Shown in pieces: positions 1-64,000 of a stretch of 64,000 nt of DNA. Source of the DNA: Takakia lepidozioides. Lineage: Eukaryota; Plantae; Bryophyta. Every line of letters begins with the position of its first letter. The stretch's first letter is position 1. Position numbers and translations under genes: made by a program. Under the pieces are notes generated by a model that worked only from the letters and a program-made list of their open reading frames with translations, ran no database searches and was not told the DNA's origin. The stretch is from the NCBI GenBank assembly GCA_030704615.1, contig CM060731.1, forward strand, positions 56,172,001-56,236,000, given 5' to 3'.

Positions 1-275
1 TGACCAAACTTAGGGTTCTCATGCCGAGTTTGGAACCCTTTACAGATAACTCTATTGGCTGGGGTATTAAAATACTTTCCTACCCAAAAAAACAAGCCTG
101 GTAGGTTCCCAATCTAGGTATTGGAACTCTTCACACCAGCCAGGTCGGTTTTTCGTACAAGTGTTGATACCGTGGGTTGATAAGAGTGTTGGACCGATAT
201 ACAAGGTAAGGAATACAGGTAGGAGTATGTGTATTGAAGAACATACCAGTCGGGTATGGATGAACCATGAACCAG

Positions 276-500
276 CAGGTAGATGGTCAACTAAAGGCAG
301 CAGCTGGCGCGGTTGATAAAATCAGGCACCTCAACCATGACCACAGCTTCTGAAAGTGGATCAAGAGAGGGAGTCCACAATGCCTCTTCTGGCACTTCTG
401 GGCATGTGAAGATACTTTGTGCGGCAGACAGCCTGACAGAGGCTCTACAGACTCTAAACCAAGGAGGCATTTCAGCAGATTCAGATATGTATATCTGTCC
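276..500 (+). pseudogene. 5' fragment of a PLS-type PPR gene (N-terminal region and first repeat)
   Basis: Translates to SGTSTMTTASESGSREGVHNASSGTSGHVKILCAADSLTEALQTLNQGGISADSDMY. Near-identical to the copy at 21950-22180 (-), which continues into a clear PPR repeat (LLLKCMKMEGLEAGKQVHTHIIQSGFTTNVFLLNTLV). Confidence 0.7.
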
Positions 501-1023
501 AGAGGAACCCTTTCATAGCAGACCAACAGGAGGTCAACCATCGTCATGACAAGTGTTGGAGGATTGAATGGATTCATGAGCTTGCAAAATGTTTGATTCC
601 TCTGTGATGAATTCTCCAACCCAATTCCAAGGTCTCATTGCAATGTATCCTCCATGTGATGACCCACTAGAGCAGACCCTCGGGTTACAAGGCTGCATAT
701 AACAACACGATCAGACATTCAAACATTTGGGTGTGAAACAAATCTTTGCTCCGTGCATGTTTCTGATTCCACGGATGCTATTTGTTAGCTCATTACCTGA
801 AGCTTCGTAAGATGTAATACCCCCTTCAAGAATTTGGAGTTAGGAAGATGCAGCCTCCAACACTTAAGCTTTAAGCCCTCTCTGGCACCCTTGATCAATG
901 AAGGACTCAGGTGCAAATACAGGCTTGGGTGTACGGAACGCATACTCAAGTTCAACTCTCTAATGTTTTGGATATTCATTTGGGACTCGAGGCTTCAACT
1001 TGCAGCACACTGATTAATGCGCA

Positions 1024-4000
1024 CTAATGAGACGCAGCACGACCAAAAAAATGCTCAATTTTGAGAACTCCGTTCCTGGGAGGGCCAGCCCCTGTCACCT
1101 TGGGCCTCTTCGCTCGTTTGGACTTCACTGGAGATGCGCAAATGACCGCTGCACTCCCCTGCATCCAACAAGACCCACCCGTTTCAGCCAACATCTCTTC
1201 TAAAGTCTTATCACTTACAGCAGAAGTTCAGTGAAAGGTGGGAGTAGACTTCTCGTTTCATAACGAGGGTATGTCTGAGCTTGCAGAGCGAAGGTCGATC
1301 CATTTCCTGTGAAGGAATATACAAATTTGAAGAGTACAACTTCGCAATCATGCCAAAATTCATATAATCCCCAGGTAAGGTAGCATATTTGAAAAGTTGT
1401 CATGAAACATTCTAGCTCACAACTCACCAGAGAGAGGCGGGGAGGTTTCAAGACAGTAATGCGACCACCCCGTCCATCAGCTCCAGACATAATGAAGCTA
1501 CCTCTTACACTGTTTCCATTTGCCTCCCCCCTTTGTGCAGCTTTTCCAAAGCCCATCAACCCTAAACCTGCTAACCCTAGTCCCCCAATCGAGTGCGTCG
1601 ATCTGTCAATGCTTGTTGATGACTTAGATACAAGTGCGGTAGCAGCGTCCTCTTCCATTCCTGGGCCAGAAGGAATAACTGAGTGGCTCTGTTCCGCCTC
1701 TCCACCATCTGTTACAGACTGACAATGAGAACTGGCACCAGTTCCCATGGCTTGCACTGACACTTGTAAATCACTGAAAAACAGAACTTCCACAACCTTG
1801 CAATGGCGTAAAGGACAAGCTCTTACATCGGTCTACACTGGGAAGGAGACAAAGAATGACTCTAGTAAGGGCAGAGTTCAGAAATTGAGAAACAGAATTA
1901 GGCCATAGAAATTGGTTTGACAGGCACTTACTTTTGGAGGATGACCCTGATGCCATCAACCCTGCTGTGAAATCTGCCTCTCGTCTCATAGGTAGTTTCA
2001 AGGTATCTTTAACGGTCCCACTCACCATTTCTTTCTCTTCCATAGGTGAGGAATAATCTTCCATCCAGTCACGAGTCACTGGTTTTGTGAAGTGTTCCTC
2101 TATTTGCAAACTCCAGCCCTTCCTCACCTCTGCTGCTTCAGCTCTTAGGGGCAAACCAGGTGGTCTTACAGTGAGGATAGAATCAAAACCTGTAGCCGTG
2201 GTCGCACCAGGGGGTGCTTCTTTCACTTCAGATGGTTGATTTTCTCTACTGATAGTTTCTTCAGGAGAAACACCCATACTAACGTGCCACTCCCCTTGAT
2301 CCTCCCTAAATAGTTCCACCCTCCCTACTCCAGCTTGCTGTCCATGCTCCATAGAAATTTGGTCATGTTCACTAATATCTGGCCACTGTTGCAAGCCATT
2401 TTTTCCAGTGCCAAATGAGCAGCTAGAATTGATGCCAATTACCTGCCCACCCACTCCAGCAGCCATTGTCAGCATATGGTTTTGTTCATGAATTGCCTGG
2501 TAAAGCTTGCCTGCTACTGAATCTTTTCACTTGGAAGTGGACCAGTGCAATTGACATCTGTCACGAGTCATCAACACTGATGAAATTATCACCAAACATA
2601 TCGACCTATCAACAGAGAAAAGGAATTGTCACTTGATAAATAGTGGTCACCTTAGACCAATCTCCTGTCCGCAAGGCCGAGTCTGTTATTGCCCCTTTCT
2701 GCATGTTGATGATGCGGCTTCGAGAAAGGGTGCTGAAGCTGCCTGGCCCTTCATTTGCCAAGATTTTGTGTGTGTAGGAGGGACCCAATTCATTCTGGTG
2801 TCCCAAGGGTTTCCCCTGAGTTTCTTGATATGGGTGTGGGTTCTGCTTGCTCAGGGACCGCAAGTGAGCGTTCTCTTTATCCTCTGAAGCTTTTTCAAGC
2901 TCCTGCACCCTTGCCTGCTTACAACAAATACACAGCTGTTAAGAATTTGATATAGACCAAAAGACCAATGGATCTGACTAGAGCTTTCTAAAAGTACAAC
3001 ATGTTGCAGAGCCAATCAAGTACCAGTCCAAGACCGTACTCAACAAAATCCCAAGGCCTTCACATGGCTTCAGTGAAGGCACCCCATAGACACAAACAGC
3101 AGATTGGCACTTCTATGGGCACTTTTGCTGCTGAAGTTGCCTTCACGACCAGAAAAGTTTGATTTTACACCTTTAACAATCATAGGAAATGTGGTTGGGG
3201 AAAAATGCTCACGATCCCTCCAACTCCAAGACTCTAAAGTGCTACTGCGGTGATTGAAATGTTCAATGAGGGAACAAAACCTTCAGTCGCCTCAGGTGCT
3301 CGGCAGCTTTTTCATACTTGCGAAGAGCCCGGCTCTCCCCCAAGCCAAGTTCATTGCATCGACCCATCAGCTCCTTGTAAGACCTAACACAGTGCCAAAA
3401 GTTAGTTCACATATCAGATATAGAACTTGAGCTTTAAAAGGGCAACACCACTTTGAAAAACTCCAAGAACAGAAAACCACAGCACATCCATTAGTGTTCC
3501 TGAAAAGACTCGCATCAAAGCCTGTTTTGCTTCAAACACCCATTTTCAGCTGAGGGAGATGGAACAATACTTGTTCCGAAGGAGAAGAGACTTGGTCAGT
3601 ATGTCAACAATGTTGTTCTTGTGTGATCCATTTCCCACATTTGCCAACCTTAGAACATCCTCTTCTCCCAAATCTGCATCAGCAGCCCTGCCATACCATG
3701 TAATGTTGACCGTAGTCACTTAACAGTGATATATATTGGCCTTTCGTCCAGTATTAAGAAATTTTTCTGATGGCTAAAAACCAGAGAGTGTAGGAGCCTA
3801 ACCTCCTCAATGTTACATCTGAGAACCTTCAGTGCATGACAAAACGAATTCCAACTCATACTGCTGCCAGGAGCTCACGTGAAAGATGAAACTGGGTAAT
3901 GCCCAATAGAGCAATCGATAGAAAACAAACACCCTCAAATGGCTTGGTTACTTGTTCAAGCTACATAGCAAGGACTACGTACAGCTTGTGAGCTGCAAGG

Positions 4001-6496
4001 TCACTGGACATGGCATTATTGCTCTCTAGCAACTTGCAGCGTTCGGCAGAGCAACGCTTCAGCTCCTACACACCCTTTCACAGACTCAGTCCCATGCTCA
4101 CCTCCAAAAAGAAAACATGAAAGAGGAAATTGTCTCAAAAAACATCTAGTTAAGGCATGAGTATGTCTTGGAGCTAACATGGTATATCCTGGAGTTGTCA
4201 GCTTTTAAAGTTAGTTTTCAGCATGTGACATTGAAAGTTTCAAATTCACAATCATGTCCCTGCAAACTTTGTAAGCCTCTGTGGAGTGATGGTCATATGT
4301 TCTGTCAACTGCATGAGAAAAGAAAGAGATTGCCTCCTGAGTTCTTGAGAGAGCAACTTTGCACTGTGCGCTCTCCCTATTGGCCTCCACTTGTGCTGCC
4401 TGAGCTTTTTCTGCTTGAAGTACCTGGGCTGCAATCTGTGAAAACCAAATTCGGAAAAGCACACCTTGACATCAGACAAAATTAAATTTGCAACTTCAAT
4501 AGAGGGTGGCCATCCTGCACAGCCTGCACAGGCAGCAAATAACGCAATTTAATAAACCACCTTTACTTATGTCTGTCTCTCTCTGGTCTCTTTGGTGACT
4601 ACGTTGATTGTACTGACTCAGAGCCCCAATTGGTCACTGTTTTGCAGTGCAGCCAGAATGCCAAAATCAGCTTTATGCCTTGTAATGTGATGCCTATGCC
4701 GCCTCAGCAACGTTTGCAATCTGGGGCCAAGTTTCATATCATGGGTCAAAACCCAATGATTAGTTCCAAGAGGTTTGGTACCCCAATATTCCCAAGGTTA
4801 TCATTTGCAAAACACATACACATTGCAATCAGAGAGAAACTACCAACCTGAATATCCAGCTCTTTTTGCTGCTCCTTGTGTGCTAGCAGAGCAGCCTTAG
4901 CAAGGGCCAACTGCCCTTCCAGCTTCTCAACTGCTGGAGAAACAACCTGAGCCTATACACGTAAGAACCATTTAGATTTGGTTCAGTCACATTACAAGCA
5001 TTTTCCGCATAGATGAACCTGTCTTGTCTGTGACTGATAAAGTAGCGAGTACTATGTAGTGAAAAATGCACATCTTGCTCCTCAGTGCACCTATGGGGAG
5101 GTCTGAAAAACCTGCAGCAGTTCATTTCCACTTGCATACTTGGTTGCGTATTTAATGTGGTGTGCAGTCCTTTGTTTACACAAGATTGACTTGTAGTATT
5201 AGGGTACCTCTCTCGTTCCTTCTTTCCTTCATTCTTTCACTCAGTCGTAAGATCTTTGAGCTTCCCCAGGACGTTATAAAGTTTCTTTCATTTCATTTCT
5301 TTCTTTCACCTGATTATTGTCGCTGTCTGGAAGGGATTGCCGGGGTGCTTGTGGTGGGCTGTGGAACTGAGATGGATCGACCCCTGCCGATTGAAAGTAA
5401 AGGCGATGCACATCACTGCTCCCGCATGACTGCTTGCAAAGAGGACATGTTGGTTTCCGTCCAGCTGGGCAATACTCCATCCATTGTTGCAGACTGTTCA
5501 CACGCACACCATACAAACACAAGCTTAATGCCAACATTCTGGTCGTGCCGACGCCTCCAACTTGTTTGTAGGGCAGAGCGCTAAGGGAATACAGCCCAAC
5601 CCACCAGAACTAAGCTATAGAAACCTAGTGAGAGTACAGCGGTGTGAAATGCGACTATACGTGGTGGAGGATATCGTCCTGGGGTTCGGAGGTTTAGCCC
5701 TAGTGACTATGTTTACCTGGTGACTATGTTTATTTGCAGCCCGCCCCCTTCCTGTCTACCAGGAAAATGGCTCCATTCAAACAAGGCCAATATTATGGTT
5801 TTGCGAGTATGACAGAAGATGGGAAGACTTTGTCCGCAACAGCTTAACGAGCAAGTTGTCGTCGACCAGAAGCTATGATCCAGGCTTAACTGCATGTAGA
5901 AACAGAGGTAGAGAGCGTCTTGACTTGATTTTGTACCCTCTAGTCGTCACCAGTCTGCAAGCCAACAAACTGGGCTCTTTGACACAGAATCTCTGACCAA
6001 CCGAGAGGGAAAATCATGGCCGATTTATGTCAGTTCATGCTGGGTTGATGGCGGCTGGGTGACACCCACAAAAACACATTCTAAGACTCCTCATTACAAT
6101 GGCTAGCCGAGTGTGCGGGACACGGAGTAGAGAGTCAGCCAGCCCTAGACTGTTGCAGTATGAATGTGGGAAACCAATTGAACCATCGTGATGCTTCTAA
6201 CTAAAGGAACTGCCGGCTGCTGATGCCCACTCGAGATGTGAGTTGCCCATATGCATAATCCTACACGGAACTCATACAAGCAGTGATTTCAAACATCCCC
6301 CACCAAAGAGCGATTGACCAAGAAGTCTCGGTGCTTCACTTCTATCCATCAATTGCATTCGCCAACACTTTCACGAGAATGGCCCTTGGTCTTACCAAAG
6401 CTCATGGAAGACATGGCCACAGACAGAGATTGATTGCAGGTATTCGCAGGCGGGTCGTACATCCTCGTAGCAGATGGCGCAAATCACCCCACTCAT
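1024..6496 (-). CDS. TRAIP: TRAIP-like (TRAF-interacting protein) RING E3 ubiquitin ligase, multi-exon, apparently intact
   Basis: Manually spliced exons: 6496-6396 (MSGVICAICYEDVRPACEYLQSISVCGHVFHEL), 5493-5310 (CLQQWMEYCPAGRKPTCPLCKQ..VHRLYFQS), 4946-4848 and 4435-4334. Further exons lie near 4065-3982, 3687-3570 (DLGEEDVLRLANVG..DILTKSLLLRNK), 3382-3281 (SYKELMGRCNELGLGESRALRKYEKA), 2915-2650 and 2510-1932, then ~1760-1425 (GADGRGGRITVLK). The last exon, ~1200-1024, ends LKIEHFFGRAASH*. RING, coiled coil and C-terminal motifs match plant TRAIP homologues. Internal 3' exon boundaries are approximate. Confidence 0.85.
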
Positions 6497-8654
6497 TTCT
6501 CTGACCCCCACGTAAGTCCACACACACAGAATGCTGAACGTACTACAATAAGAAACTAAGTAAACCCATCAGGTTGACTCCGTCACAATGCAAGGATTCT
6601 AAGCCCGGGCCACCGAGCTTCTGCATTTGTTCGTTCCCGGGTGGATGCTTTGCCGCCATTTCGGTAGCCTTACTCGCTATTCAAATCTCTTTGTCTGCCT
6701 CCATCTTTCTACACTACTTTCTTGTGTCCGGGAAAACCCCATTCCGCAGATTCCATGTGTTTTGTTTTGTTTTTCGTTTATTTTTCCAGAAAAGGGGGAT
6801 TGTAGCCCTTTTTAATTTTATTGCAAAGGTAAGGGCCAAAAAATAAAATAAAATAAAATAACCTTACCTAGAGCCATGAGGCTAAGAAAAGACTCATTCC
6901 TCCAAGCTTTGATAGTATGACCTACTAACAAGGATTTTTATGGTATGGGAGTTGGCCAGCATATAAGTTCCTTTGTTGGAGGGGTGTACATCAAGTTCGC
7001 TTTGGGGTTTCAGTCCCTAGCCTCCACTTTTTTCCAGCAATGCAAACTACCACTAGTCACCGCAAGTGACTTCAAGTACCAATATGCAAGGGCTGGACTT
7101 TTGGAGGATTCTGAGAATCTCAACATACCGGAGGAAAGTTGCAGGCTGATTGAGACCCACGCCCATGGCAAGAAATTCATAACCCATGCGGCGAAGCCTA
7201 CCCCCTTGGGATTCATACATATGTTATACCCAAACTGAGGTATCGAGCCCTAAGAACCTGATTAGGGGAGGGTGGCCAGGTGGCGCCTCTCGGCGACCTC
7301 CGTACCTACATTTAAGGGCGCACTTGCGCGTTACCTGTCCCTTTGATGCATTAATGGGCCCGTAATTAGTTTTGGCTGAGGTACCGGGTAGGTACTTTGA
7401 CGGCCCTGTTTGTCTTTTTGCAAAATGGCACCCGATATTGCAGTACATACAATGCGGAGTGCTTTGCTCCATTGGCCACGTGTTTGAATTCAAACACTTT
7501 ACCGTCTTCATCTGTCCGCGTGGCATATTCTCCAAGATTGACTTCCAAACTGTCTTTGCACTTACCGGCCACTTTTCTGACGTATAAGTCTGAGTGAACC
7601 TTGCACAACAGTTTCTGCATACATATGGGCTTCTTTTGATAATACAAAGCACAACGCAATTTCCAGATGTGCCAGAGGGTAATACCCCTAAGGGACTCCC
7701 AAACCAAACAGGATAAGTAAGATCTACCACCGTTATCATTTAGAAGTAAAGTGGCCTTAGAGACAGCTAAGACTGGATTCCAATTGGCATAGAAGAGAAG
7801 AATGTGTCTCCATACTGCATTTGCGAAGGGATAGGAAACAAAACAATGCTCAAGGATTTCCAAAGTTTGAAGATTGCACGAATTGCAATGAAACGGGGAA
7901 TCAGAGAAGAAGGCTCCAACGGGAGGATTCTGTTAACCAATCTCCAAAGAAAGGCAGAGATCTATGTTTCTTCCATATATCTACCCATACTGTCTTCCAA
8001 AAGCTATGAAGACCTGCAATGTGACTCCATTTGCTCAATGCCCACTTGTTATCAAAACTTTGAGTAGGCATCTGTAGATCAAACTGTAGCAATGATAGAG
8101 GAGCAGAAAGAAACCAAAGAAGGTGTTTTGAGAATAATGATGAATGTCCGATGGAGGAGTAGGGCTGACTTTTCCAGAGACAGAGCAGAAAACCCTGATT
8201 GCAAAGAAAGAGGCATCTGCAAGCAGAGTCTCTGGAGAAGGATCAAACAGAGCCCCGTCCGGGCGAAGTCCGAAGCAAAGACCTTCCACATGGATCCCTT
8301 CAAGTGATTGCGCAAACATGGCCTGGGGCAGCGAGTTCCTGCAGAAGCCAAGCCAAAGCGGATACTGAAAGTATCTCTGCTGCGACAACAAATGCAACCA
8401 TCGGGGAGGCAAGTCACCCATTTATACTTTCTCCCAACCTAAGGTAACTCTCCTAGTGGAAAACCCCGTAGCAGCAGTGTCTTGCGAAATGAATGAATCA
8501 GAAGCAATATCCCAACAATGAATTTGATGGGAGAGTCCAGCAGCTTCCCAAAAAGCCCAACGTTCCCCGCAATGAATCAAAGCCTCGGAGTCCCGATTAA
8601 AATTACCAAAGAGGTGTTGCCTTATAACTTCTTTGAAGGTGGTAGGACTGGTTT

Positions 8655-10430
8655 CAACGACGCAACGGCGTGAGCCTTGTGCGTGAGCGTACGCTCACGC
8701 AGGAGTGACGTGGCGTGAGCGTGCACCAATGCTGACATGGCGACAAATGCTAACGTGGCGTTGCGTCGTCATCTGCCACGTCAGCATAAACATGCAGCGT
8801 CTATATCCGAGGATGGTCCTATGATCGTGGGATTAATCCAGGCAATCGTTGGCTGAATACAATGAAGACTACCATCAAACACCCGAAATGGGAAATAAGC
8901 CTACAATTGTGGCATCCATTCCACAACATTGTGCAATTAAAATTGTAAGTTTCACTATTACAATTACAATGACGACAAAATAACCTCACAATGTGAGTGC
9001 CATAGAGGCTGCCACGGGAAGACCATGGGAAACCATCTTGACGTCCAAAGATGCCATGATACATAAGTTCTAAGAACTTGCCATACAGAGCACACGCCAA
9101 ATACCAAAACAGAACAAAAGTGATGATCGTTGACGATCATTACGACCTCTACCAAAATGCCGAATCAGAGCAAAAAAAATAAATAGAGTAGAAGTGATGA
9201 TCGGTGCCGATCATTACTTCTGCTCTGTTTTTCTTTTTTTTTGCCGGTATTTTTTCAAAAACACAAAAACACAAAAAAAAAAAAAAAAAAAAAAACAGAG
9301 CATAAGTGATGATCGGTGCTGATCATCACTTACAGTGCTTAAAGATTTTGCAAAGTATTTTTCATGTCGGCCAGAAATGTGGTTCACATTGTTTTGTTTT
9401 CGTGTTTGAGTCTTGCATCTTTCCCCCCTTGCAAAGTTAGTTGTTCATCAAAACATGATCTTAAGGTTGGAAGAAGTGATGATCGGCACCGATCATCACT
9501 CAAACTGTTATGTGTTTTTGCAGAGAAATCTTCATTTCACCCAAAAATGTGAATTGCATTTGCTTTCGTGTTTCAGTCCTACTTTTCCCCGATTGAAACT
9601 GAAATCTTCAAGAAAATGTGATGATCGGCGGCGATCATCACATTTAGACCTTCTTCAGGGTGGTACTTGTGAGGTAGTAGAATTCCCATCAGCAGTCACT
9701 CTCTACAGGGAATGTGATGATCGACGCCGATCATTACATTCTCATGTTTTGTGAATTGACATGTTGGGAATTGCATTGCACGTGGGAGTAGACATCCCAG
9801 ATCCGGAGTTATGAATTTTTTGGACTTGGATGTAGAGGATGCGCGGATATGTTATGATGAGTCCAAGTCAGATTGACTTTTAAAGTTTTTATGTACTCTT
9901 TCTTCATCCTCATAAAAGTATTTTGACTTGTTGCGACTGTTCATTTATCCCAAGTACGAACGGAATGACTAATTACAAAACACACATTCATGGGTTGACA
10001 TGGCCCCACATGATATTGAAAGACAAGAAATCCAACAAAGTTCGAAATTGCTTTCAGGGAAAAAAACTACATCAATCCATCGTAGTGTTCGCACTCATTC
10101 CCATTACATTCATCCATCCTGCATTCATGAATCGCATTGTTTGCACTCATCCATGTTATATTCATCCATGCTGCATTCATTCATCCTATATTAATCTAAT
10201 CGATCGGCTAGATGTTAAAGATGTAGTTTGCAATGACTGGAAAGGGTAAAACATTCCGCGGAAATAGGCACCTACCTTCTGTCCACGGTTATAGGTCCAT
10301 GTCTTCTGAAATGACGTGGCGTCAACCATGCTGGCGAGGACTGCTGACGTGTCGTGACACCCGTGAACCAACATGGCGACAACTGCTGACGTGGCGTGAG
10401 CCTGACTGCGCTCACGCGGAGGCATTCCCC
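8655..10430. mobile_element. Non-autonomous DNA transposon (probable Mutator-like) inserted in the L1
   Basis: Flanked by a 9-bp near-direct repeat, gactggttt (8646-8654) and gattggttt (10431-10439). Removing it rejoins the L1 reading frame (WCKMHPFLSQT-SPTTFKEVIRQHLFGN). Both ends carry clusters of TGACGTGGC and GCGTGAGC motifs. Confidence 0.65.
9119..9741. repeat. Array of six ~26-40 bp palindromes, consensus AGTGATGATCGG-NN-CCGATCATCACT
   Basis: Copies at 9119-9143, 9185-9226, 9303-9332, 9475-9500, 9614-9645 and 9710-9741, separated by largely non-repetitive spacers. Confidence 0.9.
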
Positions 10431-11873
10431 GATTGGTTTGAGAGAGGAAGGGATGCATCTTACACCAAGCACACCAGATCAACTGCCAAGCAAGCTGGGC
10501 ACCAATAGCAGGGGATAGTCCACAAATTGGAATTGCCTCCCTGGACGATCCATCTCAAGGAAGCAGGCCAAAGAGTACTTGAGTGAGGTATAGCGGCAAC
10601 AATGTGGTATCTGACAACATGGCTCCAAGGACTTAGCTGATGGAGATTTTCTAGCATAGTTGAGCCCAACTGACCAGAGCCCGCTTGTTGGAGGATGCTT
10701 TTGTAGCCCCCCAAAATAAAGTTCCGCATCAAGGCTTTGATATGCAATCAAGGCAGAACCTAGGGACCAAACAGAAGAAATGAAGAACCCTGCCCACTAT
10801 CGAAAGATGAAGAGAGCTCCACTATGAGAGTTTCCTTCTGAGCTTAGCAAGGACTGGTGCAAAGCAAACCCGAGGTCATGGCCAACTTGCAGCCCTAAAA
10901 ACATATGAGCTTCTCCATTAGCAAGCCGACCAAGCCAAAATCGAGACCCCAAGTGGAACAGTGAGCAGCACTGGACAGATCAGATAGGCTAGATAGTAAA
11001 CCAACAAATTTTTCCCAGCTATTTTCAGCCCTGAAGCAGAGCAAAAACTAGAGAGAGATTGAGAGAAGCAGTCACATTAAATTAAGAACTGTTGTCTATA
11101 AACAAGGTAGTGTCATCCGCATAAAGCGACGACCTAATGGAAGAGGAAGCAGCAGAAGACAAAGCTGGAGAATTTGGAATAATAAGGCCTTAGGAGTCTT
11201 GTCTATTATCCATAAGGTGCCCCAACCCGTCGGCTGCAAAGAGGAAGAGAAGGCGCAAGAGGACACCCTTGCCTCACGGATTTGAAAAGCGGAAAAGACT
11301 TAGAAATGATTTTGTTAATGATAACCCTACTGGAAATTGAAGAGAGAAGGATATGATCCATTTAAGGAAAGGGCCATGGATACCAAAAGCTTTGAGGCCT
11401 CCAAGTAAATAATCCCAATTGATATAGTCAAAGGCCTTTTCGAAATCTAGCATGAGCATTGCTAGAGGCTAGTTGTTTGAATGAGCAAGATTTATCGCCT
11501 CATTAGCTAACAAAATATTGTCAAGGATCATGCGCTTCTTCAAGAAACCAGTCTGTTCTGGCCGGATCGTCTTGTTCAGTAAGGGCTACAGCCTTTTAGC
11601 AAGAGTGTTTGCAATAAACTTGTAGAAGCGTTATAGGCCTGTAGTTAGCAAGGTTGTTGCGATCACCCCTTTTGTGGATCAGCGTTATAATCCCTTGCGA
11701 GATTTGCGAAAGCATGATTCATTTCTCAAGGACATCATTTGCCATTGCAAGAAAATCGACTCCACTCCCAGACCAAATACCTCTGAAGAATTCAATTAGG
11801 AGACCATCGAGCCCATAAGTTTTCATAGGACTAAGGGCTTCCAAGGCCTCTAATAACGTTATTAACGTAACTG

Positions 11874-11949
11874 CCCGATACCTTATCTAAATCATTTTCC
11901 AATCTTGAGTTAACTCAAGATTGAAAAATGATTTAGATAAGGTATCGGG
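11874..11949. repeat. 76-bp near-perfect palindrome near the edge of an AT-rich insertion (~11850-12680) in the L1
   Basis: cccgataccttatctaaatcattttccaatcttgagtt followed by aactcaagattgaaaaatgatttagataaggtatcggg; one mismatch, no loop. Confidence 0.9.
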
Positions 11950-13199
11950 AAGTTGTAGGATTGGGTGGATCAAAAGCGACACATGTTGAGTCCATTGGAA
12001 GTCCATGGGAATTTTTTTTTGAGTATATTGCTTTCAGTTTATTTTAAAAAAAATAGATAGTGGTATACATAACATTTCTAGGTAAGAGTCCCTCCTCAAA
12101 TATTGAAAACATTATTTACTAGATATTTTAATCTTTAATTTGAAAAATATATTTAAACGTCAAAATCTAGAGTTTACAACCATTTGTCCATATACCTGGC
12201 ACCTCTAGATTATAGGTTTTTATGCATTTTTAGTAAAAGACGACACCTCAAAAACCCAAAATATAAGATGCTATGGACTAGAGCAAATCAACCTGTTTTA
12301 GGTGCAAAATAATCCATAGCTCTCAATTCCTAGGATAACTAGTCCATATAAAAGTCGATGTGGGTTGGATTTAAAAATGGCACCCCTAGTGTGTTTTCCT
12401 TTGTGCCATTGTATGAGTGTACATATGATGTTTTTTAATCGATAAGATTTTATGTGTAACATCTGCACGCCACATTAATCAACTTTAAAAGTCCATGGCT
12501 CTCTGGTACATGATTGTTTTGCAATCTAACAATTGATACATTAGTTAGAAACCCTACACCATATAAATTTAGATGAAATAGTGAGTTGTTGGACAAATAG
12601 GGTAAAACCATGGAGGGAGGTCATTGTAGAAACTGTCATGTTACGCAAAAACTAAGATACCCAATCCTGCAAATACCCTATTTTGCTCAGCAACAAATAT
12701 GGGGATAGGGAAAGAACTAAGGACCTCAGCTTTATGAATAGAGGAAGAAGGATCCAAGGCAGGCCTGACAATTAAGGAAGCATAATGTTTAGCATCCACG
12801 GACACCATGTCGCGTAGATTCGAGCAAATATGACCTAAAGAATCCGTAATGGAAGAAAAGATAGTAGCATCCCTCCTTTGTCGCATTTTTTGATACCCAT
12901 TCATCTTCTCTCCATTCACCGACCAATTAACACCAGCTTTGATACGAAGAAAAGTCTCCTTGTCTGCAGATAAGGACTCCAAATTACGTTTGGCAATATG
13001 GTACGAATACATAGTAAAGGGCTGAATTTACTTTTTTCGAGCCGCAACAGACAGTGATTGAGGCATTTGAGAAGCACTTTCTCTCTTTGCGATCTAGCAA
13101 AAGCTCAAACACGAGAAAGACTAGAGAAGATTCCGGCCACAGTCAGCGTAACTAAAAGCCACTTCGCCTCGCAGCTACTGCTTTTTTCAGGGGTGGGCC

Positions 13200-16122
13200 C
13201 TATGTGAGAAGAAGGTGCCCCGGGGGCACCTATAGGTCAGGGAGAGACGAGCCCAGAGGTACCATGGGTATGATCCATGGGTACCCAGTGAGTACCTCCG
13301 GGCCCATGGTAGCTGGGTTGGGGGGGGGAGGGAGGTATTGAGATTCGAGTTGTCGTTTGTTGGTGATTATAGCTGTAAGAGAGCAGAGTGTCGTGAGGTA
13401 TATGGCTTTGAAGCATTTGTGGATAGGGGTGATAGGAATTTTAAAGTTTTGTGAAGCGCGGAAATATTGGTAGTGTGGATGTCTCCTCTGGTGCCAGCAG
13501 TAAGTGAGCCAATGTTCCAGCCCCGCCAGCGGATAGCTAAATGGGAGGGACAATATATTTTTGTCGTTTCGAGGATGGAGAAACTGGGGTCGCGGTCATG
13601 GCAAAATGTAAATTCAATGAAATGTATGGTAAGGGCTGGGGTGGGGGCAATGAGTGGAGGGAGTTTATGGACTAACAAAATGTTCGGGCATAGTTTAGCG
13701 GGGCATACACAAGAGGAATGTGGTTGGCATTCTCATGGGAGCAACCATGTGGGTACAGTATGGTCAGGAGGAGGCCTTCCTTGATAAGTGTCTGCATTAA
13801 TAAATGAGAGCCATGTATCCCGTGTCGCATGGATATAAAGCAGAATGGGCAGTGCGGTGATGGGTGGATATGTGGCCAAAAGATTTGTGTATGCTGGTGA
13901 CCCATATACTGGGCCTACCTAAATTTAAGTGTTTGGCGTATTTGTGCATTAGATGTGACTTTGGTGTGCCATAAATGTGTTTGATAGTTTATGATGGAGT
14001 ACAGTGGAATGTGTCCATTTTCTGGATATACATTTTAGTATGGCTGATAGAGGCTGTAGCTTGGTTGTTGGCTTCTCGGGTTATGATAGTCAGAAGGTGG
14101 TTGCGGATTGGCCGAGGTTCGGGGGGGGGGGGGGGGGGGGGGGGGGGTGGTCGGGGTGGATCATCCAAAATAGGTGGGTGTGTGCAGTGGATGGGATTTG
14201 CCGGGGGGATCAACTGGTGGTTGTGCAAACCATCAACTAATTGAGCAAGGGCGTCGGCCTCTTCATTGCTGGCAATGCCCATATGTGAGCGGACTTTGAT
14301 TAGGTGGATTGTGTTATTGATGGAGGTAGTGAGGTTAACGATAGCGGAGATGAGGTTCCGGTCTGGGTGGTGGTGGTAGGAAGTGAGGCAGGCAAGGTGG
14401 TTGCGAATTAGAAAGAGTGAGGTAAGACTATCCATAAAAATGAAGTATGGTAGGGGGAATAGGGTTAGTTGAGATAGAGCTTCAATATAGATAGCCATGA
14501 GTTCTGCGCGCAAAATGGTGGCGGGGCCTGGGAGTCGATGAGCAGTGCCTTTGTTAGTGAGGGTTAGGGCGCATGTATGTATGTGAGCGTTATCTGGCTC
14601 GGGAAGGTGTAGAAGTGTTTAGACTTGCCTAAGTATAGATGGTATCGGCCATGTGGGCTATGGGTGATGAAGTGGGGCGAGTGATAAATATGATAGAGTA
14701 TCTTAAGGTTTTGAGGGCAGGTAGGGGGTGGCAGGGTTTTGTGGGTAGAGAATTGGTGGACAACATACGAAGTAGAGTAGCTTGTAGAAATTGGGTAGAT
14801 AGGGGAGATATATTGGGTATAGTATGGCTGGGGAATTATATACATATACCTTGGTCAGGGTATATGTTGGGGACGGGAGGTGGATGGGGTTACAGATAGT
14901 GATATTTTTAGTTGCATTGGATGAAATTTGTTCATCCATCCGTGCATAGAGAGTTCCCTCGTAGATAAAAGTATCACTTTTGTATGATAGGTAGTTTTAT
15001 ATGTGAGTTAATGAGGGTTGGTACATATTTCTTGTGGGCGGTTGGATGGTGTGATGGCGAGGGGCAGAGAGAGGCATAAGTCATTTTGTGGTGGTGATCA
15101 AGTGCCTTCCAGTTTACGAGGGCGCCGGTATAAGTTAGGTATATGGGCACCGGAGGTGAATGCAGAGATGCGTGATTGAATAATGTAATTGCATAGAGGG
15201 ACACAGAGTATCATGAATCGCGACATGGCGCTGTTCTGGGAGGGAGGAGGTTACAAGATGATCACTTCATGCGGAGAGTAAAAGAAGTAGGCACATAAGA
15301 AGAGATAGAGGAGGAGGGGAGAGTACACGGATACGCCTGACAACTCTGCTGCATGGAGGACGTAGTTGGTGTTTACGCATTGGTGTCAGGACTTAGTGAG
15401 GCTACGGTCACTATCATATCTTGTGGTTACCTGGACTTAGAGGGACCTAAGCACCAGCTAGGGGGGCGATTGTGGTGGACTAGTGACTGCCATAGTGGGT
15501 AGCCCTAACGACTGACTAGTGACAGCCTAGTGGTTGGACTAGTGGCTGGACTAGTGGTGGACTGGTAGTATACTAGTGTGTGGTCTGCACATGTATTGTG
15601 TGGTTTTAGACAACGATGTAGTTGTGTAACGATATGTATGCGCACGACAGCTGTCAAGTTATTTCACCACTAGTGTGAAACTAGCTAGGAAATAACTAGC
15701 TTTTACATATTGACATTTGGGATTGGCCCAAGTGTCAATCCAGGGGTCAAAGCAGATTTAGGCCCTGGAGTGGTTATCTTCACGGCAAAGCGTGGGAGGC
15801 TCATCTTTCTCACCGCGCCTAGTTATGGCGCCGTAGTGTGGATTCCCCATGGCGTGGGGTGCACTTGGCTTGACTTGTATTTGATTGACGAGTTTATATA
15901 TGCATGAGTTTATGCTTCAGCTTTGTGAGCTCGCATGAGCTTGTGCTTGTATTCTTCTTCTTTATCATTGTGGTGGACTAGTGACTGCCATAGTGGGCAG
16001 CCTAACGACTGACTAGTGACAGCCTAGTGGGTGGACTAGTAGTATACTAGTGTGTGGTGTGCACATGTGTTGTGTGGTTTTAGACAACGATGTAGTTGTA
16101 TAGCGATATGTATACGCACGAC
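13200..16122 (-). mobile_element. Internally deleted non-LTR retrotransposon with RNase H, zinc knuckle and restriction-like endonuclease (Dualen/RandI-like)
   Basis: RNase H at 14513-14240 (RAELMAI..FMDSLTSL..IKVRSHMGIASNEEADALA). CPFC knuckle at ~13850. RLE-type region CVCPAKLCPNIL..IHFIEFTFCHDR..K.Y..RGW..TAGTRGDIH at ~13720-13470. C/A-rich coding strand. No RT recognised. Confidence 0.6.
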
Positions 16123-19100
16123 ACATTTGTCCAAACGTGATCTATTTGAGATTGGTAATCGGCTGTGTGTTCTAAAAAAGTTAATCGAAATTTGTGGTTA
16201 TGCATGTAATTTTGAAGTTGTATTTTTTTAGGATTGTTTCCTAACAAGTCAATGTTGAAATCTCCAATGAGTGTTGTCGGGCAATGACGTGGTATCTTAC
16301 GATTCATGCAAGTGTAGTAGAAAGGGCTGTAAAGGCATTTGAGGAGGTTTATATACTGCAATTATGTGAATTGCTTTTCTTGTATGAATGTTAAATGTTG
16401 CTGATATGAATTCAGTGCCATTGTGTACATGAGTTTCATGGGCTTCTAGTTTCATAGTTTGGTCGTACAAAATTGTTGTGCTGTGATTGTCGTAACAACA
16501 AATGAATGAAAATTTATAGTTATTGGTGAATGCGGACCAATTTGGATCTGAGTGAATAACATTTGTTTCATTGAGACATAATATGTGAGATGTTTGAAGG
16601 TTGGGGTCAGAATTTATGTCTTCGTAATGTTGTTTTAAAGATCGAGTGTTGAAGGGTTTAGGGTTTAGGGTTTATGGTAGAATTAATTAAGAAGGAACGT
16701 CATAATTATTTTATAATGGGTATTGTTAAAATATATTTTGCATTTGTTCGGAGGTTTTCCATTTCATTTGCAACTAGTTTGTCTACATGAAAGTTTTTTG
16801 GTTCAAGTGGATTCAATAAAAATAAATGTTCTTTTTGACGTATTCTAGACTAAGCTGTATATGTTAAGCCGTGTTTTGTTACACCTTTGGGATCAAAAGC
16901 TAATCTATGAAGTGTGAGTCCTTGTGCTCGATGTATTGTTCGAGCTGCCGCAAGTTGAATGAGGAATTGTAAACGAGTGATAATGTGTTGAGAATTATGA
17001 CCTATTTGAATTTCTTTTGCTTTGGCTGTTATTGGAGTCCAACTTCGTGCTACGTCATGGAACGAATCATATAAATTGGAATGGACAAATCTAGTTTCTT
17101 GACCAATTCTTGCATCATGAAAATTGTATCCAAATTAATTCGGAATGCGTTTCGGATGTGGTGACGTGTTTGAATGTATCTTCTGCTCCATTTACTAGTT
17201 CATCGTGTGTATTATAATTACCGGCACATAATTCAATTAACATATCACATTTTATTTGAAGTTCTGTGTGTAATCCAACTGTTTTGTTTGGATCATTTGG
17301 TAATTTTATGTGATGCGGGCAAGTTTCATGTTGTATGTCAGTTGCTTTGAAAATGTATATTTGGCCTTTTATTTGTTCAAATGTGTATTGGTTATGAGCT
17401 CGAACTAGTTCATTTCTAAAAAATAAGTGTGGAAATGTTGGATCAAATGGAGGTTTTCTGTAACATAATTTATTTATTTGTCAATGTCCGCTTGTGTTTG
17501 TTCAGCTGTTCTGAATTTGTTAAGTATTTCAATGAATTTTTGATCAGTTTATCGCATCACTTGATGCAATTCGTAACATTTGATTTTATCTTGCCAAAAT
17601 TTATCTAGTCCATCTACTTTTGGCTTAAAAACCCATGAGTCTTGAATTGGTGGTGCTTGGTAAAAATCTCCGGTAATTATAACATCTAAATTGCCAAAAA
17701 AAAACTATTATGAATGTGTTTAATAGATTTTAATCTCGTCGATGAAAGTACGTATCCTGTTTCTAATTAGGGAAATTTAATCTAAAACTAATAATTGTAC
17801 TTGGTCATATTGTTTCATTAAACTGTCTCGACGTTCGTCATTTAAAGATGTTAGTCCATTTAAAGCTTTATTTAAAGGTATTGCTAAACCTGGATGGATT
17901 GTTGTTCCATTCAAATGTTGTGCTGCACGAGACAGGGCTGCTAGGCCGAAATGCTCCATCAACGGCAGCAAAACATAAGTCAAAAGCTAAACGCGGCTTT
18001 TCCGGTGTATGCCATTTAAGGGTTTTTTGTTTCAAAGGATCACTGTTTTTATTTTGTTTAGTGTACCAACGAACAAGGGCTTGTATTATAACCATTAAAG
18101 TGAAAGTTTTCCCTGTACCAGCTCCTCCTGTTAAAAATAAATGTAAAGGTTTTTTAGGGTTTGTTCGTTTTATGTACATAACATCATCAAATATTGCACG
18201 CTGCTCATCATTTAATGTACGGACCATTGCAAAAAAAACTTGACGATGGTAAAATTTCATTTTTTGATGACATTGTATTTGTTTCTAAATTTGTGATGGT
18301 AGAAGAAACGCGAGGATTGATTTGGCGTTCTCATGACACATCATATTTTTCAATTCCAAATGTATTAGTAAGGGGAATTTGAACGTGAGTGTTGTTATTT
18401 GCATCTTGAAACATATTCATCCATACATTATCATTGTTTTGTTCTGCAAGGTCGTTGACAATGTTTTGTAAATTATGCCAATTTTGTAAATTTGTGTTGT
18501 AAAATTTTGAATGTGTATTTATCACAAATTTGTTGAATTGCAGTTTGTTTCTCTGTATATGCATCATGCCAAGTTATGTGATTGTTTTTTTTAGATTGTT
18601 CTAACCCCCGAACGTTGATTTACGTTTGCGTTTGAAGTTATTAAGGTTATATTGAGCAACTGTTTCTGCAAAACAAAGCTGTTCTAAGAAGTTTGGCCGA
18701 ATCAAAACCAAATAAGCTGCTAATTGTGCATACTGTTGCGCGTTTAAAAAAGCATTTCCCATTTTTTTAATTCTTCGTGTTGCTTCAGTTTGTTCAATTT
18801 TACATTTTTGATGTATAGTTTGAAGCTCACGCGTAATTGATTTGTCTACTTTTGTTAAATATGATGTGCAATATCCAGCAGCTGCATAAGGATCAAGAAT
18901 AAATTGTACATCAGTGTTTGCTTTGCCATAATGGTGCAGCTCGTTTTCCAAATGCATTAGTTCTAATGTCGATGGGATTACGCGGAAGAATTTTTTTTGG
19001 TTTTTTTAATTTGCTTCGTAGTGCTATCAGATAAGTTTCCTCATCAATTTGTAATGAACAAAGGAATTCATCAAATGATATGTTTTGACCCATGTCCATT

Positions 19101-21390
19101 TCTTGTAATTTATTAAAAATATTTATGATTGTTTTGTGAAGGTTATTTTGTTCTAAAGTTGTTGGGGTTAGTGGAGTTAAAATTTGTGTTTTTCGCATCG
19201 GTGGTAGTGGATAATGAAATTGGCAAATAGGTTGGTGTTTCTTTCGACAAGTTCGTGTATGTCGATGCAATTGTGACTGACGCATATTTTCATTCAAGAT
19301 GGTATAATCACAACTAACGTATTTATCTATAAAAGTTTCTATTTCTGAATTTGTAGAGACACCATATGTAGGTGGTCGTGTTCACTTCCACAACTTTGGA
19401 ATTCAGTAACAAAAAAATAATCTGAAACTTGTCCAAACAATGTTTTGTCTTTTTTAATTAGTTTTCGAAAAGAAGACATGTGATGATGATAATATCTGGC
19501 ACATGTTATAGGATCAGATCTAATGAGATCGGTTACGATTTTAGGCTCTAATTTATCAACACCTTCAATTGGTATTGATTTATTAGCTAATGTATATAAT
19601 GTTGTAATTAGGGGTTTCCATTTGCTTTCAGCACTTGTGAATATAACTAAAAATGTAGGTGGACCAAGTTGGCGTATCATTGCAAAAACTTGTTTGCGTA
19701 GTTTCTGTAAATAATCTGGTGATGTGTGTATTCGTTCTAGTTCTCTATATCCTAAATCTGATCGCAAAATAACATCTAAATTAGGTTTATTTTGAACTTG
19801 TTTTGCAGTAAGTTCACTGTCCTTGTAGTTTGGCTTTTCGAATTTGTATCCATGAAGATGACAATACAAAATGTATTAAGATTTTGATAGTTTTGAAAAA
19901 TAAATTGGGTATGTGATATGCAAAGTTTCGCTTTTTTAAAGTGAGCTCATGTTTTGCAATCATTTGATATGTTTGTTTTTTTAATAATTCAGATGACTGT
20001 TGATTACCAAAAAACAGAGTTGAAAAATTATATTCTTTGCTGTGTTTGTCTCGGAATAGTCCTAAAGGAGCATAATGTTCACTTGGAGCGACTATGTGTA
20101 TGTCGTGAACATGGTCAAATCAGAATTGAGAAAGTTTTGAATTAAAGAATCTGTAGGGTTGTTATCATCCGCTTCTTCAAAATCATCATTATGGTATGGT
20201 GATTGATTTATTTTTGTGCTTTCATGTTCATGCTCGTCATTTTCATGTTCATCGTTAATATTAGCTGGTGTGAATTCATCAGCCCAGTTTTTGATAATTG
20301 TTGCATTGGCTTTTTTATATAATGGAGTTTCACAAAGATCATGTAGCGCTTTCATGACCATGTTTGGGCGAACGTAACCTGACATGTATGGTGATTTATA
20401 TTGTAATTTCCGTTTAATTATTAAAGCTATTGTTTCTTCGTCATGTGGAGTTCGTGGTAAAATACATTGCATCCGATCCACGTTAGCAAGTACATTAATT
20501 ATACTTCCACGTAATCCAAATTGCCCAAATCCATTTAGTTGATAAATTTGTGTAAATGCCATTCGTGGAGCTATTATTCTTTCTTCTAAACTATTCAAAG
20601 TACGTTACCGAAGCAATTGTTTTAATATTGGTAATGTATTGCCGCATTAACACGTTCGCTTCGTCGTCAAATTTATCATTATCAATGCCTTTTTTACATT
20701 TTTTACATAAATATTGAATTTGAACATTTTTTTGTGTCAGGAACAGGCATATAATTTTGTAATACTTTTGAATGTGCAGTAGTCATTGTTATGATTTGGT
20801 ATCTAAACCACAATCGTTGAGCGAAACATTCATGTTTAGGAGTGTCTTCAATGTCTTTCCTATGTTTTTCAATAAATGTTTCGTTAATTTTTTAATTTGA
20901 TTTTAAATTATGTTTCTTTTTTAATACGAGTATATGTCTAGAAATTTTAATTGGTCTTGAGATTCCATTAATGTATCGACTATATTTTTTGTTGTTTGAT
21001 TGGGAATACATTTGATTATGTCCATTAAAATTTCATCTAATTGTTTTGTCCAATGAAATCGTTTTGTGATTTTTTGGTTTATCGTGGAGATTGGTTTATT
21101 ATCGTGTCTATGGAATCCATGTGTTGGCAAATCATTGTTGGGTGCATTTGTTTCATTCACATTGACTATTAATGTGTTGGTATGGCTAGTTTTTTTGGAA
21201 GAAGTGTTGTTATTGTGCTTTTCACGTTTTCTTAAAATTTGTAAATGACGGTGTACTTGTTTAGAATTCAAATCCAAATTTGGATATAGATTCACAAATA
21301 ATTTACCTATGTTTTGAGCGGTTACATTTATATTGTTTGAGAAATTTCAAGAAGTTTAATGTTTAATTCATTTGTCCATTGAAATCGATT
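16123..21390 (-). mobile_element. Degenerate endonuclease-bearing Helitron (Helentron): Rep + Pif1 helicase + AP endonuclease
   Basis: Helitron Rep motifs FAMIRQLGPPTFLVIFTSAESKW, VTEFQSCGSEHDH, QLHRHTRTC and DVQFILDPYAAAGYCTSYLTK. Pif1 Walker A LTGGAGTGKT at ~18130-18105. APE motifs LIGDFNID and IDHVWTN at 16280-16125. Very AT-rich with many frameshifts. Confidence 0.88.
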
Positions 21391-21391
21391 G

Positions 21392-21836
21392 CTGTCGTGC
21401 GCATACATATCGCTGTCCAAACCACACCACACATATATGCACAATAAAGTAGTCTGCCACAATAGATAGAAAATCTTCGAACACACTGTTTACACAAAAC
21501 ATGAAAACCAAACCATCACTCTTAGAAATAGTAGTCGAGCCAGGGGCACCCCAAGCTATGGGGACTCCACCCCACAACAACCTACACTCCCATCATGAGT
21601 ACACTCAGATCTAAACGCATGCAGGAGCTCGGTCGCGCAGGCTCAACTCGAGAAAGATGAGCCGCGCGACTGCCGCTCTCGTGAAGATAAGACGGACCAG
21701 GTGTCAAACTAAACTTGACACCTGATTTAACACTTGACCTAAATCCAAGTGTTAAATACAAATAACTAGTTTTATTCTAGCTGTTTTCACACTGTGCTTA
21801 TTTAACTTGACAGCTGTCGTGCGCATACATATCGCT
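21392..21836 (+). repeat. Second, diverged copy of the 5' module found at 15628-16122; continues at 33081-33480
   Basis: Shares GTCGTGCGCATACATATCGCT at both ends, GCACCCCA.GC.ATGGG, GAGAAAGATGAGCC, CGTGAAGATAA and two hairpins with the reverse complement of 15628-16122. Confidence 0.75.
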
Positions 21837-22200
21837 ACAAGGGTGTTGAGTAGAAAAACATTTGTTGTGAATCCACTTTGGATAATGTGAGTGTGCACCT
21901 GCTTTCCAGCTTCCAGACCTTCCATCTTCATGCACTTAAGCAAGAGACAGACATACGTATCTGAATTTGCTGAAATGCCTCCTTGGTTTGAAGTCTGTAG
22001 AGCCTCTGTCAGGCTGCCTGCCGCACAAAGTATCTTCACATGCCCAGAAGTGCCAGAAGAGGCATTGTGGACTCCCTCTCTTGATCCTCTTTCAGAAGTT
22101 GTGGTCATGGTTGAGGTGCCTGATTCTATCAACTGTGTCGCTGCAGCTGCTGCCTTTAGTTGACCATCTACCCATGTAGGTTTATTGTCCACCCACACAC
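21837..22200 (-). pseudogene. PPR gene 5' fragment
   Basis: ORF 21752-22198 encodes a PPR N-terminal region and the repeat YVCLLLKCMKMEGLEAGKQVHTHIIQSGFTTNVFLLNTLV, cut off at 21837. Confidence 0.8.
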
Positions 22201-22599
22201 TATCCCTGCTCCTTAGTTATCCATGCATCTGCACAAATCATACATACATCCTTGCCTTGCTGCTATCACCCAACTCAACTTATCACTCTAGTTCCTATCC
22301 TCAATTTCATCTGCTATTCTCTGTAATCCAACAGGCATTCACCTTTTGCCTCCATTGTCCCACCATTGACTGGGGTCAGAAAAGTATTCATTCCACAGCC
22401 TCTCCTCGTCTCTGTTACCTGTTTCTGGATACTTCCCTGTTGTCACATTGGCAATATCATGTCAAAGTCACTCCAAACTATCAACGGTTCACTCAACCAG
22501 CTAACTTGCAAAATTCAACATGAAAATTTAGGGCCGATTGTGATAACAGGGAAAAACAAGGTGAAATGTTTTGAAATGTTTTGAAATGATGATGATGGC

Positions 22600-22755
22600 T
22601 CAACGGCTTCCAGAACTTCCATCTTGATGCACTTAAGCAAGAGATAGACATATGTATCTGAATCTGCTGAAATGCCTCTTGGTTTAAAGTCTGTAGAGGC
22701 TCTGTCAGACTGCCTGCCGCACAAAGCATCTTCACATGCCCAGAAGTGCCATTCT
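22600..22755 (-). pseudogene. Third short copy of the same PPR 5' fragment (frameshifted)
   Basis: GTSGHVKMLCAAGSLTE..GISADSDTYVYLLLKCIKMEVLEA, near-identical to 21905-22055. Confidence 0.75.
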
Positions 22756-22791
22756 CTACGATCCTACAAAAATGCCACGGGCTTCCATTAC

Positions 22792-22900
22792 CTGACCCTT
22801 CACTTTCAGATTAATGTGACCTCCCCCCCTCCAAAGGCTTCTTCTCCTCCTCGTTGTGAATTTCTTCTGCATTGTTGGTGCTATCCTCCACACCAGCCAT
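22792..22900 (-). pseudogene. SUMO: Isolated first exon of a SUMO gene
   Basis: ATG at 22900 gives MAGVEDSTNNAEEIHNEEEKKPLEGG, then a +1 shift in a G7 run gives GHINLKVKGQ followed by the donor site CAG|GTAATG. This is the typical plant SUMO exon 1. No downstream SUMO exons were found. Confidence 0.75.
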
Positions 22901-23065
22901 GATTCCAGCAACCACACCTAGCGCACAAAGGCAGACGCGCACAGAGACAACGAGCGAGAAAGAAGCAGCGGCGCGCGCGCGCGTGAGTGACAAGTTCGGG
23001 CAGTTCGGGCAGACTTGACAGAATTTGACGACGAAACGTGGCGTGGCACTTTGGCACCCTATTCC

Positions 23066-23640
23066 TGCTCTACGCTAAACTAGCTTCCGACCTTCGGTCG
23101 TCGCTAGAATTTTAATTTTGATTTTGATTTCACATGCAAATATAGTGTAATTTTATGTTCATTTGTTCACTTCAATTCCAAAATTTATTTCCTCACTTGT
23201 ATTTCAATTTGAACTAATTAGTGACATTCTAGTGCCTTGATAAGACAATGATTTCGAAGTGTTTTGGAAATTGAAATGTATTCTTTGTTGTAATTGTTAG
23301 AATTTTATTTCACCTCTATTCGTTTATTAATAATATCATAATGTACAAACTGTTTACATATTTGCATGGTCCCATTCATACATAATTTATTTTTCATGTC
23401 CAAACTATGAAAACCTCCATGCAATAATTAAAATGAATAGTCTTGACATTGAACTTGCTAAATTAGGGTATCAAAGAATACAAAATTACACGTACATTGT
23501 AGGAGATTGTCTTTTTGATGCTATTGCATACATATTGAATTTGAATGCAACAAATAAAATTACCTCTGGTATAACATTAAGACAACAAAGCATGAATCAT
23601 TTGAATAATGAACTGATCAAAGGCAGCACCAAAGCTTTGT
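23066..23640 (+). mobile_element. Helentron-like terminal hairpin followed by an OTU-like cysteine protease fragment
   Basis: CTAGCTTCCGACCTTCGGTCGTCGCTAG stem-loop followed by T-rich sequence. The AT-rich ORF 23433-23642 contains the OTU catalytic motif VGDCLFDAIAY. Confidence 0.5.
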
Positions 23641-23826
23641 GAAGGGATAGCTGACAGTTTCAGGGCGCGCAACACTGATGGCACTCAAAGTGTGCTCTTG
23701 CTAGCATTTGGAACGCTCACTATGCCCACATCTGCAACCAGCTTCAGCTCCCAGTCCACCCACATTTCTGCACCCTCCTCGCCATTTTCGGCCATCTGAG
23801 GAGTCTTGTTGCGACCAGTCTTGAAG
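23640..23826 (-). pseudogene. Fragment of an organellar Obg GTPase gene (Obg-fold/G1 junction)
   Basis: [60 protein letters not shown] matches the plant plastid Obg sequence [27 protein letters not shown]. Confidence 0.8.
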
Positions 23827-23940
23827 GTAGTCTGTGAACTTGCAATCTGTGAACTTGAGCCAGGACCTCGTGTGTTCAAGGTCTCCTAGTAGCTGGGCCT
23901 TGCGTTGCTTGTTAGCCTCCCATGGTTGTATCCACTCCCA

Positions 23941-24084
23941 CTATCCAATGCATTGTGGACATAACCAATCCCCATCTGGAACCATCTCAAGAGGTGGAGT
24001 CAAGCACCCCATATGCCAACCTCTAGAGCATCGATCACACACCAGCATGGTGGCTGCCCCTTTAGCAGACCCACACAATATGCA
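23941..24084 (-). CDS. PHD finger at the C-terminus of the Gypsy integrase
   Basis: CILC..MLVCDRC..WHMGCLTPPLEMVPDGDWLCPQC is a C4HC3 PHD. It is in frame with the integrase tail across a single TAG at 24286-24288. Confidence 0.9.
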   Translation of the reverse strand, partial: CILCGSAKGAATMLVCDRCSRGWHMGCLTPPLEMVPDGDWLCPQCIG

Positions 24085-24285
24085 CCTCAAACCTGCAGAT
24101 ACCACTGCCAGGTTTGGGTCAATCCTGCCATCGACATTCGGAAGGTGACATGGCGCACAATTACGCACATGGTCCTTCCAAGTTATGCCATCCTGACCCT
24201 CCAAGACCAAGACGCCTGAGGGCAAGACCTCTCGAACCCTCAAAATAACACGTCCTGCAGTCACATCCAGGGTCGTAGGAGCAGT

Positions 24286-26940
24286 CTACTGCAGATAGAC
24301 ATAGTCACCAGGGTTGAATCTCCGAACCCCAGGACGATAGCCCCCACCACGTATGGTAGCATACCTCAACGTATCACGGTGTTGTGCAATGGCAAGGTTC
24401 TCGAAAGCCATGGGCATGACTCTCTTGAACAACTCTGCACGCTGCTCACATGCACGTGCCCATACGTCCGGATCGTCAAGGTTAAGAACTGTAGCAGCTT
24501 CTCTGCGAATGGATGTAGGCAAATCCGGCTCTCGGCCAAAGAGAAGAAATATGGTGAGAAGGAGGCAAGTGATGCTTGCTTGCTGAACCTGTAGCCCATG
24601 GCTAACCAGGGTAACTGAAGGTCCCAATCTCCTAGGTGTCCCTTCTGCAAGCCATACTTGCGCAAACCCCTCTTTACTGTCTGAACAACTCTCTCTGCCA
24701 AGCCATCGGCCTCAGGATGATCCCGAGAAGTGGTGCGGTGGTCTATCAAGGCCTTGTCACACAAAGCCTGAAACTCCCCCAAGAACTCTCTCCCTTGGTC
24801 CGTGAGTACCTCAGCTGGAGCACCGAATCGGCTAAGCACACAATCCAAGAATGCATACGCAGCTCCCTCACTAGCCTTATCAGGCAATGGAACCAATTCA
24901 ATCCACTTGGAGAAGTGCTCCACCATCACCAACACGTACTTGTTGTGGCGCATGGTCAGTGGCAACGGCCCTGCGAAGTCAAGACTCCACCTGTAGCCCA
25001 ATCCCATGATCGGAAGAGGGTGCAATTGTGGAGTAGGGGCGTTGAATGAAGCACGCACCCTGTCACACACCATGCACCTAGCCACAAATTGTTGCACCTC
25101 TGTGTGCATACCACGCCACCAATACTGCCCCTGCAGTAGACTATGAGTGCGTCGCACCCCAAAATGCCCCAACTCCTCATGGGCATGCCGCACTAACCGT
25201 GCCCGCTGTGTTGGGTGAGGCACAATCCTCACTCGACCATCCTCCCACACTCGGAGCAGGTGTGTCCCCTCCCACCTGAACCTCTTGGCTCGTTGTAGGA
25301 TCTGATCCCTCTCCTTGGCAGTCATAGTGGCTGCCGTGTCTCCACTGCGGAGGTAGTCCAACACAACTGAATCCTCATGTATATCTTTGGCGCCACCCTG
25401 CTCATTGCTGGCCTCAGGGTCCTCAGACACTTGATCTACAGTCATCCCTGTTGTAGGTCCAACCTGGCCTTCCGCTGCCAAGATACACAGAAATGCAGAT
25501 GCATGCCATCCGGGCACCATCTCCTCGTCCGTCTCACCATGCCACCGAGCTCCAGTGTCATCCTGCTGGCTCGTGCATGGATTGCGACTCAACCCATCTG
25601 CATTTCGATTGACCAAACCCGGTCGATGCACCACCTGAAAGTCATACTCTTGAAGGATGAGTGCCCACCGTGCAAGCTTCCCCGTAAGCTTGTCTGACTC
25701 CATCAACCACTTGAGTGGTTGGTGATCCGTGACAAGGGTGAAGAGATTGCCGTATAGATAGCACCTGAAGTGTGCCACGGCCCACACTGCAGCTAAGCAT
25801 TCTCCCTCATATGAGCTATACTTAGACTCTGCAGCATTGTTCGAGCGGCTAGCATAAGCCACTACGAACTCTCTTCCCTCATCATCCACCTGTGTGAGCA
25901 CCGCTCCAAGCCCCAGCATGCTCCAATCTGTATGCAGCTGAAAAGGACGCCCCCTGATAGGTCGTCTCAAGATGGGCGCCGAGGTCAACCTCGCCTTGAG
26001 CTCTTGAAAAGCTTGTTCTTGCTCATCTTCCCACTGCCACTCCTGGTCCACCTTGGTCAGCTTGGTTAGAGCCTTTGCAATGGCACTAAATCCCTTAACA
26101 AACCGTCTGTAATAGTTTGCTAACCCCATGAAAGCTCGAACTCGGCTCACATCCGTGGGGCGTGGAACCTGTGCAATGGACTCTACCTTAGTCTGCTGTA
26201 CCCCCAATCCTCCAGGATATATCATGTGACCCAGATACTCAATCTGGTTGTGGAAAAACTTGCACTTGCCCGGATGTAACTTCAATCCGTGCGTCCTCAA
26301 GCGCTCAAATACCCCCTGAAGGTGTCTCTCATGCTCCTCCACCGTAGCACTAAAGATGATGATGTCATCTATGTAGCACCGAGCAAACTCCACCCCTGCT
26401 AGAATCCTGTCCATGACTCTTTGAAACTCAGCGGGAGCGTTTTTAAGCCCAAATGGTAAGAACCGCCACTGGTATAGGCAATCCTTCCCGTGCTCATTGA
26501 TCCCCCAGAATGCCGTCTTTTGCTTATCCGCCTCCTTGATCGGCAACTGGTGATATCCGGATCGTAAATCCAACGTGCTAAAGACCTTGGAATGCCCAAT
26601 GGCATCAAAGATCTCCTCTGGTGTTGGCATGGCATACCTATCGGACTTGGTCTGACGATTTACAGGCCGGTAATCACCGCACATACGTCTCTCCGTCCAA
26701 TTGCCATAGACATCCTTCTTAGCTGGCATCACTGTGGCTGAAGCATACTCTCCACCAGAGAGCTCCACCAAACCTGCCTCCCAGAGATCTTGAGTCCTCA
26801 TCTGAATCAAAGACCTCTCCATGTCACTGTATCTATAGGGTCTCCGAAAGATTGGCGTGTCAGTGGCCAACTCAATACGGATCTCTTGACCCTTCAGTGC
26901 TCCCAAGTCCTTCAAACTGAAGGCAAAGCAATTCCTGTAA
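24286..26940 (-). CDS. Gypsy reverse transcriptase, RNase H and integrase
   Basis: RMCGDYRPVN, LDLRSGYHQ, LPFGLKNAP and YIDD (RT); LHTDWS..YEGECLA..VTDHQPL (RNase H); HEELGH..CMVC, SLDF, LTDQG and DGLAER (integrase). One frameshift near 24545. Confidence 0.96.
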
Positions 26941-27384
26941 GCCCTCAGGAACCGCCGTATACGTCGTCTCTCTCCTCCGGTGACAATGGGTCCAATGTCA
27001 GGCTCCCAATTGTCCTCCGTAACTGCAACCTTAAGTCCAGTGGGCTTAGAGGTAGAGGACGCGTCCCGTGGTTGCTATGCTGCAACCTCTTGAGCAGTAC
27101 CCCTTCCTGCTCAGTCAATGACAAGGCCTCATCCTGCCCCATCATCTCATCATTGAGAACCTCCTCATCCCGAGAAGAATCCCCAACCTCATCCATCACA
27201 GCTGCCTTCGCTGCCAACTCCCTCTGAACCTCGAGCACCTCCCACGTGTGCCATGGATGTCTACACCTCGTGGTCCTCACCGGCTCGCCCCCACTCGCTG
27301 CCTGTACCGTCTCGGTAGGCAGAGAGACCGTCAAGGGAAGTGCACTCCGCACTCTACGTTGCTCAGCCATAGCCAAGCTGACAA

Positions 27385-28330
27385 TCCAGGTCAAGCAATT
27401 GAGATCCATTGCTTGCCCCAACACCTGACGACGTGATGCCTCAGAAAGAGAAGGCACCGCCGTGGTCCCAGTGGAAAACCCCATAGCCCGCTCTCGCTCG
27501 TCGGCATTAGGCTCCACTAACTGCTGCAACTGAGCATCCCACAAGAGGCCAGGTCCACCATCCCGAAAAGCATGGGATCCTGGGAAGCTGAGCAGTGTAG
27601 GTAATGCTGCTCGTGGTTGACCCACCCTGTTGACCACTGCCAAAGGCGAACGGTCATCGTGTCTCACACGTTGAGACTGCCTTCCTGTGTCCAAAATGCC
27701 ATCCACGGTGAGGTGTGCTGGCCGCTGCACCCCATCAAATGCACGCTTGAGCAGTGCGGGTGGCATCAAGTTAGTCCACCATAGTCGTGGACGATGAGCC
27801 CGTGACCCCACTGCAGCTGCATCCAGCAACACTGCTGACCCAAGCCACGACCGGACTTGATGCACACTGGCCATCACCCTGGCCCGAGAATCACCCATCA
27901 GTGGCACATTCTCCAAGATGTATGCTGGAGATACAGCTTGATGAAGCTGCAAGCGCGCAAAATCCGCACCATCTCCCAAAACAGACCCGTCCTCGAGTCT
28001 CGCAATCCATTGCCATGCCCGGCTGATGAATGCCCTTGGCAGGGCCAACCTGCCACTACCAGATCAATGGAGCCAACCTGCTCCAAATCTTGCGCCCCCA
28101 ACAACGGAAATGTCTGCTGGCAAGGCTTGTTGGTATCCACGAACTGCAGACACAGGCAACAAGTCAGGGTACTGCTGTACCAACTGAGCCACATGGCGCA
28201 GTGAGACGCGTCGTGCAGTCTCATCCCTCTCCACATACAGGTAACGCCTTACCCGCACACCTGCCTGTAGCACAGCAGCCAATCCGGTGCTGATCCCGCC
28301 AAACAAGTCCAGAAGGCAAATGCCTTCATC
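27385..28330 (-). CDS. DNMT3-like C5 cytosine DNA methyltransferase domain embedded in Gypsy pol (two frameshifts)
   Basis: Motif I LLDLFGGISTG (~28316), motif II YVERD, motif IV DLVVAGWPCQ (PCQ at 28044-28036), TGLFWE, motif VI YILENV (ENV at 27913-27905), motif VIII SRAHRPRLWWTNL, motif IX ERERAMGF and motif X RRQVLGQAM. Order and wording parallel DNMT3. Confidence 0.92.
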
Positions 28331-29378
28331 CGGCCGCTGCCACACAAGAGGTGTGGTGTCCAATGGACAACTGAGGTGGCCCTGGTGCAATCACCGCACT
28401 CTCCTCCTCTCCTGACGGTACAAAAGCTTCTACCCAAGCTTGTTGCACCCGTCCATCAGCAGCTTGCTGCAAATCCTTGCTCGTACCCCACAACGGAGTG
28501 TGAGCAACCATGGCAGGCAACTCCGCCGTACCATGCATGTCATCCTGCTCTGCTGGAGGTGGCACATCCTCTGCATGGGCATTGCCTTCCAGCAACTCTC
28601 CAGGCCAACTAACTGCAGCTGTGAAGGCGGCTAGTGTTGGCATCTTGCCCCGCTGGGCAGCTGCAATACCCCCAATGAATGTCACAGGGAGCTGTGCACG
28701 GCGACCATCCCCTGACTGCCATCCAGGCCTGTAGGATGCTGACTCCTCCCAGAAATCCAGGGTGAAGCCCATGGGGTATAACACTGCCCCACCAACGAGG
28801 ACATCGTAAGAGACCGCGTCTGTCACAATGGCCTTGGCTCGCATCACTGAGCCATCTACAGGATGATCCGGCTGCAGTCTAATAGCCAACTGATGCCGTG
28901 TCATGCCGCGAGCCTGCTCTGATCCTCCCAGAGATGTCTGTATCTGGAAAGGACAAGGCTCCATATCCGCCTCCATGAGGCCCAAACCTGCAATAGCAGC
29001 TCTGCCCAACATCAGTGGCTGAGCTCCTGAGTCCAACAAGACCCGCAGTGGCCGGTACTTCTTGCCTGCCGGTCCACTCAAAGTGAAAATGCCTCCCTGG
29101 TTGTCTAACAAGACAACTCCAGGTGTCACCATGGCGCGCTCAAAGGCTGGCCTAGCTGGCAGCTCCGTCAACCTGGCAGCTGCAGCTTGCCATGGCGCAG
29201 CCGTGGCAGTCTTGACCCTCAAATCCGAGGATCCCTCTGCCACTACACCTTCCACTAACTCCGCAGAAGATGAAGTGACCTCCCCACTCTCACAGAGTGT
29301 TGCTGCTAGTCTGAACACTGCAGCTGGTCTCACCCCCGGCGTCGCAATCATGTTGCCGAGAACAGTGGGGCTTGACAC
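28326..29378 (-). CDS. Gypsy aspartic protease region
   Basis: RVLLDSGAQPLML catalytic motif and a downstream YDVLVGG motif. Confidence 0.85.
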   Translation of the reverse strand: MSSPTVLGNMIATPGVRPAAVFRLAATLCESGEVTSSSAELVEGVVAEGSSDLRVKTATAAPWQAAAARLTELPARPAFERAMVTPGVVLLDNQGGIFTLSGPAGKKYRPLRVLLDSGAQPLMLGRAAIAGLGLMEADMEPCPFQIQTSLGGSEQARGMTRHQLAIRLQPDHPVDGSVMRAKAIVTDAVSYDVLVGGAVLYPMGFTLDFWEESASYRPGWQSGDGRRAQLPVTFIGGIAAAQRGKMPTLAAFTAAVSWPGELLEGNAHAEDVPPPAEQDDMHGTAELPAMVAHTPLWGTSKDLQQAADGRVQQAWVEAFVPSGEEESAVIAPGPPQLSIGHHTSCVAAAG

Positions 29379-29414
29379 ACAGAGGTGGCTGCCCCCAATA
29401 ACACACCGGCTGCA

Positions 29415-31270
29415 CTAGCCTTGGCAGCAGGTGTCATGCTGCACGTGTAGCTCTCCCCAATGGCATAGTAACCTCCGCCTCGGTAACAGTCGGGCGAGAA
29501 CTAGGTGCCATGGATGGCGTCGACACAGTCTCCGCCAATGTGAATGACTGAGGAAGCCTGCCTGACGGCTTGCCTCCCCACGCTGTGGATCCAATTCCAC
29601 CTCTGCACCTCGTGGCTCAGGAACTCGTGCTGCTCCTCGAGTCACGGCTGCAGCAGACTCCACCTGCTCTAGTGGTAGTGCTGCTCCGCACATGAATCCC
29701 ATGCCTCCCATATCTCCTCCCTCAGGAGCAGGAGGTGGACCATCCCGCCTGGGAGCCGGTACCGCCTGAGCTATAGCCATGGCAGCGAGCCTCTGCTCTA
29801 GCTGCTGAAGCCGGTTGGCCATGCCTTGATCAACACCCTGACCTCCGCGTCCTTGGCCATGTTGAGCTTGCCCTTGGCCTGCACCTCGTGCCCGACCACC
29901 TCGTCCTCTCTGGGCTGGTCCACCTCGCCCCCGGCCACCATTGTTCCCTTGGAACTGGCCTGGGCGCAACTCAGGATGCAAGTCATAACACTGGGCATCT
30001 CCATGCCCATACTTGCCACAATGCCCACACTGCAACTGTGCAGGCTGTGCTTGTGCCGGCCTTCTGCCACTCTCTGGGCAATCTCTCTTGACATGGGGTC
30101 CTCCACATGTCCAACATATCACCCCTGGTTGCTGTTGGCCTGCAAAAGATGCCACGGGCCTCTGCACCTGAGGTCCCCTGTAAGCTCCATGGAACTTGGG
30201 CTGGGCAACCTTGCCCCCCTGACCACGCTGTTGGGCAGTCCCTTGTGCTTGTGGGCTGACAGCTGTGCCCCGTACAGGCATGTCCTTGCCAAATCCAATT
30301 GTAACAACTCGCTCCTCCACCATGTTGAGCTCAATCCGCTCAGCCAGCAGAAACACATCTGCTAATGTGGGTTGGGCTGCTTGTAACAGGGTTGCATCTC
30401 GCACCCTTCTCTTGAGCTCCTTGTCCAGAATTCCATACCAAAACTGGATTGCCTGAGCTTCAGTAACCCCTTGGGTCACACTTATCAAGCGCCTCATACG
30501 AGTGTACGCCTCTCGCAGGCTCTCACTGGGTTTGCGCTGGAAGTCTTGCAAACTTCGCAGCTTCTCTGTCCGTACACCTTGGTAGTTCCTCCGCAACTCC
30601 TGGAAGAACTCCACCACCGGGTTGAATCTAGGCACATGTGTTGTAGTGTGGCAGGAGGAGTAGTAGCACCTTTTGAACTGGTACCACCTGCAGAAGTACC
30701 AGCACTACCTGCTCCACTACTAGTGCTGGCAGTGGGAGCTATTGGTACTGATGCAGCTACTGGTCGCGTCGTGCCTCGAGTAATGGAGACGTAGTCAGGT
30801 GACCAATACATCCTCCACTCCTCAATCTCTGCTTCATGTCCTCGCCTGAACTCGTGGTAATCGTCCATAGGCGGGCCTTCCAAATGCTGGAACAGTCCCT
30901 TCCACGCCATGAATGGGGTGAATAGCTGTGGATTGCGCATCTGCTGCAAATCACACCAGCTGTCGAACTCCTGGATAAAGTCATCCAACTCGATTGTGCC
31001 CACAGCTCCAGAGTACCTACGAGGCCCCTTGGTAGCTCCATACATCTCCTCCATGTCGTCCCACAACAATGGCGAATGAAAGTGCACACCTGTTGATGAA
31101 GCCTCCGAGTCTGTGTCTGACTCTACAGTAATTGAGGGTGGCGGTGAAGGTGGTCTGAACCGAATACCTCGTCTTGTGAACCCACTCTCACTGTTACTGC
31201 CTGTAGCCGTACTCCCCTCAAAACCCTTGGGTAACTCCGTAATGACACTCACAATGTGCACCTCCTCCAC
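29415..31270 (-). CDS. Gypsy gag with two zinc knuckles (frameshift near 30630)
   Basis: Retrotrans-gag-like FQRKPSESLREAYTRMRRL, knuckles CWTCGGPHVKRDC and CGHCGKYGHGDAQC, and an RG-rich tail. Confidence 0.85.
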
Positions 31271-31790
31271 GTGACACTATAAGGCTCTAGTACTAATCTA
31301 ATAGTGACACGGGTGGGCACCTGTTGCAGTTTTAAGGGTCATATCCCAATGGCTCAGGGCACCTGCACCTGCATCCACCGCAAGAACTCCTATGGTTGGC
31401 TGGTCATCAACCCAGCCTCACCATAGAAGAAACACTGGTGGTCTTGCTGGTCATCACTCCAGCCTCACCACCGACAGCATACTCTAGGATTGACCGGTGA
31501 TCAAATCCGGCCTAATCCCTATGAAAGTAAGCGCCCACACAAAACCAACATGGCGCACAGTCAAGCATGCAGGTGTTGGGGGGGATCCAAACACAAGAAA
31601 TCAAAACATCAACACCCCCACACCAAAATCCAGCTGCAATGCTGATCCTGCAGAATATCCCAGCCCAAAACCCCGGACTGACTGGCCTCCACCAAGAGAG
31701 GCTTTGGCAACTACAAGTACAAGGTAATGAAAATAGTACAGAGATGGAGAGGAAGAATAGAAGCCCGACCAAGCAAGATCTAATCCTGAT

Positions 31791-32540
31791 CTATGCTATC
31801 AACTGCCAGACTTCTCTCAAAGTGCCTCGCTCTGCATGATGGTAAGGTGTAGGAGGTATATCTATGTCCAGAAACCTGCCACTAACCTTGTCCCAAGCTA
31901 CAGTAGCTCGCTCTAACCAACCCTCCTCCTCTTTCTGCCAGGTAGAGACAAAGCAATACTCCCCTATCTCCCGCTCATTGAACACTAAAGAAAACAAAGG
32001 TAGGGTCTGATAGTCTCTCAACTCGAAAGCTTTGAGATGGTTGCGGGTGTCCTCATTGCGAATGACTGCATCTCCTTCACGCACAACAAACATGTCATTG
32101 CTGATGAACCCCCGCTCGTGGTTGCCCTGTGTAGAGCGTATCCGGCTGCAACCATGTCTGATTGCACAAACTTGTGTAGCTCTTGCTCCTCTGCTCCAGT
32201 ACACCACGGCCTTGTGGCTGAACACCTTGGTCCCCGGGGCTGTCTTTGGCTGTGTTCCAAGCCTAGCTTTCACCCACTTTGGTATTTCACCTACAGCTGC
32301 AGAACTGCTGGCTCCAACAGAGTTCTGACTGTCCAAGGCGATATTGAGGCCCTCAATGTCAACTACAGCAGTCTGTTGTCTACTGCTAATGCCTGACTCC
32401 CAGTATGCAATCAACTCGTCCAACTGTTCTCCACTCAAATCAGTCTGAGTTCCTTGGGAAACATAAATCCTGTCCCCTTGTGTGCACAGGCTAAGAGAAG
32501 AGACCTGCCCTTCAATTACGTCCTCATTTCCCCCAGCCAT
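31791..32540 (-). CDS. Uncharacterised 249-aa ORF upstream of gag
   Basis: ATG-initiated, uninterrupted, on the same strand as gag-pol and inside the presumed element. No family recognised. Confidence 0.5.
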   Translation of the reverse strand: MAGGNEDVIEGQVSSLSLCTQGDRIYVSQGTQTDLSGEQLDELIAYWESGISSRQQTAVVDIEGLNIALDSQNSVGASSSAAVGEIPKWVKARLGTQPKTAPGTKVFSHKAVVYWSRGARATQVCAIRHGCSRIRSTQGNHERGFISNDMFVVREGDAVIRNEDTRNHLKAFELRDYQTLPLFSLVFNEREIGEYCFVSTWQKEEEGWLERATVAWDKVSGRFLDIDIPPTPYHHAERGTLREVWQLIA

Positions 32541-32791
32541 GCAAGGAGTACATCCACAGATTTGTCTCTCATATAGACCAGCACAGGTTCTAGAGACAGG
32601 ATTGTGGATCTTTTATGGCACACTCACACTCTAAAAATTCCATAGATTTTCAGCAGAGTCCCAAAAACAGAAACCAGGTCTAGGTAGGTAGATTTCCCCT
32701 TTCTGCAGCTATCCTCCCAAAAACTGAGTCAAACGGAGTCCATCTGACAAAGTTATGACCAGTTAGGCTCTAAATCATTTAAATTAGATCA

Positions 32792-32839
<48 letters not shown>

Positions 32840-32845
32840 CGAAAA

Positions 32846-32865
32846 CGTTCTCACCATTAAAAACT
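32846..32865 (-). other. Possible primer-binding site and 5' LTR end of the Gypsy element
   Basis: The - strand reads ..GGGAACA gtttttaa TGGTGAGAACG (CA end followed by a TGG-initiated PBS-like sequence). The cognate tRNA was not identified. Confidence 0.3.
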
Positions 32866-33003
32866 GTTCCCACGTCTTTTGGGATTCACTGCAGGTTCCC
32901 TAAGAATTCCTTGGACTCCTTCTTCAAACCTTCATAATAGCTTTTTCCAAGGTTAAAGCAGGTGAAGCCAATGTCAACACAGAGGCCACGGCTTTGGGAA
33001 GAC

Positions 33004-33080
33004 GGAATGAATGGCGATGTTCTGCTGGAACTCCAGGGAAGCAAGAGCTGCTGCTGCCGGGAGGTCAGGGTGGACGAGGC
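33004..33080 (+). pseudogene. Upstream piece of the same Obg GTPase sequence
   Basis: GDVLLEL-PGKQELLLPGGQGGRG. In Obg this immediately precedes (NAS)FKTGRNK, which is found at 23826 on the opposite strand. Confidence 0.7.
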
Positions 33081-33480
33081 ATCGCTGTCCAAACCACACC
33101 ACACATATATGCACAATAAAGTAGTCTGCCACAATCGCCCCCCTAACTGGTGGATAGGTCCCTCTACCTCCAGATAGCTACAAGATGTAATAGCCACAGC
33201 TGTACTAAGTCCTCTATCACTGTCCCTATTGTACTCAAACTCTATAGACCAAGAGGCCGGGTACAAGAGTAGCCCCATCGTTAGTCGCCATTATATACCA
33301 ATCCGACATTACCTGACTACAGACACAAGCAGCACACACAAGAGGTCATTTTGGGTTGATGGTCGGCCAAATCCTCCATGGGTCATGACACAAGGTCAAG
33401 GACAATGTGGTGAGGGCACATTCTTCGACCTATTTCAGCCTGTTTTGCCCTCTCATCAGACTCAGCCCTGAGATGCATAT
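33081..33480 (+). repeat. Continuation of the repeat module broken at 21836
   Basis: 33081-33135 is identical to 21409-21463. 33130-33210 resembles the reverse complement of 15385-15475. Confidence 0.7.
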
Positions 33481-33589
33481 TGAATTCTGTAAGTTAGCTC
33501 GTTGGGTACCATGATTTGGTATGATGTTTACAAGGTTTTTGGGAGAGTAAGCTTGGTCTTAGCAGGCCGTGCCCTCCAAGGTCACGTTC

Positions 33590-34894
33590 ATTCTACTCTC
33601 AAGGCATGTGCCAGCAAAGGTGCCTTGGAAAAAGGAAAACAGGTCCAAGCTGACATTTTGAAAGCTGGAATTGCACCAATGTCATTTTAGAGACTGCCCT
33701 TGCCGCCATGCGGGCCAAGTGTGGGAGCATGAAGGATGCCCGTCGAGTTTTCGACAATATGGCTGGACGAGATGTGGTTTCATTGTGCGATGATTGCTGC
33801 AGGATATGCTCGTTTGCAAAGCGTGTCCAAGCCTGGCAGCCCTGGAAAAGGGCGAAGAGGTGCATGGCGACATCGTCAGAGCTGGAATTGTACCAGATGT
33901 GATCCTGAACTCTGCCCTGGTGGACATGTATGCCAAATGTGGGTGCATGGAGGATGCAAAGGGAGTGCGACAATATGGCTGAATGAGCTGTGGTGTCGTG
34001 GAATGCAATGATCGCAGGATATGCACAACATGGTTGTCATAGGAAGGTCCTGCAACTATTTGAAGGAATGCAAAAGAGCGGCTTGAAGCAGTATGTGTTC
34101 TCTCTGCATGCAACCACACTGGCCTTTTGAATGAAGGTAGACGCTACTTCAATTCCCTGATTCAAGATCATGGTGTCACTCCGACAATATAGCACTTTGG
34201 CTGCATGGTGGACCTTCTTGGACGTGCGGGACAACTGAATAAGGCAGTGGACCTGATTAATAAAATGCCAATCAATCCAGATGTTGTGGTGTGGAAGGCC
34301 TTGTTTAGTGCCTGCAGAATCCATGACAATGTAGAGATGGCTCAACGTGCGGCAACATCTATCCTCAAGTGGAATGAACAGGATGCCGCGACTTATGTTG
34401 CTATCAAACATCTATGCTGCAGCTGGCAGGTGGGTTGATACTGTAAAGGTGAAAAGAATGATGAAGGTCAGAGGGGTTGAAAAGGAGCCAGGTCGCTGCT
34501 GCATTGAGGTTTGCAACAGGGTGCACACCTTTGTTGTAGATGACAAGTTACATCCCAGAATTAAGGAAATCCATGCTGAGCTGAGAAGATTGTCTGGGAA
34601 GATGAAGGAGGCGGGGTATGTGCCTGACAGGCGCTTTGTATTGCATGATGTGGGGAGGAGGAAAATGAATTTTCTCTTTGCCACCACAGTCAGAAGCTGG
34701 CCATTGGTTTTGGGCTGATCAGCATGACCCCTAGGACGCCTCTCCATCTCATCAAGAATCTTCGAGTGTGTGGTGACTGCCACACCTCCACCAAATTCAT
34801 CTCAAAGATTGTTGGCCGAGCAATTGTTGTACGGGACGCTAACCGCTTTCACCACTTTGAAGATGTGATTTGTTCTTGTGGTGATTACTGGTGA
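33590..34894 (+). pseudogene. PLS-E-DYW PPR RNA-editing factor pseudogene
   Basis: Frameshifted PPR repeats, [40 protein letters not shown] and CSCGDYW* (TGA 34892-34894). Confidence 0.92.
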
Positions 34895-35629
34895 AAGGAT
34901 GTCTTCTTGGAAAAATGCGAGTGTCTTGCTTCATTCATTGATCTGTGACTTAGCTACTCACACCATCCACCATTTCCCGAAAGTATTGACCATGATGTAT
35001 TGTTGAGTGCATTTCCTGTGCCATAAATCCACAGGAAATGATAGTGAGGTCTACCCGGCATAGGTGGGAAGTCAGCCCACAATTGCACTTGACTGAAGGG
35101 GTGATTTTTTTATTGATTCTGGTGACAGTGGATGGAAATCAGAGTGCTGTCCTAATTCTGGGTTTGGGTGGTGGAGCTTCTCCAAAGCTTCAAGATGGAA
35201 GTGAATACGAATTTTAATGAGCTTGATGAGAGGGGCAGCCCTGTGCACAAGTTTGTTCAGCATCTTAAATTTGGACATGTTTGTTTGTTTGGATGGAGCC
35301 CTTGACGAACTTGCATGAATATTGTCAAAAGCTAGCGTTAACCCACCAAGATCCAATCCCATGGTGGATGCTTGAAAGTTCATATAGTGATTGTAAGGGT
35401 ATTTGGGTATGTTGATATTGATTGATGCGGCTTGTGAAAATTGAATGGTGAAATGCAGATCCACCATTTTTCTTCCAGAAAAAAACAAAACACGGGATCT
35501 CTGCATGTACCACCGTGGGGATAATCCAGCCCCTTTTTTTGTGAAAAATTGAACATAGTTCTCAGAATTCGTCGCTAGTAGTGTGGAGCAACACGAAGCC
35601 CTAGTGAATCTCAATATGAAGTATCAACT

Positions 35630-35850
35630 AGCAGTCAGTAGCTCAGTTGGTTAAGTGCACCGAGTGCCACCCAGATGTGTCTGAGGTCCAATCTTGCTAC
35701 GGCAAGTGTGGTATAGTTCCTGGGCGGTGTCCCACTCATTCGCCTCCATGGCGCATAAATGAAAGAGGTTATTTTCTCCTCTCACCACTAAGGGGCCTGA
35801 TTTGTGAGCTGTCGCTCCCAGGTGTTTCCCTTTTGAATATATATATACAT
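35630..35850 (+). mobile_element. tRNA-derived SINE
   Basis: A box TAGCTCAGTTGG and a degenerate B box GGTCCAATC. The 3' body GGGCCTGA.TTGTGAGC.GTC.CTCCCAGGT is shared with 46585-46795. TA-rich tail. Confidence 0.65.
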
Positions 35851-36086
35851 ATGAAGTCCAAGTCCAAGATCGAGTTTTTGTTGAATTGAAAATAAAATAT
35901 AGTAGAGGACCTGCTTTATACATATATATAGATAAATAGATAGATAAGATACATACGTCACACTTCAAGACATAAGAGATAAGACTTAGCTTTGGTCCAC
36001 AGAGTATGTATCGTTCAGTTTTGGAAATTGAAAGTAGCCAGAGTCCTACAATGGTAAGTAGGTTATGTGCCAGCTTTCAAAAGAGA

Positions 36087-37081
36087 CTACCTTCCAAACT
36101 GGAATTTATTCAGAGAATCTAGCTGATGGAATCCGGTGATTTTGCCAACAGGAGTAAAAACGAACTTTCCAAAGGGCCTAGAGTCTCTGAACAAGCGAAT
36201 GTAATAATCCCTCTTATCACGATACGTTTCAAACGTGAAAGAAGGGATGCCCATAACCTGTTCGATCCAAGAGCCCTCCAAATCACACAAATGATTTTTG
36301 CTGTCACTATCAACAGGTGCGGCATACATCACAATTCCATTTCTCCTCTTGAAGCTTGGAAATATTGGGAAGGTGACAGCTGGAGCAAACCCGTACAAAC
36401 GGTGAACCCCCCCTGGACAAAATAAGGAGAGTTCCTGTAACCTGTATCAAACAACATGGTGTGTTTATTTGAAGAAACAAATGTGACAAGCAGTTCGAAT
36501 TTGTTCTTGACCGCTCCATGTACCGCAACAACAACCACAACAATACAAGCCAAGTCGTGAGGAGAAGTTCGGTTTGTCAACTCCGCAATGGAGTGAGTGT
36601 GAATGAAGTTCAGTTTAACCTCGAAGGGGTCAATGACATCAATTGTTGTTGCTGTCCCAACCCTAATAGCTTCCCTACAATCACCCTTTTCAAAGTCAGA
36701 TCTGTTTTTCACGGAGAAGTTAGAAATCCGGATGTGATTGCCGATGGTCAACTTGTCGGAATGAATGGCGCAGTTGTCCCCTTCAACGCTGAGGCTGATG
36801 GTAGAATATCCACAAGATCACAATGCAAATAGATGTAGCTCTGTCCACCTTTGCCAAATGTACCATAACGGTTGAGCACACGACCTTCGAAAGCTGCATT
36901 GGTCATCTTAGTGTTGATTTCATCAATGGACAAAATGGTAACAGGTGCGGGCCTCTTCATTTTACTAGGACTTGGACTCAGACTGTTTGCGGCTTTTGGA
37001 ATTTTGGAAGAAGAACCCATGGAGCCGCTCGGACTGGATTCATTTACATTGGGAGATTTCACCGGCGATGAATCGGCCATG
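36087..37081 (-). pseudogene. Frameshifted OB-fold (RPA1-like) coding sequence, possibly Helitron-associated
   Basis: Three overlapping ORFs. SIDEINTKMTNAAFEGRVLNRY and LTIGNHIRISNFSVKNR resemble RPA70-type OB-fold strands. Family assignment is by eye only. Confidence 0.4.
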
Positions 37082-38828
37082 GAGGAAACTGTCAGAACTG
37101 CTGGCTTTACACTAGTACGAAAATCTGTGCACAATAAAAGGACTGTAAATAGTCTGTACAGTACATATCAGTGACAGACCTTTTAACGATCTGGAAAGTA
37201 CCATACTTCTGCTTCTTTGTAGTGTTTCTATACTTCAGTTGTCATCCTTGACACGTTCATGTGTAGGTTCTAAGTTTCGCATGAACTTAGCGATCATAGC
37301 TTACATACATTCACAAGTCGAATAGCACAAATTTATTTGTAATGAAAACTGTAGAAAGCACATACACAGATATGTTACCTTGGTAGGGAGTGAAAAAATG
37401 TTGAAGCTGCAAAGGTTTGTATCCAAAGCTTTGCAGTACGTGATTGGAAATAACAAAGATGAAGACAGAACCGTTGCACAGCTTGTTTACCTTCAACGTA
37501 AGAGAGCTAGAGCCAAACAGGAACTGATTCTGCGAGCCTGCAGAGAAACCAAGCAGCACCACACGACATCAATGTATTGCGAAGAAAACGGCATCATTTA
37601 AAGTTAAGGCGGTTGTTTGCCACTTTTATGGAGTTGCAATTTCTACGGCAAAAACATTACATTTGTTATCTGAATAGCATGATGATTTGAACCCTAGCGT
37701 TTCGCACTTCGTTGATAGATATCATGATAACCCAAAATGCTTTCATGATTTGTTAGAGCGATTGCAAATAATATCCACTGCACTGAATTGTATCTGGCAA
37801 TCTAACAAAACGAGAACTGAGAAAGCACATAACAGAGTTTGTTTCAAATACCTGGTCAATCGCAGGCATACGACAAATTGCTCTTGCTCGGGAAAAATAT
37901 CCAAAGAAAACAGAATCCTGCTGTCAAATGGCCGAGCTTGCTAGCTTAGTTCTTGTATTGAGAAATAAAGAACAATTTGCCAATAGACATGAGACAAAAT
38001 AAGGTACATAAGTTCATGAAAGGAAGCATTATCTCCAATAGCAATTCGTTTAATAGTCTTGGTCCAGACTTAAAGACAATTTAAGACAGATCATTGTCTA
38101 TCCTGTAAAGTCATGAAATGGGGTCATCAATTTTGGCAGGTGTGACCATTCTTAGTGTCCAGGTGTGAATGTAGGATCAAAGTGAAGTACAAAGAATGGA
38201 GAGGTGAAGTAGAAAATACCTGCGTTATGCGGATATATTGTTGATGAGTACAAAAGTCGATCAACCTGAAGGACACGGAAAAATAAAAACATGTATGTAA
38301 ACAATTTCTATCTGCCATGGATAAGACCATGACCCAAAACTAGTTCTTTTCGTTATAGCAGTTTGCTATTCCTCCTCAAGACACAAGAACCCTTAGAAAT
38401 GGCTGTACATTCATGTACCTTCAATTGGCAACCTCATTTTTACTGACAACCTCATCTTTGCATCACACTGCTCACGCTTGCAATATAGACATGACACAAT
38501 TATGACGATATGATCCAAATACTGTTAATAACGGATCTGGAATGTTAGGTTTACTGGTTTTACAAACTGTGTATGGAAAATAAATGATTATTTGTGATCA
38601 TACAAAACGTTAGGCTGAAGTACTCACACAGTTGAAAGCTGAAGGTGCGTCTGGCTGAAGGTGCGTCAGGTCCAGTAGATCATGAACAAGACTTCAATAT
38701 CAGAACAGGACCAAAAGCAGATAAGAGTGACAAGAGCATGGCATAAATGCCTTCGTTGACACAAGAAATAAGAAAATGAGAGAAGATAGTAAGATCCCAC
38801 CCACTTGAAATTACTGACACCAAGCAAC

Positions 38829-39155
38829 TAAAGTGGATCAAGTAAGGAAAGCTTACTGTCAAAAAGGTCTGACTTCCAACTTTCTAAGAGCTCACTATAT
38901 ACTGAAGCTCTGAATAGCTCTGCAAGGAAGTCCAAGTTCTCCCTTGGATGGTCAAGCCTGCAGAGAGTGGGGCAGCAACTAAGTGTGGTGGTCATCATAG
39001 ATCGCTAAGCTTAACTGGGCTCACCACTACGCAAGGTGGCTTCTATATGTAACTGCTAAATTATGTGCTAAATATTAAACCTAGTAGTAGCATCTAAGAG
39101 TAGCATCTAAGAGTTAATCCTACTTTGATCATGTTGTGGATCTCCATCTCCAACA
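38829..39155 (-). repeat. Copia 3' LTR (327 bp)
   Basis: Direct repeat of 43547-43870 with about nine substitutions and two small indels, counted by eye. Confidence 0.95.
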
Positions 39156-42100
39156 CCTCCCCTCGAACTTTAGAAGCTTGACAGCCCGCTGCAACTTCAA
39201 AGCGAGTTTAATGTCAACATGGTGTTCTCCAAAATAGATCTGCTCAACGTTCAGAGAGTGGAGTGTTTAGCCATCGGAGAAACATTATGCTGCGATTTGT
39301 GGACAAGTTTCCTCCTTTCAGACCCAGACAGCCACCAAGAAACAGACTCCCTTAGAAATCAATTGTTCGCACCAAGCTAAGTTCATCTCGAAGCTTTTCG
39401 AAGAGGGTCCGACCCAATGGCTTAGTAAGAATGTCCGCCAGTTGATCTCCGGATGGAACGTGATTGATTTTCAACTCTCCTGACTTTTTCCCTAATAAAA
39501 TGGTGACGGATTTCTATGTGCTTCATTCTGTCGTGAAAGACTGGATTTTCTGATAGCTTGATTGCACTTTGATTGTCACACATCATCTGCGTGGGTTCTT
39601 TCTCATCAAGGAATTGTAGTTGTGAAAGAAGCCTTCTTAACCACACCGCCTCCTTAGCACCACTAGTCATAGCCATGTATTCAGCTTCTGTCGAAGACAG
39701 AGCCGTGCATGGCTGTTTGTTTCCTGCTTCCCCAAGAGATGGGACTTGAACCTAGTCTGAACAGATATCATGTGGTGGACTTCCGATCGTTGAGGTCGCC
39801 GGCCCAGTCTGCATCTGAGTATCCAGTGAGGATGCTTGCTTCCTCTCGCTGGTAACAAACCCCCAAATCCATAGTACCTTTGATATATCTAAATAGATGT
39901 TTGATGGCGTCCATGTGTGGGGTTTGAGGCTGGTTGGAGAATCTGCTCACCATGTTCACGGCGAAAGAGATGTCCGGCCGTGTTTGAGTAAGAAAGTTTA
40001 AATTCCCAACCATTCGTTGATAGAGTTGGGTGTCCACCGCTGGTGCTCCCATGTCGATCTTGAGTTTGAGCCCTGGGAGCATGGGCGTGATTGCTGTGTT
40101 GCATTGCCCATATCCAAATTCTTCTAGCATTTGGGCCGCGTAGCCCCTTTGAGTCACAATGATCCCTTCAGGTTGAAAGAAATACTCAAGCCCAAGAGAG
40201 TCCTTGATTAGACCCATGTCTGTCATCTCAAAGCGTTTCTTGATCTCTGATCGTATCCATTGCAGCTTGTTGTCATGGTTACCAGTAAGATAAACATCAT
40301 CTACATACAGCATGAGTAGGACAATTCCGTCTCCTTCTCTGAAGTAATATAAGTTTCCATCCGAGTTTGTGCGCTTCAATACTTGTTCTTGAAGGTAATT
40401 GTCTATTTTGGTGTACTAGGCATGCGGTGCCTAACGAAGACCATACAAGGCCTTACGCAACTTGGAAACCTTGCTCTCTTTCCCCTTAGCCTCGAAGCCT
40501 TCAGGTTGCTGGATAAACACTTCCTCTGTCAATTCACCGTTTAAGAAGGCAGTTTTGACATCTAAGTGAAATATAGGCCAACCATTTTGACCTGCTAGTG
40601 CTGTAACAGCTTGCAAGGTGTTGTATTTGGCCATCGGCGCGTAGGTCTCGTCAAAATCCTCCCCTGCTCGTTGTTGGAAACCACGAGCCACCAAACACGC
40701 CTTCAATTTGGCAGTGGTTCCATCTGCGTGTGTTTTGTCTTTATAGATCCATTTGGTGGTAATGGGTTGTCTACTGGGGGCAGATCTTCAAGAGTCCATG
40801 TGAATTGAGGCCATTTCCTCTTCCATGGCGTTGACCCATCCTGGGTGTCGAGATGCTTCGGCATAGGTGGTGGGTTCTAGGAGAGCTTTAGACAAACCCA
40901 CCACGAAATCATGGAATCGTCTTGGAGGGTGAATGGCTCGGCCAGTGCGCGTATATACACCTTCTTGTAGTGGTGAAATTGCCTCTAGTTGCCCGTGCAT
41001 ACTGGAGGTCGAGGCAGAACTATCCTCTAAGTCTACACTTGACTGACCTGTAGATGATGACATAGAAGGCAAGGATTCATGAAGAGTATCTGAGTTTGGG
41101 TCATGCAATCCTTCGAACAAGTTGTCATCAGTCCTTCAGGTGGTTCTTGGACTGGTGAAAGCTCCAAAAAATCAGGAGACTTTTGTTGTGGGAGCTCCCG
41201 CCGTGGTCTGTCCGGCTAGCTATCGGCTGGCCACGAGAAATTAATGTTGTGATCTTCAAGTGGTTGTCTATCAGCAGCAGCTAGGATATAGTGCATGTGA
41301 TCCTCATCAAAAACAACATCCTTAGAGATGATTATCTTGCTCATCCCTGGACAAAAGCATCTATAGCCCTTGGTGCTAGTGTCATAACCCAAAAGTACAC
41401 ACCTCATGGATTTTGGTGACCATTTGGTCTGGTGAGAGTTGATGTGGACAAAGCATACACAGCCGAACACTCGCAAGTGTTTGACATTAGGCGGGGCTCC
41501 AAATAATTTTTGGTGTGGTGTGATGCCATTGTTCGCCCTTGTAGGAGACATATTGACAAGGTAATTTGTTGTGCTGACAGTCTCTGCCCAAAGATGTGCT
41601 GGAAGATGGGCCCCGAAGGCCAAGCTCCTGGCTCGCTCTATCAGAGTTCGGTTCTTCCTCTCTGCGATCCCATTTTGATGCGGGGTGTTAGATTGGGTAA
41701 ACTGTTGTGTTATGCCATGATCTGCACAAAAATTTGAGAATGCAGTGAGCAGTACTCCCCACCTTTGTCTGATCACAACACTTTGATAGTACGTCCAAAC
41801 TGTTTCTCAACTCTGGACTTAAATTGCTTGAACAAGATGAAGGTGTCACTTTTCTTCCGAAGGAAGAAGACCCAACAGTACCGACTATAATCGTCTGTAA
41901 ATGTAAGAACATACAAAGCTCTAGAGAGAGAGGCTGTGGACAGTGGTCCACAGATATCAGTGTAGATCATATCAAGAGGCGATGAACCACAGGCGATGAA
42001 CTCCTGTGAAGACTCTTCTTTGGATCTTTCTCCCGACTTTGCTTTCCAAGCGCACAAGCATGACAGACATCATGGCTCATGGATAGATTTTGAGGAAGAT

Positions 42101-43546
42101 TGACGGCAAGACCTTTATGCGATAAGAAATTCAGACTCTTGTAATTCAAGTGGCCCAACCGGTGATGCCAGATCCGTGTGAGGTCCGTGCTACTTTCCTC
42201 TGTGCCTATGAATGATTCATTCAACACCAATAGTTTGTAAAGGCCATTCGATAGATCACGAATTCCTTTACCGAGTACCTCAAGGCCAGCATAAAGCAAG
42301 AAAACATTCTTGTCGTAAAAGAGAAGTCTAAGTCCTTTGTCAGTCAAGGTACCAAGTCAAGGTACCAACAGATAGCAAATTCTTGCATACACCCGGGGCA
42401 TACAAAACTTCTTCCTTTATTGCATCATTCTTGACAGGAATCACAATATTGCCTTTCCCGGCTACTTGGTGGTACAGGCCTCCAGCAGTTTTGACCTTGG
42501 ATTTTCCTCTCTTTTTTATATTGGATAGAAGACTGTCATTGCCCGAGACATCTTAGTGGCCCCGCTATCCACATACCAATCAGATGCATCGCGGTACTGA
42601 GCTACGTTGAGCTCGAGGATATCTGCAGCCAGATTGTTAGTGGGAGCATCATTGCGCTCCTGAAAATTATCGATCTCCTCATCGCTACTGTCTTCAATGA
42701 TGTTGACAGAATTTTTGAGTCGTTCGGCAGCACGACACTTATCTCATTTGACGTTGCAGCTCCCCTCACGCTTGATAGTGGCCCTCTTCCGATATTTATT
42801 GTCGGTGGGCTGGCTCTTATATTTAGACTTGATCAGCAAAGCCTCACGGTCAATTTTTTTTCCACGAGCCTCCCGAATTTCTAGCTTGGCTTCGTCCAAT
42901 AGAAGAATACCAATCAATTCATTGAGCGTTGGAAGTTGAGGTCGGTAGATCAAGGTGCATGCCAGCGATTCCAAGCTCTCAGGTAGAGAATTCAGAATCT
43001 GCTCCACCAGGTCCTCTTCACGGATAGGTTCTCCGATGTTGGCTAGTTGGTTGATAATCTCTTTGAGCTGCTTGATGAACTCTGTCACCGATCCGCCATT
43101 CTCCAGTCGAATGGTGGTGAGGTGGCTCTTGAGCAATAGACGACGTGCTCCACTTTTATGCTCATTCAGGTCCTTCAAAGTCTGCCACATGAGCGCTGGA
43201 TCTGTGATCCATGCTAAGTGTGGAATTATTTCATCTCGCACGAGAGACTGATTATCGTCAGTGGCGGACTCTCCTTCCCTCTCTTGGAATTCTCCCTCGG
43301 CATTGGGCTCTACGATATCTATCAGTTCATCCCTTTGTAAGAAGCTGGAAACACGGAACTTCCAGGTATTGTAGTTGGAAAGTCCACCTAGCTTTGAGAC
43401 CTCTGATACATTGCTTTCCCCGTGGGCCATGCTGACACTCTCACAAATACTACGGAGTTACACTGTTGTTACTGTCACCTAGCAAAAGTGCTATCCGAAG
43501 TCCTAATGTTCAGCAAAGGGTCCACTACTAACCTGCTCGGATACCA

Positions 43547-43870
43547 TAAAGTGGATCAAGTAAGGAAAGCTTACTGTCAAAAAGGTCTGACTTCCAACTT
43601 TCTAAGAGCTCACTATATACTGAAGCTCTGAACAGCTCTGCAAGGAAGTCCAAGTTCTCCCTTGGATGGTCAAGCCTGCAGAGAGTGGGGCAGCAACTAA
43701 GTGGTGGTCATCATAGATCGCTAAGCTTAACTGGGCTCACCACTACGCAGGGTGGCTTCTCCGTGTAACTGCTAACTTACGTGCTAAATATTAAACCTAG
43801 TAGTAGCATCTAAGAGTAGCATCTAAGAGTTAATCCTACTTGACCATGCTGTGGATCTCCATCTCCAACA
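43547..43870 (-). repeat. Copia 5' LTR (324 bp)
   Basis: The - strand begins TGTTGGAG and ends CCACTTTA, directly abutting the PBS. Confidence 0.95.
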
Positions 43871-46584
43871 GCGCAGGTTCTTTTACAAAAGAGACCACGA
43901 AAGCTATCAACCAGGACAGAAGAGAAAGAAATCTCACTAATTTGCAGGTCATGCCATGGATGTGACCGATCCATGGATTCCAGGATCTGTTCGTAATAAA
44001 TCACTATTCAACAATCCCGAAGTTTCCAAAACTAGATCTACTATTTTGTTCCTCAGGTCCTACAAATGGAAATGGTGACAGCCTCCCTAGACGAGCCCTA
44101 GACGACTGTATATAAGAGGGAGTTCTACCACGCGATAAGTACAAGGAACCCACCAGTTGCAAACTGCAAAACCTCACATAATTTAATGAAGATTGATGTG
44201 GCGATTTGAACCAGACAAGAAAAACCATCCGTGGCTCTAGTAGTTTCCAACCACACTGAATGCTCATCTGCTTATTCATCTGCATATAGCCGGCATAACA
44301 GTCTTCCTCGCAGATATGGGGGATCCTGCATTCGTCCTTACACCTCTCGTAACTCTTATAGCTGTCCATACAGTCCCCCTTACAACTATTACTGAGCAAT
44401 GAACGCAAAGTTCATTTTTCTTTCATGGATAATAGTATCAATCATAAACTTGTTACGAAAATTCTGGACAAATATGAACATATCTAGATGATACAGGCTG
44501 ATCGGGGTTCAAATAAATTAAAGCTTCCATTGCCAGCAACAAATTGTTGTGTTACTCAAAGACTCAAAGATTATGGTCGACTGTTGAGGTCGTTCTCGAT
44601 GAGGATGATCGTGAGTGGAAAATACCCTAGAATTGTTGCAAAGCTCCTGACCATAAAATTTAGTTGCAGACTTGCAGGGATAGACGTGATTTATAGAAAT
44701 TTGAACTTGTAACTGACATTTGATTTTGTAGACAAATACATGGACAACGTGACAGTAATCATAATACTAGTGTTGAGATTTCTAAGATTGTCAACTACTC
44801 ACTTTGGCAGGTTGCATACAAATAGATGCAAGAAGTCTCACCTTGTGCACGTTCCCGTCCCTCTTCACGTTTTGGATCACGTCTCTTTCGTTTCAGATTG
44901 CAGTCTATGACTCCACTGGAGCACACGATAACCCCTATTTCATTGCAAGTTGCTTGGCCTTGAATTAAAGATCTTGCCCTGCCGTCTTCCATTCCACGTA
45001 AAGGCCATGGGCTTCTCTTCACTACTTCTCTCCAATTTAATGACGGCCTGATCCGATGTACTCCTTTAGGTATATAATATGCGTTAAACATGCACGTTAG
45101 TTCTAAAAATAATGAATGCCTTAGAGGCACATTAATGTAGAGTTGTTTGTTTCCGGTAAATACTCTAACTTGTTGAATAGTCGGCAGAAGAGTCAGATTT
45201 GTGATTGTGGCCCTTGTGCGCACTTTTTGTGATTTATGGGACTTCTAATACACTCAACCTCCATTTGAATTCAATCTCTCAAACTTGCAGGAAAGCACAT
45301 GACCCCTGCTAAGGCACTGAGAGAAGGCCTAGTTCACAGGCCAGTGGCAACAGCAGGAAAACCACTACAGTATCCATTCACAGTCTCGGAGGACCTTGGC
45401 TTTTGGGAAAGACTCCTCACGTAGTTATATGTGTGTACTCCGTTCCAATAGTCTTCAAATAGTTGTGTGTCTTTGCCTCTTGTTCCTACGCCTTCATACG
45501 TGCCCCAAAGAAACACACTGATTGACTAAACTAGTATTTTTAGTTTATAGCCGTGCCATAGTATTTTCCTGGCTTCCCACAAAGAGCTTTCAATAACTTG
45601 ATCACTGGGACTTGGAGAAGAAGAACAAAACGCCTCACGATCGCGCCCTGATCGTGTAAGCCAGGCTACGTGTTTAAAATTAATGTAATGCCACGAGTTA
45701 CAAAAAATTTAGGGCTTTTGTTGGCACAAACTTTTAACTATGTTATGTGTGAGCAGTACGATGATTTAAACCCTGTACCATGTGCTTCATATAGCGTAGA
45801 GAATTGTCCTAGTGACGAAGAGTGCTTTGGCGATCCGCTAGAAAACCTGACAGCTTCTTTATATTTAACCAGGAAAGAAAGAAACTATTCGACACGTCTC
45901 CTTCTATCCAAGTTCTGATGATAAACGTGTTTTCTTCATCCCTTTCTCAATCGTTTTAATTACGTCACCTAAACACCTCAATTCATAGGGTTATTTTAAG
46001 GCTTCATTTAATTAAATTTCAACTAATGACAATTAATACAATTAATCCAGCAACAACAATGAAACTTTCATTATTTCATCCAACAAGCAACTTCACCTAA
46101 CACAGATACGCCACAAATGTTATATATGGACACGTTCCCATTTTGAATACATATACGTTCCCAATATCTTTCATGGGAACAACCCATGATATAAGGTTAA
46201 GGTTCAACTCACCAAACTGATGCGTAGTCCCTACCCTTAAAAAAAGGGCAGTGCCAATAAACCCAGATGAAGCCATAAGGCTAAAAACACATCCAATGGA
46301 TGAGGGATGAGCCCAGATAATAGTAAGAGAGACCACCTGAAAGGTGAAATTCGCCGATAAGTAAAAGGTTCTGCGAAGGCCTGGGGAGGGAGGCTGGACG
46401 ACCATTGTCAGCCACGTGCCCATCCCCTCCTATGATGAATGTGTAAGGGAAGGCCCCTGCCCGAACGTGAAGAACTGCTCAGAGTTTTCATCCAATCTGC
46501 AGAATGTTCCTCCAATTTGAGCGGGAGTATTTCGAGGCATATTCCCATCAGGGAGGACCTTGAATCATATAAGAAAATTTTGGG

Positions 46585-46795
46585 CATTTTTTTATTTTAT
46601 TTTTTTCTTTCTTTTGAAAGGAAACCTGGGAGTGACTGCTCACAATTCAGGCCCTTGAGGAGGGGGAAAAATTAACCCCCTTTCAGATCAGCCATTAGGT
46701 ACACAGGTGGGAAACGTCAGTCACGCAGCGGGTTTGAACCCAGAACCACCAGGGCGACACTGTGCACTTAGCAGCTGAGCTACCAGCTGATGTGC
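46585..46795 (-). mobile_element. tRNA-derived SINE, second family member
   Basis: The - strand reads TAGCTCAGCTGCTAAGTGCAC..GGGTTCAAACCC (A and B boxes), followed by the shared 3' body and an A-rich tail. Confidence 0.7.
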
Positions 46796-47002
46796 TGGGC
46801 AGTTCTTTACGCGTTAAAAGAATCCCCCTGTTCATTGTTTTAAAAACAAAAAATAAATAAATAAATAAATGCCAAAAAACATATAAAAAAATTCTGTTTG
46901 TTGTGCACCATGACCAGGAAATTGTATGGCAAAGAATCGTGAAAGCTGGCTGAGTGGACATAAGAGTGAACGCGCACGGTGCAGAGGGGAGAGGGACCTG
47001 CC

Positions 47003-48049
47003 GGATATTTGTAATCTAAGATTAGCCTAAAGAGAGGCTTGTCCCTACAAGATAGGCCCTCATTAATGGCTATAATAAAGCCATACTACCATTAAGGAAC
47101 CAGCCCCCACTCTCGGCCCACATGCCCCTTCCCTCGCCATACTCCTCACCATGAATGCGGGCCCTACCATGCTTTATGAGCCCTCCCCCATGCTCTATGC
47201 GAGGCCCCATGCTCCATAGCATGTTTGTTATCCATGGATGAATTTAAGGATGAATTTAAGGATGGATAGGTTAGGGTCTTTTAGGTCGGCGGCTGGTTTA
47301 GGGTTTTGTTTGTTTGGTGCTTAGTGAGTTCTTTGCAAACTAGCTGAGTTCTTTTTATTATGTTTGCATTGTGAATGGTATGCAAGTGGTATGCTAGGAA
47401 TGCGCTTCCTCCAAACATATTAAGGTATACCATCATGCAGGGAAACCTCGACCACAGTTTCCTCTAGATATATCTTATATCACTTAAGTGATATGTTAGG
47501 GAAGCCTCGACCGCGGTTCTTCCAAACATATCTTATATCACCTAAGTGATATGTCAGGGAAACCTCGACCGCAGTTTCCTCTAAACATCTCTTGTATCAC
47601 TTAAGTGATAAGCCAGAGAAACCTTGACGGAGATTTCCTCGAAGCTCTTGAACGCCCCGGACCACATCAAGTGTTTAGTGATCCACAAGCTCACCTCACT
47701 AATCTAATCTACTCATAATCGCGTCCACTAATCCACTCACCAATCTATATAACCCCGCTGTTTGCTTTGGGAGCCAAGATAATTAAAACAGTCGTTACCC
47801 TAACCTCACCCCTAACCTCATCCATTTTAGACTCATCCTGCTAAAATCATCTATGGATAACAAACATGACCATGGAGCATGGGGGAAGGCGCATGGAGCA
47901 TGGCAGGGCAAGCATGCATGGCGAGGAAATAGAAGGTGGGTCCTCTAGGGGGGCACCTTGCTCTTGGCATTAATGACGAAGCCCATTAATGTGCCCTGTC
48001 TTGTAGGGACAAGGCCTCTCTTTAGGCTAATCCTAGATTGCAAATATCC
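47003..48049. mobile_element. Non-autonomous TIR element with internal 59-bp tandem repeats
   Basis: About 65-bp terminal inverted repeats (GGATATTTG.AATCTA.GATTAGCCTAAAGAGAGG..) with further inverted similarity inward. Tandem units start at 47439, 47498, 47556 and 47615. Confidence 0.8.
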
Positions 48050-48086
48050 CCAGGCCAGGGACTTGACAGTGGCACCACTACATACA

Positions 48087-49848
48087 GGCAAGTAATAGAA
48101 GAGGCCCGGGAGTTTAATGCGCCCGGCCGGTAAGCGAACGTGGCCCGCCGCCCACCCGCAGCCGCGCCCCCCTAGTCTGGCGCCTCAGATCCGCGCGGTC
48201 ACCGCGACGACGCCCATGTCGTGGTAGGCCCCACGCAGTCTAGAGTCCCTTTTTTTGTATAACTAACATTAATTTCCCACTGCTTCTACTGTAGAAGCAC
48301 GCAGCCCAGTGGTGCGATCACTCCTACCTGAAAGCGGAGGTTGCAGGGTCGGCTTTCTATAGTACTGCGTTTGAGGCTTTTTGCGCTGCTACTTCGAAAA
48401 AAATTCAAAGTCCTGAGTCGATGCCCATCTTCACGCATAGTCATACATGTATGGAAATACATGAGAAATACATGGTCATGCATGTGGAGTCTCAGGTTCC
48501 GTACCAATTAGTGTATGATGTCAGATAATACTAGAGTTTTTGTTTGATTTTGCAACTTCAAAAAAGTTCCAAGTTTAAATGCTCATCTTGCATAGTCTTA
48601 CATGAGAAATAAATGGTCATGCATGGAAATACATCGGTTGTCTTCAGACAGAAGTCTTGCATGGACGCACATCACATTGTATGTATGTATGTATGTATGA
48701 CAATGCAACTGATTTCTTATGTGTGACTGTGCATGAAAATAATACCAGATGTCATGTATTCCATGTATGACACATGCAATTTTATTTTTCAAGTAATAAG
48801 AATAAAAGAATTCTATTAGTAGAGATATTAAGATTCATACTCATCATCTCATTCATTGTTATATGAACCCACGACCTCATGACTTGTATGCATAGAAATA
48901 GAGTTTTAATAATGCATGAAAAATACATGACAAGTTTGATGCATTGTCATACATATGCCACAAGAAATATGACATCATGTATGTACGACTATGCTAATAG
49001 ATATGACAATGCATTCAAATCATGTATGACAGCAACGATTGAAAATAAAAAGAATGATATTAGTATAGATTTGAAGATTCATAGTCACCATCTCATCCAT
49101 TGTAAATTGAACCCGTGAGTTCACGATTTTTATGCATAGAGATAAAGTATTGATACTGCATGGAAATACATGGTTTGAAGTATGATATACTTGTCATACA
49201 TAATTATAATATATACCATTCAAGACTTGTGCATGAAGACAGCTCATGTATTCATGCCTGACTATACATTTTCTCTTGTATGACTATTTTCGAAGATGGT
49301 CATCCAAGTATAGTCACCATGTAACTACTTTCGCAGGGACTGACAATTTTTTTGAAGTAGCAAAATTACAAAGATTGGGAGCTTATCGGGAACATGCATG
49401 TCCATATATTTCTCATGTACATGAGATTTGACAGTATGTCAACCTGAGACCGGGCCCACAACCCTATATTTCTCATGTATTTCCATACATGTGTGACTAT
49501 GCGTGAAATGGGCATGGACTCAGGACTTAGAATTTTTTTGAAGTAGCAGCGCAAAATGCCTCAGATGCAGAACTGTTGAAGTGCGACCCAGAGACCATAG
49601 CTTTCAGGAAGGAGCGATCGCACCACTGGGCTGCATTCTCATACGTAAAAGAGCTGGAATTTAATGTTACTTATACAGAAAAATGGACTCTAGACTCCGT
49701 GGGGCCTACCACGACATGGGCGTCGTCGCGGTGACCGCGCGGATCTGAGGCGCCAGACTTTGGGGGGCGCGGCTGCGGGTGGGCGGCGGGCCACGTACGC
49801 TTACCGGCCCGGGCGCATTAAACTCCCGGGCCTCTTCTATTACTTGCC
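48087..49848. mobile_element. Foldback/Mutator-like non-autonomous element with ~390-bp inverted arms
   Basis: GGCAAGTAATAGAAGAGG.. at 48087 mirrors ..CCTCTTCTATTACTTGCC at 49848. The outer ~165 bp are GC-rich and almost perfectly inverted. The flanks ctacataca and ctacattat are a partial 9-bp TSD. CATG-rich interior. Confidence 0.85.
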
Positions 49849-50497
49849 CTACATTATTGCCCTGTTTCTCTTATATATGAAAAAAACGACTTCTAAGCGG
49901 CATGGTAGTTGTAAATTTCATATGCCAAAAAAATTCTAAGTCCTCGACGCATGAAGGCCACACAAAATTCTGAGCCAGAGTGAACGCTACACGGAAGTGT
50001 CAGAGATGAGATGAAACCAAATCCATCTTTTATGGGGCCATTTGCACCACATTCGGGTCAACACATCCACAGGCATCAAGTGGAAAGGGGAAGATGCTTG
50101 CACTTCATACATGCACATTTGTTGTTTGGTAGACCCCCTAGGCTCTACTTGGTGAGACAAAATCCATGTGAGGGGCAGGCTTTTACCTGCTCGTGTAGCT
50201 TCAGTTGCAATTCTGAACTTGTTTGTCTTGAGAATATCTCCGGAGTTGCCCGTGCATGCAGACGAATTTAGAAATATTGAGTGCATAGTTTGCCTAGCTT
50301 TTAACATTGGACAGTCTCTGGGCACTATGGCTGCCTTTCAACCTTTCAGCCCTTCTAGTAGGACTGGTACGAACAGATGCAGTGTAGTCTCCAGACAGAC
50401 TGTAATGTTAATTGCCCTCCATGCACCTGGTATTTTGGGTCGAGGCAAATTTTCAATATGTACAATCAACTTGTTAAAATATGTAGGATGAGTCATA

Positions 50498-53210
50498 CTA
50501 GTATTGAAAGCCGTCTGAATATTGCTTGGAAGAATTGCCCCACTGAGTGAGCGCTAGGAACTGATTGAATGTAATAAGTCCAGGAAAGCGTCTTCGGCAG
50601 TCATTGATATCAGCACTGTATCCCTTCTCTGACAGGAACTTGGCGATGCGGTACAAATCTCTGCAACATGACAATGAGCAAAATATAAGACTGCAAGGTT
50701 CTACTGAATGCTAAATCTACATGTGTAAGGTTATTCTAACAACCCAAACTCAAAACTGTGTGGAGAAGCCACACAAGCAAGATCCTTTATCTGGGTAAGC
50801 CAGATATTGTACCTTCAGTGGACACCAAGGATGGAAGGCACATTCCAAGGATTCCTTATTTTGCCAGTGTAAGGTTCAATTACCTGTTTAAAAACCAGAA
50901 GAGGACTTTGGGGGGCCTAAAGTGGCTCACTTTGGAACCACCCTGTGCCTTGGAATATGCCTCGCACATTTGCAAGGGAGTGAGTTCATCGCCAGCAAGC
51001 TCAAGGCTTCTGCCACCAAAGGTTTCTGGCTGCACACATTGCCACCACATTTAGGAGAGACAGAGGGAGGCATGAAGGGAGGCAGAGCCTTGCTGCTTCA
51101 TATCACCTGCAGCCTTTATGTTTTCATTTTGCATACATATCTGCCAAAGTACAGAGCTCAGAACTGGGAGACTGACATGACTGCAACACAAGTTTGTAGT
51201 CGATTTGTTCCTGCCAGATTGACACTGCCTTTTTTGCAGGTAAAGGTTCTCACAGTCATTCATGTCAAATGTGACACAGAGAACTTTTAAGCCAGCAAGC
51301 AGCTTTTAGAATGAGCTCTTAAGCAAAAAGATACATCTTGGACCACAACCAGGTTGTCTACAGTGTGATGCCAGGATGGAATTCCCCACTTAGAACAGGT
51401 AGTCGATTCCTTTGAGAAGGTGATAGGAAGCTGTACCTTAGCTGAAATGCTGAAGAGAAAGGACAGCAAATACCTGCTGTAATGAGATCCCTGCTGCTAG
51501 TCCCATGTCTTTAACGGCCAACAATTGGAGGGGTTTGTCACCTGGAATGCTAAACGGGAAAGTACCCTGCAATTCACAGGTACAATAATGATTCTTTCTA
51601 GAGACTCGGAATTCCAGTCTACATGACTGCTGGGAGCTACTTCTACTTCGAAATAGTGACTCTCATAATCTATCTAAAGTTTCCCTTTTCTCAATTTGAC
51701 ATGTAGGTGTTGAATTGAAAGTGATTCAACCTTTCCTGGAAGTGTCTCCTCGTTGTCTATTGTCCACTTCCACTGAATAACTCACAAAATTCTCTGAACA
51801 AGAATTAAATCCTGCAATAGGAACTCCAGGAGTAGCCTCACTTTCAAAATCTGCGGCCTGGTGTACACCTTCCAGAACTCTTCCATGAACATCGTGGCCT
51901 GAAGATTTGTCGTGGGAATTCCCGAGTTCTTAAAGATCGACTCAATGTTGTGCTTCTGCTCCACTTGTGAGATGCCAAACCCCCCCCCACCTGCAACGGG
52001 TGACATAAGGGTCAAAACTCTGTTGTTAACCTCAAATCACACATGCAGGGGAATCACAGATTTTAAAGATAGTACACGTCCTTACGTAAGATTTAACTAC
52101 AGCACAAACTGTAGGACTCAGTAACTCGAATCCTACCACTGCTGTTGTATACAATGTGCTCAACACCAGCGGATGCAGCAGCCCGTGCCACCCTCTCTGC
52201 CCGAAGCTCCCCTGCTGGATCAGCCTTTGCTGCATCCTTACTAGTGGCATGGCAGTAGATGGCCCTCACTCCTGTATGAGAAAACAGATGTTACAATTGG
52301 CATTCCACTTGAGATAAAGAGCCTTCTTTGCGATATCTTTCTTCCAGCTGGGCTAGATTATTAGTGCCACTCAAGAAGTTCAAAACAGATGTAAGATCTC
52401 TATGCCTTCCACGGAACATGAATATGTGCTTCACTACTCAAAGAAGGTAGACATCAAAAGGTATCCTTCAAGGATTGTAGCAGACGTAAGATAAAATGAT
52501 CATGGTTGCGAATTACTCTTACTCTAAGACTTAGAGAGTCTGGGATCCCGTCCCAATGGATATACGAAGCGGATCGAACAACTTTCCACTTAGCACAATC
52601 TTCGAAAGGACATCTGAAAAGATTAACAGTGACTAATGTTGGCTCCAGCAATCAAGGCAGATAAAACACTCCAGAGATATCACGGTCAAAGCTATGAAAA
52701 TAGAAATTCAGAATATACTCACCTACCTTTCACGACTTCCTTGATGCTGTCTGCGTCATCCAAATCACCCCCAATCACCTGAACACCCTGTGCTTCACAT
52801 GATCGAGCTGCATTTTTTTCAGGGTTTCGAGTCATCACTTTCATTGATGATTTCTCAATACCAGCAGTTAAGAGGCCATTCACTACGGAGCTTCCCGTGC
52901 CCCCTGTCACGCCAATCAACAAAATGGTGCCATTTCCCCTTCCCTGTTTCACCGCAGATGTTGGGCTCGAGGTAATGGTAGACATCCTAATGCGAAACTT
53001 GCAAGGAGGTCGACATCCTCTCACAAGGAGCTGAAATTGAGCCAATCCATTCAGGTGGAGCGAAAACTTGGCCTCTAATGCAACAGACAACAAACAATTT
53101 CCCGATTTTGGCTCACTTTGCCCTCGACGACCTTCCGATAAACGAGAGTGCACGCCACCGCGGGAGGTTTGATGGATGCGAGCAGTGCAGGGCACGAGCA
53201 TGGCGGCCAT
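50498..53210 (-). CDS. NmrA-like NAD(P)-binding Rossmann protein with a probable organellar transit peptide, six exons
   Basis: Exon 1 ILLIGVTGGTGSSVV..MTRNPEK..GDLDD. Later exons GVRAIYCH..HIVYNSS, QKHNIE..FMEEFWK, KPLQLLAVKDMG, ELAGDELTP and a final exon ending DGFQY* (TAG 50500-50498), with GT-AG boundaries. Confidence 0.85.
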
Positions 53211-54098
53211 GCCTGCTCTCCTCTCGACAGTGTAACACCCTGCGACCAACTATTGCGCTATATAACCTCCCCCTCAGCAATAGGAATAAAGTAACTTGAT
53301 GGACGCGTGCGATCCGACGGCTCCTCTGGCGGGCCCCTTGTCAAATCCTCCCCACACCCTCTTACCTCGGATTCATTATTCAATACATTAGAATGCAGGA
53401 GGCTGGCAAGCAGCTGCGATTCCTCTCACATGCTTCTGCGCACTTCACACACAAACAAGATTGGGCTTCCATTGATTTTGGATTTTAGTACTTGTGGCAC
53501 TGTTGACAATCCTGGCGCTGTAGCGGCAATTTTCTCACTATGAAACCTTGGAACTCGTGCTCTACATTTCTGGGCGTGCTGCTTTCAGTGACGCTTAAGC
53601 TCCGAGGAGGCTCATCCGATTACCCGTGGACCTTCTCCTAGGTGCTGGGTGACATCAGGCGTATTCCGAAGAAGTGATTCTCGTCTCTCCTGTTCTCTCC
53701 AGTACGGTTCCCCCATCATACGTTCAGAACATAATTGGGTTTGACTCCAACAACTCATAAGAGGACTGCAGACACAAGGAATTATCCCATATTTCGAGGG
53801 ACAGAAGCGACGCATGATCTGGGACAGGGGATTAAAGCAACTACATCATCTCATGAATTTGGATAATGTTGCAAGGAAAGAGTATTTCGGAATGGGGAAG
53901 GAGGAACAGGGAAAGCATGGGACCGGCCGAATCTTGGGAAAAACGCATGGCACGTGTTTCTCTTCCACCTGAGAGGCCCTTCAGACCAACCTAGACATAA
54001 TGGTGATCAGTGGGGCACAAGTCGAAAGTGGGATGGAGGTCTCAAAGGGACCTTCTGGAAGTGTTGATGATGTGACCACATGATTCAAAGGGCCACTA

Positions 54099-56189
54099 AT
54101 GCGGGAGGCACTGCTCGTGTTGAATATGATGGAGCAACAAGGCATTAGAGCTTATTTTGATATATGTGCTCGTGTCTTGCAGAGGTGTGCTAGGACGAAA
54201 GCCCTGGAAGATGGCAAGGCGGTCCATGCCCGCATAATTGAAAGCGGATTCAAGCCAGATATGTTCCTTGGCAACAACCTTATCAGCATGTATTTGAAAT
54301 GCGGGAGTGTGGTGGATGCGCGGCAAGTATTTGAGACAATGCCTGAACGGAATGTCGTTTCATGGACGGCGATGATTGCTGGATTATCTCAGCAAGGGCA
54401 CGGTGAAGAGGCATTCGAAATCTTTCAGCAAATGCAACGAGAAGGTGTCAAGCCAAACAAGATCACCTTCATGAGCATCCTCAACGCATGTGCCTGTCCA
54501 GTAGCTTTGGATCAGGGCAAGCGGCTCCATGCAGCCATCATCAAAGCCGGATTCGAGTCAGATGTCCGAGTCGGCAACGCTCTTGTCAGCATGTATTCCA
54601 AGTGTGGTAGTATGATCAATGCGTATCGAAGCTTCGACAAAATGCCTCAAAGAGATGCGGTGACATTCATCAGCATCCTCAATGGATGTGCTGTCCCAGC
54701 AGCTCTGGAACGAGGCAAGCGACTCCATGCGGGCATCATCGAAGCTGGGGTTGAGTCAGATATCCGTGTGGGGAATGCCCTTGTCGGCATGTATTGCAAG
54801 TGTGGTAGTGTGGTGGATGCGTTACGAGTGTTCGACACGATGCCCGAAAGAAATGTGGTCAGTTTCATTATCATCCTCAGTGCATGTGCAAACCCAGCAG
54901 CTCTGGATCAAGGCGAGCTGTTCCATGCGGGCATCGTCAAAGCTGGATTTCAGTCAGACGTCCGAGTAGGAAATGCCCTTGTCAGCATGTATTGCAAGTG
55001 TGGTAGTCTGGTAAAAGCGCGTCAAGTGTTTGACAACATGCCTAAGCGGGATGTAATCTCATGGAATGCGATGATTGCAGGGTCCACCCAGCATAATCAT
55101 TGTGAGAAGGCTTTTGAGCTGTTTAAGCAAATGCAACAGGAGGGTTTAAAGCATGACAAGGTCACTTTCATTAGCATCCTCAACGCATGTGCCACACAAG
55201 CAACACTGGAACAAGGCAAGCTGGCCCATGCTGGCATTATCAAAGCTGGATTTGAATCAGACGTCAAAGTTGGGACTGCCCTTTTGAGCATGTATTGCAA
55301 GTGTGGGAATTTGGCGGATGCGCAGCAGGTATTCTTTGATATGCCTCAGCGAAATGTGGTCTCATGGAATGTGATAATTGCAGGATCCCTTCAGCATGGT
55401 CATAACGAGAAGGCTTTCAAGCTGTTCGATCAAATGCAGATAGAAGGCATAAAACCTGACAAAGTCTCTTTCATTAGCCTCCTCAATGCATGCGCCAGTC
55501 TAGGGTTCCTGGAAGTGGGCAAGTGGGTACACACACAGATCTCCAAAAGGGGATTTGAGTCAGATGTCCAAGTGGGGAATGTTCTTGTGGACATGTATGC
55601 GAAGTGTGGCAGAGTGGGGGATGCACGAAAAGTTTTTGACAAAATTTCCAAACGAGATGTCATCTCATGGACTGCTATGATCACAGGATATTCTCAACAT
55701 GGGCATGGCAGGGAGGCCCTTCGACTCTTTGGACAGATGCAACAAGAAGGGGTAAATCCAAATGAGGTCACATTCGTTGGTGTTCTCTCTGCATGTAGTC
55801 ATGTGGGTCTGCTAGATGAAGGCCATCGCCACTTCCTTTCTATGAGTCAGGATCATGGCATTAGACCAACATGTAAGCATTATGGATGCATAGTTGACCT
55901 TCTTGGCCGTGCAGGGCGCTTGGAGGACGCAGAGGAATTTATCAGCAAAATGCCATTTGAAGCAGATGCCTCAATATGGAGAACCTTGCTTGGGGCCTGC
56001 AGAATCCATGGCAATGTGGAGATAGCAGAACATGCTGCCAAATGTGCTCTCAAGTTGGAACCACAATCTGCTGCAGTATATGTGCTGCTTGCTAATATTT
56101 ATGCTGCAACTGGCAGGTGGAATGATATAGCAAAGGTGAGAAAAGTAATGGAGGACAGAGGTGTGAACAAGGAGCGATGCTGCAGCTGA
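54099..56189 (+). CDS. PLS-class PPR protein with E domain; DYW tail decayed
   Basis: 696-aa ORF of P-L-S triplets (NVVSWTAMIAG, ITFMSILNAC, VGNALVSMY) and E motifs, stopping at KERCCS*. Degenerate E+ sequence (EEMYAELDRL..QMKMAG) follows the stop. Confidence 0.88.
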   Translation: MREALLVLNMMEQQGIRAYFDICARVLQRCARTKALEDGKAVHARIIESGFKPDMFLGNNLISMYLKCGSVVDARQVFETMPERNVVSWTAMIAGLSQQGHGEEAFEIFQQMQREGVKPNKITFMSILNACACPVALDQGKRLHAAIIKAGFESDVRVGNALVSMYSKCGSMINAYRSFDKMPQRDAVTFISILNGCAVPAALERGKRLHAGIIEAGVESDIRVGNALVGMYCKCGSVVDALRVFDTMPERNVVSFIIILSACANPAALDQGELFHAGIVKAGFQSDVRVGNALVSMYCKCGSLVKARQVFDNMPKRDVISWNAMIAGSTQHNHCEKAFELFKQMQQEGLKHDKVTFISILNACATQATLEQGKLAHAGIIKAGFESDVKVGTALLSMYCKCGNLADAQQVFFDMPQRNVVSWNVIIAGSLQHGHNEKAFKLFDQMQIEGIKPDKVSFISLLNACASLGFLEVGKWVHTQISKRGFESDVQVGNVLVDMYAKCGRVGDARKVFDKISKRDVISWTAMITGYSQHGHGREALRLFGQMQQEGVNPNEVTFVGVLSACSHVGLLDEGHRHFLSMSQDHGIRPTCKHYGCIVDLLGRAGRLEDAEEFISKMPFEADASIWRTLLGACRIHGNVEIAEHAAKCALKLEPQSAAVYVLLANIYAATGRWNDIAKVRKVMEDRGVNKERCCS

Positions 56190-58203
56190 ATTCAGGACAA
56201 GAACAAAATATGGAAGAGATGTATGCAGAGCTGGACAGATTGATACGCAGATGAAAATGGCAGGTATGTGCTGGACATGCATTGTCTTTCATGCAGATGG
56301 ATCAACATAACTTCAAGAATGAGCTGCATGCTTGTGGAGACTAATATTGATCTTTCAACTTATAAAAGTCTTCAGTCAATGTCTTGCAAGCTGTCCGGAA
56401 CTCTTTCTCTCTCTCTCCCCAAGGTCACCTCCATCCTGCAGTATGCGTAATACACTTAAGGTTCTTTCTCTCTCTTCCTCATTTTCACTCTCACAGCAAT
56501 GCAGATGTGCTGCCATGTTTGATATGCTAGCTGTCCTGAACTCTTTCTCTCCCCAATGTCACCTCCATCCTGCAAGTTTGTATGTATGTTTGTGTGTATA
56601 TGTTTTCGCTCTCACAGCAATGCAGATGTATTGGCCATGTTTGATATGCAACCTTCACAATCTTTTGCTAAGGCTTCATAACAAATTGGAACCTGAACAG
56701 TTGTTCTTAGATAAGGAGACTGCAGAGCCAGATTCAGGCTGTAGGTCTCAAATTAGAGCCACCAACACTTCTAAAATTCTGTGAAAAGAAAACGTTCACA
56801 ATAACTACATCGACATCTAACAAAACCAATAACTACTGCAGGACGCGGCAACAAGTGGTGATAACACATACAAAAATCTTGGACGGTTTCTGGTTAGTAT
56901 GTTTCCAATTCCTGTGTCTTGTTGGTGGGCATCCCAGCCAGTGAAAGAATCTCAGTGGTTAGGAATGGCTACCACTTTGGTTCCGCTGGACTGCCCTTTT
57001 AATATCTCTTGCATTTGAGGATAGATCTGCACTTTCCAGTACTCCTGGAAACTTGTCATTGAAGATAGTATCAAATATACCTCAAAGCGATGGCAAAGAC
57101 TTTGTTGCATAGGCTCCTTCACTCTGGTAATCCTGCTGTGTTAGTAACTCACAACATTACATAATGTTTTTGCCAGCATAATGAGGTTCTGATCTATAGA
57201 ATACGTAAACTTGCAATTTCACCAGATGCTACAGCGGCCTATGAGCAACTGGTGGGCGTAGACGAGCATCCGGATGTCAAAATTTTCGTCCAAGTTTCTC
57301 ATCGGTTTCCCAAATAGACAACAATCATGAAGCGTTGCGAATTGAAAACTTGTGAATGGGGCACCAAGTGCATGGTCTAAGCTACTTGGCCTCAATATTG
57401 TTATCTCACTGGACACTATTGCCTTGAAGTGCTTCAACGTGTACTCATAAATTTGGAGTCATCCTGTTCGGGTATATTGAAATTTGAGAGGGATATTAAT
57501 ATTCCCTCGAATCTCATACTGCTGGACAGGATAAAGTAAGCAACCATCTGTCTCCACTTCTTGCATGGTGCAAGCTCGGGAGTCAGCACAGATAGAGAAT
57601 GTACTCATAAGACGCAGGTTGCCGGAGCCTTGTGTCTATCTTTTTGTGCCTATGTTTTAAACTACATAGTTTCTTGCATTGGGTTTTCTAAAGTACTCTG
57701 GGCACTAGTATAACATGTCTTTGCATGCCTCAACAGGTTTGAGGCGAACCGCAACCGTAGCAACAAAGCTATGTACAAATCAACAGCACTAGAGCATGTT
57801 AGATTTAGGAATGTCAATACTCTGCCCTTGTACAGTTTTGGATCCAAGGAGTGCATGACATCCATAGGAGCCACATGATTAGGGGAAAGGGTGCTGATCA
57901 GGTATGGCTTGGCTCTTCCTCACAGCAGAAAGGGGATGCTAAGTATACACACATGCTGAGATAGAAAGTTGATGCTAGAGAAGGCAAGGGGGTGATCCAT
58001 GGAGAGGTTGATTGGAGGGCTGGCTATGCAAGCCCAAAACTGTGTGTGATCTTTGACAGAATATAGCTGCCATTTGTGTAAAGACTTGTAGGGTGGAAAC
58101 CATTGAAGGCAGGCATCAATCTGCAATGCGAGTATCTCCCAATGTCAAGACATCATGCAAATGATTAGTAGTTCGCACTTCCCCCTAACATAAGCACCAA
58201 AGA

Positions 58204-58946
58204 ATGTACTCATAAGACGTCGCTTGCCATAGCCTGGTGGCCATTGACCCGGTGCCCAGTTTGAGCGGAACACAAAGGGACAGAGCCTACCTTTGTCAGC
58301 CCCTACCTTTGTCAGGGGCTGACGTTGGTAGTAAGACTTACCTTGGAATAAAGAATTCATCCGGGTTTTCCAGATATCCTCTAGAAATCCCTTCGCACAA
58401 GCTTCAATCTGTTGTGTGGTTTGCCCAATAACTAGGCCCCAAAAGGCCCGGGCTTTTGGCTCAACCTCAAGACTTTCAAAGTTGGGAAACAGAGGTACGG
58501 GCACAATTCCCTTGATAGAATCGAGGAGAGCGTCTCTCTGGTGAGAGAACCCCGGACAGTGAATCAGAAAATGAATATTGTCTTCAGGTTGCCCACACAA
58601 CGGGTAATTGCACTCTCCCTTTCCTCTTTGCTTTTGTTTGCTGTTCAAAGGTAGGCTTCCCGCCCTGAATTTAAATTTCAGTCTCTTGCGGAGAGTGACC
58701 CTTGAGGTCATCTATGATGTCCTCCCCCATGTCACAGAGTTCAGGGAAGTTCTCTACCTAGCTTCATTTTCATCAAACAATTTCCTGGCAACAGACATGG
58801 CTTTGGACACTACAGCCTCTAAATCAAATTTATCCAGCAGGGTCAAGACTTTCGGATTAAGATTCAGATCCTTGAGAATCTCTTCTACTCTCTTCTGCCA
58901 GGAGTTAGCCTGTTTGACAGGGCGATCTTGTTTCCAAGATATAGAG
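58204..58946 (-). mobile_element. 5'-truncated RTE-X-like LINE copy
   Basis: 13-bp TSD taagcaccaaaga (58191-58203 and 58947-58959). Homologous to 60093-60836. Confidence 0.85.
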
Positions 58947-59059
58947 TAAGCACCAAAGAGATAGGCAAGGCTCACCTTCAGAAGAAATGGTAGAATAAGG
59001 TTGGCAAAATACACGTCAGAAACATGTTGACAGCATTACTCTCATGATCCCCATAGTCA

Positions 59060-60836
59060 CGCTCCTCAATGTTGTTGGCAAGACATTCTGCAGAGTTATA
59101 AGTACTCGTCTCGAGGTTGATCTGGAGTCTAGAGGTTGTTTCCACGAAGGCCAAGCTGGCTTTTGGCGAAACAGGGGCTGTGTGGATCATATCTTCACTC
59201 TAAGCCAGATTATCCAGGGAAGGAAAAAAGAAGGGAAACCCATTTATGTTTTTTTCCTGGATGTCAAAAAGGCTTATGACACAGTGTGGAGAGATGGCCT
59301 ATGGTTCCGCCTCTGGTCTTGTGGGATCAAGGGAAAGATCTGTTAACGGACAGAAGTCCAACTTCTTTGACATAGACCAAGGTGTAGCTCAAGGTTGTAC
59401 TCTCTCCCCTCTGCTCTTCAATGTTTTCATCAATGAAAGTGAGGGATTTGGGTTAAGGGTGGGTGATACCACCATACCAGCCCTTATGTTTGCGGATGAC
59501 TTCGCAGGCATAGGGGAGACTCCAACCAATCTCCAGGAGTTGATTGATTGCGCGAACAGATACTTTGATCTTTGGGGGCTAGAGGCTAATGTCAGCAAAT
59601 GTGCAGTGGTAGCATTCAACGACAGAGGAGAGGGAGGAAGTGATCTTAAGTGGCAGTGGGGTAGCCAAGAGATCCCGGTCCTCCCTTCCTACACTTACCT
59701 GGGCGTTGAGTTTTCCTCCAATTGTAATTGGGATGCACATATCCGGAAAGTTGTTCAAACTGGCAAGGGCAAAGCTCTGGGGCTCACTAAATTTTTCCAC
59801 TGCAGAGGGGTCAACTCTGAGGTTAAGAAAACCATGCTTTGTCGCGTTATTAGACCTACCTTGGAGTACGGATCTGTTATATGGGTTGATAACTCCAACC
59901 AGGCTAAGTCTCTAGAATCCATTCAAGTGGGGGTGCTTAAGGAGTGTATGTCAGCATGCTCCAAAACAGCCAATGTGGCTGTTCGGGGTGAGTTTGGCAT
60001 TCCGTCCTTAAGCTCTCGACGAGATGAATTCAAGGTCAGATGGTGGGGTCAGCTGCAACATATGCCCAACACCAGATATCCGAAGTTAATCGACTCTATA
60101 TCTTGGAAACAGGACCGCCCTGTCAAACAGGCTAAGTCCTGCCAGAAGAGAGTAGAAGAGATTCTCAAGGACCTAGACCTGGATCCGCAAGTCTTGACCC
60201 TGCTGGATAAATCTGACTTAGAGGTTGTAAAGTCCTCAGCCATATCTGTTGCCATGAGATTGTCTGATGAAAATGAAGTTAGGCATAAAACTTCCCTGAA
60301 CTTGTTTCCAATCAGTGACATGGGGGAGGACATCTTGGATGACCTCAAGGGTCTACCCACTCTCGGCACTAGACTGAAATTTAAACTCAGGGCAGGAAGC
60401 CTACCTTTGAACAGTAAACAGAAGCAGAGAGGAAAGGGAGAGTGCAATTGCCCGTTGTGTGGGCAATCTGAAGACAGTATTCATTTTCCGATACATTGTT
60501 CGGGGTTCTCTCACATAGAGACGCTCTCTTCAAATCTATCAAGGGAATTGTGTCTGTACCCCTGTTTACCAACTTTGAAAGTCTCGAGGCTGAGCCAAAA
60601 GCCCAGGCCCTCCTGAGGCCTAGTTTTTGGGCAAATCACACACAGCAGATTGATGCTTGTGTGAAGGGAGATCTAGAGGATATCTGGAAAACCCGGATTA
60701 ATTCTATATATGAAGGTAAGTCTTACTACCAATGTCAGCCCCTGACAAATGTAGGTTCTGTCCCTTTTGTTCCCGCTCAAACTGGGCGCGGGGTCAATGG
60801 CCACAACGCTACGGCAAACAACGTCTTATGAGTACA
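59060..60836 (+). mobile_element. 5'-truncated RTE-X-like LINE (RT and C-terminal CCHC finger)
   Basis: QAGF..CVDHIFTL, LDVKKAYDTV, GVAQGCTLSPLLF, MFADD, YTYLGV and CPLC..H...C. 13-bp TSD atcccca(t/c)agtca (59047-59059 and 60837-60849). Clade assignment is an inference. Confidence 0.85.
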
Positions 60837-62386
60837 ATCCCCACAGTCATCCCATGCACTACGTCACTTGTTGTTTCCAAGCCCTCAGCGGATTTGGGCA
60901 GGATCCTTCTCGTGTCCTGAGTCAGTGGGGCACCTCACTCTTTCATCCATTCCTTCTGCATTTTTATCCTTGCAGTGCGCAGATCGAAGGGTTCCTCTCA
61001 AAATATATTTCTTTCAAAAAGAGAAGGTTCGACACATTCATGTACTCGTCTCCTCATGCCATGTTATTAATTAACTATGAGGTCGTGGTCTGCTTGGTAA
61101 TGAGAAGGTAGGCTGAGGTTGCAAGTTTTGATTTTGCTCTTATCTCACTCAAGCCGGTGAGCACTTCCCTCATAAGCATAAGTTTACATATCTCTCTTGT
61201 GCCATTAACAGCCATCTTACCTCCTGACCTTGATCTGAAGAAACTGGAGTCTCTTTTATTTCAAGTGATGGACGGCATGCCATTGAAATCCATTTGTTTG
61301 CTCATTGGCTCCCAATTTGTGTATGAAAGAATGACCGTGTGCTGGTAGATTTAGTCGTCAAGAAAACTCAGAAGGGTGTTCTAGAGCCTGCTTCTGAAGC
61401 ATCATGTTTGTTTGCGTGAGCACCCCGTGGAATGGGCCCGCCACGTGCCATTGTGTCTGTGGGGGCCTTATGACAAGTCTGCACTGATATGTTGTCAAGG
61501 AACGCACATGCTACCCTCTCATTCATGCTCCGAAATCTTGTCTCACTGCAGGCAATGTGTTCGGCAATGGGTGGATTCAGTCCCCCAACCTTGAACCCTA
61601 ACATGCACGAACTGATGATATGAGGGAATCATTCAATTCCAATCCATGCCACATCAATCAGTAACAGAATACCCAAAGACCATTACAATCACTATGTGAA
61701 ATTTCAAGTGGCCACCATGAGATTGACTTTTGGTGGGTTAAGGCTACATTTCAACATCCATGCAAGTTAGTGAGGCGCTGTATCTGAGGCAGCACTAGGA
61801 AATTACAAGCTTTGGAGAAGCTCCAACACCTATTTTCGTGGAGGCAATGGCAAGATAGCTCGCCAACCAGCGATCACCCGGTGGTCGGACTTACTTCATG
61901 TGACTGCATGGCCATACTTATCAAGTTAACCATATGATCTTAGATAACATCGTCGGTATGTTAAATAAAGTCTTGTGGTTAACATGGTAGGTATATAGAT
62001 GAATTCACAAAAGCCCTTAAATGAATGTGGGTAACCGCTTCTGCAGATCCTTTCAATGAATCCTTCTGAAGCAATGGCCGAAGTGACTCCGCCTATGCTG
62101 GGTAGACCCCACTATCATTTCCTGAGGATATGCCACATGAAAAGCCTATCACCACTTCTTTAGTGAGGATGCTGAAAGGTCCAGTTACCTATAAGCTACA
62201 CAACATTTGGAACTTTCAGAATTATGGCAGAATTCATTACAAATTTTATCACATGGATCCCTCAATAGTCTCTTGTCTCTTGACTCGTCTGTTTGCCCTC
62301 AACAGTACATGTTCAATATTCTCAGGAAATGGTGGATGAACTGAGTAGCTACACAAATCAATGAATGAAGGAAAACCTACACCTCT

Positions 62387-62680
62387 CCAGTGATCCCCAC
62401 AAGAAGAAACCCCATCTTCAAAGTGGTGACAGCGGTTAGCGTCCCGTACAACAATTGCTTAGCCAACAACCTTTGAGATGAACTTGGTGGAGGTGTGGCA
62501 GTCACCACACACCCAAAGATTCTGGATAAGACGGAGGGGCATCCTAGGGACTGCTAATCAGCCCGAAACCAATGGCCATTTTCTCACTGTAGTGGCACAG
62601 AGAAAATCCCTTTTGCTCCTCCCCCACATCATGCACTCCATCATTTTTCTCACCTTTGCACTCTCGTCCCACCTGCCTGT
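62387..62680 (-). pseudogene. DYW-domain fragment of a PPR gene
   Basis: [40 protein letters not shown]. Most of E/E+ is deleted. The 3' flanking unit is duplicated (about 61800-62380 vs 62730-63170). Confidence 0.8.
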
Positions 62681-63190
62681 GCACAGGGCTGCCCCTCTAA
62701 TCAAGCTCCGTACAACTCAAGTCACTTCCATCTACAAGCTTTGGAGAAGCTCAACACCTATGTACGTGGAGACAATGACAAGATAGCTCGCCAACCAGCG
62801 ATCGCCCGGTGGTCGGACTTACTTCCTGTGACATACATACCAAGTTAACCACATCTTAGATAACATCGCCGGTATGTTAAATAAGGTCTTGTGGTTTACA
62901 TGGTAGGTATATAGATGCATTCACAAAAGCCCTGAAATGAATGTGGGTAATCGCTTCTGCAGACGCACCCTTTCAATGTATCCTTCTAAAGCAATGGCCT
63001 CATTTTTTGTTTCAAACAAAGCACTCAGAAGTGACTTCCCGCCTATGCTGGGTAGACCCCACTATCATTTCCTGAGGATACTCAACAGTACATCACGGTC
63101 AATATTCTCAGGAAGTGGTGGATGAATTGAGTAGCTATACAGATCAATGAATGAAGCAAAACACTCACACCTCTCCAAGAAAACATCGTT

Positions 63191-63830
63191 TCACCAGTAA
63201 TCCCCACAAGAACAAACCCCCTCTTCAAAGTGGTGAAAGAGGTTAGCATCCCGTACAATAATTGCTCGCCCAACAATTTTTTAGATGAATTTGGTGGAAC
63301 TGTGGTAGTCACCACACACCCGAAGATTCTTGATGAGACGGAGGGGCGTCCTAGGGACCATGCTATCAGCCCAAAACCAATGGCCAGCTTCTCACTGTGG
63401 TGGCACACAGAAAATTCCTTTTGCTCCTCCCCCACACAATCTTCTCAACTCAGCATGGATTTCCTTAATTTTGGGATGCAAGTTGTCATCTACAATAACG
63501 GTGTGCACCCTGTTACCAACCTCAATGCAGTAGCGACCTGACTCCTTTCTAACCCCCCTCACCTTCATCATCTTTCTCACCTTTGCACTATCATCCCACC
63601 TGCCAGCTGCCGCATAGATGTTTGATAACAACACATAAGGCGCGGCATCCTGTTCATCCCACTTGAGAAGAGATGTTGCCGCACGTTCAGCCATCTCCAC
63701 ATTGCCATGGATTCTACAAGCACCAAGCAAGGCCTTCCACACCACAACATCTGGTTTCATTGGCATTGTATTATTGAGGTCCTCTGCCTCAGCCAATGGC
63801 CCCACACATCCAAGAAGATCCACCGGGTGA
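63191..63830 (-). pseudogene. E-DYW PPR pseudogene 3' portion
   Basis: [47 protein letters not shown], with an internal deletion and frameshifts. Close paralogue of 34205-34894. Confidence 0.88.
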
Positions 63831-64000
63831 TTGCAGCCTAGAGTGTCCATGATGCGACACGATCACGAGTATATGAGATGTCCTTAAGCTGGCGCGAGTT
63901 TTGAAAAATAAAATTTTTGACCGTCGGATGAAGTCAATCCAGATCGTCGGCCAAAAGAACCGTGTCAAAACAATATGGGCGGGATTTTCAAAAATAAAAA

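Follow-up and report, generated by a model that had tools for sequence, protein, structure and literature searches.

Retrotransposons that carry a DNMT3-type cytosine methyltransferase (DNMT) are best known from the work of de Mendoza et al. (2018; PMC5890265). KnitGypsy-Dnmt3 of Klebsormidium nitens has Gypsy domains, DIRS-like repeats and a Ka/Ks below 0.2, and the capture of its methyltransferase was placed in the K. nitens lineage; in yeast its DNMT produced no methylation, an outcome that the authors regard as inconclusive. The Symbiodinium retrotransposon DNMT3s methylate CG de novo in yeast, and methylation of cDNA was proposed by the same authors for their own DIRS elements (PMC5890265). 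Why a transposon keeps an enzyme that normally silences it has been an open question since 2018, and the hosts known at that time, a dinoflagellate and an alga, offer little genetics. Sarre et al. (2025; PMC12344493), citing the 2018 paper, and a recent preprint (10.64898/2026.05.21.726589) speak of 'streptophytes', and in their available portions land plants are not named; the tips of the tree figures could include them. The literature covered holds no land-plant report of the family described here and no mention of its predicted leaky stop, with Repbase/Dfam, Iyer et al. 2011, the Marchantia genome papers and the preprint supplements lying outside that scope. The family is likewise unmentioned in the accessible portions of 10.1101/2021.11.30.470311, 10.1101/363937, PMC6453930, 10.1101/2022.06.16.496473, PMC11244446, PMC10952607, PMC6317226, PMC2754532, PMC4132726, PMC9985172 and PMC9516144.

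The element lies within a 64-kb stretch of DNA, referred to here as the window, and is encoded on the minus strand. Its parts, beginning at the 5′ end and closing with two displaced pieces of the 3′ end, are:

31277–32796, minus strand: 5′ region with an 822-nt open frame at 31791–32612; read depth is repeat-like up to 32780.
29415–31276, minus strand: gag with two zinc-knuckle-like Cys/His motifs, split into two frames (Retrotrans_gag E 0.002, below the cut-off).
28701–29150, minus strand: aspartic protease (LLDSGAQ), from the ORF translation.
28112–28339, minus strand: DNMT3-type domain, motifs I–III (motif I LLDLFGG), from translation; up to 85% identity to the closest relatives.
27970–28104, minus strand: DNMT3-type domain, catalytic motif IV (GWPCQ), PF00145 E 1.3e-10; its frame differs from both neighbours.
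27386–27955, minus strand: DNMT3-type domain, motifs VI (ILENV), VIII (RAHRPR), IX (ERERAMGF) and X (LGQAMDLN), from translation; 73–78% identity to the best Marchantia and Calypogeia proteins.
27069–27077, minus strand: in-frame TAG followed by CAA CCA (CAR-YYA), a predicted leaky stop between gag-protease-DNMT and RT-RNase H-integrase-PHD; conserved in related loci.
25602–26999, minus strand: reverse transcriptase (RT) and RNase H (RVT_1 E 2e-32; RT_RNaseH E 6e-36).
24290–25298, minus strand: integrase with H2C2 zinc finger and rve core; frame break near 24550.
23944–24099, minus strand: PHD finger ending the integrase (PF00628 E 1.5e-11).
33081–33289, minus strand: displaced 3′ piece with the end of the 3′ UTR, a polypurine tract (PPT; ~33136–33146) and the first part of repeat B; the region before B in loci L051 and L025 matches.
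21393–21839, minus strand: displaced 3′ terminus with the end of B, a palindromic B/A junction (CGACA-GC-TGTCA at 21819), repeat A, and a second B ending in CA.

This is a Ty3/Gypsy element, with the domain order gag-protease-RT-RNase H-integrase and an integrase that ends in a PHD finger, and the window copy is decayed. The closest solved RT is that of Ty3, and no tyrosine recombinase (the mark of DIRS/YR elements) was matched, an integrase with rve core and H2C2 finger being present instead. The N-terminal piece of gag is 56–65% identical to Marchantia-type ORF1. The protease has no Pfam match in the window copy, and the homologous stretch of a related locus (L040) matches Asp_protease_2 at E 2e-4, below the cut-off. 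The 273-codon frame at 31791–32612 (minus strand) has no Pfam match, no relative among the loci and proteins, and no usable ESM Atlas match, and a second A copy looked for upstream of gag is absent from the window.

The 3′ end of the window copy is dispersed over three places (23839, 33081–33289 and 21393–21839), which may reflect rearrangement or misassembly. A 1205-nt contig from run X6 passes from 33080–33289 directly into 23839–24805, such that these two pieces are joined in another copy, and loose read ends connect the 21393–21839 piece to 33080. A hexamer present at both 21831 and 33081 was considered as the target duplication of an 11-kb insertion and rejected, as reads place it in an internal repeat of B. 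The segments 23641–23831 and 32797–33080 are the two parts of a single repeat with a poly(A) tail and lie on opposite strands, and together with the PPR pieces at 21752–22810 (minus strand) and 33577–34894 (plus strand) they imply several inversions or misassembly.

An earlier note on this DNA had described C5-methyltransferase motifs in canonical order, intronless and situated between protease and RT, and this is borne out by three-frame translation and by collinearity with unbroken relatives. The motifs at 27386–28339 (minus strand) follow the canonical order across three frames, with frame changes flanking motif IV on both sides and further breaks elsewhere in the element copy, and an intron-sized gap is absent. 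Because reads from other copies differ in length near some of the break points, the breaks are either peculiar to this copy or errors of assembly. The base composition also matches that of the element, as the note had it, with a GC content of 0.567 in the DNMT, 0.568 in the protease, 0.55 in gag and 0.50 in RT. A PF00145 search, which the note proposed, detects the motif IV piece, and the motif I–III and motif VI–X pieces, each alone, match no Pfam family. A profile made from 20 relatives has DNMT3A as its top match (E 2e-18), with DRM2 at 1e-5 and M.HhaI at 5e-6, and a structural model of P0001, a 75%-identical relative (pLDDT 70, pTM 0.77), matches the fold of DNMT3A at E 1e-16; profile and fold thus both favour DNMT3A, in agreement with the DNMT3-like assignment made earlier, and by profile, fold and linear motif order this is a DNMT3-type domain. 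The motif VI–X piece is 43% identical to K. nitens GAQ93235.1. DUF3444, the C-terminal mark of host plant DNMT3, has no Pfam match in four full ORF1 proteins.

The domain is family-wide, since the same domain order recurs across metagenome loci and in named liverwort and moss genomes. A motif VI–X search returned 96 relatives among 3867 candidate proteins, of which the best named are from Calypogeia fissa (78%), Marchantia polymorpha (73–76%) and Sphagnum (51–58% over most of the piece). More distant family members occur in Klebsormidium, Closterium, Scenedesmus and Cymbomonas. The Marchantia cluster (P0007) has 18 members, and five among the 15 listed are gene models of 1278–1281 aa that read gag-protease-DNMT and reach a stop 86 aa past the DNMT domain. 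Going by gene names, four of the 15 listed members are on the V sex chromosome. A metagenome scan yielded at least 302 relatives among 600 stretches, with 80 loci retained; the main metagenome group is referred to as Sphagnum-like, its ORF1 end residues being identical to those of a Sphagnum jensenii protein. Searching the full library with a profile gave 441 clusters at E ≤1e-30, and the named hosts among 20 cluster representatives are K. nitens, Closterium (4), Calypogeia, Scenedesmus and Cymbomonas. Among viral contigs only six matches turned up, all of them weak, with E values no better than 4e-7 and lengths up to ~100 residues.

Three layouts are present among these relatives: gag-protease-DNMT followed by a stop, gag-protease-DNMT-RT in one chain, and RT-RNase H-DNMT-integrase-PHD (Scenedesmus). 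Among stored proteins, 43 are gag-protease-DNMT without RT and 16 have protease-DNMT-RT in one chain, three of the latter being Marchantia gene models. In chlorophyte elements (P0335, P0345 and many of P0275–P0414) the DNMT clade follows RNase H and precedes integrase, as in Scenedesmus, and the Cymbomonas protein has the DNMT and then integrase; because the same clade occupies this position in chlorophytes, the DNMT appears to have changed place within the polyprotein. Two further proteins are of note. P0187 combines a DNMT (E 1e-48) with the Pfam marks GAG-pre-integrase and retroviral SH3, which suggests a Copia-type host element, and P0034, filed as a methyltransferase from a bacterial MAG, is 93% identical to the L040 DNMT and is likely retroelement contamination.

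Trees of DNMT and RT recover the same groups (45 elements, the RT tree being a quick one and three near-identical rows omitted). In a 47-row DNMT tree, which has a midpoint root and no rows for DNMT3 or DRM of the host, the window falls together with Marchantia, Calypogeia and a Sphagnum-like locus (94/89), and Klebsormidium and Closterium make up a group of their own (99/93). Family members filled the results of the protein searches, among which no named host DNMT3 or DRM appeared, and this leaves the trees without a host outgroup. By sequence comparison the family appears to be a land-plant branch of the KnitGypsy-Dnmt3 kind, which is its closest known family, and is probably not the product of an independent capture. 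The earlier note knew of no land-plant family, and we too found no report of one.

Comparison of the window DNMT piece with 11 Sphagnum-like copies gives pN 0.18 and pS 0.74, values that RT shares (0.18/0.74), and the corresponding dN/dS values of ~0.07 for DNMT and ~0.08 for RT are rough, with synonymous sites near saturation. Between L040 and L041 dN/dS is 0.13 for DNMT and 0.17 for RT, and in a distant lineage it is 0.19 and 0.25. Within the Sphagnum-like group it is ~0.5 for both domains, as expected from post-insertion decay (23 sequences were used for the DNMT piece). The domain therefore does not show the neutral dN/dS that would have counted against the earlier note, and the substitution pattern indicates that DNMT is under purifying selection equal to that on RT.

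Related loci have the layout A-body-PPT-B-A-B, starting with TGTCA and ending with GACA, and both the A-A and the B-B repeats are present in L026, L046, L048, L057, L060 and L066. Among six distinct insertions with both ends, four have exact 4-bp target duplications, one has a mismatched duplication, and one has an end that was not called. The TG...CA ends and the 4-bp duplications point to integrase-made insertions. The terminal repeats are split in this way and do not form two equal flanking LTRs, and LTR-pair finders may miss the family for this reason. The internal B/A joint is a palindrome (GACA-GC-TGTC) that resembles joined ends and is conserved in the window as well as between lineages, and our guess is that replication passes through a circular or concatenated intermediate that integrase opens. 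At 15460–16130 (plus strand) the window has another PPT-B-A-B end, which shares the palindromic junction (15645). Upstream of it there is no match to gag, DNMT, RT or integrase of the element, and it is possibly a non-autonomous partner.

In the window, the RT frame opens directly after TAG-CAA-CCA (27077–27069). The DNMT thus ends the gag-protease ORF and a stop precedes RT; the earlier note is supported in that the DNMT is an integral polyprotein domain and not a nested gene, but its wording 'inside pol' is not supported for this branch. The junction can be compared in 56 of the 80 loci, those in which the end of the DNMT and the start of RT are present. At 54% identity or above (n = 38) a stop is present at the junction codon in 35 loci, and in 33 of the 38 the stop is followed by CAR-YY (26 TAG, 7 TAA), a count that includes near-duplicates and one-family loci and corresponds to about three independent lineages. 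The remaining three loci have deletions or frame breaks at this codon. L040 and L041 read TAG-CAG-TTA within flanking protein that is not alignable with that of other loci, and L040 has open ORFs of 1369 and 1047 aa in the same frame, one stop apart. The full UAG-CAR-YYA site is present in the window, L040 and L041; L025 has the hexamer after a TAA, and the Sphagnum-like group mostly has CAA-CCC, which shares five of the six letters of CAR-YYA, the sixth being C. As background, CARYYA comes after 4 of the window's 1513 TAG triplets.

CAR-YYA after UAG is the readthrough signal of tobacco mosaic virus (TMV), and is ~10% efficient (PMC2754532; PMC4132726). By analogy, the RT-RNase H-integrase-PHD portion is probably made by readthrough in a minority of translations, perhaps a tenth of them, and the DNMT would therefore be in excess over RT and integrase, with the enzyme at capsid levels. 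Such a dosage is not needed family-wide, because in the distant lineage (40–44% identity, n = 18) 14 loci have no stop in the 34 codons scanned; the other four have scattered stops.

The reading that we prefer, with a probability of about 0.55, is that the window holds a broken copy of a land-plant Gypsy element whose DNMT3 ends the Gag-protease protein before a likely readthrough stop, is packed in capsid-level amounts, and likely acts as a methyltransferase on newly made DNA of the element itself. ORF1 would bring the DNMT3 into the particle at the level of the capsid, the protease would free the domain, and the enzyme would methylate cytosines, most likely in CG, on double-stranded cDNA before or at integration. 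The new copy would then arrive pre-marked like old host chromatin, and host maintenance methylation would take over. We put the chain of protease release, cDNA methylation and hand-over to host maintenance at roughly even odds. A leaky stop predicts capsid-level dosage, which favours a role inside the particle. CpG observed/expected is 0.50 in the element and 0.53 in the whole window, and depletion of CpG and CHG does not separate the element from its surroundings, such that no extra self-methylation is visible in its composition.

The PHD finger has its best solved matches in the PHD fingers of CHD4, PHF12 and KDM5B, and also resembles those of BAZ2 and AIRE. The CHD4, KDM5, BAZ2 and AIRE fingers are readers of unmodified H3K4, and the element finger lacks the cage tryptophan that we take to characterise readers of H3K4me3, which would favour non-promoter chromatin. 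The finger could thus bind unmodified H3K4 and direct insertion away from active promoters, a role that we would give an even chance.

The same finger features in an alternative that we consider unlikely, in which the enzyme is active on chromatin rather than on particle cDNA, acting at the target site, on other transposons or on host DNA, either with the integration complex or from ORF1 alone. PHD finger and DNMT3 would then be a two-protein version of the animal DNMT3 reader-writer pair, and the likeness of the finger to those of CHD4, KDM5, BAZ2 and AIRE agrees with this, as do the many Marchantia copies with an open ORF1 and the excess of enzyme expected from an ORF1 that is translatable without RT. 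The fusion to Gag, however, points to packaging, no targeting module is known within the DNMT domain itself, and the K. nitens methylome is land-plant-like despite the presence of such elements (PMC5890265).

It is similarly improbable that the junction codon is a true stop, with CAR-YY there by chance and RT-RNase H-integrase-PHD made from a spliced or separately started RNA or by re-initiation. The Sphagnum-like group has an in-frame ATG three codons past the stop that could serve such a start, and two-ORF layouts with gag-protease first are known in other plant LTR lineages (PMC6317226), but this ATG is absent in the window, L040 and L041, and lineages with flanking protein too different to align share the stop, the frame and CAR-YY.

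Quite doubtful is a domain kept for nucleic-acid binding, or for methylation of the RNA genome or an RNA-DNA intermediate, instead of the marking of double-stranded cDNA; such a domain may serve A-B-A-B replication. The K. nitens domain was negative in the yeast DNA assay (PMC5890265), 99 of 333 relatives, mainly in distant lineages, have Glu in place of the Pro that precedes the catalytic Cys, and the split repeats with their internal joined-ends palindrome suggest a non-standard intermediate. Against this, the tallied catalytic and SAM-binding residues are near-invariant: among stored proteins matching the DNMT profile (397 of 432, redundant ones counted) 329 of 334 retain the catalytic Cys, 338 of 348 the Glu of motif VI, and 333 of 349 and 335 of 347 the two arginines of motif VIII, compared with a median column conservation of 0.5. 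The fold and profile also fit a DNA-acting DNMT3, and a DNMT2-type tRNA enzyme is the last of 49 matches to the 20-relative profile.

Parts of the element are present in 14 sequencing runs from seven studies, and the best-matching run may be the window's own source. In three of four runs examined the DNMT bins have a summed depth similar to that of gag and RT; in run X1 it is ~20,600, compared with 13,000–43,000 along the coding body and 0–220 in two adjoining non-element bins, and in run X6 the DNMT bins are low (1.3–1.6 versus 5–51). The domain clearly belongs to a repeated family, depth not being equivalent to copy number. The end of the DNMT is connected to RT by a 2173-nt X6 contig, which comes from another study and shows four differences and one gap. 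The element is flanked in the window by PLS-E and DYW PPR genes of the embryophyte type that the earlier note reported, which support a land-plant host. The PLS-E ORF is at 54084–56189 (701 aa), and broken PPR-E/DYW copies are at 33577–34894 and 63032–63862. Other residents of the window are a decayed Helitron at ~18900–20600 (minus strand; Helitron_like_N, DUF6570), a Copia-like element at 38829–43870 with LTRs 96% identical, and a LINE-like RT at 58145–60839 accompanied by a partial duplicate in inverted orientation (85% alike over 765 nt); a bacterial-code scan found no tRNA or tmRNA genes in the 64 kb. An artefact, be it a nested gene inserted once, contamination from an alga or a contig of chimeric origin, might be read into the scrambled locus, with its 3′ end in three places, its many small frame breaks and no contig spanning the whole stretch, but is highly improbable here and for the family already refuted by the shared domain order, the bridging contig, the DNMT depth in three of the four runs, the closest named relatives being land plants, and the PLS-E and DYW PPR genes that flank the element. 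None of the three outcomes that the earlier note set against its own reading is thus seen.

We hold it as nearly certain that the following are jointly correct: the identity and order of the domain, its presence in liverworts and Sphagnum, RT-like purifying selection, the retained catalytic residues, the stop and its 3′ context, the A-body-PPT-B-A-B termini with TG...CA ends and 4-bp duplications, and homology to the Klebsormidium element. A broader scenario is possible and is offered tentatively: Gypsy-DNMT3 would be an ancient green-plant lineage founded by one capture before the chlorophyte/streptophyte split, with the domain later relocated, and in its land-plant branch the leaky stop would load the capsid, the element's own cDNA would be methylated, and the open Marchantia copies would form an overlooked pool of de novo methyltransferases able to touch the host methylome when de-repressed. 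Marchantia polymorpha is tractable, with methylation mutants and methylomes, so the question of why the enzyme is kept becomes directly testable there; the gene models concerned are labelled 'hypothetical protein', and surveys that tally DNA methyltransferases in bryophytes may have to include the family copies or leave them out.

Among known systems, KnitGypsy-Dnmt3 shares with this family the Gypsy domain set, an intronless DNMT3 after the protease, A-coding-B-A-B repeats, purifying selection and the catalytic residues (PMC5890265), although in the window the B-A-B end is displaced and a 5′ A is lacking, the KnitGypsy-type split repeats being found in related loci. K. nitens GAQ93235.1 has a zinc knuckle, protease and DNMT and is collinear with Marchantia Mp4g09160 (29% identity over 569 aa, E 1e-54). 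The host is an alga in the one case and a land plant in the other, and whereas the KnitGypsy-Dnmt3 DNMT is in the RT ORF according to its authors' review reply, a conserved stop lies between the two here, the K. nitens protein compared being a partial one. A KnitGypsy-like single ORF of DNMT-RT-RNase H is thus not found in the window and 35 of the 38 close loci, but is found in 14 of the 18 loci of the distant lineage.

SymbioDIRS-Dnmt3 also has a retrotransposon DNMT3, for which CG methylation has been shown, and A-B-A-B repeats, but uses a DIRS tyrosine recombinase in place of the DDE integrase and 4-bp target duplications seen here. EpiLTRs are likewise retrotransposons with a cytosine methyltransferase, but their DNMTs are sister to DNMT4 and are accompanied by DAM and chromo domains (10.64898/2026.05.21.726589). 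The host plant DNMT3 proteins (PpDNMT3a/b; Yaari et al. 2019, PMC6453930) and DRM have a DNMT3-type catalytic domain, and the linear motif order here is that of DNMT3, whereas the element domain is without DUF3444, introns or motif rearrangement and is embedded in a retroelement. The stop resembles the TMV type I readthrough site (PMC2754532, PMC4132726) in having UAG with CAA-CCA (window) or CAG-TTA (L040 and L041), and differs in that it separates gag-protease-DNMT from RT, that its readthrough is predicted, and that the Sphagnum-like hexamer ends in C. Set beside these systems, what is new here is a land-plant branch of Gypsy-DNMT3, a probable recoding signal that alters the predicted enzyme dosage, and model-plant copies in which ORF1 is open.
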